Shown piece after piece: positions 1-64,000 of a DNA stretch of 64,000 nucleotides (positions are counted from its first letter, which is position 1; every line of letters starts with the position of its first letter). A program made the translations under genes and the position numbers. Where the stretch lies: positions 21,244-85,243 of the forward strand of contig CAVJWC010000004.1 of assembly GCA_963653425.1 (NCBI GenBank), in the 5' to 3' direction. The DNA is from Eubacterium sp. Its GTDB lineage: Bacteria; Bacillota; Clostridia; Christensenellales; CAG-314. Under the pieces are notes generated by a model that ran no database searches, had not been told where the DNA came from, and worked only from the letters and a program-made list of their open reading frames with translations.

Positions 1-669
1 AGAGTAGACAAAGAAAACACCACTATAGTTGACGGCGCAGGCGATAAGAACGCTATCGGCGACAGAATCAAACAGATCAAGAGCGCGATTGCCGCAACCA
101 CGAGCGAATACGACAAGGAAAAACTTCAGGAACGTCTTGCAAAACTCGCAGGCGGTGTTGCCGTTATCAGCGTAGGCGCAGCTACCGAAGTCGAACTTAA
201 AGAAAAGAAACTCAGAATCGAAGACGCTCTTGCAGCAACCAGAGCAGCAGTGGAAGAAGGTATCGTTCCCGGTGGCGGAGTTGCTCTTCTTTCGGCTCTT
301 CCCGCAATCAGACTTCTTCAGGACAGCCTCGAAGGCGACGAAAAGACGGGTGCGTCGGTTATCGCTTCGGCAATTCAGGCTCCCATTAAGCAGATCGCAA
401 GCAACGCAGGTCTTGACGGAAGCGTTATTATCTACAAAGTTCTGAGCGACGGTCAGGGCAGACCTAACTACGGTTACGACGCTCTTAAAGACAGATACGT
501 AGATATGGTAGCCGAAGGCATTATCGATCCTACCAAGGTTACGAGATCGGCTCTTCAGAACGCGGCAAGCGTAGCAAGCACTCTTCTTACCACCGAATCC
601 GTTGTATGTGACCTTCCCGAACCTCAGGCAGCTCCCGCAGCTCCCGATATGGGCGGAGGAATGTACTAA
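1..669 (+). CDS. groL: Chaperonin GroEL, C-terminal ~222 aa (5' end lies outside the window)
   Basis: Frame-1 translation from nt 1 reads ...[49 protein letters not shown]... and ends ...APDMGGGMY*, with the typical GGM tail. The ORF-track entry 250..669 starts at an internal Met. Confidence 0.95.
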
Positions 670-740
670 GCCGTAAATTCGGAGAAATGTACCAAGCCGT
701 AAATCCGGACGCACACAATATTATACAAAACCTCATTCAA

Positions 741-774
741 GGCTCTTTCCGTTTTTCGGAAGGAGCCTTTTTTA
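741..774 (+). terminator. Intrinsic terminator of groEL
   Basis: Hairpin ggctctttcc / ggaaggagcc followed by TTTTTT. Confidence 0.7.
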
Positions 775-777
775 TAA

Positions 778-955
778 GCCTTCCATTCTTCATAACCGAT
801 TATTTTTACGGGAACAAATCGGTTTATCCGTCGTTAAACTCCTTTATGCGTATTTTCCCCTAAGTTAAATATATCTCATTTTCCCCTTACTTAATTTATA
901 TATCGCTTTGTCGTGACAACGGAAAACAGCGGAAGCCGATTTGTTCCGTTAAGCT
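778..955 (+). repeat. MITE-like dispersed element, variant copy (left end conserved, own internal long inverted repeat)
   Basis: The left end gccttccattcttcataaccgattatttttacgggaacaaatcggtt is almost identical to 16362-16410. An internal inverted repeat pairs acgggaacaaatcgg (808-822) with ccgatttgttccgt (936-949). The copy begins 4 nt after the terminator T-tract. Confidence 0.45.
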
Positions 956-1115
956 ATTTTTTGTTAAAATAATAAAAAATAGCTACGTACAGCATATTTT
1001 TATTTGTGAAATATGCCAAATAGGGACGTTTCGGAAGAGTAAAATACGATATGCAAAACTTCTATAAAGCGGACGTTTTCTCAGGGCGTTCGGAGGGGGT
1101 GGCGTAAGAATGATG

Positions 1116-1130
1116 TTGGCAATATGCCAA
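1116..1130. promoter_or_regulatory. Perfect 15-bp palindrome TTGGCAATATGCCAA (candidate operator)
   Basis: Dyad symmetry seen directly. The identical site is conserved upstream of the paralogue at 16824-16838. Confidence 0.4.
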
Positions 1131-1170
1131 GATAAAAACCTGTTATTAAGGGATTTCACTTGCTTATTGA

Positions 1171-1185
1171 TTGGCATTTTGCCAC
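1171..1185. promoter_or_regulatory. Second TGGCA-N3-TGCCA dyad (TTGGCATTTTGCCAC), candidate operator
   Basis: Its centre lies 55 bp from the first dyad. The same sequence and spacing occur at 16879-16893. Confidence 0.4.
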
Positions 1186-1244
1186 TATGTTGAACGGCTA
1201 ATATTGTATTGTAATTTCGCTTTAACTAAATTGCAAAAAAAATC

Positions 1245-1273
1245 TTGACACCATTCAAAATTGGTGCTATTAT
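1245..1273 (+). promoter_or_regulatory. Sigma-70-type promoter of the protease-LRR gene
   Basis: TTGACA (1245-1250), 17-bp spacer, TATTAT (1268-1273), with an A-tract just upstream. It is conserved at 16952-16980. Confidence 0.6.
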
Positions 1274-1352
1274 GTATTTATACAATGGGTGGCTGTTTAT
1301 TCTCTCTATAAAGTTGCCCCGTATAACAAACTCAACTGAGGAGGAAAACAAG

Positions 1353-4300
1353 ATGCAAAGAAAAAGCTTAATAGCTGTTTTGCTTGTCGCAATGGTATTA
1401 CTGCTCATATCGTGCAGTTCGCTTCAAATTGACAAGCCGAACGTTATCGACTCGGATAACACTTCTGCCCGCTTCTCGCGGTCTTTACTGAAAGCGGCGC
1501 AGTTCCTTAACGGCGGAACGTCCGAAACACAAACGGATACGTCCGCTCTTCCTTCTAAGGACGACGAAGTTTACGTTACCGTAAAACTCGGTAGCGGTAT
1601 CGTCGATTCTTATTTTAACAGCGGATTTACGAGCGTTGCGGACTACGCACTTTCCAAAGAAGGCGAAGCCATGATCAGCGACTTTACCGCTCAGCAGGAC
1701 TCGGTTATAGCTTTAATGAGAGACAAGAAGCTTACCACCGAAATCAAGCATCGTTACAACATTCTCCAGAACGGTTTCGCAGCTAAAATCAAATTCGGCG
1801 ACATCGAAACCGTAAAGGCTCTTCCGGGCGTAAAACAGGTCGTTCTCGCAGAAGAGTACTCCATTCCGGAAGTTTCTTCAAAAGCTTTGGCTGCTTCCTT
1901 TGCAGACACGGGTATTTTCAATAACCCCACGAATTACGCAGGAGCAGGAACGGTTATAGCTATTCTGGATACGGGTATCTATCCCGAACACAGCGCGTTT
2001 GCAACCGCACCTTCCGTCGAAGCCATTAACTACGAATACGTAGAGAAAATACTTTCCGTTACCAATGCGGGCGAAAGAGGCGCAACGGCAGAAACAGCTT
2101 ATTACAGCGCAAAGATTCCTTTCGCTTTCAACTACGCGGACGCTAACGAAATATATTATCCCGACTTTATGGACATCTTTGCAGGTCACTCGCACGGCAC
2201 GCACGTTGCGGGTATCGCGGCAGGTAACGACGACACCATAAAGGGCGCTGCCTGGGACGCTCAGCTCGCGGTTATGAGAGTATTCGGCGCGGCAAGTCAG
2301 GGCGCTAACGACGTCGACATTTACGCTGCCGTAGAAGACTGCGTGCTTCTCGGCGTTCAGGTTGCTAACCTTTCGCTCGGCAGTAACTGCGGTTTCGCTT
2401 ACGAAAAGGCAGAACAGAATCAGTTCGTAAACGACATAGTAGCTCTTGCAAGAAAAGCAGGTCTCACTATGTGTTGCGCAACGGGTAACGTCGGTACGGC
2501 TTGGTGGTATTCGGATACTTTGGCTTCGTTCTCCGCCGTTGACGATCCCGATAACGGCACCATAAGTTCTCCCGCATCCTACGACGGAACCTTCGCTGTA
2601 GGTTCCGCAAACAATCTCGTAAAAGTCTACATCGACTTCAACGGCACGAGAATGATCGGCAGAAACGGCGTTGCGGACTCCGAAACGAGCAGAGAAATCG
2701 ACTTCTTCGCTATTCTTGACGGCAAAGACGAAGCAACCTTCGAATACGTGGCAGTTCCCGGAACGGGCGCACCCGAAGATTACGACGGACTTGACGTTAA
2801 AGGTAAGATCGCTCTCGTTCAGAGAGGCGAACTCTCCTTTGCAGAAAAGGTTCAGAACGCAAAGGATAAAGGCGCGATAGCTTGTATTCTTTACGACAAC
2901 GTAGCCGAAACAATAGAAAAGTTCGGTGCGGTCGTAGGTGAAGACGCTATTCCCACCATGGCTATCACTCTTGAGGACGGCACCACGCTTGTTAACGCAC
3001 AGGACAAACGCATTACCGTTAACGCTTCCAACTATTTCGTAGACTATTCTTACTTCTCCTCGATGGGTGCTCTTAACGATCTTTCCATCGGCGTAGATAT
3101 TCTCGGTATAGGCGCAGGCGTTTACTCTGCGGTTCCCCAGTATTACGACTGGCTTCAGGGTACCAACGGTTACGACTACATGGACGGTACCTCCATGGCA
3201 ACCCCCAACGTTTCGGGCGTTATGGCTGTTCTTAAAGGATACCTTAAACAGACCTATCCGAATAAGACTCCCGCCGAAATCTCAGCGCTTGCTATGCAAC
3301 GTCTTATGAGTACGGCTATTCTTCTTGAAAATGCCGAAGGCAATCCCATCACCCCCAGAAGACAGGGTTCGGGTCTTGCAGACATCGAAAGAGCCATTGA
3401 AACCGACGCATATATTACGGTAACAGGCTCCGACAGAACAAAACTTAATTTGGGTAGCGACACCGAGAGAGACGGTATCTACACCCTTAACTTCAACGTA
3501 GTAAACGACGGCGAAAACGCTCTCGGTTATAAACTCAACGTACTTACTTTCACAGAATCCGCAGTAACCGGTAAATCCATAAACTACACCTTAAAGGGCG
3601 CGGATAAACTCATGATTGCCGAAAAAGCTTATATGCTTGACGGCGCAGAAGTTAAGTATTACGTGAACGGCACGCTTCTCGAAGGCGACGAAATCACCGT
3701 GGAAGCAGGCGAAAAACTCAAGATCAAAGCCGTTATCACTCTTACGGAAGAAAACAAAGCTTACATGAACGAAACCTTCCCCAACGGTATTTACGTTGAA
3801 GGTTTTGCCGTTCTCGAAAGCACCGACGAAGAAGGCATCGACCTTCACATTCCGTACATATCTTTCTACGGCGACTGGATGAATCTTCCCGCATACGAAC
3901 CCACGGCTTCCGACGGAGCAGTTCCGACTTGGGGTAACTACTTCGGTCTTGGTTTCACGGTTTGGGAAGACGCAGGCAACGGCTGGCTTATGGGACAGGA
4001 AATTCAGGCAGGCGTATATTCTTACAGCCTTCCCGAAGGATACAAAGCTCCTACGGCTAATGCAGACAAAGCCGCTATCGGCAGAGGCGTTGACGAAAAC
4101 GGATACTTCGACGGAACGGTAGTTCTCAACACTCTCAGCCTCGCTATCAAACGTAACGCTTCGGCTATTTACATCAATTACATCAAGACCGACGTTAACG
4201 AAAGCCTCGGTCAGGACGTTTTCTATAACATCGGTAAAGCTTGCATAGGCACTAACGCCGGATATTCGCTCACTTTCACCGGATTCTATCCCGAAGCGAT

Positions 4301-7300
4301 GATGCTCGCAAACAACGAAGAGATTCTCTTCAGCTTCACCTACGACTTCAACGATAAGCCCGTCGGTCAGGTTGTGAATATGCCCGTATTCGTAGACCTC
4401 GAAGCTCCCACCCTTGAAAAAGCTGCCTGGAGAACGGAAGAAGGCAGAACTTACCTCGATCTTACCGTTTACGACAACCATTACCTTCAGGCAACCGGTC
4501 TTCTTACCTACGGAACGGAAGACAGTTACAATAAACTCTACAAATACATGTTCCCGTGCTACGGCGACGTAAGAAACGGTAGCTACTCCTACTCGATAGA
4601 CGTTACCGACTATCTTGCAGACGTTGTAAATAACACCTTTGCCGTTCAGCTCGTGGACTACGCAAGAAACGCTTCCGTTTACGAAATCGAACTTCCCGGT
4701 AGCGGTGAAAACAACGCAAACGCAGTTATTACAGGCAACGAAAACCGCACTCTTGCAGTTAAATACCGCACCGACAACGTTGTGGTTTACTACGACGTAA
4801 ACGATCCTTCCTATACGGAAATCCGCACCAACTACAGCTACGACAGCACTAACGTAAACAACGCGGTCGTTAACTCCGAAAGCGGAGACGAATTCGTTAT
4901 CGAAAACGGCGTTCTTACGGCTTATAACGGCGAAGGCGGAGAAGTTATAGTTCCCGACGGCGTTACCGCAATCGGCGAATACGTCTTCAGTGGCGACAGC
5001 AGAATCACCAAGCTCGTTCTTCCCGAAGGTCTTAAGACTATAGGTGCATACTCTGTTATGAATCTTTATAACCTTACCGAGATCGTTCTTCCCAAGTCGC
5101 TCGAAAGACTGGAATACGGTTCTTTCAGTACTCTTCCCAAGATTACGTCTCTTGACCTCGAAAACACCGGTCTTAACTATGCGAACAACGCTCTCAACGG
5201 TATAACTTCGGTTAAGACGCTTACCTTCCCCAAGACGGATACTCCTCTTTCCATAAACTTCTCGCTGGCTGTATGGTATAATCTCGAAAAGGTTACCTTC
5301 CTCGGCGACATCGAGTCTATGACGGCTACCGTTATGTTCAACGACGCCATTAAAGAAGTTGAATTTATGGGTAACGTTAAGGCTATCGATCCCTCAGGCG
5401 GAGGTTTGACTTTATCTCTGACAACGTGCGATAAGCTCGAAAGAATAGTCTTCCGCGGCACCGTAGGACAACTCGGCGGCGTTCTGGTTGAGGATTGGGG
5501 CGACTTTATTTCCGTAGATTACAGTCAGTCTGCATCTTCTCTTATGAGTCTTAAAGAAGTTATCTTCGAAAAAGACGTAGAAACCATCGACGGTTTCGCA
5601 TTCGCAAACTGCCCGAAACTTACAAGCGTATCTTTCGGCGGAACTATCGGTTCTATCGGTAACGGAGCATTCGGCGGAAGCGACATGCTTTACGGCGGTT
5701 TCACCGTACTTGAAGGCAACGATAAGCTCGTTAAAGACGAAAACGGTATCGTTTACAACGCAGAAAAGACCGTTATGTATAAACCCTTTGCCTGGGACTA
5801 TGACGGTATACTCGAACTGCCCGAAACCATAACCGAACTTAACGAAAGAGAATTCTCCATTCCCGAAATGATTCCCGATTACTCCAAACCGGATTTCGGT
5901 ATCCGTTCCGAAGAAGAAGGCGGAGGCTTCTATTGGTCCATAAGCTCCATGTTCAGTTCTGCCGACTACTACAAGACGCTTCTTAAGGGCGTTAAACTCG
6001 GAAGTCAGATAAAGACTTTACCCGCATATTGCTTCTATCATAACTACAACTTCGCGGAAATCAACCTCGAGAACATCGAAGTATTCGAAACGCAGTCCCT
6101 TGCGGGAACGGCTATCACCAGCTTCAAAACAACCGAAAACACCAAGAAGATCGGCGCGGGCGTATGGATGGAATGCCGTAACCTCACCGAAATCGTTATC
6201 GGCGAAGACGTCGAAGTAGAATCCTATAGCGCTTTCTATTACGGCACAGGTTTCGTTGAAATCGAAGTTCCCGAATATATCACCGCAGACGTTCCTTATC
6301 TGTTCGCAGAGTGCGAAAAACTCGAAAAGGTAACCTTCCTCAACACCGATTCTCAGACGATAGGTAACGGTTCGTTCCACGGTACGATTTCTCTTAAAGA
6401 AATTATAGGTATTGACAACGTAACCGCTATCGGCGAGTACGCATTCATCCAGACGGGTCTTACTCATCTCGAACTCGAAAACGTAACGACTATCGCAGGT
6501 ACGGCGTTTACCAATGCAAGCAAACTCGAATCGGTTTACTTCCCGGCTCTCGAAACCATCGAATCGGTAATGAGTTGGAGCGGTGAAACCTACAGCGCGT
6601 TTGCATACTGCACGTCGCTTAAATCCTTCTACATCGGCGAAAACCTCGGTTACTTCGATCCCGTAGGAACGTTCGAAGGTTGCGAATCTCTCGAAGAAAT
6701 CAACGTTCACGAAAACAACGAATACTTTGCTTCGGTAGAAGGCGTACTCTTCAACAAAGCGGAAACCGAGCTTATTCTCTATCCCGCTTCCAGCACCGCA
6801 ACCGAACTCGAACTGCCCGACACCATCAAGGCGATTAACGCAGGAACGTTTATGGGCGCGCCCAACCTCGAAAAAGTAGTTATGCCCGCGGTCGAAACCA
6901 TCGGCGCAAACGCATTCGCTTACTCGGCGGTTAAGGAAGTTGTCGTAAGCGACGCTCTCGTCGAAATCGGCTTAGGCGCGTTCAGAAATACCGCTATAAG
7001 CGAGTTTGATCTTTCCGACGTACTCGTTATCGACGACAACGCGTTCTATGCAAGCAAACTTACCGAAGTTACCCTGAATAAGGCTGAATACCTTGGAATC
7101 AGAGCTTTCGGCTCGATCGAAACGCTCGAAAAAGTAACGCTCGGCGCGCTTGATGAATTCAACTTCTCCAGAGTATTCTTCGGTTCCACCAACATCTCTT
7201 CCGTAGAACTTAACGGCTGTGAAGTTCTCACCGAATTCGAAGACGGACTTTACAACGCAGACAAGACCGTTCTCTACAGATACTTCGGAACGGAAGCAAA

Positions 7301-7634
7301 CGTAACTCTTCCCGAAGGAATCGTTAAGATCGATTCTCACGCATTTGCAGGCAACAAGAACATCAAATCAGTAGTTCTTCCCGCAAGCCTCGGATATATC
7401 GCTGACGGCGTGTTCTACGGATGCACTGCTCTTACCGAAATCACCTTCAACTCCGAAAAGGCACCCGTTCTGCAGAACTATTACAGAGACGGCGTAAGAT
7501 ACCTCTATAACCAGTTCGTAAACGATCTCGAAGAAGCAAACGGAAACGAAGGCGTTAAGATTTATGTAAGCAATGACGCATCTTACAACACCTACATCTG
7601 GAGAACTTATTTCAAAAACATAATCGTAAAATAA
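1353..7634 (+). CDS. Giant surface lipoprotein: subtilisin-like S8 serine protease (propeptide-like region, PA insert) fused to a long BspA-type leucine-rich-repeat region, copy 1 (~2,093 aa)
   Basis: The start is taken as ATG 1353, with GAGGAGG at 1338-1344. The N-terminus MQRKSLIAVLLVAMVLLLISC is a signal peptide plus lipobox. Catalytic motifs are AILDTGI, HGTHVAG and GTSMATP. The PA-like insert reads GKIALVQRGELSFAEKVQNAKDKGA. The C-terminal ~1,100 aa contain recurrent LRR_5-like units (e.g. VIVPDGVTAIGEYVFSGDSRITKLVLPEGLKTIGAYS...). Confidence 0.85.
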   Translation: MQRKSLIAVLLVAMVLLLISCSSLQIDKPNVIDSDNTSARFSRSLLKAAQFLNGGTSETQTDTSALPSKDDEVYVTVKLGSGIVDSYFNSGFTSVADYALSKEGEAMISDFTAQQDSVIALMRDKKLTTEIKHRYNILQNGFAAKIKFGDIETVKALPGVKQVVLAEEYSIPEVSSKALAASFADTGIFNNPTNYAGAGTVIAILDTGIYPEHSAFATAPSVEAINYEYVEKILSVTNAGERGATAETAYYSAKIPFAFNYADANEIYYPDFMDIFAGHSHGTHVAGIAAGNDDTIKGAAWDAQLAVMRVFGAASQGANDVDIYAAVEDCVLLGVQVANLSLGSNCGFAYEKAEQNQFVNDIVALARKAGLTMCCATGNVGTAWWYSDTLASFSAVDDPDNGTISSPASYDGTFAVGSANNLVKVYIDFNGTRMIGRNGVADSETSREIDFFAILDGKDEATFEYVAVPGTGAPEDYDGLDVKGKIALVQRGELSFAEKVQNAKDKGAIACILYDNVAETIEKFGAVVGEDAIPTMAITLEDGTTLVNAQDKRITVNASNYFVDYSYFSSMGALNDLSIGVDILGIGAGVYSAVPQYYDWLQGTNGYDYMDGTSMATPNVSGVMAVLKGYLKQTYPNKTPAEISALAMQRLMSTAILLENAEGNPITPRRQGSGLADIERAIETDAYITVTGSDRTKLNLGSDTERDGIYTLNFNVVNDGENALGYKLNVLTFTESAVTGKSINYTLKGADKLMIAEKAYMLDGAEVKYYVNGTLLEGDEITVEAGEKLKIKAVITLTEENKAYMNETFPNGIYVEGFAVLESTDEEGIDLHIPYISFYGDWMNLPAYEPTASDGAVPTWGNYFGLGFTVWEDAGNGWLMGQEIQAGVYSYSLPEGYKAPTANADKAAIGRGVDENGYFDGTVVLNTLSLAIKRNASAIYINYIKTDVNESLGQDVFYNIGKACIGTNAGYSLTFTGFYPEAMMLANNEEILFSFTYDFNDKPVGQVVNMPVFVDLEAPTLEKAAWRTEEGRTYLDLTVYDNHYLQATGLLTYGTEDSYNKLYKYMFPCYGDVRNGSYSYSIDVTDYLADVVNNTFAVQLVDYARNASVYEIELPGSGENNANAVITGNENRTLAVKYRTDNVVVYYDVNDPSYTEIRTNYSYDSTNVNNAVVNSESGDEFVIENGVLTAYNGEGGEVIVPDGVTAIGEYVFSGDSRITKLVLPEGLKTIGAYSVMNLYNLTEIVLPKSLERLEYGSFSTLPKITSLDLENTGLNYANNALNGITSVKTLTFPKTDTPLSINFSLAVWYNLEKVTFLGDIESMTATVMFNDAIKEVEFMGNVKAIDPSGGGLTLSLTTCDKLERIVFRGTVGQLGGVLVEDWGDFISVDYSQSASSLMSLKEVIFEKDVETIDGFAFANCPKLTSVSFGGTIGSIGNGAFGGSDMLYGGFTVLEGNDKLVKDENGIVYNAEKTVMYKPFAWDYDGILELPETITELNEREFSIPEMIPDYSKPDFGIRSEEEGGGFYWSISSMFSSADYYKTLLKGVKLGSQIKTLPAYCFYHNYNFAEINLENIEVFETQSLAGTAITSFKTTENTKKIGAGVWMECRNLTEIVIGEDVEVESYSAFYYGTGFVEIEVPEYITADVPYLFAECEKLEKVTFLNTDSQTIGNGSFHGTISLKEIIGIDNVTAIGEYAFIQTGLTHLELENVTTIAGTAFTNASKLESVYFPALETIESVMSWSGETYSAFAYCTSLKSFYIGENLGYFDPVGTFEGCESLEEINVHENNEYFASVEGVLFNKAETELILYPASSTATELELPDTIKAINAGTFMGAPNLEKVVMPAVETIGANAFAYSAVKEVVVSDALVEIGLGAFRNTAISEFDLSDVLVIDDNAFYASKLTEVTLNKAEYLGIRAFGSIETLEKVTLGALDEFNFSRVFFGSTNISSVELNGCEVLTEFEDGLYNADKTVLYRYFGTEANVTLPEGIVKIDSHAFAGNKNIKSVVLPASLGYIADGVFYGCTALTEITFNSEKAPVLQNYYRDGVRYLYNQFVNDLEEANGNEGVKIYVSNDASYNTYIWRTYFKNIIVK

Positions 7635-7728
7635 GCGATTTAATTAAAACCAAATCGTAAAACAAGCGATTAAGCAACAACAACCAATCGTAAAAGCGAT
7701 TAAATAGCCAATCGCAAAACAAACGATT
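7622..7728 (+). repeat. Four imperfect copies of AATCG-N6-9-CGATT (aatcgtaaaa..agcgatt), starting on the last codons and stop of the protease gene
   Basis: Units lie at 7622-7640, 7653-7671, 7686-7701 and 7710-7728. A homologous array with five units lies at 23342-23474. Confidence 0.6.
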
Positions 7729-7747
7729 AAACAAGCCGAAAGGCGAA

Positions 7748-7774
7748 GGCTCCGCATTTGCGGAGCCTTTTTTA
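7748..7774 (+). terminator. Intrinsic terminator
   Basis: ggctccgc-attt-gcggagcc followed by TTTTTT. An identical copy lies at 23494-23520. Confidence 0.8.
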
Positions 7775-7957
7775 TGAGGAAATACATTTATTGCAACTGT
7801 TGACAGAAATTCGTTTATTGAAATCGTTTATCGTAAAATACGGCTATTAAAACTATATATCCGTGCGGTCAGGTGAAGAAAGTTATCGTTGTTTTTGCGT
7901 AATTCCATATAAATTAAGCGCAAAAAGCAAGCTTTTCGAAAAACGAGGTTTTTATCG

Positions 7958-7986
7958 TTGACAAAAAGCGCGCGGAATGATAGTAT
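7958..7986 (+). promoter_or_regulatory. Sigma-70-type promoter of bioY
   Basis: TTGACA (7958-7963), 17-bp spacer, TAGTAT (7981-7986). Confidence 0.5.
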
Positions 7987-8014
7987 AAATCCAGCGAAAA
8001 AACGGAAGGTCTCA

Positions 8015-8734
8015 ATGAAAAACGAAGAAAACAACAAGCTTTCGGAAAAGGAAGAAAGCAACGATTTCTCGGAAAGAGAAGAAAAAGAAGGAAACGACGC
8101 TTTTCTTAAAAACGAAGAAAACGACAACTCCGAAAACCAAAAACGACAAGATAACGAAAACGCAAAACAATCCCGAAGCAAATTCTCGGATTCGGCAAAA
8201 AACGTCGTGTTTATAGGCTTATTCAGCGCGTTGACCGCAATCGGTGCGTTCATAAGGTTTCCTCTCGGCGCAATGAGCTTTACCATGCAATTCCTGTTTA
8301 CCGCGCTTGCGGGCGTGCTTCTCGGCGCGAAAAAAGGCGCGATTTCGCAGGCGGTCTACGTTTTTATAGGACTTATAGGCGTTCCGATTTTCACTCAGGG
8401 CGGAGGTTTCGGATACGTGCTTCAACCCAGTTTCGGCTTTCTTTTAGGGCTGATTCCGTCGGCTTTCGTTATCGGTAAGCTCACGGAAAAACGCAAAACT
8501 TTCCTATCCGTTGCGCTTGCCTGCCTTGCGGGACTGGGCGTGCTTTACCTCGTCGGACTGCCCTATATGTACGCAATCCTCACGCTCTACCTTAGCAAAA
8601 CTCTTTCCGTGTGGACGGCTGTCAAAACGGGTATGCTGGTGTATCTCCCGGGCGACGCCGTGAAAATCATAGTAACGACGGTAATTTCCGTACCGCTCCT
8701 CAAAAACCCCGTAATAGAAAGATTGAGCAGGTAA
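8015..8734 (+). CDS. bioY: BioY-family biotin transporter S-component with an acidic low-complexity N-terminal extension
   Basis: The core ...FSALTAIGAFIRFPLGAMSFTMQFLFTALAGVLLGAKKGAISQAVYVFIGLIGVPIFTQGGGFGYVLQPSFGFLLGLIPSAF... is BioY-like. ATG 8015 is preceded by GGAAGG. The TTG at 7958 in the ORF track is the promoter -35. Confidence 0.8.
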   Translation: MKNEENNKLSEKEESNDFSEREEKEGNDAFLKNEENDNSENQKRQDNENAKQSRSKFSDSAKNVVFIGLFSALTAIGAFIRFPLGAMSFTMQFLFTALAGVLLGAKKGAISQAVYVFIGLIGVPIFTQGGGFGYVLQPSFGFLLGLIPSAFVIGKLTEKRKTFLSVALACLAGLGVLYLVGLPYMYAILTLYLSKTLSVWTAVKTGMLVYLPGDAVKIIVTTVISVPLLKNPVIERLSR

Positions 8735-8757
8735 GGCTTGCTCTTCCGTTGCTCTAA

Positions 8758-8856
8758 CTGATTACAGATAAAGAACGTTTAGCTTTCCGTTCTGATTACA
8801 GACAAAGAACGCTTAGCTTTCCGTTATAATTACCGATAAAGAACGCAAGGTTTAGT
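8758..8856. repeat. 34-bp tandem repeat, ~2.9 copies (ctgattacagataaagaacgtttagctttccgtt)
   Basis: Units start at 8758, 8792 and 8826. Each contains gataaagaacg, which resembles the right end of the MITE-like family. Confidence 0.7.
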
Positions 8857-8884
8857 TGATTTTGCTGAATAAGCGATATAAAGA

Positions 8885-8923
8885 AATTCCGACGGCGTGA
8901 GCTTTCGGAATTTTCGTTTTTTT
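8885..8923 (+). terminator. Intrinsic terminator after bioY
   Basis: aattccga...tcggaatt hairpin followed by a T-rich tract. Confidence 0.7.
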
Positions 8924-9059
8924 GGAATAATAGTATGCGTTCCGTTTGAATACCCGAAGCTTAAATCGTCTTCCCGTAAAAAAATTTGCGTTAAGTGTTG
9001 AAAAATTTTTATAGATATAGTATAATAAATACGGAAGGTACGATTGTCGGAGGATATGA

Positions 9060-9974
9060 ATGAATATAGTCTATTTGAAGTATGCGATTACGATAGCCAA
9101 GGCAGGCTCGCTCAATAAAGCCGCCGAGGAACTCTTTATCGCTCAGCCCAATCTTTCGAGAGCCGTAAAGGAACTTGAAAGAGAACTCGGCATAACTATT
9201 TTCGACAGAAACTCCAAAGGAATAACTTTGACCGACGACGGAGAAAAACTGGTAAACGAAGGCAAAAAGATTATTTCCGCGATAGAGGAAGTCGAAGAAG
9301 AATTCCGTGAAAAGAGGGGCAAAAAGACTATATTTTCCATTTCCGTACCGCGTTCCGATTATATAGCGGGAGCGTTTGCGTCGTTTGCGTCCGTTCTTAA
9401 ATGCAACGACCGTTTCGACGCGGTTTTCAGAGAAACGGGTACCATTCAGGCTATATCGAATATTACCGAGAAGTCTTACAAGCTCGGTATAATACGCTAT
9501 CCGTCGGACAAGGACAAGTATTACAAGGAAATCTTAGGCAGTAAGAATCTTTCCTGCGAACTCGTGGCGGAATTCCGTCAGGTACTTATTATGAGAAAGG
9601 ATTCGCCCCTTGCCGAACTCGACGAAATCACCTATTCCGACCTCGAAAATTACGTGGAAGTAATTTATCCCGACTCTTTTATTCCGCTTACGGGGGACAA
9701 GAAAGAAGCTTCCTTTTCGGCGCGGAGAATTCCCGTGTACGACAGAGCGAGTATGACCGATATTCTTACCGCCAATTACGAAGCTTACGCGTGGGCGGCT
9801 CCCATAAGCGCGGATTCGCTTGAAAAACACGGTTTCGTTCAGAGGAATTGCGCAGGCAACGACGAAATTTATAAGGACGTTCTGATTTTTCATAAGAACT
9901 ATAAGTTCTCGCACTTCGATAAGGACTTTCTTACCGAATTATGCGCCTATAAACGAAAGATTATAGATACTTAA
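9060..9974 (+). CDS. LysR-family transcriptional regulator
   Basis: N-terminal HTH YLKYAITIAKAGSLNKAAEELFIAQPNLSRAVKELERELGITIFDR, ~300 aa length, GGAGGA RBS. Confidence 0.85.
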   Translation: MNIVYLKYAITIAKAGSLNKAAEELFIAQPNLSRAVKELERELGITIFDRNSKGITLTDDGEKLVNEGKKIISAIEEVEEEFREKRGKKTIFSISVPRSDYIAGAFASFASVLKCNDRFDAVFRETGTIQAISNITEKSYKLGIIRYPSDKDKYYKEILGSKNLSCELVAEFRQVLIMRKDSPLAELDEITYSDLENYVEVIYPDSFIPLTGDKKEASFSARRIPVYDRASMTDILTANYEAYAWAAPISADSLEKHGFVQRNCAGNDEIYKDVLIFHKNYKFSHFDKDFLTELCAYKRKIIDT

Positions 9975-10003
9975 CAAGCGTTCGTAGCGCTTGGTATAAA
10001 ACG

Positions 10004-10025
10004 GCTATATCGTTTTTGATATAGC
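10004..10025. promoter_or_regulatory. Inverted repeat GCTATATC-N6-GATATAGC just upstream of the rex promoter
   Basis: 8-bp perfect arms. It lies 18 bp upstream of the putative -35. Confidence 0.35.
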
Positions 10026-10042
10026 TATATAGAAAAAGGGTA

Positions 10043-10072
10043 TTTACGTTTTTTCGCTCTTAATGATATAAT
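10043..10072 (+). promoter_or_regulatory. Putative promoter of the rex-hydS-hydA cluster
   Basis: TTTACG, 18-bp spacer, TGaTATAAT (extended -10). Confidence 0.45.
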
Positions 10073-10098
10073 ATTATCAATAAAAACGGAGCGATACT

Positions 10099-10713
10099 AT
10101 GAACGGCAGAAATATACCAAAATCAGTAACTGCAAGACTTCCTATCTATCTCCATTTCCTTAAAAGCCTTAAAGCAGACGAAAACAGAACCATCTCTTCG
10201 TCTACCATAGCAAGAGCCTTAGGTCTCGGAGAAGTTCAGGTAAGAAAAGACCTTGCTTTAGTCAGCGGAACGGGAAGACCTAAAATCGGTTATTATCTCA
10301 GTGAGCTTATTCCCAGTCTCGAAGAAACTTTGGGTAGCGGAACGCCTACCAACGCGGTTATCGCGGGCGCGGGCAAGCTCGGAAACGCGCTTTTGTCTTA
10401 CGACGGATTTGCCGAATACGGACTTAACGTTATAGCCGCTTTCGATAAGGAAGGAGGAGTTTCTTCCGACGGCAGGGTAATTTATCCTATCTGCGATATG
10501 AAGGATTATTGCATAAAGAACAACGTAAAAATAGGTATTATTACCGTTCCCGAACAAGAAGCGCAGGACGTCTGCGATATTTTCGTGGAGAGCGGAGCAA
10601 ACGCAATCTGGAACTTTGCGCCCATAAGGCTGGAAGTTCCCGACACGGTAAGAGTCAAGAACGAAAATATGGCTGCTTCTTTGGCTGTGTTATCGGCAGG
10701 ACTCTCGGTTTAA
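10099..10713 (+). CDS. rex: Redox-sensing transcriptional repressor Rex
   Basis: IPKSVTARLPIYLHFLKSL..., winged-helix ISSSTIARALGLGEVQVRKDLA, and Rossmann motif GAGKLGNALL...GIITVPEQEAQDVCD...GANAIWNFAP. Confidence 0.9.
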   Translation: MNGRNIPKSVTARLPIYLHFLKSLKADENRTISSSTIARALGLGEVQVRKDLALVSGTGRPKIGYYLSELIPSLEETLGSGTPTNAVIAGAGKLGNALLSYDGFAEYGLNVIAAFDKEGGVSSDGRVIYPICDMKDYCIKNNVKIGIITVPEQEAQDVCDIFVESGANAIWNFAPIRLEVPDTVRVKNENMAASLAVLSAGLSV

Positions 10714-10761
10714 CGGCGGAAAGGTCTCGGATTGCTGAAAATCAACGGAGGTTGAACCCGA

Positions 10762-11496
10762 ATGAATCTGGACAGAATAATTGCCGTCAGAAACGACAGG
10801 ACTGTCTATAAAGACGGCAATGACTGCATAAAAGTTTTCTGCGACTGTTACCCGAAAGAAGAGGTGCTGAGCGAGGCTTTTTGCAGAGCTTTGGCGGAAA
10901 AATTCGGACTCCCCGTACCGAAACTCAAAGCCGTTACGACCGTCGAAGGCAAATGGGCAATCATTTCGGAATACGTCAGAGGACGTTCGATGAGTAAGCT
11001 TATGGCGGAAACACCGCAAAAAAGCCGTGAATATATAGAGAAGCTTATAAAGCTTCAGAAAGATATTCTCGCTTGCGACGGAACTCGGCTGCCTCGCCTT
11101 GCCGACAGACTTAAAGAAAAGATTTCTTCGGCGGAACTCGATTCCGCAAAGAAGAGCGAGCTTATAGCTAAACTTTCGTGTAAGCCCTACGAAACTCATT
11201 TATGTCACGGCGATATGTGTCCGTCCAACGTAATTATAGCGGAGGACGGCAAACTTTACGTTATAGATTGGGATAACGCGACGTCGGGAAGCGTATACGC
11301 GGACGCGGCGACGGCTTATCTGTATTTCGTTTTACAGGATCAGCCCGAAAACGCCGAAGAATATCTCAGGCTTTTTGCCGGAGATAAGAGCGCGGAGGTA
11401 CTCGATTGGGTGCCGATTATCGCGGCGGCGACGCTTAATTCAAGTCATTCATTGAAAAAAGAGAGGTTGCTCTCGGTTATAAACGCAGCCATATAA
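10762..11496 (+). CDS. APH/choline-kinase-fold phosphotransferase (kinase-like protein)
   Basis: Catalytic loop HGDMCPSNVII and metal-binding LYVIDWDNA (Brenner-type HxDxxxxN...D motifs). Confidence 0.7.
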   Translation: MNLDRIIAVRNDRTVYKDGNDCIKVFCDCYPKEEVLSEAFCRALAEKFGLPVPKLKAVTTVEGKWAIISEYVRGRSMSKLMAETPQKSREYIEKLIKLQKDILACDGTRLPRLADRLKEKISSAELDSAKKSELIAKLSCKPYETHLCHGDMCPSNVIIAEDGKLYVIDWDNATSGSVYADAATAYLYFVLQDQPENAEEYLRLFAGDKSAEVLDWVPIIAAATLNSSHSLKKERLLSVINAAI

Positions 11497-11515
11497 ATAA
11501 AGGAGTAAATAAAAA

Positions 11516-11761
11516 ATGTTGAAAGTCACTGTATGTATCGGAAGTTCCTGCCACATCAAAGGTTCTCGTCAGGTTGTCGAAGAACTCCAGAACATGATTG
11601 CCGCAAACGGACTTAAAGATAAGGTCGAACTCGGCGGAACGTTCTGTATGGGCAAATGTCAGATGGGCGTCTGCGTAACGATAGGCGACGAATTCTTTTC
11701 GGTAAGTCCCGAAACCGTCAAAGAATTTTTTGAGAAGGAAGTCCTTCCGAGGGTTAAATAA
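11516..11761 (+). CDS. Thioredoxin-like [2Fe-2S] ferredoxin-domain protein (81 aa)
   Basis: Four Cys in the pattern VCIGSSCH...FCMGKC. It is a tandem paralogue of the next ORF. Confidence 0.7.
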   Translation: MLKVTVCIGSSCHIKGSRQVVEELQNMIAANGLKDKVELGGTFCMGKCQMGVCVTIGDEFFSVSPETVKEFFEKEVLPRVK

Positions 11762-12024
11762 TGGTTACGGTTCAGGTATGCGTTGGCAGCTCTTGCCATC
11801 TTAAAGGGTCGGAAGAAATAGTCAATTTACTTGAACAGTACGTTCAGAATAATAAACTCGAAGACAAAATAGCTCTCGTGGGCTGTTTTTGCGCGGGAAA
11901 GTGTAACAGAATAGGCGTTACGGTCATAGTCAACGACAACGTTTACGCGGGCATTACGCCGGAAAACTTCGGTGAATTCTGGACGGATAAGATTATGAGC
12001 GAAGTGACTCGCATGGGAGAATAA
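11761..12024 (+). CDS. Thioredoxin-like [2Fe-2S] ferredoxin-domain protein (87 aa)
   Basis: VCVGSSCH...FCAGKC. Its start overlaps the previous stop (TAATG). Confidence 0.7.
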   Translation: MVTVQVCVGSSCHLKGSEEIVNLLEQYVQNNKLEDKIALVGCFCAGKCNRIGVTVIVNDNVYAGITPENFGEFWTDKIMSEVTRMGE

Positions 12025-12027
12025 GCA

Positions 12028-13701
12028 ATGGCAAGTTGTTTGACTTTGAAAAAATCAAATTGTAAAAACTGTTATAAGTGCATAAGGCATTGCCCGGTCA
12101 AATCCATAAGATTTACCGCAAATCAGGCGCACATAATAAGCGACGAATGCGTACTCTGCGGACATTGTTTCGTCGTCTGTCCCCAAAACGCAAAGGAAAT
12201 TGCGAGCGAAACCGAAAAGGTTAAGGTTCTTTTGCAGTCGGGCGATCCCGTCGTCGTAAGTCTTGCGCCGTCGTTTATCGCAAATTACGACGGAATAGGC
12301 ATTAACGGAATGAGAGCCGCGCTTAAAAAGCTCGGTTTTTACGACGTCGAAGAAACGGCTATCGGCGCGACTATCGTTAAGACCGAGTACGAGAAGATAC
12401 TTGCCGAACATCAGAAAGATATAGTTATCTCTTCCTGCTGTCATTCGGTAAACCTTCTGATTCAGAAGTATTTCCCGAACGAACTCCCCTATCTTGCAGA
12501 AGTTCTGTCCCCCATGCAGGCTCACGCTCAGGATATAAAGAGAAGGATTCCCAACGCTAAGGTCGTATTTATAGGTCCGTGCGTAGCCAAAAAGGACGAA
12601 GCTCAGGCTTACCCCGGATACGCCGACGCCGTTCTTACTTACGAAGACCTTGCGGTGTGGATGAAAGAAGCCAAAGTAACTCTCGTTCCGGACGTTGACG
12701 ATACCGAAGAGAGCCTTGCGAGATTTTTCCCGACTACGGGAGGCGTTCTCAAAACGATGGCAAAGGACAAGGAATATACCTATATGGCGATAGAAGGTAT
12801 GGACAACTGTATCGCCGCTCTTAAAGACGTCGAAAGCAAGAGAGTACACAGATGTTTCATAGAAATGTCGGCTTGTATCGGCAGTTGCGTGGGCGGTCCC
12901 GTTATGGAAAAATTCCACAGGAGTCCCGTACGCGATTACGCGGCTGTCGCAAGATATGCGGGCGATAAAGACTTCGTAGTCGATCAGCCTTCTTCCGAAG
13001 AGGTTAAAAAGCCCTTCGCGGCTATCGACACGAGAGCCGATTATCCTACCGAAGCGGAAATAACCGAAATCCTCAGAAAGATGGGTAAAACCAAACACGA
13101 GGACGAACTCAACTGCGGTTCCTGCGGATATAACACCTGCCGTGAAAAAGCCGTCGCTATCTATCAGGGAAAGGCGGAAATCTCCATGTGTCTGCCCTAC
13201 CTCAAAGAAAAAGCAGAGAGTTTCTCCGACTGCATAGTCAACAATACCCCCAACGGACTTATCGTTCTCAACGAAAATCTCGAAGTTCAGCAGATAAACG
13301 CGGCTGCGAGAAAGATAATGAATATCCGTTCGGCTTCGGACGTATTGGGCGACGGAGTAGTCAGAATTCTCGACACGGAAATCTTCACGAGAGTGCTTAA
13401 TTCAAAGCGTAGCGTAAGAAACGAAAGAACTTATCTTGCAGAATACAAAAAGTACGTTGAACAGACGGTCGTTTACGACTCGACTTATCATCTTCTCGTT
13501 TGTATTATGCGTGATATAACCGACGAGGAAAACGAAAGAGAAAAGAAAGAAAGTATTTCGCATCAGACCGTGGAAGTTGCCGATAAGGTCGTTGAAAAGC
13601 AAATGCGTATCGTTCAGGAGATAGCTTCGCTTCTCGGCGAAACGGCAGCCGAAACCAAGATAGCTTTAACCAAGCTGAAGGAGTCTATTGCCGATGAATG
13701 A
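12028..13701 (+). CDS. hydS: Sensory-type [FeFe]-hydrogenase-like protein with a C-terminal PAS domain (HydS, group C-like)
   Basis: N-terminal 2x CxxCxxCxxxCP ferredoxin motifs. H-cluster-domain motifs are altered from the catalytic consensus (ISSCCHS, IGPCVAKKDEA, IEMSACIGSCVGGP). An extra CGSCGYNTC motif is followed by a PAS-like region (NTPNGLIVLNENLEVQQINAAARKIM...). Confidence 0.8.
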   Translation: MASCLTLKKSNCKNCYKCIRHCPVKSIRFTANQAHIISDECVLCGHCFVVCPQNAKEIASETEKVKVLLQSGDPVVVSLAPSFIANYDGIGINGMRAALKKLGFYDVEETAIGATIVKTEYEKILAEHQKDIVISSCCHSVNLLIQKYFPNELPYLAEVLSPMQAHAQDIKRRIPNAKVVFIGPCVAKKDEAQAYPGYADAVLTYEDLAVWMKEAKVTLVPDVDDTEESLARFFPTTGGVLKTMAKDKEYTYMAIEGMDNCIAALKDVESKRVHRCFIEMSACIGSCVGGPVMEKFHRSPVRDYAAVARYAGDKDFVVDQPSSEEVKKPFAAIDTRADYPTEAEITEILRKMGKTKHEDELNCGSCGYNTCREKAVAIYQGKAEISMCLPYLKEKAESFSDCIVNNTPNGLIVLNENLEVQQINAAARKIMNIRSASDVLGDGVVRILDTEIFTRVLNSKRSVRNERTYLAEYKKYVEQTVVYDSTYHLLVCIMRDITDEENEREKKESISHQTVEVADKVVEKQMRIVQEIASLLGETAAETKIALTKLKESIADE

Positions 13702-14866
13702 TTTGTGCGTCGATATTGGTTATAAAAGTATAAATCACTACGGCGAACAGCTTTGCGGAGATCACGTTGACGTAGTCGAGCAGGGCGAGAATTCTTCCGT
13801 CATCGTTCTTGCGGACGGACTGGGAAGCGGAGTAAAAGCCAGTATTCTTTCCACGCTTACTTCCAAGATAATTTCCACCATGATGGCTGCGGGATTATCC
13901 ATAGAGGATTGCGTGGAAACCATTGCGGCGACTCTGCCCGTGTGTTCCGTAAGGGGCGTGGCTTATTCGACGTTTACCATTATCCATATCGTAAACAACG
14001 AAACGGCGGAAATTATCGAATTCGATAATCCGCAGGTCATAGCTCTTCGCGACGGCGAGAATTACGAAGCCCGCAGAACCGAAATGAACATCGGAGGAAA
14101 GAAAGTCTATAAAACCTCCGTTCATCTTCGCGACGGAGACGTGTTTATCGCAATGAGCGACGGCTGTCCGCACGCAGGTCTCGGAATTCAATACAATTTC
14201 GGTTGGAAACGAGACGACATTATAAGCTATATGGCTCCGCTTGTGTTTGCGGGTTATTCCGCGAAAACGCTTTCCACCATTCTCGTCGACGAGTGCAACA
14301 AGCTTTACGGCGAAAAACCGGGCGACGACGCCACGGCGTGCGTAGTAAAGGTAAGAAAGCGCGAGCCGATGAACATTCTTTTCGGACCTCCTGCCAACCG
14401 CGACGACGAAAACAGAATGATGTCCCTGTTCTTCTCGAAAGAGGGCAAGCACATTATCTGTGGCGGAACTACTTCGACCGTAGCCGCGCGTTATCTCGGT
14501 AAGCCCGTCAGGGCAAGCCTGAAATTTGCCCGCAGCGACGTTCCGCCCATAGCGGAAATAGAAGGCGTAGACCTCGTAACGGAAGGAGTTATAACGGTAA
14601 ATAAGGTTGTCGAATACGCAAACGACGCCTTGGGCGAAAACAAGCTTTACGAAAAATGGAGTTACGGTCAGGACGGAGCTTCTCTCATTTGCAGAATGCT
14701 TTTCGAAGAAGCGACGGACATTAACTTCTACGTCGGAAGAGCGGTTAATCCGGCTCATCAGAACCCTGATTTGCCCATTAACTTCAACATCAAAATGAAT
14801 TTGGTCGAAGAATTATCCAGATGTCTCAGACAGATGGGAAAGAGAATAAAAGTCAGTTATTTTTAA
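13694..14866 (+). CDS. PP2C/SpoIIE-family serine phosphatase
   Basis: GDHVDVVEQGENSSVIVLADGLGSGVKASILS... and ...IAMSDGCPHAG. The start is ATG 13694 (GAAGGAG at 13677-13683); the alternative is TTG 13688. It overlaps the hydS stop. Confidence 0.8.
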   Translation: MNDLCVDIGYKSINHYGEQLCGDHVDVVEQGENSSVIVLADGLGSGVKASILSTLTSKIISTMMAAGLSIEDCVETIAATLPVCSVRGVAYSTFTIIHIVNNETAEIIEFDNPQVIALRDGENYEARRTEMNIGGKKVYKTSVHLRDGDVFIAMSDGCPHAGLGIQYNFGWKRDDIISYMAPLVFAGYSAKTLSTILVDECNKLYGEKPGDDATACVVKVRKREPMNILFGPPANRDDENRMMSLFFSKEGKHIICGGTTSTVAARYLGKPVRASLKFARSDVPPIAEIEGVDLVTEGVITVNKVVEYANDALGENKLYEKWSYGQDGASLICRMLFEEATDINFYVGRAVNPAHQNPDLPINFNIKMNLVEELSRCLRQMGKRIKVSYF

Positions 14867-14875
14867 GGGATTATT

Positions 14876-16303
14876 ATGAGAATATTTGATACGAAAGTAC
14901 AGGAACTCAAATACAGAGTTCTGCGTGAAGTTGCCCGCGCGGCATGGGAAGACAAGCTTCCCGAAGCTGCGTTCGATATACCAAAGAAGATCGTTCCGGG
15001 AAAGATTCCCACGATGCGTTGTTGCGTATATAAAGAACGCGCCATTCTTGCCGAAAGAGTAAAGATTGCTATGGGTGCAAGCACCGACAACCCCAACGTT
15101 ATCGAAGTTATCGATATTGCCTGCGACGAATGTCCGATGGGCGGTTACGAAGTTACCAACGCTTGTCGCGGATGTCTTGCTCACCGTTGCGAAGACGCCT
15201 GCAAATTCGGCGCCATTACCACCGATAAGAACCACGTTGCTCACATAGACAAGAGTAAGTGTAAAGAATGCGGTTCGTGCGCTAAGGTTTGCCCCTACAG
15301 CGCAATACACAACTACAAACGTCCCTGCGAAACGGCTTGTAAAGTCAAAGCCATTTCTATGGGCGAAGAAAAACAGGCTTGCATAGACAACGATAAATGT
15401 ATAGCTTGCGGAGCGTGCGTATATCAGTGTCCGTTCGGCGCGATTACCGATAAGTCTTTCATTCTTGACGCCGTAAACCTGATTAAAAACAGCGAAAACA
15501 ACACGAAATACAAGGTCTACGCGGTAGTGGCTCCTTCCATTTCCAGTCAGTTTACTTACGCTAAACTCGGTCAGGTCATCACCGGTCTTAAAGAACTGGG
15601 CTTCCACACCGTTATCGAAGCCGCTCTGGGAGCAGATATGGTAGCTATGTCCGAATCCAAAGAACTTGCGGAAAAAGGCTTCCTCACCAGTTCCTGCTGT
15701 CCTGCGTTCGTGGCGTTTATAGAAAAGCACTATCCCGACCTGAAACCTCTCGTTTCTCATAATCCTTCGCCTATGACGGCTATAGCTCAGTACATCAAGG
15801 AACACGAAACCGATTCCAGGATTGTATTTATAGGTCCGTGTACCGCCAAGAAGCTCGAAGCTCAGAGAGAATCGGTTAAACCTTGGGTAGACGCCGTTCT
15901 TACGTTCGAAGAACTTCAGGCTCTTATCGACAGCAAAGATATAGACCTTACGACTCTTCCCGAAGGCGTACTCGACAACGCTTCCTACTACGGCAGAATT
16001 TTCGCCCGTGTCGGCGGTCTTTCCGACGCAGTCGTCGAGGCTCTTAAGGAACAGAATATGGAAGACTTCAAAGTTAAATCGGAAGTCTGCGACGGTATCG
16101 AAGCCTGCAAGATCGCTCTGCTTAAAAAGAGCAAGAACCTTCTTCAGTCCAACTTCATCGAAGGTATGGCTTGCGTTGGCGGTTGCATCAACGGCGCAGG
16201 TTGCCTGACTCACGGCGAAAAGAATAAAGCCGAAGTAGATAAGTACGGCAGAGAAGCCTTTGAAAAGACTATAACCGACGCCGTTTCCATTCTCGGCAAA
16301 TAA
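14876..16303 (+). CDS. hydA: Monomeric [FeFe] hydrogenase (group B-like, ~475 aa)
   Basis: Several 4Fe-4S Cys clusters, plus canonical H-cluster motifs TSSCCPAF, IGPCTAKKLEA and EGMACVGGCINGAG. Confidence 0.85.
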   Translation: MRIFDTKVQELKYRVLREVARAAWEDKLPEAAFDIPKKIVPGKIPTMRCCVYKERAILAERVKIAMGASTDNPNVIEVIDIACDECPMGGYEVTNACRGCLAHRCEDACKFGAITTDKNHVAHIDKSKCKECGSCAKVCPYSAIHNYKRPCETACKVKAISMGEEKQACIDNDKCIACGACVYQCPFGAITDKSFILDAVNLIKNSENNTKYKVYAVVAPSISSQFTYAKLGQVITGLKELGFHTVIEAALGADMVAMSESKELAEKGFLTSSCCPAFVAFIEKHYPDLKPLVSHNPSPMTAIAQYIKEHETDSRIVFIGPCTAKKLEAQRESVKPWVDAVLTFEELQALIDSKDIDLTTLPEGVLDNASYYGRIFARVGGLSDAVVEALKEQNMEDFKVKSEVCDGIEACKIALLKKSKNLLQSNFIEGMACVGGCINGAGCLTHGEKNKAEVDKYGREAFEKTITDAVSILGK

Positions 16304-16327
16304 AATTTTACTGCAATTATACTACAG

Positions 16328-16358
16328 CCCGCATTCAAAAAAGAGTGCGGGTTTTTTT
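16328..16358 (+). terminator. Intrinsic terminator after hydA
   Basis: cccgca...tgcggg hairpin followed by TTTTTTT. Confidence 0.8.
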
Positions 16359-16361
16359 ATT

Positions 16362-16584
16362 GCCTTCCATTCTTCATAACCGATTATTTTTACGGGAACA
16401 AATCGGTTCAGACTGTGTTAAACTCTCTCATACATACCCAAGTACGCCCTCAGCCCAAAGCCTTGTCTGAGCCAAGCCCGCAAGGGGCGTGTTTCTATCT
16501 TAAAAACGCTACGCGCCGTAAAGGAAGCTTTTTTTAAGAACAAAAAAATCCGTTTACGTTCATCGGTGATAAAGAATGTAATGC
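16362..16584 (+). mobile_element. Complete ~223-bp MITE-like element with imperfect terminal inverted repeats
   Basis: Left end GCCTTCCATTCTTCATAACCGAT versus the reverse complement of the right end GCATTACATTCTTTATCACCGAT (19/23). It has no coding capacity, and it contains an internal terminator-like hairpin followed by a T-run. It starts 3 nt after the hydA terminator T-tract. Confidence 0.55.
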
Positions 16585-16617
16585 TAAGCTTTCTATTCAA
16601 CACAAAACCTCATTCAA

Positions 16618-16652
16618 GGCTCTTTCCGTTTTTCGGAAGGACCTTCTTATTT
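16618..16652 (+). terminator. Relic copy of the groEL terminator (part of the segmental duplication)
   Basis: aaaacctcattcaaggctctttccgtttttcggaagga(c)c matches 728-767 with a slightly damaged stem. No gene precedes it. Confidence 0.5.
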
Positions 16653-16823
16653 TTATAAAAACATTAGCGATAACGAACGGAGTAACGGACTCAGATAACT
16701 TGTTTCCGTTTGCGGAAGGAGTAAATTCGCGAGTGGGGGAGCGGGAAAAAACAAATATACAAAATTTCTACAAAAACGGGTGTTTTTTAATGGTTTTCGG
16801 ATGGATTGGGCGTAAGAATGATG

Positions 16824-16838
16824 TTGGCAATATGCCAA
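16824..16838. promoter_or_regulatory. Palindrome TTGGCAATATGCCAA (copy 2)
   Basis: Identical to 1116-1130. Confidence 0.4.
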
Positions 16839-16878
16839 GATAAAAGCCTGTTATTAAGGGATTTTGTTCTATTACTGA

Positions 16879-16893
16879 TTGGCATTTTGCCAC
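16879..16893. promoter_or_regulatory. Dyad TTGGCATTTTGCCAC (copy 2)
   Basis: Identical to 1171-1185, with the same 55-bp centre-to-centre spacing. Confidence 0.4.
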
Positions 16894-16951
16894 TATATTG
16901 AGATGTTATTTTTGTATTGTAATTTCGCTTTAACTAAATTACAAAAAAATC

Positions 16952-16980
16952 TTGACACCATTCAAAATCGGTGCTATTAT
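16952..16980 (+). promoter_or_regulatory. Sigma-70-type promoter of protease-LRR paralogue 2
   Basis: TTGACA, 17-bp spacer, TATTAT, as at 1245-1273. Confidence 0.6.
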
Positions 16981-17063
16981 GTATTTGTATAATGGGTGTT
17001 TGTTTCGTTCTCTCCGTGCAATTATCCGTTTACAACACCAACCCACTGAGGAGGAAAAACAAG

Positions 17064-20000
17064 ATGCAAAGAAAAAGCTTGATAGCTGTTTTGCTTGTCG
17101 CAATGGTATTACTGCTCATATCGTGCAGTTCGCTTCAACTTGACAAGCCGAACGTTATCGATTCAAGTAACACAACAGCCCGCTTCTCTCGGTCTTTACT
17201 GAAAGCGGCGCAGTTCCTTAACGGCGGAACTTCCGAAACCGAATCGGATTCTTCCACCCTCCCCGCTAAAGACGACGAAGTTTACGTTACCGTAAAACTC
17301 GGTAGCGGTATCGTTGATTCTTACTTCGGTAGCGGATTTACGAGCGTTGCGGACTACGCACTTTCCAAAGAAGGCGAAGCCATGATCAGCGACTTTACCG
17401 CTCAGCAGGACTCGGTTATAGCTTTAATGAGAGACAAGAAGCTTACCACCGAAATCAAGCATCGTTACAACATTCTCCAGAACGGTTTCGCAGCTAAAAT
17501 CAAATTCGGCGACATCGAAACCGTAAAGGCTCTTCCGGGCGTAAAACAGGTCGTTCTCGCAGAAGAGTACTCCATTCCGGAAGTTTCTTCAAAAGCTTTG
17601 GCTGCTTCCTTTGCAGACACGGGTATTTTCAATAACCCCACGAATTACGCAGGAGCAGGAACGGTTATAGCTATTCTGGATACCGGTATTTATGCGGACC
17701 ATAGCGCATTTGCTACCGCTCCTTCCGTCGAAGCCATTAACTACGAATACGTAGAGAAAATACTTTCCGTAACCAATGCCGGCGCAGTAGGCGCAACGGC
17801 AGAAACAGCTTATTACAGCGCAAAAATCCCCTTCGCATTCAACTATGCGGACGGTAACGAAAGATTCCAGCCCGGTTATTCCGACATGAGCGTAGGTCAC
17901 GAACACGGCACTCACGTTGCGGGTATCGCGGCAGGTAACGACGACACTATAAAGGGTGCTGCCTGGGACGCTCAGCTCGCGGTTATGAGAGTATTCGGCG
18001 CAGGCAAGCAGGGCGCTAACGATACCGACATCTACGCGGCTGTAGAAGACTGCGTGATTCTCGGCGTTCAGGTTGCTAACCTTTCGCTCGGCAGTACGTG
18101 CGGTTTTGCTTACGAAAAGGCAGAACAGAATCAGTTCGTAAACGACATCGTTAACCTTGCAAGAAAAGCAGGTCTCACTATGTGTTGCGCAACGGGTAAC
18201 GTAGGTACGGCTTGGTGGGATTCGGATACTTTGGCTCCGTTCTCCGCCGTTGACGATCCCGATAACGGCACGGTAAGTTCGCCCGCTTCTTTCCCCAGCA
18301 CGTTTGCAGTAGGTTCCGCAAACAACCTCGTGAAGATTTACGTAAACTTCGAAGGTTCGAGAATAATCGGCAGAAACGGCGTTGTAGACTCCGAAACGAG
18401 CAAGGAAATCAACTTCTTCGCTATTCTTGACGGCAAAGACGAAGCGACCTTCGAATACGTTGCAGTTCCCGGCGCGGGCGCACCCGAAGATTACGACGGA
18501 CTTGACGTTACGGGTAAGATCGCTCTCGTTCAGAGAGGAGAAATCTCCTTTGCCGAAAAGGTTCAGAACGCAAAGGATAAAGGCGCGATAGCTTGTATTC
18601 TTTACGATAACGTAACCGAAAAGATTGAAAAATTCGGCGCGGTCGTAGGCGAAAACACTATTCCCACCATGACAATTACTCTTGAAGACGGCACCACGCT
18701 TGCCAATGCTCAGGACAAACGTATCACGATCGGCTCTTCCGACTATTTCGTGGAATACTCGTATTTCTCTTCGATGGGCGCTCTTAACGACCTTTCCATC
18801 GGCGTAGACATTCTCGGTATAGGCGCTGGCGTTTACTCCGCGGTTCCTCAGTACTATGACTGGCAGTTCGGAACAAACGGTTACACCTACATGGACGGTA
18901 CTTCCATGGCAACCCCCAACGTCGCAGGCGTTATGGCGGCTCTTAAAGGATACCTCAAACAGGCTTATCCCACCAAGACTCCTGCCGAAATCTCCAATCT
19001 CGCTATGCAACGTCTTATGAGCACGGCTACTATTCTCGAAAACTCCGACGGCAACCCCATCACCCCCAGAAGACAGGGTTCGGGTCTTGCAGACATCGAA
19101 AGAGCCATTGAAACCGACGCTTACATAACGGTAACCGGTTCGGACAGAACCAAACTCAACCTCGGTAGCGACACCGAAAAAGACGGTATTTATACGCTTA
19201 ACTTCAACGTTGTGAACGACGGCGAAAACGCTCTCGGTTATAAACTTAACGTACTTACCTTCACCGAATCCGCAGTAACCGGTAAATCCATAAACTACAC
19301 CTTAAAGGGCGCGGATAAACTCATGATTGCCGAAAAAGCTTATATGCTTGACGGCGCAGAAGTTAAGTATTACGTGAACGGCACGCTTCTCGAAGGCGAC
19401 GAAATCACCGTGGAAGCAGGCGAAAAACTCAAGATCAAAGCCGTTATCACTCTTACGGAAGAAAACAAAGCTTACATGAACGAAACCTTCCCCAACGGTA
19501 TTTACGTTGAAGGCTTTGCGGTTCTCGAAAGCACGGACGAAGAAGGCATCGACCTTCACATTCCGTACATATCTTTCTACGGCGATTGGATGACTCTTCC
19601 CGCATACGAACCCACGGCTTCCGACGGCACGGCTTCGACTTTCGGAAAATACTTCGGTCTTACGTTTATGTCCTATGAAGACGCAGGCAACGGCTGGTTC
19701 GTCGGACAGGAAATTCAGGCAGGCGTATATTCTTACACTCTTCCCGAAGGATACAAAGCTCCTACGGCTAATGCAGACAAAGCCGCTATCGGCAGAGGCG
19801 TTGACGACAACGGTTCTTTGGACGGAACGGTAATACTTAAAGCTATTAACCTTGCTATTAAGCGTAACGCTTCCTCGGTTTATCTCAGTTATACGAAGGT
19901 CGGCACCGGTGAAAGTCTCGGCAACGACGTTTTCTATAACATCGGTAAGGCTTGCGCAGGCACTAACGGCGGATATTCGCTCACTTTTAACGAATTCTAT

Positions 20001-23000
20001 CCCGAAACGCTGATGCTCGCAAACAACGAACAGCTTCTTTTCAGCTTTACCTACGACTTTAACGATAAGCCCGTCGGTCAGGTTGTTGATATGCCCGTAT
20101 TTATCGACCTCGAAGCTCCCACCCTTGAAAAAGCTTCCTGGAGAACGGAAGACGGCAGAACTTACCTCGACCTTACCGTTTACGACAACCATTACCTTCA
20201 GGCAACCGGTCTTCTTACCTACGGAACGGAAGACAGCTATAACAGCCTTTACAAATTCATGTTCCCGTGTTACGGCGACGTAAGAAACGGAGATTACTCC
20301 TACTCGATAGACGTTACCGATTATATGGCTAACGTTGTAAACGACACCTTTGCGGTTCAGCTCGTTGACTATGCAAGAAACGTTTCCGTTTACGAAATCG
20401 AACTTCCCGATAGCGGTGAAAACAACGCAAACGCTGTTATTACAGGCAACGAAAACCGTACTCTTGCGGTAAGATACCGTACCGACGACGCCGTAATTTA
20501 CTACGACGTAAACGATCCTTCCTATACGGAAGTTCACACTTACAGCAGTTTTGACAGCTCCAAGGCAAACAATGCCGTCGTTAACTCCGAAAGCGAAGGA
20601 ACGGACGAATTCGTTATCGAAAACGGCGTTCTTAAAGCTTACAACGGCGAAGGCGGAGAAGTTGTAATTCCCGACGGAGTTACCTCTATAGGCGCATACG
20701 TTTTCAACGGCGACAGCAGAATCACAAAACTCGTTCTTCCCGAAGGTCTTAAATCGATAGGTTATTATTCTATCAGAAATCTTTATCACCTCACCGAGAT
20801 CGTTCTTCCCAAGTCGCTCGAAAGAATGGAATATTATTCCTTCTGTACTCTTCCCTTGCTGACTTCTCTCGATCTTGAAAATACCAGCCTTAACTACGCG
20901 GCTTTCGCACTCAACGGTATAGCCGGCGTTAAGACTCTTACCTTCCCCAAGACGGAAACTCCGCTTACTCTTAACTTCACCTTGGACGTATGTTATAACC
21001 TCGAAAAGGTTACTTTCCTCGGCGACGTGGCGTCTATACATTCAAGCTTTATGTTCAACGATTCTCTTAAAGAAATCGAATTCATGGGCAACGTTACCTC
21101 TCTCGAAGGCGTAAGAGCAGGTATGGCTTTGTCGTTAACCGGTTGCGACGTTCTCGAAAGAATAGTATTCCACGGCAACGTAGACAAACTCGGCTACTGC
21201 ATAGTTCAGGATTACGGCGACTACGTTTACAAAGATTACAGTCAGGCAGCGTCCGCTCTTATCGGTCTTAAAGAAGTTATCTTCGAAAAAGACGTAGGAA
21301 GTATCGACGGTATATCCTTCTCCGGTTGCCCGAAACTTGAAAACGTAGCTTTCGGCGGAAACGTCGGCTACATAGGTAGCGGAGCATTCGGTGGAAGCGA
21401 CATGCTTTACGGCGGTTTCACCGTACTTGAAGGCAACGACAAGCTTATTAAAGACGAAACGGGTATCGTTTACAACGCAGACAAGACCGCTATGTTCAAG
21501 CCTTCGGCTTGGGATTACGACGGCGTACTCGAACTGCCCGAAACCATTACCGAACTTAACGAAAGAGAATTCTCCATTCCCGAATTCGTTCCCGAATACG
21601 TTAAACAGGATTACGGTATCTATCCCGAAGGAGAAAACGGCGGCGGTTATTACTGGAACCTCAACTCTATGTTCGGAAATCCCGACTACGACAAGACCCT
21701 CCTTAAAGGCGTTAAACTCGGAAGTCAGATAAAGACTTTACCCGCATATTGCTTCTACAGAAACTACAACCTTGCGGAAATCAACCTCGAAAACGTCGAA
21801 GTATTCAAAACGCAGTCCCTTTCGGGAACGGCTATAACAAGCTTCAGAACAACCGAAAACACCAAGAAGATCGGCGCGGGCGTTTGGAAAGGTTGCCGTA
21901 ACCTCACCGAAATCGTTATAGGCGAAAACGTTGAAGTGGAAACCTACGAAGAATTCTATTCCGGCACAGGTTTCGTTGAAATCGAAGTTCCCGAATATAT
22001 CACCGCAGACGCGGCTTACCTGTTCGCAGCCTGCAAGAACCTCGAAAAGGTAACCTTCCTTAATACCGGTTCTCAGAATATAGGTTCGGGCGCTTTCAGC
22101 GGTACGACTTCTCTTAAAGAAATCATAGGTATCGACAACGTAACCGCTATCGGCGAGTACGCATTCAATCTTTCGGGTATCACTCACCTCGAACTCGAAA
22201 ACGTAAAGAGTATATCCGGTCCTGCGTTCTACCATGCGGAGAAGATCGAATCCGTTTACTTCCCTGCTCTCGAAACCGTTGAACCGATATACGATTGGGA
22301 CGGCGAACTCTACAACGCGTTTGCATACTGCACGTCGCTTAAATCCTTCTACATCGGCGAAAACTGCGGTTACTTCAATCCTGTAGGAATGTTCGAAGGT
22401 TGCGACGCTCTCGAAGAAATCGTCGTTCACGAGAACAACCGTGTATTCTCTTCTATAGAAGGCATACTCTTCAACAAGGCAGAAACGGCTATTCTTCTCT
22501 ATCCGACGGCAAGCACCGCAACCGAACTCGAACTGCCCGACACCATCAAGGCGATTAACGCAGGAACGTTTATGGGCGCGCCCAACCTCGAAAAAGTAGT
22601 TATGCCCGCGGTCGAAACCATCGGCGCAAACGCATTCGCTTACTCGGCGGTTAAGGAAGTTGTCGTAAGCGACGCTCTCGTCGAAATCGGCTTAGGCGCG
22701 TTCAGAAATACCGCTATAAGCGAGTTTGATCTTTCCGACGTACTCGTTATCGACGACGACGCTTTCTATGCGACCAAGCTCACCGAAGTTACCGTAAACA
22801 AAGCGGAATACCTCGGAAACAAAGCTTTCGGCGCAATTGAAACGCTCGAAAAGGTAACTATCGGCGGAGTAGATGAATTCAACTTCTCCAGAGTATTCTT
22901 CGGTTCCACCAACATCTCTTCCGTTGAACTTAACGGCTGTGAAGTTCTCACCGAATTCGAAGACGGACTCTATAACGCAGACAAGACCGTTCTCTACAGA

Positions 23001-23354
23001 TACTTCGGAACGGAAGCAAACGTAACTCTTCCCGAAGGAATCGTTAAGATCGATTCTCACGCATTTGCAGGCAACACGACCGTTAAGAACGTAGTTCTTC
23101 CCGCAAGTCTCGGATATATCGCTGACGGCGCGTTCTACGGATGTACTGCTCTTACCGAAATCACCTTCAAATCCGAAAAAGCACCCGTTCTTCAGAACTA
23201 TTACAGAGACGGCGTAAGATACCTCTATAACCAGTTTGTAAACGATCTCGAAGAAGCTGACGGAAACGAAGACGTTAAGATTTACGTAAGCGGTGACGCA
23301 TCTTACAACACCTACATCTGGAGAACTTACTTCAAAAACATAATCGTAAAATAA
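17064..23354 (+). CDS. Giant S8 protease / BspA-type LRR lipoprotein, copy 2 (~2,096 aa)
   Basis: ATG 17064 with GAGGAGG upstream. It has the same lipobox N-terminus and the motifs AILDTGI, HGTHVAG and GTSMATP. It is collinear with copy 1 but diverges mainly in the catalytic-domain loops and the central LRRs. Confidence 0.85.
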   Translation: MQRKSLIAVLLVAMVLLLISCSSLQLDKPNVIDSSNTTARFSRSLLKAAQFLNGGTSETESDSSTLPAKDDEVYVTVKLGSGIVDSYFGSGFTSVADYALSKEGEAMISDFTAQQDSVIALMRDKKLTTEIKHRYNILQNGFAAKIKFGDIETVKALPGVKQVVLAEEYSIPEVSSKALAASFADTGIFNNPTNYAGAGTVIAILDTGIYADHSAFATAPSVEAINYEYVEKILSVTNAGAVGATAETAYYSAKIPFAFNYADGNERFQPGYSDMSVGHEHGTHVAGIAAGNDDTIKGAAWDAQLAVMRVFGAGKQGANDTDIYAAVEDCVILGVQVANLSLGSTCGFAYEKAEQNQFVNDIVNLARKAGLTMCCATGNVGTAWWDSDTLAPFSAVDDPDNGTVSSPASFPSTFAVGSANNLVKIYVNFEGSRIIGRNGVVDSETSKEINFFAILDGKDEATFEYVAVPGAGAPEDYDGLDVTGKIALVQRGEISFAEKVQNAKDKGAIACILYDNVTEKIEKFGAVVGENTIPTMTITLEDGTTLANAQDKRITIGSSDYFVEYSYFSSMGALNDLSIGVDILGIGAGVYSAVPQYYDWQFGTNGYTYMDGTSMATPNVAGVMAALKGYLKQAYPTKTPAEISNLAMQRLMSTATILENSDGNPITPRRQGSGLADIERAIETDAYITVTGSDRTKLNLGSDTEKDGIYTLNFNVVNDGENALGYKLNVLTFTESAVTGKSINYTLKGADKLMIAEKAYMLDGAEVKYYVNGTLLEGDEITVEAGEKLKIKAVITLTEENKAYMNETFPNGIYVEGFAVLESTDEEGIDLHIPYISFYGDWMTLPAYEPTASDGTASTFGKYFGLTFMSYEDAGNGWFVGQEIQAGVYSYTLPEGYKAPTANADKAAIGRGVDDNGSLDGTVILKAINLAIKRNASSVYLSYTKVGTGESLGNDVFYNIGKACAGTNGGYSLTFNEFYPETLMLANNEQLLFSFTYDFNDKPVGQVVDMPVFIDLEAPTLEKASWRTEDGRTYLDLTVYDNHYLQATGLLTYGTEDSYNSLYKFMFPCYGDVRNGDYSYSIDVTDYMANVVNDTFAVQLVDYARNVSVYEIELPDSGENNANAVITGNENRTLAVRYRTDDAVIYYDVNDPSYTEVHTYSSFDSSKANNAVVNSESEGTDEFVIENGVLKAYNGEGGEVVIPDGVTSIGAYVFNGDSRITKLVLPEGLKSIGYYSIRNLYHLTEIVLPKSLERMEYYSFCTLPLLTSLDLENTSLNYAAFALNGIAGVKTLTFPKTETPLTLNFTLDVCYNLEKVTFLGDVASIHSSFMFNDSLKEIEFMGNVTSLEGVRAGMALSLTGCDVLERIVFHGNVDKLGYCIVQDYGDYVYKDYSQAASALIGLKEVIFEKDVGSIDGISFSGCPKLENVAFGGNVGYIGSGAFGGSDMLYGGFTVLEGNDKLIKDETGIVYNADKTAMFKPSAWDYDGVLELPETITELNEREFSIPEFVPEYVKQDYGIYPEGENGGGYYWNLNSMFGNPDYDKTLLKGVKLGSQIKTLPAYCFYRNYNLAEINLENVEVFKTQSLSGTAITSFRTTENTKKIGAGVWKGCRNLTEIVIGENVEVETYEEFYSGTGFVEIEVPEYITADAAYLFAACKNLEKVTFLNTGSQNIGSGAFSGTTSLKEIIGIDNVTAIGEYAFNLSGITHLELENVKSISGPAFYHAEKIESVYFPALETVEPIYDWDGELYNAFAYCTSLKSFYIGENCGYFNPVGMFEGCDALEEIVVHENNRVFSSIEGILFNKAETAILLYPTASTATELELPDTIKAINAGTFMGAPNLEKVVMPAVETIGANAFAYSAVKEVVVSDALVEIGLGAFRNTAISEFDLSDVLVIDDDAFYATKLTEVTVNKAEYLGNKAFGAIETLEKVTIGGVDEFNFSRVFFGSTNISSVELNGCEVLTEFEDGLYNADKTVLYRYFGTEANVTLPEGIVKIDSHAFAGNTTVKNVVLPASLGYIADGAFYGCTALTEITFKSEKAPVLQNYYRDGVRYLYNQFVNDLEEADGNEDVKIYVSGDASYNTYIWRTYFKNIIVK

Positions 23355-23474
23355 GCGATTAAATAGCTAATCGTAAAATAAGCGATTAAGTAACAACAAC
23401 CAATCGTAAAAGCGATTACACAGCAACAACCAATCGTAAAAGCGATTAAATAGCTAATCGCAAAACAAACGATT
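23342..23474 (+). repeat. Five imperfect copies of AATCG-N6-9-CGATT overlapping the stop codon of paralogue 2
   Basis: Units start at 23342, 23369, 23402, 23432 and 23456. Confidence 0.6.
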
Positions 23475-23493
23475 AAACAAGCCGAAAGGCGAA

Positions 23494-23520
23494 GGCTCCG
23501 CATTTGCGGAGCCTTTTTTA
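23494..23520 (+). terminator. Intrinsic terminator
   Basis: ggctccgc-attt-gcggagcc followed by TTTTTT. Confidence 0.8.
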
Positions 23521-23683
23521 TGAGGAAATTCGTATTAAGAAGAAAATTCGCCTTAGCGTTAAGCGGAAATACGCCTTGAATTGAATACGATTGCCCTTCC
23601 TTGCGCATAGTTTATATATTGCATAGCTTTTATATCGCAGTGTCACGGCATAAAAAGTTAAAGAAAGCGGTGGGCGTTCTTTC

Positions 23684-23712
23684 TTGACAAAAAAGAAAAA
23701 CCGTGATAAAAT
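23684..23712 (+). promoter_or_regulatory. Promoter of the TM1266-family gene
   Basis: TTGACA, 17-bp spacer, TGaTAAAAT (extended -10). Confidence 0.55.
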
Positions 23713-23732
23713 ACAGTTAATCGGAGGCGAAT

Positions 23733-23990
23733 ATGGAATACAGAGTTGCGGTAATCAGCATTATCGTGGAAAAAAACGAAAAAGTGGAGGTTCTTAACGA
23801 GCTTCTGCACGAATACGGGGATTATATCCTCGGCAGAATGGGTATTCCGTACAGAAAACGCGGTATCAACATAATAAGTATCGCTCTCGACGCACCGCAG
23901 GACGTTATAAATTCTCTCGCCGGCAAAATCGGCAGAATAGAGGGTATAACCACAAAAACCGCCTATTCGGGAAGCGTTTATTCCGACTGA
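23733..23990 (+). CDS. TM1266-family putative [FeFe]-hydrogenase-system regulator (small ACT/NikR-C-like protein, 85 aa)
   Basis: Its size and the sequence VAVISIIVEKNEKVEVLNELLHEYGDYILGRMGIPYRKRGINIISIALDAP... are typical of the family found next to hydE/F/G. Confidence 0.7.
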   Translation: MEYRVAVISIIVEKNEKVEVLNELLHEYGDYILGRMGIPYRKRGINIISIALDAPQDVINSLAGKIGRIEGITTKTAYSGSVYSD

Positions 23991-24000
23991 CGATAACGGG

Positions 24001-24065
24001 TTAAAACGGAATTGCTCGTAGATTAAAACGGAATCGCTCGCAGATTAAAACGACGTCGGTCGTCC
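24001..24065. repeat. 22-bp tandem repeat x3 (ttaaaacggaattgctcgtaga)
   Basis: Units start at 24001, 24023 and 24045. Confidence 0.6.
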
Positions 24066-24254
24066 TTCCGAACGAAACCCGACGGAAACCGACAAAAAAT
24101 CCGTTAAAATCGATTCAAACCTACAGAAATCGATTGAAATTGAATAGAAATCGGTTAAAACCGACAAAAAACGACGAATAATAAAAAATCGAATCCCTGA
24201 CGCCGAAATTGCGATTGAGGCGAAAGATAAGGTTCGTGTGAGTGAGTTTGCTTT

Positions 24255-24288
24255 ACCGCACGCCTTTTTCGGGGGGTGCGGTTTTTTC
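24255..24288 (+). terminator. Terminator/attenuator hairpin immediately upstream of the ABC permease RBS
   Basis: accgcac...gtgcggt stem followed by TTTTTT, ending 3 nt before GGAGAA (24291-24296). Confidence 0.5.
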
Positions 24289-24299
24289 GTGGAGAAACA

Positions 24300-25298
24300 A
24301 TGAAAACAGGCTTTTCGACTAAAATCAATTATCCGCTGATTATCGGGCTTATACTTTTCCCCGTGGTAAGTATTCTCGTGTGCTTCTGTATAGGCAGGTA
24401 TTCCGTGTCCGTGGTGGAAATGCTGAGTTGGATTTTCGGCGGAAAGATAGATTCCGTCACGGCTTCGGTACTTTCGCAGAGATTGCCGAGAATTCTCACC
24501 GCGGCTCTCGTGGGCGGAGGACTTTCCGTTGCGGGTTGCGTACTGCAAAGCACCTTTTCCAATCCTCTGGCAACGCCCGACACGTTGGGTGTGGCTTCGG
24601 GCGCGAGTTTCGGCGCGGCTCTTTCCATTTTACTCGGCTTTTCGCTTATAGGAAGTCAGATTCTGGCTTTCGTTTTCGGCGTGGGGGCTTTGCTTCTCAC
24701 TATGCTTGCGGGAAAACGCCGTAGCGGAACGACTTCCATGATTCTTGCGGGCGTAATGATGGGTTCGCTCTTTTCGTCGCTGGTTTCGCTCGTGAAATAT
24801 CTTGCCGACACGGAATCCCAGCTTCCGTCGATAACCTACTGGCTTATGGGAAGTCTGAGCGGAGCGGGCAAAAAAACGCTGATTTTCGGCGCGCCCGTGA
24901 TAATTATCGGCATACTCGTGCTTTTCGTAATGAGAAGGAAACTCAACCTTCTGCCTCTTTCCGAAGACGAAGCCACTTCTCTCGGAACGGATATAAAGAA
25001 ACTGAGAATTACCGCTCTTACCGCGTCGGCGGCAATTACCGCTTCGTCGGTGGCTATGTGCGGTCCCGTGGGCTGGGTAGGGCTTCTCGTTCCTCACGTT
25101 TCGAAAATGCTTTTCGGGAACAATCATAAGATAACCGTTCCCGCTTCGATAAGTTTCGGTTCGGCTTTTCTTGTGGCGGTGGATACGCTTGCACGGTCGG
25201 TTACCGCTTCGGAAATCCCCATATCCGTATTGACGTCGGTTATCGGCGCGCCCTTTTTTATCTATATCCTCAGAAGAAAGGGAGGAAGCGGTTTATGA
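24300..25298 (+). CDS. FecCD/BtuC-type ABC permease (iron-chelate/cobalamin-type importer)
   Basis: A ~330-aa polytopic protein with ...LTAALVGGGLSVAGCVLQSTFSNPLATPDTLGVASGASFGAA... and ...SVLTSVIGAPFFIYIL. The start is taken at ATG 24300. Confidence 0.85.
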   Translation: MKTGFSTKINYPLIIGLILFPVVSILVCFCIGRYSVSVVEMLSWIFGGKIDSVTASVLSQRLPRILTAALVGGGLSVAGCVLQSTFSNPLATPDTLGVASGASFGAALSILLGFSLIGSQILAFVFGVGALLLTMLAGKRRSGTTSMILAGVMMGSLFSSLVSLVKYLADTESQLPSITYWLMGSLSGAGKKTLIFGAPVIIIGILVLFVMRRKLNLLPLSEDEATSLGTDIKKLRITALTASAAITASSVAMCGPVGWVGLLVPHVSKMLFGNNHKITVPASISFGSAFLVAVDTLARSVTASEIPISVLTSVIGAPFFIYILRRKGGSGL

Positions 25299-26347
25299 TT
25301 TTTCAGGTAAAAAACGGCTGTTTCCGCTATAATAAAAAAGAAGACGACGTGCTTTCAGACGTGAATTTCGACGTTAAAAGCGGAGAAATACTTGCCGTTC
25401 TCGGTCCCAACGGAGCGGGTAAGACTACGCTTTTAAGGTGCGCTCTGGGTTTTTTGAAGTTTGACAGGGGCGAAGCTTTGTTTGACGGAAAGAACGTGCG
25501 CTCGTATAGTCCGAGCGAACTTTGGAGGAAAGTGGCTTACGTTCCTCAGGCAAGGCAGACCATATCGCCCTATACGGTGGAAGAAACGGTACTTCTCGGA
25601 AGAAGCAGTTACGGCGATATACTCGGCAGAATTACCGCGGAAGACTATAAAGCAGCGGACGAAGTCATAGAAAAACTCAATTTAGAGCGCATACGGCATA
25701 AAAATTGCAGTGAAATAAGCGGAGGAGAACTTCAGATGGTTCTGATTGCCCGCGCGCTTGCCGTTTTCCCCGAACTTCTCGTACTCGACGAACCCGAATC
25801 CAACCTCGACTTCCGCAATCAGCTTCTCGTTCTCGATACGCTGACGAGACTTGCAAAAAACGGTACGGGTATAATTCTCAACACTCACTATCCCGCGCAC
25901 GCCCTCAGACGGGCGGATAAGGCTCTTATGCTGGGGAAGGACGGAAGTTCGGAATTCGGAAGAACGCAGGAAGTCGTGACGAGCGAAAATATCGGCAGGT
26001 TTTTCGGAGTGAACGCGGTTATAGGCGAAATCGAAACCGACACCAACCATTATATCGACGTTATTCCCGTGGACTTCGATTTGCCCAAGGAAAACACCGA
26101 CGATTCCGAAGTTATAGCTACCTTGTCGGTGATTATGAAAGACAATTCCGTAGCTCAGGAAGTCAACGCCGTTATCCACAAAGCCTTTCCCTTCGTTCTC
26201 GGAAGAATGGGAATGCCCGTAAGGGACGAAGGCTTATATATAATCAATCTCGTGCTTAAAGCTTCCCCGCGCGAAATCCGAGCCGTTTTAAGAGAACTTA
26301 ACGAAAAATCGGGCGTGAGCGTCAAAGCCGTTTTCGAAAGGAGATGA
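25295..26347 (+). CDS. ABC transporter ATP-binding protein (FepC/BtuD-like) fused to a C-terminal TM1266-like domain
   Basis: Walker A GPNGAGKTT, signature SGGELQ, Walker B LLVLDEP. The extra C-terminal ~85 aa (VIATLSVIMKDNSVAQEVNAVIHKAFPFVLGRMGMPVRDEGLYIINLVLKASP...) align with the stand-alone TM1266 protein. Confidence 0.85.
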   Translation: MIFQVKNGCFRYNKKEDDVLSDVNFDVKSGEILAVLGPNGAGKTTLLRCALGFLKFDRGEALFDGKNVRSYSPSELWRKVAYVPQARQTISPYTVEETVLLGRSSYGDILGRITAEDYKAADEVIEKLNLERIRHKNCSEISGGELQMVLIARALAVFPELLVLDEPESNLDFRNQLLVLDTLTRLAKNGTGIILNTHYPAHALRRADKALMLGKDGSSEFGRTQEVVTSENIGRFFGVNAVIGEIETDTNHYIDVIPVDFDLPKENTDDSEVIATLSVIMKDNSVAQEVNAVIHKAFPFVLGRMGMPVRDEGLYIINLVLKASPREIRAVLRELNEKSGVSVKAVFERR

Positions 26348-26351
26348 ACTT

Positions 26352-27404
26352 ATGGTCAGGGATTTAATAGTAAAGCTTAAAGAAAACCGCAGTCTTTCTC
26401 ATTCCGAATGGGTTGAGGTTTTAAGTCGTTACACGGACGAAGACAGAGTTTTTGCCGAAAACGAAGCAAGAAATCTTACCGAAAGAATATTCGGCAGAAA
26501 GATTTTCTTCCGAGGAATAATCGAATTCACCAATTACTGCAAAAACGACTGCTACTACTGCGGAATAAGACGTTCCGACTTAAACGCCGTTCGCTACAGG
26601 CTTTCAAAGGAAGAAATTCTCGAATGCGCCCGAGAAGGCTACGCTTTGGGATACAGAACTTTCGTCCTTCAGGGCGGAGAAGACGCGTTTTTCACCGACG
26701 AAAGACTGATCGATATTATAAAAGCCATAAAGGCGGAATTCCCCGAATGCGCGATTACTTTATCCGTAGGCGAGCGCGACAGAGCTTCCTACGAAAAGCT
26801 GTTCGAAGCGGGCGCGGACAGATACCTTCTTCGTCACGAAACGGCAGACTGCAAGCTTTATAGTAAGCTTCACCCAAAGGAACTTTCACTCGAAAACAGA
26901 ATGAGATGTTTAAGAGACCTTAAAGAAATCGGTTTCCAGACGGGCGCGGGAATGATGATAGGCGCGCCTTATCAGACGGCGGAAGAACTTGCGGAAGACA
27001 TGGAATTTTTGTCCGAATTTAAGCCTCAGATGGTGGGTATAGGTCCGTTTATCCCCCATAAAGACACGCCCTTTTGCGGTTTTCCGTCGGGTAACGAAAA
27101 TCTGACTCTCTTTTGCCTGAGTCTCGTTCGGCTTATGCTTCCCTGTTCGCTTTTGCCCGCGACTACCGCGCTCGGAACGGTTGACGGACGGGGCAGACAA
27201 AAGGGCGTTCTTGCGGGCTGCAACGTCGTTATGCCCAATCTTTCGCCTTTGTCCGTCAGAAAAAAGTACCTTTTATACGACGGAAAGGCAGGAACCGACA
27301 GCGACGCCGAAGAAGGTCTTAAAGTCCTCAGAAAACAGATGGAAGAAATCGGCTACGAGGTCGTAACGGGCAGAGGAGACTATAAACGGGAGGAGAATTT
27401 ATGA
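26352..27404 (+). CDS. hydE: [FeFe]-hydrogenase H-cluster radical-SAM maturase HydE
   Basis: [19 protein letters not shown] (CX3CX2C), [19 protein letters not shown], and [14 protein letters not shown]...LPATTALGT all closely recall the T. maritima HydE sequence as I remember it. Confidence 0.85.
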
Positions 27405-28165
27405 TAAGAATCGCGATTTACGGCAAAGGCGGAATAGGAAAATCCACGACGGTTTCCAATATTTCCGCGGCTCTTTCCGAAAAAGGGCTTAAAGTAATGC
27501 AGATAGGGTGCGATCCCAAAGCAGATTCCACGGTGAACCTTCTTCACGGTGAAAAAATCAATACCGCGCTCGATCTTATACGGGAAAAAGGCAACGATTT
27601 TGTGCTTTCCGATATGGTAAAAATCGGATTCGGAGGAGTGGTTTGCGCCGAAGCGGGCGGTCCCGTCCCCGGTCAGGGTTGTGCGGGAAGAGGTATTATA
27701 GCGGCACTTGAAAAGCTCGAAGAAAAAGGTGCGTACGAAGTCTATAAGCCCGACGTGGTTTTTTACGACGTTTTAGGCGACGTCGTGTGCGGAGGTTTTG
27801 CCATGCCCATGAGAGCAGGTTACGCGCAAAAGGTCTTTATTATAACTTCGGGCGAAAATATGGCTATCCACGCCGGTGCAAATATCGCCGTCGCCTTAGA
27901 TAACTTCAAAGGCAGAGGTTACGCCACGCTCGGAGGAATTATCCTTAACAGAAGGAACGTCCGTAACGAAGAAGAAAAGGTTGCGGAGCTTTGCGACGAC
28001 ATTCATTCGTCGATAACGGGAAGTCTTTCGTTCAGTCCCGTGGTTCAGGAAGCGGACGAGAAGAAGAAGACGGTTATCGAAGCTTTCCCGGACAGCGAAA
28101 TGGCGGAAGAATACAGAAAGCTTGCCGTAAGCGTGATAAAAGCCTGCGGAGGAGATATATGCTGA
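27401..28165 (+). CDS. NifH/BchL-family ATPase (nitrogenase iron-protein-like, short form, 254 aa)
   Basis: [15 protein letters not shown]-loop, [12 protein letters not shown], and both cluster Cys ([18 protein letters not shown]). Confidence 0.85.
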
Positions 28166-29472
28166 AAAGATTGGGCGAAAGCGCGGATATAAAGCCCGTT
28201 AAGATTTCCGAAGCCTCTTTTCCGTCGCCCTTTTCCTCGGGTCTCGAATATTCGGCGCCCGCGAGAGGCGTTTTCAACATAGTCCACACGGGTATGCTTA
28301 TACCCGAAATTCACGAAATTTTCGTGTGCGCGCAGGGTTGTCTCAGAGGAGTGGTTTTAACCGCTGCGGAAATGGGTGCGCAGGAGAGATTCTCTACAGT
28401 TACCGTCAAGGAAAACAACCTTCTTGAAGGCGATATGGAAAGCCTTATAATAGAAGGCGTTTCGGATATTCTTTCAAGGCTCGGTTCGGTTCCGCCCGCC
28501 GTTCTCGTATATACGAGTTGCATCCATCATTTTACGGGGTGTGACCTTAACTACTGCTACGCCGAGCTGAGAAAGAGATTCCCGTCGGTTGAGTTTACCG
28601 ACTGTTATATGAACCCCATTATGCGTAAAAGCGGACTTACGCCCGATCAGATTATGCGCAAACAGCTTTACAGCCTGTTAACGCCAATGAGTTCCGACGG
28701 CGGAATAAATATCATCGGGAACAACTATTCAACGGACGACGAAAGCGACATAGTAAAGCTTATATTAAAGTCGGGAAGGAAACTCAGAGAAGTCACGAGA
28801 TGCAGTAGCTACTCGGAATACAAAGAAATGGCTATGTCTGCGCTTAACGTGAGCTACAACCCGTCGGCTCGCGCTGGCGGAGAAGCTCTCGGAAAAAGGC
28901 TTAACCGAAAACACCTGTTTTTGCCTATGAGCTTCTCGGAAGACAAGATAATCCGTAATATGACCTTGCTTTCAAACGAACTCAACGTAAGTTACGACTG
29001 CGAAGAAGATAAAGAACGCGCCGTAGAAGCCATTAAAAAAGCCCGTAAAGCGGTTGGCGACCGTCCCGTCGCCGTGGACTATACGGCTGTCATTGCGCCA
29101 CTCAGCCTCATAAAACTGCTCGTAGAATTCGGTTTCAACGTCAAAAGGTTTTATACCGATTCTTTTATGCCTATGGAAAGAGAAGAATTCGACTATCTTA
29201 AAGAGAATCTTCCGAATCTTGAAATTCTGCCGACCGTCCGTCCCGAAATGGGAGTAGCAGGCAGGAATCAACCCGAATTCCTTTGCGTGGGACAGAAATC
29301 CGCCTATTTTACGGGTACGAAAAACTTCGTGAATATCGTCGAAGGCGCGGGTTTATACGGGTTTTACGGCATAAGGAGAATTGCTGAACTCATAGAAGAA
29401 GCGAATGCCACGGAAAAAGAAGCGCGCGACTGCATTCAGCAAAAAGGTTGGGGGTGCAACTGCTGTTTATGA
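28159..29472 (+). CDS. Nitrogenase component-1-type (NifD/NifE/BchN-like) protein, 437 aa
   Basis: ATG 28159 overlaps the upstream stop. It has Cys at 57/61/121 and a family-like strand [13 protein letters not shown]...[10 protein letters not shown]. The tail is Cys-rich (GWGCNCCL). Confidence 0.65.
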
Positions 29473-30584
29473 AACAAACTCAGAAGATAATTTCCACTTA
29501 CACGGCGGACGTTTCGGGCGTATGCTCGGCGCTATACGAACTCGAAGGAATGACGGTTATACACGACGCGTCGGGCTGTAATTCCACCTATAACACTCAC
29601 GACGAACCTCGTTGGTACGACAGTCCGAGTCTCGTTTTCATATCGGGACTTACCGAAACCGAGGCTATTATGGGGGACGACGAGAAACTCGTCCGCGACA
29701 TAACCGAAACCGCAAAGGAATTAAAACCGCGTTTTATAGCCATAGCGGGTTCGCCCGTTCCTATGATGACGGGGTGCGACATTCCTGCGATTGCGCGCGA
29801 AACGGAAGCCTTGACGGGCATTCCTTCCTTCGGTTTTCAGACGAGCGGAATGCATTCCTACGTTTCAGGCGCGGGAGAGGCGCTTGAGGCGTATATCGAT
29901 CGTTTCGCGGAACGAAAAGAGAAGAAGAAAAGAAGCGCGAATATCTTAGGCGTAACGCCCGTGGATTTTTCGGTTAACGGGCAGAACGAGAGTATGAAAA
30001 CCTTTCTTATCGAAAACGGATGGGAGGTTATAAGTACGGTAGCTCAGGGAAGTTCACGGCAGGAAATCGCTCTTACGGCTCAGGCGGAAGTCAACCTCGT
30101 CGTCTCTTCCGTAGGACTTAAAACCGCCCGCCTTCTTTATAAGAAGTTCGGAACGCCCTACGTCATAGGTACGCCCTACGGAAAAGAATTCGGAAATCGT
30201 CTCGTTCGTATGATGGAAAAATCCTCGGAAACGGGAGAAAACGCAGTGGGGTTCGGTGACTTTGCGGGTTTCGGCGACGTCTTTATTATAGGCGAATGCG
30301 TAACTTCCCGTTCTTTGGCTATGGCTATAAACATTAAATACGGCAAAGAAGTCCGCGTTATCTGTCCGCTTGAAATGAGCGAAGGACTGCTTTCTACTGG
30401 CGACTACGCTTTATCGGAAGAAGAGGACGTCGAAAACGCGCTTAAAAACGCTTCCGCCGTTATAGCCGATCCGCTTTATAAGCCCATAGTTCCCAAGTCC
30501 GCGAAGTTTTTCGCTCTTCCGCACGAAGGCTTTTCGGGCAGACTTTACAGAAAGAACATTCCCGACCTTATAAAAGGAATATAG
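29469..30584 (+). CDS. Nitrogenase component-1-type (NifK/NifN/BchB-like) protein, 371 aa
   Basis: ATGA overlap with the upstream gene. Motifs include YTADVSGVCSAL, IHDASGCNS, LTETEAIMGDDEKL and AIAGSPVPMMTGCD. Confidence 0.65.
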   Translation: MKQTQKIISTYTADVSGVCSALYELEGMTVIHDASGCNSTYNTHDEPRWYDSPSLVFISGLTETEAIMGDDEKLVRDITETAKELKPRFIAIAGSPVPMMTGCDIPAIARETEALTGIPSFGFQTSGMHSYVSGAGEALEAYIDRFAERKEKKKRSANILGVTPVDFSVNGQNESMKTFLIENGWEVISTVAQGSSRQEIALTAQAEVNLVVSSVGLKTARLLYKKFGTPYVIGTPYGKEFGNRLVRMMEKSSETGENAVGFGDFAGFGDVFIIGECVTSRSLAMAINIKYGKEVRVICPLEMSEGLLSTGDYALSEEEDVENALKNASAVIADPLYKPIVPKSAKFFALPHEGFSGRLYRKNIPDLIKGI

Positions 30585-30753
30585 CGGAGTTCTTCCCTGC
30601 TTAATCGAAGGAATATAATCCTTTCGGTTTAGTCAAAGGAACGTAAAAACGCTTTGGTTTAATCGAGCGTACAAAACGAAGACGTTGACGTTACGAAAAA
30701 CGAAAAAGTAACGTTCGATAGGATATAAAAACCAATTGAAAAAGGAGAAAAAT

Positions 30754-31866
30754 ATGAAAAAAACAGTATTGATTTTACTGCTCGTGTGCCTTACGCTGAC
30801 GCTTTGCGCCTGCCCGTCGCCCGAGCCTCAACCCGACGCAGACACGATTACCGTGACCGACCACGCGGGAAACCAAGTTACTCTTCCCAAAGAAATCAAC
30901 AGAATAGTAGTCGCGGATATATTTCCGCTTCCGTCAATTCTCTCGGTGTTTTTCGGTTCCGCAAGCAAGCTTGTGGGCATAGCGCCTACAAGTATGGCTG
31001 CCGCTAAAAACAGCCTTCTTTCCGAGCTTTATCCCGAAATTCTGAACGCCGAAACGAGTTTTATGCAGGGCGCCGTCGTTAATGCGGAAGAACTCGCAAA
31101 ACTCAGACCCGACGTCGTTTTCGTAAGCACGGGAAGCGCGAAACAGGGCGAAACTTTAAGAAACGCAGGCTTTAACGTAGTGGAAATTTCCGCAAGCAAG
31201 TGGGAATACAACGCAATCGAAACGCTTAACGAGTGGATAAGTCTGCTTTCCGAAATCTTCCCCGCAAGTCAGGAAAGAGCTGAGCTTGCAAAGAAAGCCA
31301 GCCTCGAAGCTTACGACCTCGTAACAAAGAGAGTAAGTTCGCTTAAAACCGAAGAAAAGAAACGCGTGTTCTTTATGTTCCAGTACGGCAAAGACAACAT
31401 TCTGACTTCGGGCAAGAACTTCTTCGGTCAGTGGTGGGCGGAAGCTATGGGCGCGGTCAACGTTGCGGAAGAACTTACCAAAGATAATTCCGTAGCCGTA
31501 AATCTCGAACAGGTTATAGAATGGAATCCCGATATAATCTTCATTACCAACTTCACTACGGCTCAGCCCAAAGACCTTTACGAAAACACTATAGGCAACT
31601 ACGACTGGTCGGAAGTTTCGGCTGTCAAGAACAGAAAGGTATATAAAATGCCTCTCGGTATGTACAGAAGCTACACGCCCGGCATAGATACGCCCGTAAC
31701 TCTTCTCTGGTTTGCAAAGACGGCTTACCCCGAGCTTTTCGGCGACATAGACATAATTGATGAAGTTATAAGCTACTATAAGGACGTTTTCGGAGCGGAA
31801 CTCACTAAGGCTCAGGCTGAATCCATCTTTGCTCCCTCGGGAAACGCAGGAAAAATCGATTATTAG
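30754..31866 (+). CDS. ABC substrate-binding lipoprotein, FhuD/BtuF (chelate-binding) type
   Basis: MKKTVLILLLVCLTLTLCAC lipobox. ITVTDHAGNQVTLPKEINRIVV... is typical of cluster-A binding proteins. The start is ATG 30754, with AAGGAG at 30742-30747. Confidence 0.8.
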   Translation: MKKTVLILLLVCLTLTLCACPSPEPQPDADTITVTDHAGNQVTLPKEINRIVVADIFPLPSILSVFFGSASKLVGIAPTSMAAAKNSLLSELYPEILNAETSFMQGAVVNAEELAKLRPDVVFVSTGSAKQGETLRNAGFNVVEISASKWEYNAIETLNEWISLLSEIFPASQERAELAKKASLEAYDLVTKRVSSLKTEEKKRVFFMFQYGKDNILTSGKNFFGQWWAEAMGAVNVAEELTKDNSVAVNLEQVIEWNPDIIFITNFTTAQPKDLYENTIGNYDWSEVSAVKNRKVYKMPLGMYRSYTPGIDTPVTLLWFAKTAYPELFGDIDIIDEVISYYKDVFGAELTKAQAESIFAPSGNAGKIDY

Positions 31867-31876
31867 GAGATAAACT

Positions 31877-33079
31877 ATGGGACTTAACGATACGCCTTCT
31901 TCCGAAAGAGTGCATATAGGATTTTTCGGACTGAGAAACGCGGGAAAATCCAGTCTCGTCAACGCCGTTACGGGACAGAACCTTTCCCTCGTTTCCGAGA
32001 TAAAGGGAACGACTACCGATCCCGTTCAGAAAACCATGGAGCTTCTTCCCATTGGTCCCGTGGTAATCATAGATACCCCCGGCATTGACGACAGCGGTTC
32101 GTTGGGCGAAATGCGGGTTACCCGGGCAAGAAGAATGCTTGATAAAACCGATATAGCCGTTCTCGTAGTTGACGCCACTTTGGGACTTAACGGCGGAGAT
32201 AAGGAACTTATCGAACTGTTCACCGAAATGAAGATTCCTTATATCGTCGCTATGAATAAGTGCGACCTCCTCACTAAAATACCCGAAACCAAAGATAACG
32301 TTATCTACGTAAGCGCGGAAAAACGTCTGAACGTTTACGAGCTTAAAGAAATGATAGGCAGGCTTTCTGGAGTGCAGGATAAAGGCAAAAGGCTTATAGG
32401 CGACCTGATTTCAAAAAAAGACGTAATAATTCTCGTTACGCCCGTAGATTCGGCTGCTCCGAAGGCAAGACTTATTCTTCCTCAGCAGGAAACAATACGT
32501 GACATTCTCGATTCCGACGCGATAAACGTCGTGGTCAAAGAAACCGAACTTAAGGACGCTCTTGAACTTCTTAGCGGAAAAGTCAGAATGGTTGTTACCG
32601 ACTCTCAGGCTTTCGGAAAGGTCAGCAAAGAAACTCCCGAAGACATTCTGCTTACCTCCTTTTCCATACTGTTTGCCCGCTATAAAGGCGAACTCGACGA
32701 AGCTGTGAAGGGCGCGACTGCTCTTAAAACATTGAAGGACGGCGACAAAGTGCTTATCTCCGAAGGCTGTACTCACCACAGACAGTGCGGAGACATAGGC
32801 TCGGTGAAGCTTCCGAATTGGATAAGCGGTTTTACGGGCAGGAAACTTTCCTTCGATTTCACGTCGGGCGGAACTTTCCCCCAAGACCTTTCGGAATACG
32901 CTCTGGTCGTCCATTGCGGAGCGTGTATGCTCAACGAACGCGAAATGCATTCCCGCATAGAAAAGGCAAGAAACGCAGGCGTTCCCATAACCAATTACGG
33001 AATAGCCATAGCTATGATTCACGGCATATTGAAGCGTTCGCTTTCGCCCTTTCCCGAGCTTATAAAGAGGTATTTTTAA
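31877..33079 (+). CDS. hydF: [FeFe]-hydrogenase H-cluster maturation GTPase HydF
   Basis: G1 motif GLRNAGKSSL, G3 DTPGIDD, G4 NKCD, and C-terminal cluster motif EGCTHHRQC...VHCGACM. Confidence 0.85.
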   Translation: MGLNDTPSSERVHIGFFGLRNAGKSSLVNAVTGQNLSLVSEIKGTTTDPVQKTMELLPIGPVVIIDTPGIDDSGSLGEMRVTRARRMLDKTDIAVLVVDATLGLNGGDKELIELFTEMKIPYIVAMNKCDLLTKIPETKDNVIYVSAEKRLNVYELKEMIGRLSGVQDKGKRLIGDLISKKDVIILVTPVDSAAPKARLILPQQETIRDILDSDAINVVVKETELKDALELLSGKVRMVVTDSQAFGKVSKETPEDILLTSFSILFARYKGELDEAVKGATALKTLKDGDKVLISEGCTHHRQCGDIGSVKLPNWISGFTGRKLSFDFTSGGTFPQDLSEYALVVHCGACMLNEREMHSRIEKARNAGVPITNYGIAIAMIHGILKRSLSPFPELIKRYF

Positions 33080-33161
33080 CGGTAAAACTCAACGTACGGC
33101 GTTAGTGTGTTCTTGTTTCTGTCAAAAGGATAAAATTATAAACCGTAATGCCGAAACTTAA

Positions 33162-33187
33162 AGAGCAGTGCAAACTGCTCTTTTTTA
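33162..33187 (+). terminator. Intrinsic terminator after hydF
   Basis: agagcag-tgcaaa-ctgctct followed by TTTTTT. Confidence 0.8.
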
Positions 33188-33298
33188 TACGGATTTATAC
33201 AGAACGTTTGTGACTATATGGGAATGAGCTTTGCTTATAAGAAAGCTTTAACCGTTTGTCCGAAAGCCGACGACCGATTACGTTCGCGCGGTAAACGC

Positions 33299-33327
33299 TT
33301 GACAGTGGCGAAAAAGCGTACTATAAT
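33299..33327 (+). promoter_or_regulatory. Consensus sigma-70 promoter of the MATE gene
   Basis: TTGACA, 17-bp spacer, TATAAT. Confidence 0.6.
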
Positions 33328-33359
33328 AAACGGGTTGTGTATTTACGGAGGTAGAAAAA

Positions 33360-34709
33360 ATGAAGTCGCCGACAGCAAAAAACGCGATTAAATTATCCGA
33401 TCATTTTAATTACGGTAAGCTTTTAAGGTTTACTCTCCCGTCCATCGTAATGATGATTTTTACGTCTATTTACAGCATAGTAGACGGCTTTTTCGTATCC
33501 AATTTCGTAGGAAAAACGGCTTTTGCGGCGGTTAATTTCGCTATGCCTCTTCTTATGATAATGGGTTGCGTGGGCTTTATGTTCGGTTCGGGCGGAAGCG
33601 CGCTTATCTCCAAGTTCTTAGGCGAAGGCAATAGCGAAAAAGCAAACTCCGCCTTTTCTTTTATAGTTTACTGCGCCGGAGTTATAGGTATTATCCTTGC
33701 CGTTCTCGGTGAAATCTTCGCGCGCTCGCTTATTTCTCTTATGGGAGCTTCGGGCGAACTTCTCGATCAGGCGGTGCTTTACAGCAGAATATACCTTATA
33801 GGTCTGCCCTTTTTCGTTCTGCAATACGAATTCCAGTGTCTTTTCGCAACGGCTGAAAAACCAAAACTCGGTCTTTTCGTAACCTTGGCTGCGGGATTCA
33901 CCAATATAATTCTCGACGCGGTTTTCGTTATGGCGTTTAATTGGGGACTTATAGGAGCCGCGGTAGCGACCGTTCTCAGTATGGTTGTGGGCGGATTTGT
34001 CCCTCTGGTTTACTTTATGAGAAAGAACGACAGTCTTTTAAGACTTACCAAGTGCGGTTTCGACAGGAGCGTGCTTTTCAAGACCTGTACCAACGGTTCT
34101 TCTGAATTTTTAAGCAACATTTCCATGTCCGTCGTAAGTATGCTCTATAATCTTCAGCTTATGAAATACGCGGGCGAAAACGGAATATCCGCATACGGCG
34201 TTCTTATGTACGTATCGATGATTTTTCAGGCGATATTCATAGGTTACGCGGTGGGCGTAGCGCCCGTCACGGGCTACAATTTCGGCGCGCAGAACAAGGC
34301 TGAACTTAAAAACGTTTTAAGAAAGAGTTTCGTTATCATAGGAATAGCGGCGGTGGCAATGTTCGGCGCGGGCGAACTTTTTTCGCATCCCCTTGCAAAG
34401 CTTTTCGTAGGATACGACGAAGAACTTATGGAAATGACCAACCACGCTTTCAGAATATTCTCCTTCTCCTTCCTGTTCTGCGGTTTCACGATATACGTTT
34501 CGTCTTTCTTTACCGCACTCAACGACGGACTGACTTCCGCGCTCGTTTCCTGTCTCAGAACGTTGGTATTTCAGATTGCAAGCGTAATCGTCTTCCCGCT
34601 TTTATGGCAACTCGACGGAATATGGCTTTCTATCGTCGCTGCGGAAGTTATGGCGATAATCGTTTCCTTCACGTTCCTTAAAATAAAGCAGAAGAAGTTC
34701 GGCTATTAA
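33360..34709 (+). CDS. MATE-family efflux transporter
   Basis: A 449-aa protein with ~12 TM segments. The N-terminus ...LLRFTLPSIVMMIFTSIYSIVDGFFVSNFVGKTAFAAVNFAMPL is typical of MATE. Confidence 0.85.
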   Translation: MKSPTAKNAIKLSDHFNYGKLLRFTLPSIVMMIFTSIYSIVDGFFVSNFVGKTAFAAVNFAMPLLMIMGCVGFMFGSGGSALISKFLGEGNSEKANSAFSFIVYCAGVIGIILAVLGEIFARSLISLMGASGELLDQAVLYSRIYLIGLPFFVLQYEFQCLFATAEKPKLGLFVTLAAGFTNIILDAVFVMAFNWGLIGAAVATVLSMVVGGFVPLVYFMRKNDSLLRLTKCGFDRSVLFKTCTNGSSEFLSNISMSVVSMLYNLQLMKYAGENGISAYGVLMYVSMIFQAIFIGYAVGVAPVTGYNFGAQNKAELKNVLRKSFVIIGIAAVAMFGAGELFSHPLAKLFVGYDEELMEMTNHAFRIFSFSFLFCGFTIYVSSFFTALNDGLTSALVSCLRTLVFQIASVIVFPLLWQLDGIWLSIVAAEVMAIIVSFTFLKIKQKKFGY

Positions 34710-34958
34710 GCCTCAAAGATAACTTCGGATTGCCCGGAATTCCGAGAAATTGCCGACAACTCAGAACGCTGAGGTAAATTCGGCTTGTTTGTCGGCTTAA
34801 AATCAAGACGCACATTCCCTTGACTTAAACGGGAAAAACCCGACGAAAAAAACGAAAATTGTAGCAATAGTGAAAAATTTGCCGAAAAGGGTTGAAAAAC
34901 CGTTCTTCGTGTGGTATAATCCGTATAGAATGGGGAGAAGCCCGAAGGACGGAAAATT

Positions 34959-35810
34959 ATGAAGAAATTTGCGGTAGTACTGCTATGTTTCGTTATCATC
35001 TCAGCCACCTTGGTGTTCGGAAGCTACTTTTATATGAAGCAGTCTTACGGTATAGACGTTTTCGTCGCCATAGGTCAGTTTGAAAAGCTTTCGGAAAAGG
35101 TGGACGAAAAAAGCGTTTTTCCGATGAAATTCAGCGAAGAGGACGCGTCGGCGGCATTCGAAAGCGTCAACAGTTGCGGAACGGACGTTATTACCTGTAA
35201 CGAAAAGGGAGAGTGCGTTTTTAATTACCGGTCGGGCAAAATGACGCGCGCGGTTATACTTACCGAAAAGCAAACGGCAGGTCTTCTTTCCGTGCTTATG
35301 AAAAACTCCTCGGGCAGTCTTACCGTCGGGGACAAAGAGCTTTCCGCCGAAGTTATTCAGGTTATTATCGATAACGTTGACGAAAAGGGCGGAGCGGAGG
35401 TAAAACTTACACTGAAGATAAAAACGGACAACCTCAAAAAGTTCATGAACGCCTTTCCGAGCAGCGTTATGAGAGGACTTTTTCCCGACGAATTGTACGT
35501 TACGTCGGTTTTCCGTATGGAAAAGAGCGACTCGGAGTTTTCTTTCGAAGTTAAACCGCAAAGCCTTTTGTTAAACGGTTTTTCGTCTGCCGAAACGCAG
35601 GATATTCTGAATTCTTTGGGTTCGTTCGTGAAAATCGACGCCGACGTTTTCAATTCCGCGCTCGCGGAGACCTTTACGGGACTTCTTATCGGAACGGACG
35701 AAAACCTCGGTTTCGCAACATCGCTCAAAGCCTTGGGCGCGAAAGACGTGAAGTTCGCCGACCTTTCCGCAGGCGCCGGTTTCGAAAAAGTCTTCGCCGT
35801 CGTCATTTAA
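34959..35810 (+). CDS. Hypothetical membrane-anchored protein (one N-terminal TM helix)
   Basis: An ORF with an RBS-like GAAGGA upstream. I recognise no family. Confidence 0.45.
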   Translation: MKKFAVVLLCFVIISATLVFGSYFYMKQSYGIDVFVAIGQFEKLSEKVDEKSVFPMKFSEEDASAAFESVNSCGTDVITCNEKGECVFNYRSGKMTRAVILTEKQTAGLLSVLMKNSSGSLTVGDKELSAEVIQVIIDNVDEKGGAEVKLTLKIKTDNLKKFMNAFPSSVMRGLFPDELYVTSVFRMEKSDSEFSFEVKPQSLLLNGFSSAETQDILNSLGSFVKIDADVFNSALAETFTGLLIGTDENLGFATSLKALGAKDVKFADLSAGAGFEKVFAVVI

Positions 35811-35964
35811 TCGCAGAACCAAACGAGACTCCCTGCAATATTTAAGCAGAGGACATAACAAGACCCTCCTGCAACGTTTAAGCAAAGAACAAAAAAGACT
35901 TTCCGGCAACGTTTAAGCAAAGAATCAAACGAGAGAGAACCCTTGCAAAAAGTAATCTCGTATA

Positions 35965-36335
35965 CCCTAAAAAACAGGCGATTTCGGTAACTTCAAAATA
36001 AAAAACGAAACTACTCGGTAAATTTGAGATAAAAACAAAGATATTCGGGAATTTTAAGCGACATAAAAGAATGCTTGGTAATTTGAGATAAAAAACAGAG
36101 ACATTCTGTAACTTGAGATAAAAAACAAAGATATTCTGTAACTTTGAGAGACATAAAAACAAGAATATCAGGCAAACTTTGAGATAAAACCGGAGACATT
36201 CGGTAACTGCAAGATAAAAAGCAAGAATGCTTGGTAATTTGGGACAAAAACGAAGATATTCGGTAAATTAAGATAAAAACAGAGACGTTTATCACCCTTC
36301 GATATAAAAACAAAGACGTTTATCAATCTTCAATA
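35965..36335. repeat. Degenerate ~30-bp minisatellite, ~12 units (gagataaaaacaaagatattcggtaattt)
   Basis: Anchor motif spacing is 31,30,30,30,30,34,31,31,29,29,31 bp. Each unit contains an A5-6 tract. Confidence 0.7.
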
Positions 36336-36341
36336 CAAAAA

Positions 36342-36378
36342 ACACAGTCGCCTTCGTTTGAAAGCGACTGTGTTTTTT
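36342..36378. terminator. Bidirectional terminator hairpin
   Basis: acacagtcgc...gcgactgtgt (10-bp stem), flanked by an A-run and a T-run. Confidence 0.7.
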
Positions 36379-36452
36379 GGTACTCCCGACGGGAATCGAA
36401 CCCATAACTAACCCTTAGGAGGGGTTTATTATATCCATTTAACTACGGAAGC
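36378..36452 (-). tRNA. tRNA-Arg (anticodon CCT), CCA encoded
   Basis: The reverse complement GCTTCCGTAGTTAAATGGATATAATAAACCCCTCCTAAGGGTTAGTTATGGGTTCGATTCCCGTCGGGAGTACCA folds by hand into a cloverleaf. The anticodon loop is CTCCTAA and the T-loop is TTCGATT. Confidence 0.85.
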
Positions 36453-36563
36453 GTATTCGTTTTTCGTGCGCGTTGGTTTCTTTCGGCATTTTTTATCCGG
36501 CATATCAGACGTCCGAGGCTGTTTCCGGCAATAGAAGTCTGAATTTCCGAGGCGTTTTCACGG

Positions 36564-36597
36564 CAAAAAAACGGGGCGGAGCAAACGCTCAGCCCGT
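36564..36597 (-). terminator. Putative terminator of the minus-strand glycolipid operon
   Basis: On the minus strand: acgggctgagcgtttgctccgccccgt followed by TTTTTTT. Confidence 0.45.
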
Positions 36598-36818
36598 TAA
36601 TTCTAATACTTACCCGTGTTTTTGTCAAGCGTTCTGCGGAAGTTTGTTTTTTCTTGCCTTCACGGCGGTTTTGCCGGGGTAATGTGAAGCGACGAATGTA
36701 AGACAAAAACTCTTTTTTACTGCTTTTTATCAGTCGGTTATCGCTTATTATCCGCTTCTTTTGCAGTCGGTCGCAGAACTTTTAACTTGCTTTTCCGCAG
36801 TCCGATATCGGATTCGGC

Positions 36819-37970
36819 TTATTTCTTCGTTTTTTTGATGGCGGCGGTTTCTTCCAGCATTTTTTCCATACGTTGCATACATTTTTCCTGATCGAATTTA
36901 TCGTCCGCCATTTCTATGTAACGTTTGCTTGCTTCTTCTCTTTCCTCGGGATGTTCTATCCAGTAATCTATCTTGTCCGCGAGATTCTGAGGGTCTCCGA
37001 AGCGGAATTTGCTTCTGTCGTCTATCGCGTAAGACTGAGTAGCGCATCTTTCCGAATCGGAAATAACGGGAACCAATCCGCAGGCTATGGCTTCGAGACA
37101 GCTTATTCCTTCGGCTTCGATTTCCGCCGGGTGAACGTAAAGATAAGCCGTGTTTATAAGCTTAACCATATCGTCGCGACTGAAGAAGTTTATCTCGGGC
37201 TTATTGGGGAGCTTTTCTCCGCGTTTCTCTACTTTCTCTTTAAGAGGACCGCTTCCCGCGAAAACGAGCTGAATCTTATCTCTGTATTTGGAAAGATTTA
37301 CGCCGTCTATAAGAAGAGAGTGCGATTTTTCTCTCGACAGTCTGCCCGTAAACAAAATTACGATTTTTCCGTCGTATTTGGCGTCGGGCGTGACTTTCAT
37401 GGGTTTGAATCTCGAATTAACGCCGTTCGAGATAACGTAGCCGTTGGTTTTTCCGTACATCTTTTCGTTTATGTCGCGGAGATATTGAGTGGGGTAATGT
37501 ATGGCGTCTACGTTCTTATAAGTTTTGTGATAGGTGTCGTAAGTAAGCTTATTGGCGAAATTCCAGTTCTCCATATGAAGATGACAGGTGAAGTTTTCCG
37601 CCATTGCGTGGAATCCCGCGCTCGTCGGAATTCCTTCTTCGAGTGCGATTTTCGAGGCTTTTCTGCTGAGTGCGAAAGGAACGAGGCAATGTACGACGTC
37701 CGCGCCTTTTATTGCTTCGCGAATAGTGCTTTCGACGGGTTTGGCAAGGCTTACTCCGTTTTTTCTGACGTAATCGTTAAACGGACCGAAGTTTCTCGTC
37801 GGAACGATATAGAAGTTCTCCATATCCTTCTTATCTGCGTCGGGGCATACGACTCTTACGGTATGTCCGCTCTTTTTAAGGAATCTGTAAAGATTCATGG
37901 CGGCTATGGTGGTTCCGTTATTCTCCGGTCCCAGAACGTCGCATACTAAGGTAACTATCATAGCTGTCAA
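36819..37970 (-). CDS. Glycosyltransferase family 4 (GT-B) protein
   Basis: The N-terminus VCDVLGPENNGTTIAAMNLYRFLKKSGHTVRVV and the C-terminus ...YVHPAEIEAEGISCLEAIACGLVPV (E-x7-E-like) are typical of GT4. The start is ambiguous (TTG 37970 or ATG 37961). Confidence 0.7.
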   Translation of the reverse strand: MTAMIVTLVCDVLGPENNGTTIAAMNLYRFLKKSGHTVRVVCPDADKKDMENFYIVPTRNFGPFNDYVRKNGVSLAKPVESTIREAIKGADVVHCLVPFALSRKASKIALEEGIPTSAGFHAMAENFTCHLHMENWNFANKLTYDTYHKTYKNVDAIHYPTQYLRDINEKMYGKTNGYVISNGVNSRFKPMKVTPDAKYDGKIVILFTGRLSREKSHSLLIDGVNLSKYRDKIQLVFAGSGPLKEKVEKRGEKLPNKPEINFFSRDDMVKLINTAYLYVHPAEIEAEGISCLEAIACGLVPVISDSERCATQSYAIDDRSKFRFGDPQNLADKIDYWIEHPEEREEASKRYIEMADDKFDQEKCMQRMEKMLEETAAIKKTKK

Positions 37971-38746
37971 TTACTCTCCTTTTTAACGTATTCGTAATAA
38001 GCGAAGTTGTTTTCGTCCGAAACGATTTCCTGTATAAAGTCGTAAACCTGATTGCGCATTTCGTTTTTGTTTTCGCAATCTTCGGGATATACGGGTTCTC
38101 CTAAAGTTACGGTCATAAGCGGAGGAAGTTTTTTGAAAATCCTGCGCTTTCTGTAAGTAACGGCAAATCCCACCGCGGGGACTTTCGCCATAAAAGCGTA
38201 ACGGAAAGAAGTGTCGGGAAAAGGTCTTACGCCCGTATAAAACGGCCATATATGAGCTTCGGGATAAATGCCTACGGCTTGTCCCTTATTAAGTCTCGAT
38301 TTCATTTCCTCTATCATGTTTATGCTTCCCCTGTAAGTGTCGTTTAAGGGTATAGCTCCCAAAAGAGGAATGATTTTGTCGACTACGGGAATAGAAACGG
38401 CTTGTTGCGAAGAAATTATCGACGATCTTCTCGGAAAGGAAATCAGCGACGGAATAAACGCGTCCGTAGAACCGTTGGTGTGATTTCCGTAAAGAATATA
38501 TCCGCCTTTGATTTTACGCACGGCTTTAAGATTCTTGAAACGCATTCCGTATACGGCTTTCACGAAGAGAAAAACCAGAGGAGTGGCAATAAGCCTGTAT
38601 AAAACGAATGAAAGCAGTTTCCAGAATACGTTTTTATGGCTATAGGGGTAGTCTTTCCCTACGGGCTTTTGTGTGATTTTTTTACCGCTTGCGGCAAAAT
38701 CGTCGTTGAGTTCGTCCGAGTAGTAAATAGTCCGTTTCTTTCCCAT
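37967..38746 (-). CDS. Lysophospholipid (PlsC-like) acyltransferase family protein
   Basis: GNHTNGSTDAF (variant of the NHxxxxD box), YPEAHIW, and a hydrophobic N-terminal segment. Confidence 0.55.
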   Translation of the reverse strand: MGKKRTIYYSDELNDDFAASGKKITQKPVGKDYPYSHKNVFWKLLSFVLYRLIATPLVFLFVKAVYGMRFKNLKAVRKIKGGYILYGNHTNGSTDAFIPSLISFPRRSSIISSQQAVSIPVVDKIIPLLGAIPLNDTYRGSINMIEEMKSRLNKGQAVGIYPEAHIWPFYTGVRPFPDTSFRYAFMAKVPAVGFAVTYRKRRIFKKLPPLMTVTLGEPVYPEDCENKNEMRNQVYDFIQEIVSDENNFAYYEYVKKESN

Positions 38747-38761
38747 AATACCGTTTTTTGT

Positions 38762-39214
38762 TTATTTGCAGAGCTGTTTGATGTAGGTGCGTTCTCTTAA
38801 AGAGATTCTGCCGTCCATAGAGGTTACGCACAGACAGATAATGATAACGTCTCTGCGGATGTCTTCGTCGAGAAGGTCAAGAATGCGGATAAGGTTCTGG
38901 GTATATTCGCGCATCTGTTTTCTTTCTGCGAAATTGGTTGCGAAAAGCTGTTTAATGGATTCGAAATCGAAATCCGAACCGAAAACCTTTACGAGAGCGG
39001 GGTACATAAGAATGTATTCCTGTTCGTTTACCTTTCCGTCGGAAACGATAGAACCGAGAATGAAGGTTGCAAGAGTTTCTACCGAGTCTATTCCCGGAAC
39101 GGAAGCTTCTTCGAGCTTAGCAAGAACGCTTACGGATTTGGAAACGAGAAGCGCGCTTCTTTCGATAACGCTGAGCTGTTCATAATCGTCACATACTTTT
39201 TTGAATTCAAACAT
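38762..39214 (-). CDS. TerB-like domain protein (hypothetical)
   Basis: Two ...DG+i..E... repeats (VSDGKVNEQEYILM, SMDGRISLRERTYIKQL). AAGGAG RBS. Confidence 0.4.
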   Translation of the reverse strand: MFEFKKVCDDYEQLSVIERSALLVSKSVSVLAKLEEASVPGIDSVETLATFILGSIVSDGKVNEQEYILMYPALVKVFGSDFDFESIKQLFATNFAERKQMREYTQNLIRILDLLDEDIRRDVIIICLCVTSMDGRISLRERTYIKQLCK

Positions 39215-39384
39215 TTTCTTTTTCTCCTTATTGATTTTTGTGTCTGAAGCGAATCTTTCCTGCGCGCCGATTTAACCCACAGCCTTTTCCCGAAAAAGCA
39301 AAGCCTCTTTCTGCGGTTACCGCACATAAAGAACAATTCGCTGAATGTAAAGTTAAAAATATTTTATTTTTTAACTGAACATAG

Positions 39385-39413
39385 TTGACATTTCAACACT
39401 GTTGAATTATAAT
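39385..39413 (+). promoter_or_regulatory. Perfect-consensus sigma-70 promoter with no adjacent ORF
   Basis: TTGACA, 17-bp spacer, TATAAT. The nearest + strand ORF (TetR) starts 388 bp downstream. Confidence 0.55.
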
Positions 39414-39537
39414 ATAAATGTACGGTAATGAAAACTACAAAACTGTAGCGTTTGTTCATATTTTAACACAAAACGACATATTGTACAAGAAAAAACCGTA
39501 CATATTGCAGAAAAATGATAAGCCATAAGGCTTTTTG

Positions 39538-39695
39538 TCCGTCTTTTTCGTTCCGTTAAGCTTTTACGGAGCAAAAAACGAAGAAAAAGTTGTGGCGTTC
39601 CGTTTTTTACAAAGCTCTTCGCGCCGTAAAGGAAGTCTTTTCTTAAGTAACCGCAAAATTCGTTTTACGGTTATCGGCGATAAAGAAGGTCGCGC
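39538..39695 (+). repeat. Diverged, shorter copy of the MITE-like element
   Basis: The right half ...ctcttcgcgccgtaaaggaagtctttt...cgttttacggttatcggcgataaagaaggtcgcgc matches the right halves of 16362-16584 and the 53.4-kb array. It follows a small hairpin followed by a T-run (39520-39537). Confidence 0.4.
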
Positions 39696-39800
39696 TCAGT
39701 CGTTCCGTTTGGGGTAAGAACGCTGTAAGACGTTGCGTTTCGAAACGAAAAACGTAGCTGTAATCGATGAGAAAAAACGGTAACGCCGAAGGAGGAATAT

Positions 39801-40397
39801 ATGAAAGCTCAGAATGTCAACAATTCGTCGAAAAAAACGCGCGAAGCCATCAAGCGCGTGTTTGCGGAAATGATCAGCGAGAAAAAATCCATCGATAAGA
39901 TTTCCGTTACCGAACTGGTCAAGCGCGCGGGAATTCACCGCGGAACCTTTTATTCGCACTACGACGACATATACGGAGTTGCGGAAGATTTCGAGAACGA
40001 ACTTCTCCGCGATTTTTTCGACAACACAAAACTGTCTTCGATAAACGACATCGATCAGTTTATCGACAGCTTTTTCGATTATATACGTCAGAACGAGTAT
40101 TATTACAGAATGATCTGCCGTTCGGACGAAATCCTGTTTACGGCTAACAGACTCACGCTTATTGCCAGCAACAAGATATACGAAGTCATGAATTCCGATC
40201 CGCAGGTAAAAAGAAAGGATTACCTCGAAATAGAAATCAACATATTTATCGAAGGCGTTGTATGCGAATACGTTAAATATTGTCGCGGATACAGCGAATT
40301 CGACCTCGAATATCTCTACAAATTCGCTAAATTGTGGAGAAAGGGCATAGAAAGCAGAAGAGTCGAAGTTTCCGCTCTTCCCGATACGCAGGAATAA
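39801..40397 (+). CDS. TetR/AcrR-family transcriptional regulator
   Basis: N-terminal HTH REAIKRVFAEMISEKKSIDKISVTELVKRAGIHRGTFYSHY. Confidence 0.85.
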   Translation: MKAQNVNNSSKKTREAIKRVFAEMISEKKSIDKISVTELVKRAGIHRGTFYSHYDDIYGVAEDFENELLRDFFDNTKLSSINDIDQFIDSFFDYIRQNEYYYRMICRSDEILFTANRLTLIASNKIYEVMNSDPQVKRKDYLEIEINIFIEGVVCEYVKYCRGYSEFDLEYLYKFAKLWRKGIESRRVEVSALPDTQE

Positions 40398-40424
40398 CCG
40401 TCTGCGTCAATCCGTAACCAATTT

Positions 40425-40461
40425 ACCGCTCGCCCGTAAAAAGACGAGCGGTTCGGTTTTT
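40425..40461 (+). terminator. Intrinsic terminator after the TetR gene
   Basis: accgctcg...cgagcggt stem followed by a T-run. Confidence 0.6.
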
Positions 40462-40817
40462 CGCGCGTTTTGTGATTTAACTAAAGCGTGATTTTCCGCG
40501 TTTTGCGCCTTGTTGCGTTTCGTGATTTAAGTAAAGGGTAAGTTTTTTCCGCGTTTGTGATTTAAGAAGCGCAAGCGTTTTTCGCGTTTTAAGTAAAGCG
40601 CAAGCGTTTTTCGTTTTGTTTTTTCGTGTTTTACGCGTTTAGATTATATTGCGTGCGTCTTTGAGGCTTTTTGCTTTAACGAAAGAAACCGCCTGCGATT
40701 GCTTTAACTTATGAAAATTAAGAGTATATATAATAATTCGGGTGTCAAACTTATCCGAATGTGCTATAATAGGCGTAACTCATTAAGGAGGGGGCGCACA
40801 GACGCGCTTACGATTAT

Positions 40818-42185
40818 ATGAAGATTGTAGTTGCGGGCTGCGGAAAAATCGGAAAAACCATAGTACGCAGTCTTATCGAAGAAAAGCACGAAGTTACGGT
40901 AATAGACGTAAATCAGACGGTAGTGGAAGAAATTGCCCGTGAAACCGACGTTCTCTGTTTCAGCGGTAACGCCGCCGAATACGAAACGCTTAAAAACGCG
41001 GGCGCGGACAAAGCCGATTTGTTCATAGCGGCTACCGATTCGGACGAAATGAATATGCTTTCGTGTTTTGCCGCAAAAAGAATGGGCGCAAGACATACCG
41101 CCGCAAGAATAAGGAATTCCGCGAACAACACGGTCGAAAGCATGGAGTTTATGAAACAACAGCTCGAACTTTCGCTTTCCTTCAATCCAGAAATGCTTAC
41201 CGCGCGGGCTATATGCGACATACTTAAACTTCCGTCCGCTCTTAAAGTCGAAACCTTTGCGAGAAAAAGGTTCGAGATGATAGAGCTGGTTCTGGGTTCG
41301 GATTCGGCTCTCGACGGAGTGGCTCTCATTAACCTCAAAAAGTTCGTTAAAGCAAAGATGCTGGTATGTATCGTCAGCAGAAACGGAGAGGTCTTTATCC
41401 CCAACGGCTCGTTCGTTCTGAAGAGCGGAGACAAACTGGGCGTACTCGTTTCCGACGAGAACACCGAAAGAATTCTCAAAGCCATGGGTATAGCTCATAA
41501 GCCCGTAAAAAACGTGCTTATACTCGGCGCGGGAAAGACCACGACTTACCTTTGCAGACTTCTTATGAAGAACAAAATCACGCCCAAGGTTATCGAAGTC
41601 AAAGCGGAGAGATGCGACGCTCTTCTCGAAGAAATCGACGGACTTTCGGTTATTCACGGCGACGGAATGAACAGAGAACTTCTTGCCGAAGAGGGTATAG
41701 CCGATACCGACGCACTCGTGGCTTTAACGGGAATAGACGAACAGAATATACTTATTTCCTTTTACGCAATGGCTGAAAAGGTGGATAAAGTCGTTACAAA
41801 AGTCAGCCGAGACGAACTTTCTTCGCTTGCCCGTCAGCTTGGACTTGAATGTATGGTTTCCACCAAGGCTATAACCGCGGACTTAATCGTTCAGTACGCA
41901 AGAGGACTGAGAAACTCCATAGGCAGTAAGATGGAAACGCTTTATTCGCTTATGGACGGCAAGGCTCAGGCTCTCGAATTCAAAGTAATGTCCGATTTCA
42001 GATTGAGCGGAGTACCCTTAAAAGCAATGAAGATAAAGGACGAAGTTCTCGTTGCGGGTATAATCCGAGGCAGAGAAACGATAATCCCGGGAGGCGACGA
42101 CGTAATCGTTCCCGGCGACAGAGTAATCATAATTTCCGCGGGCATAAGAATAGACGAACTCGCAGACATATCGGAGGCTGAATAA
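40818..42185 (+). CDS. trkA: Trk potassium-uptake system NAD-binding subunit TrkA
   Basis: MKIVVAGCGKIGKT Rossmann motif, a second NAD domain VLILGAGKTT, and ~455 aa length. Confidence 0.9.
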   Translation: MKIVVAGCGKIGKTIVRSLIEEKHEVTVIDVNQTVVEEIARETDVLCFSGNAAEYETLKNAGADKADLFIAATDSDEMNMLSCFAAKRMGARHTAARIRNSANNTVESMEFMKQQLELSLSFNPEMLTARAICDILKLPSALKVETFARKRFEMIELVLGSDSALDGVALINLKKFVKAKMLVCIVSRNGEVFIPNGSFVLKSGDKLGVLVSDENTERILKAMGIAHKPVKNVLILGAGKTTTYLCRLLMKNKITPKVIEVKAERCDALLEEIDGLSVIHGDGMNRELLAEEGIADTDALVALTGIDEQNILISFYAMAEKVDKVVTKVSRDELSSLARQLGLECMVSTKAITADLIVQYARGLRNSIGSKMETLYSLMDGKAQALEFKVMSDFRLSGVPLKAMKIKDEVLVAGIIRGRETIIPGGDDVIVPGDRVIIISAGIRIDELADISEAE

Positions 42186-43627
42186 TGAATCACCGTATGA
42201 TCGTCCGCGTTCTTGGGAAGGTCGTTCTCATAGAAGCGGGACTTTTGGTTTTTCCTTTAATAGTCGCTCTTATAACGGGAGAAGCTTCCGTTCTGGCGTT
42301 TCTGATAACTTTCGGTATCTGTCTTGCTTTGGGGCTTCTTATATTGCTTCTCGTAAAGCCCACTAAGAAAGACCTTTTCGCAAAAGAAGGACTTATAATA
42401 GTTTCGGTGTCCTGGATAGCCGTTTCCGCCTTGGGAGCTTTGCCTTTCGTTATAAGCGGAGAAATGCCTTCGTATATAGACGCCCTGTTCGAAACCGTTT
42501 CGGGCTTTACGACTACGGGCGCGTCGGTTCTCGCGAACGTCGAAGCAATGGGAAAGGCTATGCTTTTCTGGAGAAGTTTTACCCATTGGATAGGCGGAAT
42601 GGGCGTTCTCGTTTTCCTTACCGCGATAACTTCCAACACCGATAAGAGCATAAACATTCTGCGCGCGGAAATGCCCGGTCCGTCGGTGGACAAGATAGTT
42701 CCGAGAGCGAAAGACACGGCTAAGATTCTTTATCTTATGTATATAGGACTTACCGCCCTATGCGTGATAATGCTTCTCTGCGGAGGACTTCCGCTTTTCG
42801 AAAGTCTCGTATATTCCTTCGGCGCTGCGGGAACGGGCGGTTTTTCGATAAAAGCCGACTCCATCGCAGGTTGCACGCCCTACGTTCAGTGGGTTTTAGG
42901 CGTGTTTATGTTGCTTTTCGGCGTAAACTTCAACCTCTACTACCTGATTATCGCGGGTAAGATAAAAGATATGCTTAAAAGCAAAGAACTCAGACTCTAT
43001 CTCGGCATAGTCGTCTTTTCAACTGCGGTTATCTGCATAAACATAGGAAAAACGTGCAGTAGTTTCGGCGAAACTCTGAGGCTGTCTTTCTTTCAGGTGT
43101 CTTCGATAATGACCACCACGGGTTACGCCACGGCAGACTTCAATCTCTGGCCGGTGTTTTCCAAAGCCGTCCTTTTGATGCTTATGTTTATAGGCGGTTG
43201 CGCGGGTTCTACGGCAGGCGGTTTCAAAGTCGTCCGCGTGGGTATTCTTCTGGAAAAGCTTAAAGGCGAAATCCGTAAAGCTCTTCATCCGCACGCGGCG
43301 TACGTAGTCAAATACGACGGCAAGAAGCTTTCCGACGACACTCTCGCGGGCGTGCTTTCTTACCTTGCGCTCTACGTGATAACCATAACGATTATCTTTC
43401 TTCTTGTGTGCGCGGAAGGAAGTTTCGACCTCGAAACCAATATAAGCGCGGTTGCTTCCTGTTTCAATAACATCGGTCCGGCTCTCGGAGCGGCAGGTCC
43501 TATGTCGAGTTTCTACGGTTACGGAGACTTCGCGAAAATCGTTCTGACTATCGCAATGCTTCTGGGCAGACTGGAAATCTATCCTCTGCTTTTAACCCTT
43601 AACCCCGCAACCTGGACCAAGAAATAG
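42185..43627 (+). CDS. trkH: TrkH/KtrB-family potassium transporter membrane subunit
   Basis: A 480-aa polytopic protein with selectivity-filter-like FETVSGFTTTGAS, SIMTTTGYAT and GGCAGSTAGGFK. Its start overlaps the trkA stop. Confidence 0.9.
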   Translation: MNHRMIVRVLGKVVLIEAGLLVFPLIVALITGEASVLAFLITFGICLALGLLILLLVKPTKKDLFAKEGLIIVSVSWIAVSALGALPFVISGEMPSYIDALFETVSGFTTTGASVLANVEAMGKAMLFWRSFTHWIGGMGVLVFLTAITSNTDKSINILRAEMPGPSVDKIVPRAKDTAKILYLMYIGLTALCVIMLLCGGLPLFESLVYSFGAAGTGGFSIKADSIAGCTPYVQWVLGVFMLLFGVNFNLYYLIIAGKIKDMLKSKELRLYLGIVVFSTAVICINIGKTCSSFGETLRLSFFQVSSIMTTTGYATADFNLWPVFSKAVLLMLMFIGGCAGSTAGGFKVVRVGILLEKLKGEIRKALHPHAAYVVKYDGKKLSDDTLAGVLSYLALYVITITIIFLLVCAEGSFDLETNISAVASCFNNIGPALGAAGPMSSFYGYGDFAKIVLTIAMLLGRLEIYPLLLTLNPATWTKK

Positions 43628-43685
43628 ACCCTGCGGATTAAGAAAGAGAAACTTGCTGAAAGAAGTAAAATCCTTGCAGACTAAG

Positions 43686-43757
43686 GCTGAGAGCAAACGT
43701 CGGGCTGAAGCTGAGAGCAAACGTCGGGCTGAAGCTGAGAGCAAACGGTTTGCTTTG
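43686..43757. repeat. 24-bp tandem repeat x3 (gctgagagcaaacgtcgggctgaa)
   Basis: Units start at 43686, 43710 and 43734. Confidence 0.7.
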
Positions 43758-43911
43758 CAGAGTTTAGTAAATCTTTGTAAAGCAATGCTCTATAGAGCTT
43801 AGTGAATTTTGCCCTACAGAGCTTAGTAAATCTTTGTTCTACAGAGTTTAGTAACTCTTTGCCCTACAGAGTTTAGTAACTCTTTGCTTACAGAGTTTAA
43901 CGACTCTTTAT
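43757..43911. repeat. ~25-bp tandem repeat x6 (tacagagtttagtaactctttgccc)
   Basis: Six imperfect units, each with the small dyad agag-N8-ctct. Confidence 0.65.
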
Positions 43912-43932
43912 AATAAACCGTCACAAAAAAAG

Positions 43933-43967
43933 AACTGCCGTAAGCGCTCGTCTCACGGCAGTTTTTT
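43933..43967. terminator. Terminator hairpin (A-run / T-run flanked)
   Basis: aactgccg...cggcagtt stem followed by TTTTTT. Confidence 0.7.
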
Positions 43968-44069
43968 ATATGAATTTATTGTTTTACGCGTAATCTTCTT
44001 CGTTTTGTCGTTTTACGCTAATCGGCGATAAAGAATGTAATGCGTAATCTTCGTTTTGTCGTTTTATGC

Positions 44070-44831
44070 TTAATTTTTACTTTCTTCGTTTTCTTCGTTT
44101 TCGGGGCTTTGCTCATAAACGTCCGAACCGTTTTCGTTCGTTTCCGAAAGTTTTTCGTTTTCGGAAGCGTTATGTTTTTCGGCTTCAAGGTTATCGCCGT
44201 TTAAGTTCTGCCCGTTTTCGTTGATTTCAGAATTGTTTTGACTTGCGACCTCGGCTTTTTTCTTTTTATCGATAAGGTATACGATAAGCGTAGGAATGCC
44301 CGTTACCGCAAGAGTTATAAGCGAAAGGACGTAAAACCTCAGACTTACTTTTTTCATAGGTTCGACCCGTCCGACGCGGTAGGCTTCTTTTGCGGCTTCG
44401 ATCGTTTCCGTTTCCGTGGAAGGCGTACTGTCCAAAATGCGCAGGAATTCCGTTTCGACGGGCTTGGTTTTCATAGCTTCGCACATATAATCCAGTCTGA
44501 AAAGCATTACGCAGATAATCAGAACCAAAAGAGCCACTGTAACCGTGCAGTTAAGAAGGGAAGCTTTGGTCTTTTTCAGCCTTACTATCTCGGTAATCGC
44601 CATAATCGCGTAAAGAATAAGCAGAAGGGTTGTTACCGAAAGGAAAGTGTCGTTTATTTCCGAAAGGGAATTGGACGTATACCACAAAATCGCGAAAGTC
44701 ACGATTACCGATATTCCGATAATCGCCCTGAAAAGGTCAAAGCGCGAAAGTTTTTCTTTCGTTTCCGCCTTGGGGTTATTAACTATTGCGTTTTCGGTGT
44801 ATCCGTCTTGATTTTTCTTGTTTTTTCTCAT
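44070..44831 (-). CDS. Hypothetical 4-TM membrane protein with an N/E-rich C-terminal tail
   Basis: An ORF with a [11 protein letters not shown] and hydrophobic segments. I recognise no family. Confidence 0.45.
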   Translation of the reverse strand: MRKNKKNQDGYTENAIVNNPKAETKEKLSRFDLFRAIIGISVIVTFAILWYTSNSLSEINDTFLSVTTLLLILYAIMAITEIVRLKKTKASLLNCTVTVALLVLIICVMLFRLDYMCEAMKTKPVETEFLRILDSTPSTETETIEAAKEAYRVGRVEPMKKVSLRFYVLSLITLAVTGIPTLIVYLIDKKKKAEVASQNNSEINENGQNLNGDNLEAEKHNASENEKLSETNENGSDVYEQSPENEENEESKN

Positions 44832-45029
44832 TTTTCTCCGCGCAGAATGGTTTTAGTGGTGTAGCTACCCGAAACTTAATTCGTCTGTTTTTTCGTGCGT
44901 AAGTGCATTATCCGTTAAAAGTCGTTTTTTGTCAAGTAAAAAGTACAGACAACGTATAAAAGATAAGGGAACGCGTTTTTGCGTTCCCTTAAAATCTTTA
45001 TATAAATTATAAAATTACCGCTCCGTTTG

Positions 45030-46784
45030 TTATTTGGAAAGTCTTTCTTTAAGAGCTTCGAGCTGAGCGCGCAGTTCTTTGGGAAGTCTTTCGCCGAATT
45101 TTTCGTAGTGCTTTTCGATGTCTTTTGCTTCGGCTTTCCACATTTCCCTGTCGACGGTGAGAATGCCTTTAAGCGTGTTTATATCGACGTTCGTGCCTTC
45201 GATATTGATGTCTTCGGGATAAGGAACGTAACCTATGGGCGTTTCCTGCGCGCCGATCTTGCCTTCGCATCTGTCGATAATCCAGTCAAGCACTCTGATG
45301 TTGTCGCCGAATCCCGGCCAGATAAAGTTGCCGTTATCGTCCGTTCTGAACCAGTTGACGTTGAATATCTTGGGAAGATTTGCGTTATCCTTGCCCATAT
45401 CCAGCCAATGCGCGAAGTAGTCGCTCATATTGTAACCGCAGAAGGGAAGCATAGCCATGGGGTCTCTTCTCAAAACGCCTACCGCGCCCGTTGCCGCAGC
45501 CGTCGTTTCGCTCGCCATAACCGAACCTACGAATACGCCGTGTTTCCAGTCGAAAGACTGATAAACGAGGGGAGCGGTCTTGGCTCTTCTTCCGCCGAAG
45601 ATAATAGCCGAAAGTCTGACACCGTGCGGATCTTCGAACTTATCGGAAATACACGGACAGTTGACGGCGGGAGCGGTGAATCTGCTGTTGGGATGCGCGC
45701 CTTTGCTTCCGTCGGTGTAATCCCACTTTTCGCCCTTCCAGTTGATGGCGTTCTTGGGCGGATTCTTATCCATACCTTCCCACCATACCGTGTTGTTGTC
45801 GGTATTAAGAACAACGTTGGTGAAGATACTGTTCTTCTTCGTGGAAAGCAGAGCGTTGGGGTTGGATTTCATACTCGTGCCGGGAGCTACGCCGAAGAAT
45901 CCGTTTTCGGGGTTGACGGCAAAGAAACTTCCGTCGGCGGAGGGTTTGATCCAGGCAATATCGTCGCCTACGGTTTCTACCTTATAGCCCTTTTTGCGAT
46001 ATTCCTCGGGAGGAATAAGCATAGCGAGGTTGGTCTTTCCGCAAGCCGAGGGGAAGGCTGCCGCTATATAACGGGTAATTCCGTCGGGCTTCGTAAGACC
46101 TAAGATAAGCATATGCTCGGCAAGCCAGCCTTCTTTTCTCGCAAGATAAGAAGCTATTCTTAAAGCGAAGCATTTCTTTCCGAGAAGAACGTTTCCGCCG
46201 TAACCCGAGTTGACCGACCATATGGCGTTGTCTTCGGGGAAGTGACAGATATAGCGTTTTTCTTCGTCGAGGTCGGCTTTGGAATGGAAACCTCTTACGA
46301 AATCGTTGCTGTCGCCGAGTTCTTCGAGAACTTTATCGCCTATACGCGTCATTATGTTCATGGAAAGAACGACGTAAATGCTGTCGGTGATTTCTATGCC
46401 GATTTTGGAGAAAGGACTTCCGATTGCGCCCATAGAGTAGGGAATAACGTACATCGTGCGGTCTTTCATCGAACCCGTGAAGATTTCCGTAAGTTTCTTA
46501 TAAGCCGACTGCGGTTCCATCCAGTTATTGGTGGGACCTGCGTCTTCTTCCTTTCGGCAACAGATAAAGGTTCTTCCTTCCACTCTCGCGACGTCGTTCA
46601 ATGCGCTTCTGTGGAGATAACATCCGGGAAGAAGCTCTTCGTTGAGCTTAATGAGTTCTCCCGATTTAAGAGCGATTTCGGTAAGACGATCGAGCTGAGC
46701 TTTTTCGCCCGTTATCCATTCCACTTTCCGAGGCATAGCGATTCTCTCGCAGGAATCGACGAAAGCCTTAAGATTTGTATTCAT
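45030..46784 (-). CDS. pck: Phosphoenolpyruvate carboxykinase (GTP)
   Basis: 584 aa. Motifs include ...RSALNDVARVEGRTFICC..., AAAFPSACGKTNLAML (kinase-1a P-loop), WEGMD and FGGRR. Confidence 0.9.
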   Translation of the reverse strand: MNTNLKAFVDSCERIAMPRKVEWITGEKAQLDRLTEIALKSGELIKLNEELLPGCYLHRSALNDVARVEGRTFICCRKEEDAGPTNNWMEPQSAYKKLTEIFTGSMKDRTMYVIPYSMGAIGSPFSKIGIEITDSIYVVLSMNIMTRIGDKVLEELGDSNDFVRGFHSKADLDEEKRYICHFPEDNAIWSVNSGYGGNVLLGKKCFALRIASYLARKEGWLAEHMLILGLTKPDGITRYIAAAFPSACGKTNLAMLIPPEEYRKKGYKVETVGDDIAWIKPSADGSFFAVNPENGFFGVAPGTSMKSNPNALLSTKKNSIFTNVVLNTDNNTVWWEGMDKNPPKNAINWKGEKWDYTDGSKGAHPNSRFTAPAVNCPCISDKFEDPHGVRLSAIIFGGRRAKTAPLVYQSFDWKHGVFVGSVMASETTAAATGAVGVLRRDPMAMLPFCGYNMSDYFAHWLDMGKDNANLPKIFNVNWFRTDDNGNFIWPGFGDNIRVLDWIIDRCEGKIGAQETPIGYVPYPEDINIEGTNVDINTLKGILTVDREMWKAEAKDIEKHYEKFGERLPKELRAQLEALKERLSK

Positions 46785-47152
46785 AATTTCCTCCGTTATG
46801 ATAGTTTTTGCGGCTTACAGCCTGTATTTACACGGATTGTTATTTATCCGCTTCTCGTTGTTGGTTTGCCTTACGGCGTAGAAAATTAAATTATATCTGT
46901 ATTATACTATCGATTGATAAATAAAACAAGCGTCTGAGCCAAGAAATAATTTTGCTTTTATTTTATCGCTTTTATCCGATAACGGAAATAAGCGACTTTT
47001 ATCTATTAAAGCGAGAAATTCGGGTTGACTTTCCGTTTGTATAAACCTGCGCTTTTTATGCGCGGAAAAGTATTTGAAAGCCTAAAAACTTGACAAAATC
47101 GGTTAAAAGTGCTTTACTGTAAACATCACATATTGACTGAACGGAGGCACGG

Positions 47153-47629
47153 ATGACGGAGATAAGAAAAGTGTCGGCAGAGGAATTGTATCCTTTAAGA
47201 CTTGCGGTTTTGAGAAACGGAAGTCAAAATCCCGCGGACGCGTATTTTTCGGGCGACGAGGAAGAAAGTTCTCTTCACGTAGCTCTTTACGAAGGCGGAG
47301 TTTTGGCCGCGGGCGGTTCGCTTATTTCTTCGACCAACGATTTTATCGGGGCGGATAATCCCTACCGCGTGAGAGGACTTGCGGTTTATCCCGAATATCG
47401 GGGCAACGGATACGCGAAGGCGATTTTGGCTTATATCGAGTTTTACGGTTTCGAAGAAAAGAAAGCCGACGTTATCTGGCTTTACGCGAGAGAGAAAGCG
47501 GCGGGACTGTACGAAAAGCTGGGATACGTCGTTTCGGGCGAAGCCGTGGAAATTCAGGGTATAGGCAGACATTATCTTATGTATAAAGCCGTCTGCGATT
47601 ACCGCCCGGGCTGTAAAGGCTGTCATTAA
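47153..47629 (+). CDS. GNAT-family N-acetyltransferase
   Basis: RGLAVYPEYRGNGYAKAILAYIE (acetyl-CoA-binding motif A), 158 aa. Confidence 0.8.
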   Translation: MTEIRKVSAEELYPLRLAVLRNGSQNPADAYFSGDEEESSLHVALYEGGVLAAGGSLISSTNDFIGADNPYRVRGLAVYPEYRGNGYAKAILAYIEFYGFEEKKADVIWLYAREKAAGLYEKLGYVVSGEAVEIQGIGRHYLMYKAVCDYRPGCKGCH

Positions 47630-47811
47630 AGTTCTTTATAAAAGCGTTGAAAGCGCCGATACTCGGGAAAACTTAAAAAAATCGGAAAAAACCGCGAAAC
47701 ATTGCTTTCAAACGCTTGACGAAAATCCGCTTGTATGCTAAGATATACAGGCACTCTCGGAGTGTAATTTTTTTGTTGCGTTTTTTTGCGGCAAAAAACG
47801 GAGGTAGCGAT

Positions 47812-47979
47812 ATGGCAAACGCAAAGGGAGCTCGTGTTAAGATTACTCTTGCCTGCACCGAATGCAAGCAGCGTAACTATGATAATATGAAAAACAAGAA
47901 AAACACGACGGACAGAGTCGAGCTTAATAAATATTGTCGTTTTTGCAGGAAACATACTTTACACCGCGAAGCGAAATAA
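47812..47979 (+). CDS. rpmG: 50S ribosomal protein L33
   Basis: [55 protein letters not shown]. The start is ATG 47812, with GGAGGT upstream. Confidence 0.9.
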
Positions 47980-48050
47980 CGGGGTCCCGCAGATTTGCCG
48001 CGTGACGTATCGTGCGGTGCTATAATCGGGATTAAAAAGGAAGGTTTATT

Positions 48051-48290
48051 ATGGCAAATACTGAAAAAAAGAATAACGAACGCGGCGAAGGCAAATTTAA
48101 GGCGTGGTTCAAAAGATTGGGCAATAAACTTAAACGCAGTTTCTCCGAACTTAAAAAGGTAAACTGGCCTACTTTTCCGGAAGTTATTAAAAACACCGGC
48201 GTAGTTCTGCTCGTAGTTTTGAGCTTCACCGTCGTCGTATGTCTTTTCGACGCCGGACTGGGCGCTCTTCTTAAACTTATCGTAGGCTGA
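48051..48290 (+). CDS. secE: Preprotein translocase subunit SecE
   Basis: Its position between rpmG and nusG, ELKKVNWPT, and a single C-terminal TM helix. Confidence 0.8.
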   Translation: MANTEKKNNERGEGKFKAWFKRLGNKLKRSFSELKKVNWPTFPEVIKNTGVVLLVVLSFTVVVCLFDAGLGALLKLIVG

Positions 48291-48295
48291 GACAT

Positions 48296-48814
48296 ATGAG
48301 CGAACAAGCCAAGTGGTACGTTCTGCATACTTATGCAGGTTATGAAAATAACGTCAAGAAAAGCCTTCAACAGCTTACGGAGAACAACAATCTTCAGGAT
48401 ACCATTCTGGATATAGTTATTCCTACCGAGCAGGTTATCGAAGAGAAGAACGGCAAGAAGCGCGTCGTGGAAACCAAGATATTCCCGACTTACGTTTACG
48501 TAAAGCTGGTATATTCTTCTCAGATATGGTATCTGCTTACCAATACGAGGGGCGTAACGGGATTCGTAGGTCCTAACGGAAAAGCCTGCCCCATCACCGA
48601 CGAAGAAGTCAAACGTCTTCGTCTGGAAACGAAGGTAGATAACTTCACTCTTAAAGCCGGCGATAAAGTCAAGGTTGTTTCGGGTCCTTTCGAAGGACTT
48701 TTAGGCGAGATAAGAAGTCTCGACGAAGCGTCGCAGAAAGCAAAAGTGGCGCTTATGCTTTTCGGCAGAGAACAGGTCGTAGAGCTCGATTTCATTCAGG
48801 TCGAAGCTTTATAG
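48296..48814 (+). CDS. nusG: Transcription termination/antitermination factor NusG
   Basis: KWYVLHTYAGYENNVKKSL NGN domain and the KOW motif GDKVKVVSGPFEGLLGEI. Confidence 0.9.
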   Translation: MSEQAKWYVLHTYAGYENNVKKSLQQLTENNNLQDTILDIVIPTEQVIEEKNGKKRVVETKIFPTYVYVKLVYSSQIWYLLTNTRGVTGFVGPNGKACPITDEEVKRLRLETKVDNFTLKAGDKVKVVSGPFEGLLGEIRSLDEASQKAKVALMLFGREQVVELDFIQVEAL

Positions 48815-48922
48815 TTTCGGCGCGCGACGGAAGTCGCAAAAATTATGATACTTACGCGGAAAGCGTTCGTATAAAGGCGGAAGGGCGTAGCCCGTTATAC
48901 CGCTTATTGGAGGTTAATATTT

Positions 48923-49348
48923 ATGGCAAAGAAAGTCACCGCAGTAGTTAAACTGCAGTTGCCTGCCGGAAAAGCTACTCCTGCTCCCCCGGTCGGCAGT
49001 GCGTTGGGTCCTCACGGAATCAACATTCCCAGCTTCACCAAAGAATTCAACGCTAAAACAAACGATCAGGCGGGTCTTATCATCCCGGTTATCGTTACTA
49101 TTTATCAGGATCGTTCCTTTACGTTCATTCTCAAAACGCCCCCGGCACCCGTTCTTATCAAGAAAGCTTGCAAGATCGAAACCGCGTCGGCTCGTCCCAA
49201 TAAGGACAAGGTAGCTACCATAACCAAAGCTCAGGTTGAAGAAATCGCCAAGATCAAGATGGTTGACCTCAACGCAGCGTCTATGGAAGCGGCTTGCTCC
49301 ATGATCGCAGGTACCGCAAGAAGCATGGGTATCGTAGTAGAAGGTTAG
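48923..49348 (+). CDS. rplK: 50S ribosomal protein L11
   Basis: [35 protein letters not shown]... Confidence 0.95.
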
Positions 49349-49358
49349 GAGGCAGGCA

Positions 49359-50048
49359 ATGAAACACGGAAAGAAATATCAGGATTCTCTTAAGCTCATC
49401 GAAAAGAGCAAGAGTTATGAAATAGAAGACGCGCTTAAGCTTGCTGTCGAAACGGCAAAAGCTAAGTTCGACGAAACCATGGAAGTTCACGTAAAACTGG
49501 GCGTTGACCCCAGACACGCAGACCAGCAGGTAAGAGGCGTTGTGGTTCTTCCCAACGGAACGGGTAAAACCGTCAAAGTTCTCTGTATCGCAAAGGGCGC
49601 GAAAGCCGACGAAGCTCTGGCAGCAGGCGCGGATTTCGTAGGTGGCGACGAAATAGTCGCTAAGATCAAGGACGAAAACTGGTTCGGATTCGACGTATGT
49701 ATCACCACTCCCGATATGATGGGCGTCGTAGGCAGAATCGGTAAGATCCTCGGTCCTAAAGGTTTGATGCCCAACCCCAAGAGCGGTACCGTTACGATGG
49801 ACGTAACCAAGGCTATCAAGGACGTTAAAGCAGGTAAGGTTGAATACAGAGTAGACAAAACCGCTATCTGTCACGTTATCTTCGGTAAGAAGAGCTTCGG
49901 CGAAGAAAAACTTCTCGAAAACTTCAGAACCCTTATGGACGCTATCGTCAAAGCTAAGCCCGCAGCTGCAAAAGGCACCTACATCAAGAGCGTTACCGTA
50001 ACCTCTACGATGGGCCCCGGTATTAAAGTAAATTACCGTATAGGCTAA
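49359..50048 (+). CDS. rplA: 50S ribosomal protein L1
   Basis: ...[34 protein letters not shown]... Confidence 0.95.
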
Positions 50049-50208
50049 AAAACAGAATAATACGCCCTGTCCCTAAGACAGCAAGTGCAAAAGTAAATCT
50101 TGCCGAGGTACAAAGAAGTGATTTTTTCACGCCCTTGTACGATAGGTACGAGGGCGTTTTATTGTATAGCCGTGTTTTTACGGCGCAAATATGTAAAGGA
50201 GGAAGAAA
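50049..50208 (+). promoter_or_regulatory. rplJ leader region with an attenuator hairpin (probable L10-leader-type autoregulatory element)
   Basis: A 160-nt untranslated gap. It contains a strong hairpin cgcccttgtac...gtacgagggcg followed by a T-run at 50130-50162. The location is the expected one for the Firmicute L10 leader. Confidence 0.45.
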
Positions 50209-50706
50209 ATGAACGAAATCAGAAAACAAAAAGAGCAGATGGTTGCCGAGATCAAAGAAAAGATCGAAAAATGTTCTTCTTTCGTAGTTATCGACTATAA
50301 GGGATTGACCGTTGACGCAGACACCGCTCTCAGAAAAGAATTCAGAAGCAACGGAATCGAGTACAAAGTTCTTAAGAACACGCTCGTGAGAATTGCTCTC
50401 AACGAACTCGGATATACCGATTTTGACGAGCATCTCAACAATCCTACGGCTATCGCTTTCGGTTACGACGACGCTATTTTGCCTATCAAGATAACCGCCG
50501 ACAACATCGAAAAGCTCAAGAAGATGGAAATTAAGTGCGGTATGGTGGATAAGTCTTATTGCGACGCAGCTACCATGAACGCTCTGTCCAAAGTTCCGGG
50601 CAAGACCGCTCTGCTTTCCATGCTCTGCAACGTATTGCAGGCTCCTATCCGCAATCTGGCTGTCGTATGTGACCAGGCTGCAAAGAAGATGGGTGAAGCT
50701 CAGTAA
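50209..50706 (+). CDS. rplJ: 50S ribosomal protein L10
   Basis: Its position and the sequence ...VVIDYKGLTVDADTALRKEFRSNGIEYKVLKNTL... Confidence 0.95.
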   Translation: MNEIRKQKEQMVAEIKEKIEKCSSFVVIDYKGLTVDADTALRKEFRSNGIEYKVLKNTLVRIALNELGYTDFDEHLNNPTAIAFGYDDAILPIKITADNIEKLKKMEIKCGMVDKSYCDAATMNALSKVPGKTALLSMLCNVLQAPIRNLAVVCDQAAKKMGEAQ

Positions 50707-50758
50707 CGGGCAAAATCACATACTCTGAAATATTGAATTTTACAAGGAGATTATAAAA

Positions 50759-51133
50759 ATGGCAGACATCCAGAAGTTTGTAGAAGAAGTTAAATCTTTA
50801 ACCGTATTGGAACTCAATGAATTAGTAAAGGCATTGGAAAATGAATTCGGCGTTTCCGCAGCAGCAGCTATGGTAGTAGCAGGCGGTGCAGGCGCAGCAG
50901 CAGCTCCCGCAGTAGAAGAAAAGACCGAATTCGACGTTATCCTTAAAGAAGTCGGCGCAAACAAGATCAACGTTATCAAGGCTATCAGAGAAATCACCTC
51001 TTTGGGACTCGTTGAAGCTAAGGCTCTCGTTGATAAAGTTCCCAGCACCATCAAAGAAGCTCAGCCCAAAGAACTTGCAGATCAGATCGCTGAAAAACTT
51101 AAGGCAGCAGGCGCAACCGTTGAACTTAAATAA
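50759..51133 (+). CDS. rplL: 50S ribosomal protein L7/L12
   Basis: ...[24 protein letters not shown]...[24 protein letters not shown]... Confidence 0.95.
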
Positions 51134-51165
51134 TCGGCTTTAACCGAACTTAAAATAACGGATAC

Positions 51166-51209
51166 ACTCGGGATAACGTAACTATGGTTGCGTTTCCCGA
51201 GTTTTTTTA
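51166..51209 (+). terminator. Intrinsic terminator after rplL
   Basis: ctcggga...tcccgag stem followed by TTTTTTT. Confidence 0.75.
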
Positions 51210-51210
51210 T

Positions 51211-51275
51211 GCATTCAATTCGTTTTCACCGATATTTTTACTTGAATAAATCGGTTTAGAGTGCGTTAAACGACC
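51211..51275 (+). repeat. Left-end fragment of the MITE-like element
   Basis: gcattcaattcgttttcaccgatatttttacttgaataaatcggtttagagtgcgttaaac parallels the left ends at 778, 16362 and 53428. It starts 2 nt after the terminator T-tract. Confidence 0.4.
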
Positions 51276-51462
51276 TTTTCCGTACCGTTAATCTTTCCTG
51301 CAAAGAAAATCGGATGGATTTGCGTTTCTTACTTGCATTTTGTAAATAAATAGTGTATAATAATTACACGCGACAAAAATTTTTATGAATTCACTTTTGT
51401 TTTCGGACGAAAGGGCAAAAGTCTTCGTCTTTATAGATGAGAACAAAACGAGGTGAATTGCT

Positions 51463-52125
51463 TTGAGTATAGTCAGTAACGTTCCGTTTTACGATTTAAG
51501 AACGATTAAAAATCCCTGCGAAGCTCAGTCTATCGTCAGGATTAACGAAGTTCCCGTGGTGATTATGCCCAAGTCTCCGAGAGAACCGAAAGTTCTCTGG
51601 GCGATAAGGGGTATAGACGTCACCGACTCGGCTTGCGTTATAGATCTTGAAGACAACGCCGTTATAAGGACGTGCAACGGGCTGTGCGAACTTGACGGAG
51701 AGAGTTTCAACAGGTGCGGATATACCCTCTATATCGTCAACGGAATATGCTTTATGCACGATATTCCCGAAAACGTAAGGGGCGGAGTCGTCGTCAACGG
51801 TATGCTTATAGTGGCTAAAAATCTCAAAGGAAAAATCAATCTCGATATTCCGCTCGTGAACGGCAGAGTCGAGTACGTGGACGCGGACAAAATGATGTCC
51901 TACGACAATAAAGTAACGATAAGCAGGGAGTTTCTCGGTTACGTGAAGCAAGGAACGCTTATCGTTTCGGGTAATAAAATAGAGGTCGAGCCTGACGTGG
52001 ACGCGCAGACGCTTGACCGTTCGGGAATAACTTTACTTGCGGCAGGCAAGATATGTTGCGACGAAAAGCTTTTCCCCTATATGCAGGCTCACGCTTTTTA
52101 CGGAAACAAGATAAGCGAACTTTAG
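51463..52125 (+). CDS. Hypothetical protein (220 aa, TTG start)
   Basis: An ORF with a GAGGTG RBS (51450-51455). I recognise no family. Confidence 0.45.
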   Translation: MSIVSNVPFYDLRTIKNPCEAQSIVRINEVPVVIMPKSPREPKVLWAIRGIDVTDSACVIDLEDNAVIRTCNGLCELDGESFNRCGYTLYIVNGICFMHDIPENVRGGVVVNGMLIVAKNLKGKINLDIPLVNGRVEYVDADKMMSYDNKVTISREFLGYVKQGTLIVSGNKIEVEPDVDAQTLDRSGITLLAAGKICCDEKLFPYMQAHAFYGNKISEL

Positions 52126-52161
52126 CACGAGCGGTCGATCCGCCAAACCAACGAAAAGGAA

Positions 52162-52662
52162 ATGGAAGAACTGTTTGAATCGCTGTACGAAGAGTACGCG
52201 AGAAAAATTTACGGATATTATTATATGTGCTTTTCCAATCGCGAAACGGCGGAAGATCTTACGCAAACCGTTTTTATGAAGGTATACAGGCACCTTAAAC
52301 GAAACCGATTTTTTATGCCCGACTCGTGGAAAGCCTGGATTTTCAGGATTGCGGTCAACGTAAAAAACGACCATTTAAGAGAAATGCAGAGACTTGTTGA
52401 GTGCGAAGACATAGAAAGCCTTCAACTTGCCGATACCTTACATAATCCCGAAAACGCCGTGGATTCCATAAGCGTGAACAGCGCGCTCGAAAAACTCAGC
52501 AGAAGCGACAGGGATATTATCCGCATGAAGAACGAAGGCTACACCAGCGAAGAAATCGGCAGGTATATGGGCGTGTGCGATTCTACCGCGAGAAGCAGGG
52601 CTCAGACCGCTAAAAACAACTTTATAGGCGCCCTGAAAGCCGAAGATGCCGAACTCAGCTGA
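52162..52662 (+). CDS. Sigma-70-family (ECF-type) RNA polymerase sigma factor
   Basis: Region 2 reads AEDLTQTVFMKVYRHL...WIFRIAVNVKND. Region 4 HTH reads LSRSDRDIIRMKNEGYTSEEIGRYMGVCDSTARSR. 166 aa. Confidence 0.8.
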   Translation: MEELFESLYEEYARKIYGYYYMCFSNRETAEDLTQTVFMKVYRHLKRNRFFMPDSWKAWIFRIAVNVKNDHLREMQRLVECEDIESLQLADTLHNPENAVDSISVNSALEKLSRSDRDIIRMKNEGYTSEEIGRYMGVCDSTARSRAQTAKNNFIGALKAEDAELS

Positions 52663-52674
52663 AAAGGAGAAGAT

Positions 52675-53322
52675 ATGCCCGATATAAAGATTAAAATAAA
52701 CGATAACCAATCTTTTGACGGCGAAGGATCCGACAAAAAAAAGAACGGCTTTGACGGATACAGCGATTTTTTCTCTGCCAAAAAAGGCGGTAACGACGGC
52801 ACTTTTGACGTTGACATAGAAGCGGACTTGACCAGGATAGGCGATAAGGTGAGGGCGTCGTTGAACGTTGCCCGCCAAAAAGCCCGCGAAGCGGAGGACT
52901 TCAGGAAGAAGGCTTCCGATGAAAACGCCGACATGAACGAGATTTACGATATGGTACGCGAATCCGTCAGTCTTGCCCGTAAACAAGTCAGAGAAGCGGA
53001 AGATTTAGCGCAAAGAACCGTCGATAAAGTCAGAGTCCATATAACCAAAACCTTCGACGACGTCGATTACGACGATTTCCGCGAAGAAAATTACGCGGAT
53101 TATACGCCCGATTTCGATTTCGACGAATTTTATAAACAAAAACGCGCGGGAAGTAAGACGAACTTCGATTACGGAAAGTTCAGCGGTGAAAAATGGGACG
53201 ATTTTTGTCCCGACGACGCAACTTTCAACCGGATCAAGTTCGACTGCACAGAACAAAATTACGGCGCTATGTCCGAAAAACAGCGCGTGAACGCTATTTT
53301 CCGAAAGGCTTTCGGGAAGTAA
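52675..53322 (+). CDS. Hypothetical acidic soluble protein downstream of the sigma factor
   Basis: An ORF with an AAGGAG RBS, no TM helix, and a D/E/F-rich composition. I recognise no family. Confidence 0.5.
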   Translation: MPDIKIKINDNQSFDGEGSDKKKNGFDGYSDFFSAKKGGNDGTFDVDIEADLTRIGDKVRASLNVARQKAREAEDFRKKASDENADMNEIYDMVRESVSLARKQVREAEDLAQRTVDKVRVHITKTFDDVDYDDFREENYADYTPDFDFDEFYKQKRAGSKTNFDYGKFSGEKWDDFCPDDATFNRIKFDCTEQNYGAMSEKQRVNAIFRKAFGK

Positions 53323-53373
53323 CGATAACCAATCAAGACGTTTTCCGATTATCGTTTCAAAAAGTATTAAGAG

Positions 53374-53421
53374 AAACCGCAAGAGAGAAGGGAGTAATAC
53401 CGTTTCTGTTTTGCGGTTTTT
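53374..53421 (+). terminator. Putative terminator
   Basis: aaaccgcaa...ttgcggttt stem with a long loop, followed by a T-run. Confidence 0.45.
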
Positions 53422-53427
53422 CTTATC

Positions 53428-54098
53428 GCTTCATTCGTTATCACTAATTATTTTTACGGGAATAAATCGGTTTAGCCTTCGTTAAACTCCTTCGCACGTA
53501 CACGCAGTACGCTCTCGGTCGTTTGCCTCGGCTAAACTAAACCCTTGAGGGCGATTTCTTCTTCGTAAAAACGCTTCGCGCCGTAAAAGGAAGCTTTTTT
53601 CTCTCAAAGAGCAAAAATTCCGTTTACGTTAATTATTGATAACGAATGTCGCTCGTCGCTCCGTTCGTACACTATTTGTGGGAATAAATCGGTTTAGCCT
53701 TCGTTAAACTCCTTCGCACGTACACGCAGTACGCTCTCGGTCGTTTGCCTCGGCTAAACTAAACCCTTGAGGGCGATTTCTTCTTCGTAAAAACGCTTCG
53801 CGCCGTAAAAGGAAGCTTTTTTCTCTCAAAGAGCAAAAATTCCGTTTACGTTAATTATTGATAACGAATGTCGCTCGTCGCTCCGTTCGTACACTATTTG
53901 TGGGAATAAATCGGTTTAGCCTTCGTTAAACTCCTTCGCACGTACACGCAGTACGCTCTCGGTCGTTTGCCTCGGCTAAACTAAACCCTTGAGGGCGATT
54001 TCTTCTTCGTAAAAACGCTTCGCGCCGTAAAAGGAAGCTTTTTTCTCTCAAAGAGCAAAAATTCCGTTTACGTTAATTATTGATAACGAATGTCGCTC
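53428..54098 (+). repeat. Three head-to-tail copies of the ~222-bp MITE-like element (period exactly 222 bp; internal copies identical by eye)
   Basis: The motif aataaatcggtttagcc recurs at 53461, 53683 and 53905. Unit ends are CATTCGTTATCACTAAT and ATTATTGATAACGAATG (16/17 inverted match). Confidence 0.9.
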
Positions 54099-54122
54099 TA
54101 TTTAAATAAACGATACAAAACG

Positions 54123-54151
54123 TTGACAGTGCGTATAAGATATGGTATCAT
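54123..54151 (+). promoter_or_regulatory. Promoter of the NfeD/flotillin operon
   Basis: TTGACA, 17-bp spacer, TATCAT. Confidence 0.55.
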
Positions 54152-54187
54152 CTATCTGACGATATAAGTGTGCGGGAGGTGAAGAAT

Positions 54188-54874
54188 TTGAACGTAGGAA
54201 TTATTTTGTCTGAACTTACGCTTACGGCGCAGATTATCGACTGGAACGCTCAGAGCGACCTGCAGAAAGTTCTGTTTATCGTGGCGTGCGTTTCTATGGG
54301 CATTTTCGTTTTGCGCACCATACTTATGCTTATAGGTTGCATAGGAATAGACGCGGGCGACGGTTGGGTGGATATTGACGGCGACGGAATTCCCGATGTG
54401 CCTGCGGGCGACTCGCTATTTGATATGGCGGGGCTTAATCTCTTTTCGGTAAACGCAGTGACGGCAGGTCTTGCGATAGGAACGTGGGCAGGTTACTTTT
54501 CAGCGCCTTACGTGCCTTTATGGGCGGATATTATAATATCCGTCGCGGCTATTCTGGCGATTATGTTCCTGTACGCTGTTATAATGCGGGCAATTTACAG
54601 GCTTCAGAGTAACGGTACGCTTCAGATTTCCAACGCGATAGGAAAGGAAGGCACGGTTTATCTTACCGTACCTGCCGAAAGAACGGGCGAAGGCAAAGTC
54701 AACGCCGTCGTTCAGAACAGATATTGCGAATTCGAAGCCGTTACCGACAGCAGAACGAAAATCGTCACGGGATCACGGATCAGAATCGTCGGAGTTACGG
54801 GTAGCGACGTAGTTGTCGTAGAGCCTGCAGGCGACGATAAAAATAAAGAAAATCAAGGAGGAACACAAAATTGA
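54188..54874 (+). CDS. NfeD-like membrane protein (C-terminal OB-fold domain)
   Basis: Several TM helices, then GKEGTVYLTVPAERTGEGKVNAVVQNRYCEFEAVTD...IRIVGVTGSDVVVVEP. The start is probably TTG 54188 (GGGAGG at 54174-54179) rather than the GTG 54170 in the ORF track. Confidence 0.6.
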   Translation: MNVGIILSELTLTAQIIDWNAQSDLQKVLFIVACVSMGIFVLRTILMLIGCIGIDAGDGWVDIDGDGIPDVPAGDSLFDMAGLNLFSVNAVTAGLAIGTWAGYFSAPYVPLWADIIISVAAILAIMFLYAVIMRAIYRLQSNGTLQISNAIGKEGTVYLTVPAERTGEGKVNAVVQNRYCEFEAVTDSRTKIVTGSRIRIVGVTGSDVVVVEPAGDDKNKENQGGTQN

Positions 54875-56295
54875 AAGGTTTGATCGCTTCGCTTCTTTTA
54901 GACGCAAACGCAACGATTTTTCCCTTTATTGCGGTTGGTATAGTTATTTTATTCATAATAATATGGATGATCACAAGAATACGCAGATGTCCGCCCGATA
55001 AAATTCTCGTTATCTACGGTAAAGTTAAAAACAACAAAGACGGCTCGGGTAAATCCGCTAAGTGTATTCACGGCGGAATGGCTTTCGTCTGGCCCGTTTT
55101 TCAGGCGTATAAGTATATGGACCTTACGCCTATGTCCATAAGCGTGGACCTCAGAAACGCTCTTTCCAAACAGAACATTCGTATAGACGTTCCCAGTACC
55201 TTCACGGTAGGTATTTCCACCGAAACGGCAACCATGACCAACGCTGCCGAAAGACTTGGAGAACTTCGCCCCAACGAAATTCAGGAACTCGCAAAGGATA
55301 TTATCTTCGGTCAGCTTCGTCTTATCATAGCGACCATGGAAATCGAAGAAATCAACACCGACAGAGACAAGTTCCTCGATCAGATTCAGAAGAACGTCGA
55401 AACCGAACTCAAAAAGATCGGTCTTAAACTTATCAACGTTAACGTTACCGATATTAACGACGCGTCGGGATATATCGAAGCTCTCGGAAGAGAAGCCGCT
55501 GCAAAGGCTCTCAACGACGCTAAGAAGTCCGTTGCCGAAAAGAACAGAGACGGTAGCATAGGCGAAGCCAACGCTCTTATGGAACAGAGAGTAAGAGTCG
55601 CCGATTCCAACCAGCAGGCTATTGCCGGCGAAAACGAAGCTATGGCGAAGATGTCCCAGAGTAACGCCGAACGTCGCGAAGTCGAAGCCGAATCATTAAG
55701 ACGCGCAACCACAGCCGAGAAAATCGCCGCCGCAAAAGCTCTCGAAGACGCTTACGAAGCCGAAAAGAACGCCGAACTTGCCCGCGCTCAGAGGGAAAAA
55801 GCAACTCTCGAAGCCGATACGATAGTTAAAGCCGAAATCGCAAAACGCGAACTTGAAATTCAGGCTGAAGCTCAGGCAGAGAAGATGAGAAAGATTGCGC
55901 AAGGCGAAGCCGACGCGATTTACGCAAAACTCGCCGCCGAAGCAAGAGGCGCGCAGGAAATGCTTATGAAGCAGGCAGACGGTTATAAAGCCATAGTCGA
56001 CGCCGCCGGCGGAGACGCAAACGAAGCCGTTAAGCTTATGATTTCCGATAAGCTCGAAGAACTCGTCAAGACTCAGGTCGAAGCTATAAAGAACGTCAAG
56101 ATAGATAAGGTAACCGTCTGGGATTCCATGAGCGGAAAGGACGGTTCGAGTACGACCAGTAACTTCGTAAGCTCGCTCTTTAAGGCTGTTCCGCCCCTTA
56201 ACGAAATGTTCGATCAGGCGGGCATGAACCTTCCCGACTATCTCGGTAAAAAGAAAGAACCTTCCGAAGAAACCGACGGTAAAAAAGAAGACTAA
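54871..56295 (+). CDS. Flotillin-family SPFH-domain protein (FloT-like)
   Basis: An N-terminal TM helix, an SPFH core, and a long A/E/K-rich coiled-coil (EAEKNAELARAQREKATLEAD...). TTG start with an AAGGAGG RBS. It overlaps the NfeD stop. Confidence 0.85.
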   Translation: MKGLIASLLLDANATIFPFIAVGIVILFIIIWMITRIRRCPPDKILVIYGKVKNNKDGSGKSAKCIHGGMAFVWPVFQAYKYMDLTPMSISVDLRNALSKQNIRIDVPSTFTVGISTETATMTNAAERLGELRPNEIQELAKDIIFGQLRLIIATMEIEEINTDRDKFLDQIQKNVETELKKIGLKLINVNVTDINDASGYIEALGREAAAKALNDAKKSVAEKNRDGSIGEANALMEQRVRVADSNQQAIAGENEAMAKMSQSNAERREVEAESLRRATTAEKIAAAKALEDAYEAEKNAELARAQREKATLEADTIVKAEIAKRELEIQAEAQAEKMRKIAQGEADAIYAKLAAEARGAQEMLMKQADGYKAIVDAAGGDANEAVKLMISDKLEELVKTQVEAIKNVKIDKVTVWDSMSGKDGSSTTSNFVSSLFKAVPPLNEMFDQAGMNLPDYLGKKKEPSEETDGKKED

Positions 56296-56457
56296 AAGCC
56301 TCTTATAAACCGAGAAACCCAAACGGGTATCGCCCTTATGCGTAAGAGAATACGCGTAAATCCGATTAAATTCGTTTTAATTAAGCCCGTTTAATCGGTC
56401 GGTTTAATTAAAGAGGTTTAATCGGCTTAAAAAACTATTGCTCTATAAAACAGAAAA

Positions 56458-56487
56458 ACTCTCCATAGCCGCGCGGGGAGTTTTTTT
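56458..56487 (+). terminator. Intrinsic terminator after the flotillin gene
   Basis: actctcc...ggggagt stem followed by TTTTTTT. Confidence 0.75.
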
Positions 56488-56689
56488 GTAAAAAAGCGGC
56501 GACCGTCAAGCTTTCGCCCACAGCCGCCGTTTACGAGAAGGGAGTAATTAATGAAGAACACAGCTTTTGCTTCTGTAATTCTTATGCCCCGATTATAACG
56601 TTCAAATGTTAATATTTTATGAAGTAAGTATGAATATTCGGAAAAATCCGAAATTATCCGAGGTTTTTACTTCCATCTACTAAAGTGAT

Positions 56690-57007
56690 TTACAGAAGCT
56701 TGTTGATAACGTCCGTAATTTCCGACTTGTCTACAGCGCCTACGATTTTTTCCGCAACTTCGCCGTTCTTGAAGAAGAGGAAGGTAGGAATGTTTCTGAT
56801 ACCGTAATTCATTGCGATTTCTTTGGATTCGTCAACGTTAACCTTTCCGACAACGACCTTATCTGCCATTTCTTCCGCGATTTCGTCGATAACGGGAGCC
56901 ATCATCGAGCAGGGACCGCACCATACCGCGTAAAAATCTACCAGCACGGGCTTTTGGGATTTAAGAACTTCTTCCGTGAAGTTTTCGCTTGTGAATATTT
57001 TAGACAT
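56690..57007 (-). CDS. trxA: Thioredoxin
   Basis: 105 aa, VLVDFYAVWCGPCSMMAPV active site, AAGGAGGA RBS. Confidence 0.9.
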   Translation of the reverse strand: MSKIFTSENFTEEVLKSQKPVLVDFYAVWCGPCSMMAPVIDEIAEEMADKVVVGKVNVDESKEIAMNYGIRNIPTFLFFKNGEVAEKIVGAVDKSEITDVINKLL

Positions 57008-57289
57008 AATATCCTCCTTATTGATTGGTTTCGGGCTTGGTTTTCTAATCGAAAGTTACGGAAAACGCCCGTTTTCGTTCGCCATAAGTTATCTGCACGT
57101 CAGCCGGGACAAAGCTACGGCTTTTTACGGATAAATTATACCACAGAATATATCCTCCTGCAAATATTTTTATAACGTAAAACGGTTATTTTTTTCGGTT
57201 GACACCGACAACATTTAGTGTTAAACTTTTTACGGGCATTCCGTCGAAGCACCCGCTACAAAAAACAATCCGATTAAGGTAAACTGCCG

Positions 57290-58072
57290 ATGAAAAAAGA
57301 AAGAACGAAGATAGTAATAACGGGCGTACTGCTGTTTGTCGCGGTGGCGGCGGGGTATTACTGCGCGAAAAAGCTTATTACGGACGAAAAACTTTCGGAT
57401 TACCTTTCGGACGTAATTATCCGCGTTGCGTGTTCGGCAGTTCTCGTTTACCTCATAAAAAGAACGGGTTACGACGCTTTGAGTTTCAAAGGAATAACAC
57501 TTTCTTCGCTTATAGTGATTCTGCCCGTTTTTCTCGTTTCGGTCAACAACTTCCCCTTCGTCTCTTTTATAAGGGGCGAAACCGGGATAATCCGCGGTGA
57601 ACTTATCCTTCCTTTCGCGCTTAACTGCGTAGCGACGGCGATTTTCGAAGAACTTATCTTCCGCGGTCTGTTTTTCCCGTGGTGCCTGTCGGTAACGGGC
57701 AACGCTACGAAAAAGCAGGTCTTTAAGGCTGTGCTTATATCGTCGGCGGTTTTCGGACTCATGCACCTTTTCAATATTTTCTCGTCTCCCGTCTCAGCCG
57801 TACTTATGCAGGTAGGCTACACTTTCCTTCTGGGCGGGGCAATGTGTTTCGTTATGCTGAAAACGGGGTGCGTGTGGATATGCGCGTTTATGCACGCCGT
57901 CTATAACTTCGGAGGCTTACTCTATAAAGAACTCGGCAACGGTTTCATTTGGAGCGGAGGACAGGTAGCTTTAACGGCGACAGTCGCGGTTTTATGCGCA
58001 ACCGAAATTCTTCTCGTTCTGTTTTTGGGTAAGTCACCGTGCGCAGACTTTACCGAACAAGATAAACGGTAA
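57290..58072 (+). CDS. CPBP-family intramembrane glutamic endopeptidase (CAAX protease-like)
   Basis: Motifs FEELIFRGLFF, FGLMHLFN and HAVYNF in a polytopic protein. Confidence 0.8.
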   Translation: MKKERTKIVITGVLLFVAVAAGYYCAKKLITDEKLSDYLSDVIIRVACSAVLVYLIKRTGYDALSFKGITLSSLIVILPVFLVSVNNFPFVSFIRGETGIIRGELILPFALNCVATAIFEELIFRGLFFPWCLSVTGNATKKQVFKAVLISSAVFGLMHLFNIFSSPVSAVLMQVGYTFLLGGAMCFVMLKTGCVWICAFMHAVYNFGGLLYKELGNGFIWSGGQVALTATVAVLCATEILLVLFLGKSPCADFTEQDKR

Positions 58073-58292
58073 ACAGGTATAGACTTTACGGGAAAAATAT
58101 AAATAACAAAGCAAGCCGAGGCTACGGAAAGAGATAAAAAACAAAGCAAGCCGAAGCTATAAAAAAGAGATAAAATCAACGCAAATGCGGATTTCCCGGG
58201 TAATAAACTAAAAAAACAAACGCAAGTATTACGTTCTTTATAACCGATTACCGCAGTAACCGCTTTTAATTCACCGAAAAACAAACGCAATA

Positions 58293-58322
58293 AAAAAGGA
58301 TAAGCCTAAGACTTATCCTTTA
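58293..58322 (-). terminator. Terminator of the SRP RNA gene
   Basis: On the minus strand: aaggataagtcttaggcttatcctt followed by a T-run. Confidence 0.7.
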
Positions 58323-58334
58323 TTCATCTTATTT

Positions 58335-58601
58335 GCTGTGCATCCTCAGTCGACGTAATTCACCGAAGCGGTATCCGATCAGGTGACTCCTCTTCAGCAC
58401 CCCCGTGGCACACCGTAATATCCGCTTAATGCTGCTGCATCCCTGCCCTGACATGGTTCACGGGTTACAGTTGCACGGGACCAAAAAATCAACGTTCCTT
58501 AATCGTTCCAAACCTTCCATAAAATGCGCCTCGTGAGGCCTTCGGCCCTGCTGTAGCGGATTGCAGGTAAAGGGCACCGCTAGCTCCCCACTTAGCACAG
58601 C
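58335..58601 (-). ncRNA. ffs: Signal recognition particle RNA, long (Bacillus/Alu-domain) type
   Basis: The minus-strand sequence ...gtggggagctagcggtgccctttacctgcaatccgctacagcagggccgaa... and ...tgaaccatgtcagggcagggatgcagcagcattaagcgga... closely parallel B. subtilis scRNA as I recall it. The 5' ctgtgc pairs with the 3' gcacag. The upstream minus-strand promoter is TTGTCA (58636-58631), 17-bp spacer, TATAAT (58613-58608). The ends are approximate. Confidence 0.85.
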
Positions 58602-58767
58602 GTATGTATTATAACCGATTTTCCCGTTTTTGACAAGGGTTTTAAGATATTTTTTTCCTCTGCCATAATTTTTTTATTCGTCGGCTTTTTTACTTTTCAC
58701 TCTTTAACAACCTTCTTCGTCTTTTTCATATAATACATTGCGGACACGAACCGCAACGGAGGTTTCG

Positions 58768-59793
58768 ATGAAAAAGAAGACGAAAACACAAAGTTATTTA
58801 AGGAAAATTCTGCTTATTTTAACGCTTGCTCTTGCGGTAACGGCGCTTGCTTCCTGTTTTTCGGGTTGTAATCCCGACGAAAACGGCAAAGACAGGATAG
58901 TTCTTAACGAAGTTACCCACTCGATTTTTTACGCTCCCCAATATCTTGCCATGGCTCTCGATTATTTCGGCGAAGAAAACATCGAAGTTCGGCTTGTAAA
59001 CGGAGGCGGAGCAGATAAGAGTATGATTGCGCTTTTAACGGGCGAAGCCGATATAGGACTTATGGGTCCCGAAGCCGCAATTTATACCGTTCTCGAAGGA
59101 AAGAAAGACCATCCCGTAGTTTTCGGACAGCTAACGAAGCGCGACGGAAGTTTTCTCGTCGGAAGAAAGCCCGAAGAGAATTTCGACTGGTCAGCTCTCG
59201 AAGGCAAGCGCATAATAATGGGCAGGCAGGGCGGAGTTCCCGCGATGACGCTTCAATATATCCTTAACAACCACGGCTATTTCGACGGCGTGAATATAAC
59301 CATGGATTATTCCGTGGAATTCAACATGCTTGCGCCTGCTTTTATTGCGGGAACGGGCGACTACGTTCCTCTTTTCGAACCCACGGCAAGCGCTCTCGTA
59401 AAGTCGGGACAGGGGCATATCGTTGCTTCTGTAGGCAAAGAAAGCGGAGAAGTCCCCTACACTGCCTATATGGCGATAAAAAGCAAAATCGCCCGTAATC
59501 CCGACCTCTTCCGTCGCTTCTTAAGAGCCGTAAAGAAAGCCGCCGACTACCTTTTCACCGCCCCGCCCGAATGTTGCGCCGAGCTTCTTCTCCCCTATTT
59601 CGGCGGTTCCGACAAAGAAGATATTCTCCTCGCTCTGACAGCCTACAAAGCAAACGATACCTGGATGACGTCACCCGTAATGACGAAAGAAAGCTTCGAA
59701 AGATTGCAGGATATTATGGAAAACGCAGGTAAACTCGAAAAACGCGCCGACTTCTCCGTAGTCGTCGACAACTCTATAGCCAAAACCCTGTAA
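58768..59793 (+). CDS. NMT1/THI5-like (NitT/TauT-type) ABC substrate-binding lipoprotein, orphan
   Basis: Lipobox LTLALAVTALASC. NEVTHSIFYAPQYLAMALDYFGEENIEVRLVNGGGADKSMIALLTGEADIGLMGPEAAI. ATG 58768 with a GGAGG RBS. No permease or ATPase gene is adjacent. Confidence 0.7.
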   Translation: MKKKTKTQSYLRKILLILTLALAVTALASCFSGCNPDENGKDRIVLNEVTHSIFYAPQYLAMALDYFGEENIEVRLVNGGGADKSMIALLTGEADIGLMGPEAAIYTVLEGKKDHPVVFGQLTKRDGSFLVGRKPEENFDWSALEGKRIIMGRQGGVPAMTLQYILNNHGYFDGVNITMDYSVEFNMLAPAFIAGTGDYVPLFEPTASALVKSGQGHIVASVGKESGEVPYTAYMAIKSKIARNPDLFRRFLRAVKKAADYLFTAPPECCAELLLPYFGGSDKEDILLALTAYKANDTWMTSPVMTKESFERLQDIMENAGKLEKRADFSVVVDNSIAKTL

Positions 59794-59800
59794 GCTTTTT

Positions 59801-59834
59801 GCCCCTTCTTTCTTCGTACGAAGAAAGTAGGGGC
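59801..59834 (+). terminator. Long perfect-stem hairpin after the binding-protein gene
   Basis: gccccttctttcttcg-ta-cgaagaaagtaggggc. A second hairpin cttctttcttc-tgc-gaagaaagaag follows at 59843-59867. Confidence 0.55.
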
Positions 59835-59839
59835 GTGTT

Positions 59840-60545
59840 TTCCCTTCTTTCTTCTGCGAAGAAAGAAGCAAAGACGCACCTACTTTTTTGTAAAAAAGCA
59901 GGCAAAAAACTTTCACCGAGCTTCGCATACCTTTTAGAATAATGCGAATTTTACAAGAAAGAAAGTAGGCAAAAAACTTTCACCGTGGGGGCAATCAGAA
60001 ACAATACGCATTCCGCTCTTGAAAGAGTAATGCGAACATTATAAAAAGTAAACGAAAAACTTTCATTGAGCTTCGCGGAGCCGTCAAAGCAATGCGAATT
60101 TTACGAAAAAAAGAAAACAGACAAAAAACTTTCACCGTTTGGCGCAAAGAAAGACAAAACTGAATCCGCATATAAAAAGAAAGTCTGTAATTACAAAACT
60201 ATTTGTAGTTACAGACTTTTTGTTAGTTACTTATATTAAAGTTCTTCGTTGAGCTTTTCCTTTCAATCTTCTTTCTTTCGAAAAGAAAGAAAGCAATGAA
60301 ATTTTCATTGTTCCCATAATGAAGTTCTTTGTTGAGCTTTCCCAACCAGAAAGTTGCAAGTTCTTTGGTTCTTTCTTTCAGGAAAGAACGTAAAATATTC
60401 GGCTACCGAATCGTATAGTCTTGCGAAGCTATAATGGGTCCGGCGTCACGCCGGTCTGTGGTTCTTTCTTTCAGGAAAGAACACTAACGAACAGACGCGA
60501 AGCTCGGTGAAAGTTTCTTTGCGTACTTTCTTTTCTAAAGAAAGT
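59840..60545. repeat. Palindrome- and repeat-dense non-coding region (CTTTCTT...AAGAAAG-type hairpins; ~60-bp 'aaaaactttcaccg' units)
   Basis: At least six hairpins have tctttc/gaaaga arms, including the exact duplicate ggttctttctttcaggaaagaac at 60368 and 60460. There are four direct copies of aaaaactttca(c/t)(c/t)g... and one inverted copy at 60498-60522. Confidence 0.6.
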
Positions 60546-60635
60546 AAGAAATATCTTGAAAAAAAGAGAAATGTATGTTATACTGAAAGGGATTATATAT
60601 TTTATACGGGTTTTTATGCTCGTTTGGAGAATAAA

Positions 60636-62138
60636 ATGAAACAACTTCTTGAAAAATATGACCTTTATCGCAAAGAGATGTTATCTTCTCAATTTATCAA
60701 TTTCCTTATCGGTTGGGACAACGAGACCGAGGCTCCCGAGAAGACTATCGAGTCGAGGGAGTTTATCGAAGGAATTTTCGCGCGCAAGCACTTCGATTAC
60801 GTAACGTCGCCCGAGACGATTGCGCTTATAGACGAACTTTACGAAAGAAGGGACGAAATCGAAGACGAAGTTTTGCGTTACGAGATAAAACAGCAGAAGA
60901 AAGCGGTAGATCAGACGAGAAAGCTTCCGTCTGAGTTTTACGTAGAGCTTGTTACGCTTGTAACCAAGAGTCAGTCGGCTTGGGGAAGAGCCAAGAGAAG
61001 CAACGATTTCGAGTCTTTTAAGCCTTTCCTTGCGAAGATGGTGGAAATGAAGAAGAAAGAAGCCGAATATCTTGCTACGGATAAGCTTAAAGGTTATAAC
61101 GTTCTTCTCGATCAGTATGCGGAAGGAATGACTATGAGCGAGTACGACGTATTTTTCGGGAAGCTTGAAAAAGACCTCGTTCCTTTCATAAGAAAAGTGA
61201 CTTCGGTTAAGAGAACGGAAGATTTTTCCTTTGCGAAAAAGAGTTTCCCCGTTAGCGGACAGAAGGAATTTTCGGACTACGTAATGGACGTTATGTGTTT
61301 TGACAAAAAGCGCGGAGGAATAAAAGAGAGCGAACATCCTTTCACGTCGGGATTCGGAAGAAACGACGTAAGAGTTACCAACCATTATTACGAGAACAAG
61401 TTCGATTCCGCGGTATTTTCGGCTATTCACGAACTGGGACACGGAACTTACGAACAGCAGAGCGGAGAAAACCTCGTAGGAACGTTGTGCGAAGGTTGCG
61501 TATCGCTTGCTCTTCACGAATCTCAGTCGAGATTTTACGAAAACATAATAGGCAGAAGCCGTGAATTCTGGCAGGCTCATTTCGGAAAGCTCAAAGAGAT
61601 TTTCCCCGAACAGCTTAAAGACGTGGACGAAGATAAGATGTACAGATTCGTCAATATCGCCGAATGCAGTTACGTAAGAACGGAAGCCGACGAACTTACC
61701 TATCCGCTTCATATTATGCTGAGATATCGGCTTGAAAAGGAACTCTTCGAAGGTAACCTTACCGTGGACGAACTTCCTTCAAGGTGGAACGAACTCTTCA
61801 AAGAATATTTCGGACTCGAAGTCAGGAGCGACGCGGAAGGCGTTTTGCAGGACATTCACTGGGCGCAGGGCTGTTTCGGATACTTCCCGACCTACGCTTT
61901 GGGTTCGGCGTACGCTTCGCAGATATTCGACGCAATGAACGAAGATTTCGACGTTTTGGGTTCGCTTAAAGAGGGAACGACGGCTGAAATCAACGCATGG
62001 CTGGAAAGAAAGCTTCACAGATTCGGCGCAAGCAAACCTCCCAAGGAACTTTTCAGAAACGCAGCGGGCGCGGATTTCGACGCGGACCATTACGTTAACT
62101 ACCTTACAGGCAAGTACGGAAAGCTTTATAACGTATAG
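60636..62138 (+). CDS. M32-family metallocarboxypeptidase (Taq-type)
   Basis: HELGHGTYEQ zinc site, HPFTSGF, VRTEADELTYPLHIMLRYRLE, and DIHWAQGCFGYFPTYALG. The start is ATG 60636 (GGAGA RBS; promoter TTGAAA-17-TATACT upstream) rather than 60507. Confidence 0.85.
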   Translation: MKQLLEKYDLYRKEMLSSQFINFLIGWDNETEAPEKTIESREFIEGIFARKHFDYVTSPETIALIDELYERRDEIEDEVLRYEIKQQKKAVDQTRKLPSEFYVELVTLVTKSQSAWGRAKRSNDFESFKPFLAKMVEMKKKEAEYLATDKLKGYNVLLDQYAEGMTMSEYDVFFGKLEKDLVPFIRKVTSVKRTEDFSFAKKSFPVSGQKEFSDYVMDVMCFDKKRGGIKESEHPFTSGFGRNDVRVTNHYYENKFDSAVFSAIHELGHGTYEQQSGENLVGTLCEGCVSLALHESQSRFYENIIGRSREFWQAHFGKLKEIFPEQLKDVDEDKMYRFVNIAECSYVRTEADELTYPLHIMLRYRLEKELFEGNLTVDELPSRWNELFKEYFGLEVRSDAEGVLQDIHWAQGCFGYFPTYALGSAYASQIFDAMNEDFDVLGSLKEGTTAEINAWLERKLHRFGASKPPKELFRNAAGADFDADHYVNYLTGKYGKLYNV

Positions 62139-62215
62139 TGCGTTATAAAGGCGGGTATTACGCATAAAATAGGTATTATACGGAAGGCGCGAGGCTGAAA
62201 ATCGGAGGACGGACT

Positions 62216-64000
62216 GTGAGAAAAGACGGCGGAAAAGACTTAAAAGAAATGAGCATAACGGAGCTTAACGGATTATCCGCAAAGCTCAGAGAAGATATTA
62301 TTTCCATCGTGGATAAAAAGGGCGGACATCTTTCGTCCAATTTAGGCGCGGTGGAACTTACGGTTGCCCTTCACAGGTGCCTTTCGCTTCCCGAAGACAA
62401 ATTGCTTTTCGACGTGGGACATCAGTGTTACGCGCATAAGCTTCTTTCGGAAAGATCGGAAGAAATGAGCAGGTTCCGCGAAAGAGACGGAGCGAGCGGA
62501 TTTTGCGATCCCGTGGAAAGCGAGTTCGACGCCTACGGAAGCGGTCATGCGGGAAGTACCGTTGCCGCGGCTTACGGAATGTGTCTTGCGCGCGACGAAA
62601 GAGGAAGCGACGAGAAGATCGTCTGCGTGGTGGGCGACGGAGCTTTGGCTTCGGGCGAATCGCTCGAAGCTGTCAACGCGCTTTCGGGGTACGAAGGTCA
62701 GCTTCTTATCGTCATAAACGACAACGGAATGGCTATTTCGGCGGGAAAAGGCGGACTTTACAGACATTTTTCCGCGCTTACCATAAAACGCGGATACGGA
62801 AAAACCAAACTGCGCTGGAAAAGAATTCTCAGTAAAAACGCCTTGGGCAGAGGCATTATGAAATGCCTGTCGGGCGTAAAGCATTTTATCAAGCGAGTAA
62901 CGGGCGGAGACAATTTCTTTGAAGAGATGGGCGTGAAGTATATAGGACCGCTTAACGGTCACGACTTCAAACCTCTTTTAAGGGTTTTCGGCAACGCTCT
63001 TTCGTATAAAAGACCTCTCGTAGTTCACGTAAAAACGGTAAAAGGCAAAGGTTCTCCCCTTGCCGAAAACGATCCCGAGTTTTACCACGGCGTGTGCGCG
63101 GGCTTGGATAAGTCCGTCAACACTTTTTCCGAAGCTCTCGGAGAAACTCTCGGCGAACTTAACGGAAAATTCGGTAATATCACCGCCGTAACCGCCGCCA
63201 TGGAAGAAGGAACGGGACTTAAAGCTTTCCGTGAACGCGGAGGAAAGGTAGTAGACGTAGGAATATGCGAACAGACAGCCGTTTCGCTTGCCGCGGGAAT
63301 GGCTATAAGCGGAAGCAGGCCCGCCGTGTGCGTTTACTCTACGTTTTTGCAGAGAGCCTTCGATCAGATTCAGCAGGAAGTCTGTCTTTACGGATTGCCC
63401 GTGGCGTTCTTTATAGACAGAGCGGGATTCGTGGGCGCGGACGGAAAGACTCATCAGGGACTTTTCGATATAGCTTATATGCGTCTTCTCGGAATGACGA
63501 TTCTTGCGCCGTCTTCCGTAAAAGAACTTAAACTTGCCGCAGAATACGCCTTTTCGCACGATATTCCCGTGGCTGTGAGATATTGTAACGGAGACCTTTC
63601 GGTATGGGAGGGCGCGGAAGCCGTAGACAACGCTCCGTCTCACCCCATAGACCGCTGGCAACTTCTTAAAGAGGGCAAGGACGGAGTTTTCCTTGCGGTA
63701 GGTCCGAGATGCGTGAGCGTGGCTTTAAGAGCGGCGGAAATTTCGGGCAAAAGCGTAGCCGTCTACAACTGCACGTCGGTTAATCCCGTGGACGAAGGAG
63801 TTCTTTCGTTTATAGGTTCGAAAGCCATAGTTACGGTGGAAGAAGGTACGGTTTACGGCGGATTCGGTTCGGCGGTCGCAGAGTTTTACGCAAAGAACAA
63901 TTCTCTTGCCGACATAAGGAAAACGGCTTCACCCGTCTGGGGAGGCAGAAGACTCGTAATGCTCGGAGCGGAAAATCTTTCAGTGGGTCACGATTCGGTG
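62216..64000 (+). CDS. dxs: 1-deoxy-D-xylulose-5-phosphate synthase, N-terminal ~595 aa (runs off the window)
   Basis: It is not in the ORF track because no stop lies inside the window. GTG 62216 follows GGAGGA. The hand translation reads ...GGHLSSNLGAVELTVALHRCL...DKLLFDVGHQCYAHKLL...GSGHAGSTVAAAYGM...VCVVGDGALASGE...DVGICEQTAVSLAAGM.... Confidence 0.9.
   Translation, partial: MRKDGGKDLKEMSITELNGLSAKLREDIISIVDKKGGHLSSNLGAVELTVALHRCLSLPEDKLLFDVGHQCYAHKLLSERSEEMSRFRERDGASGFCDPVESEFDAYGSGHAGSTVAAAYGMCLARDERGSDEKIVCVVGDGALASGESLEAVNALSGYEGQLLIVINDNGMAISAGKGGLYRHFSALTIKRGYGKTKLRWKRILSKNALGRGIMKCLSGVKHFIKRVTGGDNFFEEMGVKYIGPLNGHDFKPLLRVFGNALSYKRPLVVHVKTVKGKGSPLAENDPEFYHGVCAGLDKSVNTFSEALGETLGELNGKFGNITAVTAAMEEGTGLKAFRERGGKVVDVGICEQTAVSLAAGMAISGSRPAVCVYSTFLQRAFDQIQQEVCLYGLPVAFFIDRAGFVGADGKTHQGLFDIAYMRLLGMTILAPSSVKELKLAAEYAFSHDIPVAVRYCNGDLSVWEGAEAVDNAPSHPIDRWQLLKEGKDGVFLAVGPRCVSVALRAAEISGKSVAVYNCTSVNPVDEGVLSFIGSKAIVTVEEGTVYGGFGSAVAEFYAKNNSLADIRKTASPVWGGRRLVMLGAENLSVGHDSV

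Follow-up and report, generated by a model that had tools for sequence, protein, structure and literature searches.

Organization of the locus

The window, by which we mean the whole 64,000-nucleotide stretch of DNA that was analyzed, contains an operon with the conserved gene order TM1266, FecCD, ATPase-TM1266, HydE, NifH/D/K-like, binding protein and HydF (Table 1). Judging from its sequence, the promoter that precedes the free TM1266 gene is likely the start of this operon. The long spacer that follows the free TM1266 gene holds three TTAAAACGGAAT.GCTCG repeats spaced by 22 nt (24001-24063) and a terminator-like hairpin with a T-run (24261-24288) just 5′ of the permease ATG; relatives do not have this long spacer, their gaps measuring 0-190 nt, and it is therefore uninformative about the family. 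A riboswitch was also sought as a clue to the ligand, and no Rfam match was found near the operon at gathering thresholds.

The permease reading frame opens at a GTG (24276) and its likely start is the ATG at 24301, while its stop overlaps the start codon of the ATPase gene, which begins 1.3 kb downstream of the end of the free TM1266 gene, the distance given in an earlier note on this DNA. The FecCD permease and a cluster-A (Peripla_BP_2) binding protein, which has an N-terminal signal peptide followed by a Cys and weak matches to IsdE, SstD and BtuF, supply the type II importer partners of the ATPase within the same operon. The hydE gene lies directly 5′ of the nifH-like gene, the same order as in B-H-D-K sets. 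The NifH-like protein falls short of the cut-offs of NifH (320 vs 394) and of CfbC (306 vs 402), and the nifH-like gene overlaps at its end with the ATG of the NifD-like gene; the NifD-like subunit is 52-73% identical in related loci. No hydG was found within 10 kb of any hydE/hydF plus nitrogenase-like operon whose flanking sequence was long enough for a judgement.

Table 1. Features of the operon and its upstream region, with positions in the window.
Feature	Position	Strand	Evidence
Terminator-like hairpin for the gene upstream of the promoter	~23487-23520		Read from sequence
Sigma-70-like promoter, likely operon start (TTGACA, 17-nt spacer, TAAAAT, with TG)	23684..23712	+	11/12 consensus positions
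Free TM1266-family protein, 85 aa, single domain	23733..23990	+	PF21699 E 1.7e-31; TIGR03959 114 bits vs 60.8
Long spacer, free TM1266 gene to permease gene	23991..24300	+	
FecCD/BtuC-type permease	24301..25298	+	PF01032 E 1.4e-85; best NCBIfam matches BtuC, FecC, FecD
Type II (chelate-type) importer ATPase domain, aa 1-258	25295..26068	+	PF00005 E 5.5e-31
Acidic linker, aa ~259-272, variable length	26069..26110	+	Low pLDDT, low column conservation
C-terminal TM1266-like domain, aa 273-350	26111..26347 (including stop codon)	+	PF21699, AlphaFold2 model, Foldseek
HydE-family radical SAM enzyme	26352..27404	+	TIGR03956 538 bits vs cut-off 254.6
NifH-like ATPase/reductase component of nitrogenase-like (NFL) enzyme	27401..28165	+	PF00142 E 1.6e-86
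NifD-like subunit	28159..29472	+	PF00148 E 4.7e-14; no NCBIfam family matched
NifK/NifE-like subunit	29448..30584	+	PF00148 E 1.8e-29; best NCBIfam NifE 68 bits, far under cut-off
Importer substrate-binding lipoprotein, Peripla_BP_2 family	30736..31866	+	PF01497 E 4.5e-22
HydF GTPase scaffold	31877..33079	+	TIGR03918 555 bits vs cut-off 325.6; HydF_dimer and HydF_tetramer domains

The importer ATPase ends in a TM1266-family domain

Translation of the open reading frame at 25295-26347 gave a protein of 350 aa with the tail at residues 273-347, in agreement with the length and the tail sequence quoted in the earlier note. The Pfam ABC_tran match covers residues 20-167, and the protein has an intact Walker A (GPNGAGKT), Q-loop, signature (SGGELQ), Walker B (LDEPES, which includes the catalytic Glu) and H-loop (NTHYPAH); the four motifs quoted are invariant across 64 homologues, as is the subfamily signature DEPESNLDF.NQL. 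AlphaFold2 modeled the ATPase domain with a mean pLDDT of 87, and its best Foldseek matches were HI1470/MolC (2nq2), HmuV (4g1u), BhuV (5b58) and BtuD (4dbl). The domain is thus a complete type II (BtuD/HmuV-like) ATPase, catalytically competent by its motifs, which agrees with the complete nucleotide-binding domain reported before.

The solved chelate-type ATPases that match best are 248-262 aa long, and the ~90 residues by which the window ATPase exceeds them are therefore a genuine addition. Like BtuCD-F, HmuUV, BhuUV and MolBC, the window system combines an ATPase domain, a FecCD permease and a Peripla_BP_2 binding protein that are all of type II, whereas the solved ATPases of those importers have no C-terminal domain.

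In the full protein, residues 274-345 matched the Pfam family PF21699 (TM1266-like) with E = 1.2e-12 and 48 bits, the gathering score being 27. When the tail was searched alone, PF21699 was the only Pfam match (E = 9e-14, 51.6 bits), with none to TOBE, NIL or ACT. On the TIGR03959 model (hyd_TM1266 equivalog) the tail scored 58.5 bits, just below the 60.8 cut-off and, being also joined to an ATPase, it does not qualify as the stand-alone protein which that equivalog describes. The tail likewise matched PDB 2NZC, the Thermotoga maritima TM1266 structure (E = 1e-7, or 2.8e-15 with a profile). The alignment by eye with the free TM1266 protein (23733-23990), on which the earlier note had based its case, was borne out by BLASTP, with 28% identity over 74 ungapped residues (E = 7e-14) and the GRMG.P core common to both. 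A significant match between the tail and the TM1266 profile had been set beforehand as the test of this assignment, and these findings confirm that the tail truly belongs to the TM1266 family, as opposed to being a generic regulatory domain of the TOBE or NIL kind. The tail is preceded by a linker that is predicted to be disordered (pLDDT < 50 for residues 264-269, AlphaFold2) and that varies in length among 119 fused homologues, with column conservation of 13-34%.

Fold of the tail and its conserved patch

The AlphaFold2 model of the tail has a beta-alpha-beta-beta-alpha-beta fold with a pLDDT of 95, and Foldseek superimposed it on chains A, B and D of 2NZC with TM scores of 0.92-0.95 and rmsd values of 0.8-1.4 Å. 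The next folds were those of the NikR C-terminal domain (TM 0.77-0.86, E = 1e-5 to 4e-4), the best structural match outside the family, and ACT domains were also near (RelA ACT, TM 0.73-0.76; IlvN, TM ~0.6). The predicted structure thus supports the assignment of the tail to the fold of ligand-binding regulatory modules such as NikR-C and ACT domains. Comparisons with these two groups had been proposed in the earlier note, and at the level of sequence neither gave a link: a likeness to ACT domains stands in the fold, without an ACT Pfam profile match, and for NikR hmmsearch against the PDB detected no profile link, while hhalign of the tail with an approximate NikR sequence was not significant (probability 0.15%). 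Free-type TM1266 members gave sub-threshold Pfam NikR_C matches (E = 0.05-0.09). Since sequence-profile methods find no significant connection, the relationship between the tail and NikR is visible by structure comparison alone.

Across the 119 fused homologues, conserved positions of the tail are A275, N291, H295, G303-R304-M305-G306-M307-P308, G313 and K344, of which R304, M305, G306, P308 and K344 are invariant. H295 is conserved in only 87% of these homologues and is missing in several lineages; it is the one conserved His, and there is no conserved Cys anywhere in the domain in this set. The alignment of tails alone has no conserved run of 7-10 columns.

The nickel site of NikR is a square-planar His3Cys site, formed in Escherichia coli by H76′, H87, H89 and C95. 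The earlier note regarded the TM1266 fold as a small-ligand or metal sensor, and a domain of the NikR type could bind Fe(II), Ni(II) or another metal and either shut off import when the cell is replete or receive the metal as a metallochaperone. Such a reading would suit a transporter of the metal-chelate class whose tail has a metal-binding domain as its closest fold outside the family, and in the non-significant hhalign alignment the conserved patch maps to the Ni-site region, with H295 on NikR H76 and the strand-2 motif on the strand of H87 and H89. However, the same alignment (probability 0.15%, approximate NikR sequence) puts Gly306, Pro308 and Leu314 at the positions of H87, H89 and C95, so that three of the four Ni ligands are replaced and only the His equivalent to H76 is retained; the family conserves no Cys, its single conserved His is missing in several lineages, and the conserved polar residues Asn, Arg and Lys are atypical ligands of transition metals. 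We therefore consider NikR-type metal sensing or metal delivery very unlikely, and a small-molecule sensor the more likely of the two. Of the earlier proposal, the fold of a ligand-binding module is supported, whereas metal sensing of the NikR type is not. The lack of conserved Cys and His residues is an observation independent of the NikR alignment.

Relationship of the tail to the free TM1266 protein

The free protein matched 2NZC with E = 4e-13, and its ~85-aa homologues, which are 66-87% identical to it, number in the thousands. Mean identities were 65% among free proteins, 44% among tails and 37% between the two groups, which form separate old clades with the tails evolving faster. By their sequences, the tail and the free protein are ancient paralogues. 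The paralogy that the earlier note had described therefore holds; the separate old clades rule out a recent local duplication of the two copies.

The tail shares with T. maritima TM1266 (2NZC; TIGR03959/PF21699) its family, its fold and the N, H, R.G.P and K positions, but the T. maritima protein is a free protein of ~85 aa encoded beside hydE, hydG and hydF, whereas the tail is covalently attached to an ABC ATPase and belongs to the faster-evolving clade. The free protein of the window is a bare beta-alpha-beta-beta-alpha-beta domain, and unlike in NikR no ribbon-helix-helix DNA-binding domain is present on it or on the tail. Because it consists of 85 aa without any DNA-binding domain, a direct role in transcription, which had been suggested for the free copy, is unlikely, and we dropped it as a candidate transcription factor.

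Distribution and loss of the fused domain

A survey of domain architectures, proposed in the earlier note, found both domains in 119 of the 120 best homologue clusters (48-67% identity). In a scan of genome contigs with the full-length alignment, the relevant loci among the matches listed were L005-L008, L010 and L051, the others being generic Walker A matches; when 150 representative hits were sorted into free and fused with the help of BLAST against the ATPase domain, many of them were short fragments at contig ends. A census of metagenomes yielded 31 loci with a tailed ATPase, each with at least 2.3 kb of upstream sequence.

These loci bear on the possibility that the tail is a docking or scaffold element, which would form a NikR-like tetramer with a free TM1266 dimer or would dock HydE, HydF or the nitrogenase-like enzyme on the importer for direct hand-over of cargo. 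Proximity would favor it: the free TM1266 gene lies directly 5′ of the permease gene in 9 of 11 distinct tailed loci examined by protein look-ups and likewise in 24 of the 31 metagenome loci. NikR-C is moreover a tetramerization domain, 2NZC holds four chains, a fusion of a TM1266-like domain to a HydE-like radical SAM enzyme (P0292) hints at a physical partnership, and Loigolactobacillus rennini has kept the tail as a domain while losing its GRMG.P motif. However, the free gene is absent from 7 of the 31 tailed loci, and in the five well-flanked tailed loci without it HydE and HydF are absent too; nine further loci of the census pair a free protein with a tail-less ATPase, indicating that the two are separable, and classic TM1266-HydE-HydG-HydF operons without an importer carry the same free orthologue (69% identity). 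P0292, known from one truncated metagenomic sequence, could be a frameshift artefact. On balance we find docking rather unlikely. Since the two copies occur independently, the tail does not need the free copy, and since the well-flanked tailed loci that lack free TM1266 also lack HydE and HydF, it belongs to the importer: the tail goes with the importer and the free protein with HydE and HydF. Dependence of the tail on the free protein, which we had entertained as a candidate, was weakened by this census.

In whole lineages (L164, L169 and L174) the tail has been lost while the operon was kept. Together with the loss of the motif in L. rennini, this pattern fits an accessory regulatory add-on and not an essential part of the transport machinery. 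The same losses would be expected if the fusion were functionless, a relic of chance changes in gene order within an operon where a TM1266 gene was present already, but this we regard as scarcely credible, given motif residues that are invariant across more than 100 clusters in which the tails are only 34-65% identical, a clade of tails that is old and apart from the free proteins, and the very confident predicted fold. Besides the HydE-like enzyme (P0292), a GNAT acetyltransferase (P0354) carries a TM1266-like domain as a fusion. Such modularity favors a sensor role, since ACT-type sensor modules are commonly fused to varied proteins.

A proposed sensor model for the tail

We propose, with a probability of about one in two, that the tail serves as an accessory regulatory module which binds a ligand, has a fold of the NikR-C/ACT class and is flexibly linked to the ATPase of an importer of the BtuCD type. 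The two tails of the assembled transporter would hang, probably as a dimer, beneath the ATPase dimer and would bind a cytoplasmic small molecule tied to the HydE/HydF and nitrogenase-like pathway of the operon; the ligand-bound tails would alter the ease with which the ATPase domains close, and import would thereby be throttled or licensed. The logic would be that of MetN, ModC and MalK, carried out by a different domain. The most likely place for ligand binding is the invariant patch in which N291 and H295, where helix 1 ends, come together with the strand-2 segment G303-R-M-G-x-P308 and with K344 of strand 4. Because this patch sits at the nickel region of NikR without NikR's ligands, an organic or anionic molecule is a more probable candidate ligand than a metal ion on its own.

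Transport by MetNI stops when the transported ligand binds to two C2 domains that are paired beneath the ATPase domains (trans-inhibition). Both the tail and the C2 (NIL) domain of MetN are additional alpha/beta domains of ferredoxin-like fold, placed C-terminally on importer ATPases, and the full-length model aligned with MetN over 366-371 columns, the C2 domain included (Foldseek). The tail differs in having no NIL sequence match, in belonging to a type II (FecCD/BtuC) importer whereas MetNI is of type I, and in that its putative ligand need not be the transported substrate. The TOBE-type domains of ModC and MalK, which couple transport to cytoplasmic signals, share its C-terminal position on importer ATPases; they are all-beta and OB-like, unlike the tail with its beta-alpha-beta-beta-alpha-beta order. 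As in the ATPases with trans-inhibition domains (MetN, ModC and MalK), the tail is a folded C-terminal domain set off by a disordered linker. By this analogy, gating of import by the tail, which the earlier note had put forward, would be a reasonable inference.

The intact and catalytically competent ATPase domain that precedes the linker and the tail is consistent with the sensor model, as is the near-universal fusion among the best clusters with its five invariant residues. On the other side, the conserved patch could just as well serve protein-protein contact, and the tails evolve faster than the free proteins, with H295 not fully conserved. We know of no ligand for any TM1266 protein. We also know of no characterized type II importer that bears a regulatory domain at its C-terminus, so the analogy with MetN, ModC and MalK crosses importer classes; to our knowledge, the tail would be the first regulatory domain reported for any importer of the type II (BtuCD) class. 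The placement of the tail relative to the ATPase domain in the monomer model carries no information.

The operon and the TM1266 family

Thousands of genomes of anaerobes contain TM1266 proteins labeled "putative iron-only hydrogenase system regulator", and we know of no experiment behind this label. The fusion to an importer motor, the NikR-C/ACT sensor fold and the invariant surface patch together make the label testable, and suggest the idea that TM1266 senses small molecules and acts on proteins instead of on DNA. The literature that we searched contained no study of TM1266 function, of an ABC-TM1266 fusion or of this operon.

The operon is of interest beyond the tail, since a full-scoring HydE and HydF are interleaved with an uncharacterized nitrogenase-like enzyme and a chelate-type importer. 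The Group IV nitrogenase-like systems MarBHDK and IsrBHDK have B proteins of unrelated radical SAM lineages (PMC11423573, PMC13474568). The window has the same order of radical SAM, NifH-like, NifD-like and NifK-like genes, but its radical SAM protein is a full-scoring HydE, and the operon adds HydF, the chelate-type importer and the TM1266 modules. This combination of HydE/HydF, importer, TM1266 and NFL genes is absent from a 2026 review of NFL enzymes, and HydE/HydF together with nitrogenase-like genes were not found in the hydrogenase-maturation or nitrogenase-like-enzyme literature searched.

One speculative and distinctly doubtful reading is that the BtuCD-type importer and the nitrogenase-like reductase fill the slot that hydG has in the classic TM1266-hydE-hydG-hydF operons and deliver to HydE and HydF an iron or iron-sulfur precursor that would stem either from a HydG-independent synthesis or from scavenging of external material, while the TM1266 domain of the ATPase senses a pathway intermediate and matches import to demand, which would amount to an unrecognized route of organometallic cofactor assembly. 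If so, TM1266 proteins would be metabolite sensors of the assembly of the H-cluster, or of an H-cluster-like cofactor, and not transcriptional regulators. The HydE of the window is 52-55% identical to the HydE of the classic TM1266-HydE-HydG-HydF operons.

Domain identity and fold of the ATPase tail

The 350-aa translation of the ATPase ORF is the protein in which the earlier note had claimed a C-terminal domain paralogous to the stand-alone TM1266 protein, and domain searches bore this out. Pfam gave independent matches to ABC_tran and to the family 'TM1266-like' (see the table), and in the tail alone (aa 273-350) PF21699 was the sole match (E 9e-14), with no match to TOBE, NIL or ACT; the NCBI model TIGR03959 scored the tail at 58.5 bits, slightly below its equivalog cut-off of 60.8. 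PDB 2NZC, T. maritima TM1266 and the sole solved family member, was matched by the tail (E 1e-7; profile search E 2.8e-15) and by the 85-aa free protein (E 4e-13), and the latter two aligned over 74 ungapped residues at 28% identity (BLASTP, E 7e-14). The ATPase domain is complete, its Walker A, signature, Walker B with catalytic Glu, and H-loop being invariant across 64 homologues.

A full-length AlphaFold2 model built from a 64-sequence alignment (mean pLDDT 87) was confident in both domains and disordered at aa 264-269. Its best PDB matches were the type II importer ATPases HI1470/MolC, HmuV, BhuV and BtuD, all of 248-262 aa, so the premise that chelate-type ATPases usually end at about 250-270 aa holds. 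The model also aligned to MetN across 366-371 columns, covering the MetN C2 regulatory domain. Modelled separately, the tail (pLDDT 95) had the topology beta-alpha-beta-beta-alpha-beta and matched 2NZC with a TM of 0.92-0.95 and an rmsd of 0.8 A. NikR came next, with numerous C-terminal nickel-binding domains (TM 0.77-0.86, E 1e-5 to 4e-4), and then ACT domains, including those of RelA and IlvN.

Coordinates and make-up of features in the window and in related loci (L numbers)
Feature	Position	Strand	Details
First giant gene	1245-7634		2129 aa
Hydrogenase-phosphatase trio	12028-16303		upstream of operon
Second giant gene	16971-23354		2127 aa
Short direct repeats	23341-23477		non-coding; units with AATCG...CGATT; between giant gene stop codon and its terminator
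TM1266 operon	23733-33079		preceded by promoter; free TM1266, FecCD permease, ATPase-TM1266, HydE, NifH-like, NifD-like, NifK-like, Peripla_BP_2 lipoprotein, HydF
Free TM1266	23733-23990	+	85 aa
Spaced units	24001-24063		second set of short direct repeats, three 22-nt-spaced TTAAAACGGAAT.GCTCG units; non-coding; after free TM1266 gene
Terminator-like hairpin	24261-24288		right before permease start, 3' of repeats
ATPase-TM1266	25295-26347	+	350 aa
ABC_tran (PF00005)	aa 20-167 of ATPase	+	Pfam E 5.5e-31
TM1266-like (PF21699)	aa 274-345 of ATPase	+	Pfam E 1.2e-12; 48 bits, gathering score 27
HydE	fourth gene of operon, after ATPase-TM1266		538 bits, cut-off 255
HydF	last in operon		555 bits, cut-off 326
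L163	3052-6041		TM1266, FecCD, tail-less ATPase, HydE, then HydG (62% identity)
L094, L095	7628-11128		TM1266, FecCD, tail-less ATPase (268 aa), binding protein
L005, Loigolactobacillus rennini DSM 20253 (NZ_AYYI01000092.1)	8707-12474		TM1266, FecCD, ATPase-tail, HydE, NifH-like, up to contig end
L164, L169, L174	ATPase end near 10330, hydE start near 10366		human-gut lineage

That the domain is a sensor fold, as the earlier note had it, agrees with these nearest folds; the metal-sensing part of the claim fared less well. The NikR nickel ligands (H76, H87, H89, C95) fall on tail H295, G306, P308 and L314 in an hhalign comparison with E. coli NikR that was not significant (probability 0.15%); its register agrees with the structural match. 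The conserved patch of the family therefore sits at the NikR nickel-binding region with three of four ligands gone. Independently of this alignment, 119 fused proteins had no conserved Cys and only one conserved His in the tail. These sequence features argue against a NikR-type metal site and make it very improbable that the tail is a direct metal sensor or metallochaperone, for all its likeness in fold to NikR. They favour a patch that may bind an organic or anionic ligand through Asn, His, Arg and Lys, or may form a protein interface instead.

Spread and age of the fusion

Both domains were present in 119 of the 120 best homologue clusters (48-67% identity), one fused homologue (P0033) bearing the NCBI name 'TM1266 family iron-only hydrogenase system putative regulator'; databases already list the architecture through automatic annotation. 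Across the 119 proteins the linker is acidic and variable, while A275, N291, G303, R304, M305, G306, P308 and K344 are conserved in at least 97%, M307 in 89% and H295 in 87%. Since the T. maritima motif reads RVGYP, the family-wide core is N, H, R.G.P and K.

Searching 1.84 billion representatives with a profile returned 1414 from the TM1266 family at E <= 0.001, and the free protein had 6861 homologue clusters, the best 120 of which were all single-domain and of about 85 aa. Mean identity was 65% among free proteins, 44% among tails and 37% between the two, and the free proteins formed a single clade in a distance tree, so the window's two copies are ancient paralogues and not a local duplication. 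Two metagenomic proteins, each a single example and a possible frameshift artefact, join the domain to other partners: P0292 (249 aa, ended by the contig end) has an N-terminal TM1266 in frame with a HydE-like radical SAM enzyme, and P0354 a GNAT acetyltransferase followed by TM1266. Such fusions suggest a portable sensor module.

Operon context

The operon genes overlap or are tightly packed, and the nine genes follow one another in the same order, at protein identities of 50-80%, in unrelated assemblies as well (L002, L085/86, L089/90, L092, L096 and others). In variant loci HydE is absent or upstream and an aspartase-family lyase follows HydF (L003, L093, L109), or only the importer and nitrogenase-like genes (L101, L115, L120) or the importer alone (L001, L091, L104) are found. 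The free gene is also found in a classic setting, TM1266-HydE-HydG-HydF (L087, L088, L071); at 69% identity to the window's copy, it is the same orthologue. Against this layout, the operon has the importer genes added behind TM1266 and has NifHDK with the binding protein in the place of hydG. A hydG gene was found neither in the 64-kb window nor up to 10 kb from any locus containing nifHDK. L163 was the only importer locus compared that has hydG, so the importer can share a hyd operon with it; because HydG there stands after HydE where other loci have NifH, HydG and the nitrogenase-like genes are suggested to be alternatives at this position.

A second gene order, NifH, NifD, NifK, binding protein, FecCD, ATPase, was seen in five loci (L006, L007, L051, L121, L142), in whose flanks, some of 2-4 kb, no HydE, HydF or free TM1266 was found. 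The ATPase is tail-less in the first three, and in the last two the tail is closer to free TM1266 (about 50% identity) than to the window's tail.

Our literature search found no paper on TM1266 function, the name appearing only in gene lists, which show it sharing regulation with hydE and hydG in Thermotoga. Ammonia-lyases were the subject of a 2024 study of hydF and hydE genome neighbourhoods, in which nitrogenase-like and ABC genes go unmentioned. A 2026 review of nitrogenase-like enzymes, which names several groups as yet uncharacterised, says nothing of HydE. Group IV nitrogenase-like systems occur as sets of a radical-SAM 'B' protein with HDK, the B proteins being of unrelated lineages (PMC11423573, PMC13474568). 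The HydE-NifH-NifD-NifK order fits this pattern and mirrors MarBHDK and IsrBHDK. The operon as a whole is more surprising than the tail.

Census, loss of the tail and its likely role

We tallied tails and free genes in 40 loci whose upstream flank was 2.3 kb or longer, from 80 metagenome loci found by the subfamily motifs LDEPESN and LDF[RK]NQL, a sample biased toward the window's relatives. Tail and free gene occurred together in 24 of the 40, the tail without the free gene in seven, and the free gene with a tail-less ATPase in nine. Among 20 loci with both flanks, all five lacking the free gene also lacked HydE and HydF, while the 15 with it had HydF in 13 and HydE in 12. The free protein therefore follows the maturases and the tail follows the importer. 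These counts weaken the proposal, which the frequent co-occurrence might have favoured, that the tail docks in a hetero-tetramer with free TM1266 or tethers maturases, and we regard it as unlikely.

The tail has also been lost. In L164 the ATPase ends directly after the linker and hydE begins 36 nt on, the remaining operon being intact; likewise, the human-gut lineage to which it belongs has cleanly lost the tail and keeps free TM1266, HydE, NifHDK, binding protein and HydF. The L. rennini tail keeps the domain with GRMG.P changed to NQTKLP and His to Gln, beside an intact free TM1266; if that genome has no [FeFe] hydrogenase, its operon HydE cannot serve one. L094 and L095, whose neighbourhood otherwise equals that of L085/L086, lack the tail, hydE, nifHDK and hydF, which fits a single deletion of tail, hydE and nifHDK, with hydF missing too. 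A domain that is conserved and yet can be dispensed with is what would be expected of a regulatory add-on; that the tail is a functionless relic seems most improbable of all.

The best-supported reading, which we put at a probability of about 0.5, refines that of the earlier note, in which the tail gates import: the tail would be a regulatory domain that senses a ligand autonomously, each transporter would have two copies that modulate how the ATPase dimer closes, in the manner of the MetN, ModC and MalK C-terminal domains, and the signal would probably be a metabolite from the pathway whose genes accompany the importer. Importer ATPases with a regulatory C-terminal domain are of a known kind, but here the domain family differs and the importer is of type II, making the TM1266-type tail a new form of it. 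Action of the free copy on transcription, also proposed, is ruled out for a conventional transcription factor because the protein has no DNA-binding domain.

Neighbouring features

The two giant genes are 84% identical paralogues. Each codes for a lipoprotein-type surface protein in which a subtilase-like region is combined with numerous leucine-rich repeats. The second of them separates the [FeFe] hydrogenase gene from the TM1266 operon and looks like an insertion or duplication, since in the closest relatives, L089 and L090, TM1266 directly follows the hydrogenase gene. The long spacer between the free TM1266 and permease genes is not common to relatives. The trio upstream of the operon consists of a sensory-type [FeFe] hydrogenase homologue of 557 aa with an FeS domain at its C-terminus, a SpoIIE/PP2C phosphatase of 392 aa and a 475-aa monomeric B1-type [FeFe] hydrogenase (TIGR04105, 565 bits); L089 and L090 have all three ahead of the operon as well.

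Follow-up and report, generated by a model that had tools for sequence, protein, structure and literature searches.

Nitrogenase-like proteins of Firmicutes and Archaea that form a 'NifHEN-like' clade were described by Dos Santos, Fang, Mason, Setubal and Dixon (2012, BMC Genomics 13:162; PMC3464626), with members in Coprococcus catus, Dorea longicatena, Desulfitobacterium hafniense (Dhaf_1539/1540) and Methanocorpusculum labreanum (Mlab_1039/1040). These proteins lack the FeMo-co ligands, conserve the cysteines αC88 and αC154 of the D/E-like and βC95 of the K/N-like subunit, occur as two linked trios in some gut Firmicutes, and are linked to ABC transporters and hydrogenase maturation proteins. 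All these traits are shared by the gene trio analyzed here (nflHDK), which was found in a 64-kb stretch of a Eubacterium sp. contig (hereafter the window), or by its family; the trio matches the clade, in which it is placed by the described features, and nothing contradicts its membership. The clade, its 2+1 cysteines and its transporter and maturase links were already described in 2012, together with the same qualitative suggestion on function (PMC3464626). New here are the linkage frequencies of HydE, HydF, a TM1266-like gene and the importer, the MolBC-A-like character of that importer, the conserved Cys149 and Cys215 of the D-like subunit and its C-terminal cysteine tail.

NifEN is the best profile match of the D family and is among the top fold matches of K. 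It resembles the trio in that its interface holds a [4Fe-4S] cluster, as predicted here, and not a P-cluster, and in that its partners in cofactor assembly are a radical SAM enzyme and an ATPase of the NifH type. However, NifEN uses 3+1 cysteines (NifE C37/C62/C124, NifN C44), whereas the trio has serine at αC62/NifE-C37; moreover, the D-like protein has a gap where NifE has Cys250, the L-cluster ligand, the NifB/NifX partner is missing in the trio, and identity is about 13–19%. DPOR and CfbCD-type enzymes are two-component reductases that depend on ATP, have one [4Fe-4S] cluster at the subunit interface and retain fewer of the cysteines, as the trio would by homology. DPOR has a carboxylate cluster ligand, and the βC70 column of the trio is occupied by the invariant K Asp14; the CfbC model scores NflH only slightly lower than the nifH model does. 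Yet the trio proteins stay below the BchL, BchB, CfbC and CfbD cut-offs, CfbD is a single-subunit homodimer whereas the trio has distinct D and K, and tetrapyrrole gene context is missing. Group VI NflHD(K) of Elusimicrobia (Méheust et al., 2020) also has highly divergent D and K with at most four of six P-cluster cysteines, neither NifB nor FeMo-co ligands, and a proposed role in cofactor synthesis. However, Elusimicrobia are other taxa, the comparison is by description, and the Group VI context is B12-radical SAM and HemN-like proteins, whereas that of the trio is HydE, HydF, HypFCDE, the TM1266-like protein and the importer.

The nflHDK Trio

The motifs on which the original prediction was built were all found in the sequence: the P-loop and the two cysteine motifs of NflH (with Cys94, and with Cys130 in VCGGFAMP), Cys57, Cys61 and Cys121 of the D-like protein, its Cys215 in TRCSSYSEY and its tail GWGCNCCL, as well as Cys19, Cys37 and Cys103 of the K-like protein. 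Besides Cys215, further cysteines are located at positions 128, 133, 149, 281, 376, 425, 433, 435 and 436 of D and 277 and 299 of K. Start codons of the trio are backed by conserved N-termini of homologues and by the gene calls of the source contig.

Judged by Pfam (Table 1), homology of the trio to nitrogenase proteins is far above chance, and none of the three proteins reaches the curated cut-offs for nifH, nifD, nifK, BchL, BchB, CfbC or CfbD. NflH is 49% identical to NifH of Pantoea and C. butyricum and 38% identical to BchL; it scores 320 vs. 394 required for nifH, 307 vs. 402 for CfbC and 178 vs. 345 for BchL. In 83/83 family members its P-loop, its switch motifs, Cys94 and Cys130 are unchanged. 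The D-like protein gives no NCBIfam match and no phmmer match in the PDB; the profile of its family matches NifE best (3.5e-18), hhalign against NifD/E/BchN gives a probability of 98.6%, and the AF2 model (pLDDT 83) aligns in Foldseek with NifK, NifN, BchN and MarD (TM 0.5–0.6, identity 10–17%). The K family profile finds C. pasteurianum NifD (2.5e-20) and NifE best, with 97.3% hhalign probability against NifK/N/BchB and TM 0.64–0.75 of the AF2 model (pLDDT 84) to NifE/N and BchB. Natural proteins of 850–888 aa match across the full length of D, which suggests putative D-K fusions and a D/K heteromer.

Operon Structure and the Importer

The gene order is TM1266-like gene, ABC permease, ATPase, HydE, NflHDK, binding protein and HydF. 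The trio is the core of a translationally coupled operon, with overlaps of 4–7 nt between genes from the permease through nflK, e.g., 4 nt between the permease stop and the ATPase start and 4 nt between the HydE stop and the nflH start.

Table 1. Features of the nflHDK operon (positions within the window).
Feature	Position	Strand	Basis
Promoter-like site TTGACA-17-TAAAAT with TG, just 5' of the first gene of the cluster	23684..23712	+	Consensus scan 11/12, consensus match only
TM1266-like small ACT-type protein, 85 aa, putative ligand-binding regulator/carrier	23733..23990	+	PF21699 1.7e-31
Type II ABC importer permease, FecCD/BtuC family, MolB-like	24276..25298	+	PF01032 1.4e-85
ABC ATPase with C-terminal TM1266-like domain (residues 274-345)	25295..26347	+	ABC_tran 5.5e-31, TM1266-like 1.2e-12
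HydE, radical SAM maturase of [FeFe]-hydrogenase H-cluster	26352..27404	+	TIGR03956 538 bits vs. cut-off 255
NflH, NifH-like ATPase/reductase, 254 aa	27401..28165	+	Fer4_NifH 1.6e-86 (Pfam)
NflD-like (alpha/NifE-type) component-1 subunit, 437 aa, C-terminal GCxCC tail	28159..29472	+	PF00148 (Oxidored_nitro) 4.7e-14
NflK-like component-1 subunit, 371 aa	29469..30584	+	PF00148 (Oxidored_nitro) 1.7e-29
Lipoprotein substrate-binding protein of importer, Peripla_BP_2	30736..31866	+	PF01497 4.5e-22
HydF, GTPase scaffold of [FeFe]-hydrogenase maturation	31877..33079	+	TIGR03918 555 bits vs. cut-off 326

The TM1266-like protein reaches 114 bits on TIGR03959 (cut-off 60.8) and matches PDB 2nzc (4e-13); its GRMGMP motif is common to the corresponding domain of the ABC ATPase. 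The scores of HydE and HydF are about twice their curated equivalog cut-offs; both proteins match solved structures, HydE those from T. maritima (2.4e-81) and HydF those from Thermotoga (1.8e-102), and HydF contains the HydF_dimer and HydF_tetramer domains and the CxH...HCxxC motif. Two [FeFe] hydrogenases are encoded 8–12 kb upstream within the window. The HydE, HydF, TM1266-like and importer flanks are the strongest functional clue at this locus and were not used in the original prediction.

The best solved homologue of the permease, whose gene call on the source contig begins 24 nt later (332 aa), is HI1471 (240 bits), compared with FhuB (192), HmuU (158) and BtuC (139). HI1471 (MolB) is part of the H. 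influenzae molybdate/tungstate importer. The binding protein, with its hydrophobic N-terminus and conserved Cys26, read as the lipobox cysteine, has as best PDB matches 4ovk (165 bits), HI1472 (MolA, 82 bits) and a chain deposited as nickel(II) ABC transporter binding protein (61 bits), presumably H. pylori CeuE. The ligands of the importer's solved relatives are molybdate/tungstate, Ni-histidine, haem or siderophores, and by sequence the importer appears closest to the MolBC-A (Mo/W) importer. No nifB, nifV, nifE/N or modABC was found by Pfam and NCBIfam among the larger ORFs of the 64 kb, two ORFs of about 2,100 aa apart. The earlier claim that neither nif accessory genes nor Mo/V transport genes lie nearby is thus kept for the former; for Mo transport it cannot be fully asserted because the permease and the binding protein resemble HI1471 and HI1472.

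Cluster Ligands and Conserved Residues

Ligand positions were mapped by profile alignment (hhalign) of D to NifD/E/BchN and of K to NifK/N/BchB. Cysteine is found at only three of the six P-cluster positions, i.e., D-Cys61 (αC88) and D-Cys121 (αC154), both invariant in 129/129 D family members, and K-Cys37 (βC95), invariant in 76/76 K family members; K Asp14 and Pro96 are invariant in the K family too. By alignment, the conserved canonical ligands are 2+1 rather than 3+3. The αC62 column holds Ser32, in line with the earlier failure to place the first alpha-subunit ligand; αQ191 is replaced by Ile, αH195 by Ser, βC70 by Asp and βC153 by Pro, while the FeMo-co ligand columns αC275 and αH442 correspond to a gap and to Tyr, respectively. 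Neither the full P-cluster set nor the FeMo-co Cys/His is kept, and conserved cysteines exist on both the D (61, 121) and the K (37) side, in agreement with the proposal of a nitrogenase-like system that does not fix N2 and has fewer cysteines than usual at the D/K interface.

The remaining cysteines proposed as interface ligands fared less well. D-Cys57 aligns with αGly84 and is absent in the paralogous D2 family, so that it is subfamily-specific; K-Cys19 (65/76) lies on the βC70 helix but off the βC70 position, which is occupied by the invariant Asp14, and K-Cys103 is present in just 16/76 members. The suggestion that D-Cys215 falls near the cofactor-ligating cysteine of NifD/NifE was not borne out, since it lies about 20 residues upstream of the gapped αC275 column, in the αAsp255 region. 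Nevertheless, Cys149 (101/129) and Cys215 (85/129 of the wider D family) both occur in D2 as well, and with Cys215 conserved in D1 and D2 the alpha-type cavity of NflD may plausibly hold a functional site. The Cys-rich tail of D is real and conserved, with Cys433 in 77/84 subfamily members, and is predicted to be disordered.

Conservation of the Neighbourhood

The trio belongs to a widespread family of gut Clostridia. In a survey of 80 species-level related loci, with 53, 56 or 43 loci as denominators of the counts, both HydE and the TM1266-like gene were found next to the trio in 41/53 loci, HydF in 32/56, HydE together with HydF in 25/43, the binding protein in 49/56 and at least one transporter gene in 37/43. 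Beyond these, the survey revealed no further conserved neighbour; HydG was never seen in the surveyed trio neighbourhoods. The link to HydE and HydF is not obligatory in cis, since 9/43 loci, including those of Intestinibacter bartlettii and C. ljungdahlii, carry the trio without either gene adjacent. In 5/5 metagenome contigs the D1/K1 trio stands beside a second trio and HypF-HypC-HypD-HypE, sometimes with HydE, and three Clostridium species have a HypF-HypD-HypE form of this double-trio cluster; HypFCDE-type clusters also hold a TM1266-like gene. Some trios are linked to HypFCDE and HydE without any transporter. A third ('GLVV') subfamily keeps the importer link only, along with a DtxR-type metal repressor and an O-methyltransferase, and the importer link is also found in Treponema saccharophilum.

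Proposed Function and Alternative Explanations

We propose, with a probability of roughly 0.45, that NflHDK is an ATP-dependent nitrogenase-like two-component reductase for accessory metallocofactor biosynthesis in hydrogenase-cofactor assembly. This reading seems the most likely because the trio shares one operon with a MolBC-A/FecCD-type importer, a TM1266-like module, HydE and HydF. By homology, the NflH dimer would be bridged by a [4Fe-4S] cluster on Cys94/Cys130, and its ATP hydrolysis would drive low-potential electrons into the NflD/NflK heteromer, where a single inter-subunit cluster, probably of [4Fe-4S] type, would be held by D-Cys61, D-Cys121 and K-Cys37 and by a family-specific fourth ligand (candidates are D-Cys57, K-Cys19 and K-Asp14). 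From there electrons may pass to the alpha-type cavity of NflD, lined by the invariant stretch around Cys149 and by Cys215, and the disordered GCxCC tail could conceivably swing as a metal or cluster carrier. NflHDK would thus act not in catabolism but on an iron (metal) species, imported or nascent, that it reduces, unloads or scaffolds for the assembly of the hydrogenase cofactor. To our knowledge, in vitro H-cluster maturation, as it appears in the HydE/F/G literature, requires no nitrogenase-like enzyme, which counts against such a role.

A possible, though rather doubtful, alternative is that NflHDK works as a DPOR/COR/CfbCD-type reductase: the importer would bring a metal chelate or tetrapyrrole (haem, corrinoid, siderophore complex), and NflHDK would use low-potential electrons driven by ATP to reduce its ligand or metal, either for salvage or to release the metal reductively; in that case HydE and HydF would adjoin merely as users of the released iron or as sharers of a regulon. 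Tetrapyrroles are the substrates of all characterised nitrogenase-like enzymes that have one [4Fe-4S] cluster at the interface (PMC13474568), the K model is structurally nearest to BchB (TM 0.72–0.75), and the importer, which falls in the haem/B12/siderophore type II class, is the most widely kept partner, also in the 'GLVV' subfamily and T. saccharophilum. However, no tetrapyrrole-biosynthesis or haem-degradation genes are conserved near the trio in the surveyed loci, small metal species and not macrocycles are the cargo of the importer's nearest solved relatives (MolBC-A, Ni-(His)2), and the recurrent HypFCDE/HydE linkage of transporter-less trios is left unexplained.

NflDK may also be an end user itself, a clearly unlikely option in which the alpha-type cavity takes an Fe-CO/CN organometallic unit from HydE/HydF (from HypFCDE in the case of the paralogous trio), or in which the trios supply a HydG-independent step, e.g., CO formation. 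HypC and HydF are carriers that bring finished units to apo-enzymes, and the two diatomic-ligand machineries, HydE/HydF for [FeFe] and HypFCDE for [NiFe] enzymes, co-localise with paralogous trios in many genomes; the absence of HydG from the surveyed neighbourhoods and the retention of Cys149 and Cys215 across D1 and D2, where the counterpart of the FeMo-co pocket lies, point the same way. An end user of this kind would represent a new class of ATP-driven enzymes, in which a nitrogenase scaffold houses a cofactor of the hydrogenase type. Still, the argument is purely one of gene linkage, ordinary [FeFe] hydrogenases of the hosts account for HydE and HydF, and some members of the wider family lack these cysteines.

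Sulfur salvage through reductive cleavage of C-S bonds, as by methylthio-alkane reductase (MarHDK) or isethionate reductase (IsrHDK), is disfavoured as very improbable: MAR-like systems are predicted in Clostridia (PMC13474568) and MarD and MarK are among the fold matches, but identity to MarD/K is 13–15%, the P-cluster cysteines are halved, αC275 is gapped, and no NifB/MarB homologue or sulfur-metabolism gene was found among the scanned ORFs of the window or in the conserved neighbourhood. A true minimal nitrogenase, to which the NifH identity of NflH and the H-D-K gene order might point, is refuted by the ligand mapping, with αC62, αC275, αH442, αQ191, αH195, βC70 and βC153 all replaced or gapped, and it would also lack nifB, nifE, nifN and nifV among the scanned ORFs and miss the nifH, nifD and nifK cut-offs.

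The trio also bears on the 'pseudo-nifH' genes of Clostridia, nifH-annotated genes of non-diazotrophs and gut metagenomes without annotated nifD/nifK, which were taken as annotation noise in a study that did not analyze their partners or function (Mise et al., 2021, mSphere 6:e00785-21). NflH would be scored as such a pseudo-nifH, because its D and K partners diverge too far to be recognised by the standard nifD/nifK models.

Family Assignment and Predicted Fold of the NflHDK Proteins

The three ORFs of the nitrogenase-like trio lie on the forward strand of the window and carry the motifs and cysteines as listed in the original prediction (see table). NflH belongs to the NifH/Fe-protein family (PF00142; Pfam Fer4_NifH, 1.6e-86): it contains the P-loop, switch I and switch II and both cluster cysteines, Cys94 and Cys130, which are the equivalents of Cys97 and Cys132 and invariant (83/83), and its alignment with A. 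vinelandii NifH spans residues 3–246. The protein is 49% identical to NifH of Pantoea and of Clostridium butyricum and 38% identical to Sulfitobacter BchL; nevertheless it scores under the curated cut-offs for nifH (320 vs. 394), CfbC (306.5 vs. 402) and BchL (178 vs. 345), and the BchX equivalog cut-off of NCBIfam is likewise unreached. Its C-terminus, ACGGDIC (residues 249–254), is partly conserved, with Cys249 found in 69/83 and Cys254 in 44/83 sequences.

Both remaining subunits match Pfam Oxidored_nitro (NflD 4.7e-14, NflK 1.7e-29). The NCBIfam search with the D-like protein gave zero matches and the single D-like sequence found no match in the PDB; NifE and NifD were reached by family profiles only. 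Since the nearest match of the D profile is NifE (3.5e-18) and that of the K profile is NifD/NifE, the names "D" and "K" mirror gene order only. Confident AlphaFold2 models were obtained, with pLDDT 83 and pTM 0.84 for D and pLDDT 84 and pTM 0.87 for K; confidence is low precisely in the C-terminal tail and in the surroundings of the cluster cysteines. Foldseek matched them to nitrogenase component-1 folds only, at 10–19% identity and with no stand-out (TM 0.5–0.6 for D; for K, TM reaches 0.75 with BchB). Four relatives, P0135 (850 aa), P0169 (888 aa), P0232 (873 aa) and P0191 (1010 aa), match across the full length of D, and relatives of this size look like putative natural D-K fusions.

Coordinates of the features in the window and, where a contig handle (L) is given, in retrieved contigs
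Feature	Position	Strand	Remarks
Giant lipoprotein, first copy	1245-7634		2129 aa
Rex-like repressor	10099-10713		upstream hydrogen module
Kinase-like protein	10762-11496		upstream hydrogen module
PAS-containing sensory-type [FeFe] hydrogenase	12028-13701
PP2C/SpoIIE phosphatase	13688-14866		upstream hydrogen module
Catalytic [FeFe] hydrogenase with ferredoxin domain	14876-16303
Giant lipoprotein, second copy	16971-23354		2127 aa
30-nt tandem repeat	23369-23450		2.4-2.7 copies
Promoter-like site	23684-23712		just before first gene of operon; consensus match
TM1266-like protein	23733-23990	+	first gene of operon
TM1266-to-permease spacer	23991-24275		285 nt
22-nt direct repeat	24001-24052		TTAAAACGGAATCGCTCGCAGA; 2.4 copies
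Terminator-like hairpin	24261-24278		directly before permease start
Type II ABC permease	24276-25298	+
ABC ATPase	25295-26347	+	C-terminal TM1266-like domain
HydE	26352-27404	+	TIGR03956 538 vs. cut-off 255
NflH	27401-28165	+	254 aa; Cys94, and Cys130 in VCGGFAMP
NflD (D-like)	28159-29472	+	437 aa; Cys 57, 61, 121, 128, 133, 149, 215, 281, 376, 425, 433, 435, 436; C-terminal end GWGCNCCL
NflK (K-like)	29469-30584	+	371 aa; Cys 19, 37, 103, 277, 299
Lipoprotein binding protein	30736-31866	+
HydF	31877-33079	+	TIGR03918 555 vs. cut-off 326
tRNA	36381-36452	-
Ribosomal L10 leader	50054-50171
Large SRP RNA	58336-58600	-
Second trio (H2-D2-K2) with Hyp genes	L062 628-8372; L088-L092		D2 about 430 aa, K2 about 350 aa
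Third subfamily	L093 5876-13632; L094 10641-18297		H-D-K-binding protein-permease-ATPase, then O-methyltransferase, DtxR-type metal repressor

Mapping of Cluster and Cofactor Ligands

When D was aligned to K alone with hhalign, the N-terminal region was weak (probability 18%), hence the mapping was redone against real NifD/NifE/BchN and NifK/NifN/BchB, with Pantoea NifD, NifK, NifE and NifN and Sulfitobacter BchN and BchB taken from annotated plasmid records. The D family profile (64 sequences, identity down to 26%) aligned with NifD/NifE/BchN over residues 29–423 at a probability of 98.6% (E 5.6e-16), and the K family with NifK/NifN/BchB at 97.3%. Among the P-cluster positions, in NifD/NifK (α/β) numbering, αCys88, αCys154 and βCys95 correspond to D Cys61, D Cys121 and K Cys37, whereas βCys70 and βCys153 are replaced by K Asp14 and K Pro96, and αCys62, the first alpha-subunit ligand for which no equivalent could originally be placed, is D Ser32. 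At the cofactor site αCys275 falls into a gap between D Tyr233 and Asn234, αHis442 is Tyr400, αGln191 is Ile154 and αHis195 is Ser158; in addition, αAsp161 and αPhe186 are occupied by D Cys128 and Cys149.

The conservation counts of the D and K cysteines agree with this mapping. In the wider D family Cys61 and Cys121 are present in 129/129 sequences, followed by Cys149 (101/129), Cys57 (94/129) and Cys215 (85/129), while in the K family Cys37 is found in 76/76 and Cys19 in 65/76 sequences and Asp14 and Pro96 are invariant. Conserved ligands at the D/K interface, on which the original prediction hinged, thus exist, yet the set it had named (D 57/61/121 with K 19/37/103) has to be reduced to D61, D121 and K37: D Cys57 is in the column of αGly84, K Cys19 shares a helix with βCys70 at a different position, and K Cys103, in the column of the first Asp of the GDD motif, occurs in only 16/76 sequences. 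The rough placement of D Cys215 at the cofactor cysteine of NifD/NifE has to be corrected, as it lies about 20 residues upstream of the αCys275 column, which is itself a gap; NifE-Cys250 likewise belongs to a segment of NifE that the D profile lacks. The economical reading of these alignments would be a single cluster of the [4Fe-4S] type at the interface, whose fourth ligand is particular to the family.

Two further stretches were observed beside these positions. The D tail, KG(W/L)GCx(C/S)C(L/I/V) (residues 433–437), co-occurs family-wide with Cys57 (odds ratio about 6). In K, the 20 residues after Cys37 (HDASGCNSTYNTHDEPRWYD, residues 32–51) are almost invariant and modeled with very low confidence, and their DEPRW core is common to the paralogous K2; this stretch is likely an interface or active-site loop.

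Operon Structure, Conserved Linkage and the Importer

The trio stands at the centre of one operon of nine genes, in which neighboring genes from the permease through nflK overlap by 4–7 nt or are 4 nt apart. HydE and HydF score about double the curated equivalog cut-offs and are matched by Thermotoga structures (HydE at 2.4e-81, HydF at 1.8e-102); they contain the radical SAM CX3CX2C motif (HydE) and the GTPase domain with CxH...HCxxC (HydF), so that both belong to their maturase families. In the larger ORFs of the 64 kb (Pfam/NCBIfam; two ORFs of ~2,100 aa excepted) nifB, nifV, nifE/N, modABC and hydG were not found. The original statement that nifB, nifV, nifE/N and Mo/V transport genes are missing nearby therefore stands for nifB, nifV, nifE/N and modABC in the scanned ORFs, but cannot be fully upheld for Mo transport as such, since among solved structures the permease of the operon is closest to HI1471, the MolB permease.

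Against solved structures the permease scored 240 bits with HI1471, 192 with FhuB, 158 with HmuU and 139 with BtuC. The comparison with the type II importer MolBC-A (HI1470-72), which we take to be a molybdate/tungstate importer, is divided: the permease is best matched by HI1471, whereas the binding protein fits the uncharacterized PDB entry 4ovk (165 bits) better than HI1472, the MolA binding protein (82 bits); a nickel(II) ABC transporter binding-protein chain, presumably H. pylori CeuE, a binder of Ni-(His)2, followed with 61 bits. Neither the binding protein nor the TM1266-like protein has a Cys/His metal site among its conserved residues, so that no ligand can be inferred for either of them. 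Judged by sequence, a small metal species would be as likely a substrate of the importer as a macrocycle.

Clustering the D family at 90% identity gives >2,351 clusters, and at 50% there are 844 representatives. A pattern scan of a one-genome-per-species collection, built on the close alignment of relatives, confirmed relatives in 493 stretches, mostly of gut and rumen Clostridia and including Intestinibacter bartlettii, C. ljungdahlii, C. ragsdalei and C. thailandense. Eighty loci were retrieved, and with loci having enough flank as denominators, HydE and a TM1266-like gene were each neighbors in 41/53, HydF in 32/56, HydE and HydF together in 25/43 and at least one importer gene in 37/43. 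All-against-all clustering of the flanking ORFs of the 80 loci gave no further conserved neighbors; HydG, HydA and NifB were thus not found among them.

Second Trio and Third Subfamily

In C. ljungdahlii and relatives a divergent paralogous trio, H2-D2-K2, followed by HypF, HypD and HypE, adjoins the window-type trio (H1-D1-K1); in three Clostridium species this arrangement holds HypF, HypD and HypE only. All five independent metagenome contigs sampled with D2 homologs (57–70% identical to C. ljungdahlii D2) have the order H2-D2-K2-HypF-HypC-HypD-HypE, and each of these clusters directly adjoins a TM1266-like gene or HydE and H1-D1-K1, HydE being found in two of the five. D2 has equivalents of D1 Cys61, Cys121, Cys149 and Cys215 and is without Cys57 and the Cys tail. 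A third subfamily, whose D protein ends in "...GLVV", keeps the importer as its sole link, together with a DtxR-type repressor, and a trio with an importer is also present on pTS1 of Treponema saccharophilum; the importer is therefore seen as the oldest partner of this branch of the superfamily.

Proposed Role and Alternative Readings

Nitrogenase-like proteins without FeMo-co ligands were described in Firmicutes and Archaea by Dos Santos et al. (2012; PMC3464626), who reported two conserved cysteines (αC88, αC154) for the D/E-like and one (βC95) for the K/N-like subunit, linkage to ABC transporters and/or hydrogenase maturation proteins, and, for Coprococcus catus and Dorea longicatena, a pair of linked copies. 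Compared by description, the trio matches this "NifHEN-like" clade in its 2+1 cysteines, absent FeMo-co ligands, transporter and maturase linkage and two linked trios. It is, as originally described, nitrogenase-like, and a new member of a clade known since 2012, of uncharacterized kind. The organisms named for the clade are absent from the text of a survey on nitrogenase-like enzymes that appeared in Chemical Reviews in 2026 and treats Nfa, CfbCD, MAR, ISR, DPOR/COR and Group VI. For a functional study tying nitrogenase-like proteins to HydE/F/G, HypCDEF or TM1266, literature searches gave only the genomic remark of 2012; the SAO "organometallic" system (Haft and Gwadz) is unrelated.

All functional statements on the trio are based on gene linkage and homology. 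The analysis shows the homology of the subunits, the mapping of the ligands, the structure of the operon and the conservation of its linkage; the mechanism proposed from them is that NflH would hand ATP-gated low-potential electrons to a putative interface [4Fe-4S] cluster of NflDK, from which these would reach an alpha-type cavity site lined by an invariant stretch, Cys149 and Cys215, and that the disordered GCxCC tail may shuttle a metal or a cluster. Judged by the operon, the substrate may be a metal species, either imported or nascent, that feeds the assembly of hydrogenase cofactors. This whole mechanism, the most likely of the readings considered, is given a probability of about 0.45.

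The nearest competitor, though less likely, is a reductase like DPOR whose substrate would be an imported chelate or tetrapyrrole. The NB-cluster of DPOR itself is held by three Cys and one Asp, and K Asp14 might be the counterpart of the Asp ligand; the trio is outside the DPOR/COR family proper by the BchL score of NflH and by BchB (46 vs. 490), and no bch genes occur among the conserved neighbors of the 80 loci. Likewise, CfbCD was rejected by the CfbC score and by CfbD (TIGR03282; 27.9 vs. 268 for K, no match for D); it has a single CfbD homodimer in the F430 context of methanogens, whereas here two distinct subunits are found in a Clostridial host. NifEN, in which NifE C37/C62/C124 and NifN C44 hold the [4Fe-4S] cluster and NifE C250 is the L-cluster ligand, was rejected as well: equivalents of C62, C124 and NifN-C44 are present, but C37 is Ser and C250 a gap, and NCBIfam nifE and nifN remain far below cut-off.

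Clearly less probable is a hitherto unrecognized ATP-driven pathway of the two paralogous trios together with HydE/HydF and HypFCDE, in which an organometallic Fe-CO/CN cofactor would be made or hosted. It could be a branch of hydrogenase-cofactor biosynthesis that is independent of HydG or supplies CO, or a new enzyme class whose nitrogenase-type scaffold has a hydrogenase-type cofactor in the pocket that FeMo-co occupies in NifD. An enzyme like MAR/ISR (Group IV-C/F), for which P-cluster-type ligands, an L-cluster-like Cys/His site, the NifB-like MarB/IsrB and a sulfur-regulated context are described (PMC13474568), is very improbable, being rejected by the ligand mapping, the conserved neighbors and the window ORF scans. 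Finally, despite its NifH-type subunit, NflHDK cannot be a nitrogenase, and the chance of one is negligible, because only three of the six P-cluster cysteines (D Cys61, D Cys121, K Cys37), neither FeMo-co ligand (αCys275, αHis442) and neither catalytic αGln191 nor αHis195 are retained, and nifB, nifE/N or nifV accompany it neither in the scanned window ORFs nor among the neighbors of the 80 loci; the non-N2-fixing claim thus holds.

The nifH-like gene of this family inflates "nitrogen fixer" counts in gut metagenomes, and such Clostridia nifH genes were counted as "pseudo-nifH" by Mise et al. (2021). The linkage to HydE/HydF, HypFCDE and a metal-type importer offers an entry point to the function of the remaining uncharacterized nitrogenase-like enzymes, and bears on possible extra ATP-driven steps of hydrogenase-cofactor synthesis in anaerobes, including an anaerobic origin of the CO ligand. 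The genes are present in cultured, genetically tractable hosts, e.g., C. ljungdahlii and relatives.

Surroundings of the Operon

No relevant riboswitch or leader was found upstream of the operon, either at the Rfam gathering threshold over the whole window or at E<=1 in 23300–24400. An unusually long spacer, with a direct repeat and a terminator-like hairpin, separates the TM1266-like gene from the permease; as the two genes abut in related loci and the spacer is without conservation there, a conserved regulatory RNA was rejected. A hydrogen-sensing and hydrogen-producing module (10099–16303) lies 8–12 kb upstream of the operon, and between its hydrogenase genes and the nfl operon stands one of two giant paralogous lipoprotein genes, whose 84% identical products each combine a catalytic region of the subtilase type with long C-terminal arrays that resemble leucine-rich repeats. 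The 30-nt tandem repeat is situated after this giant protease gene and before the TM1266-like gene. The RNA features of the window are ordinary ones, the large SRP RNA, one tRNA and the ribosomal L10 leader.
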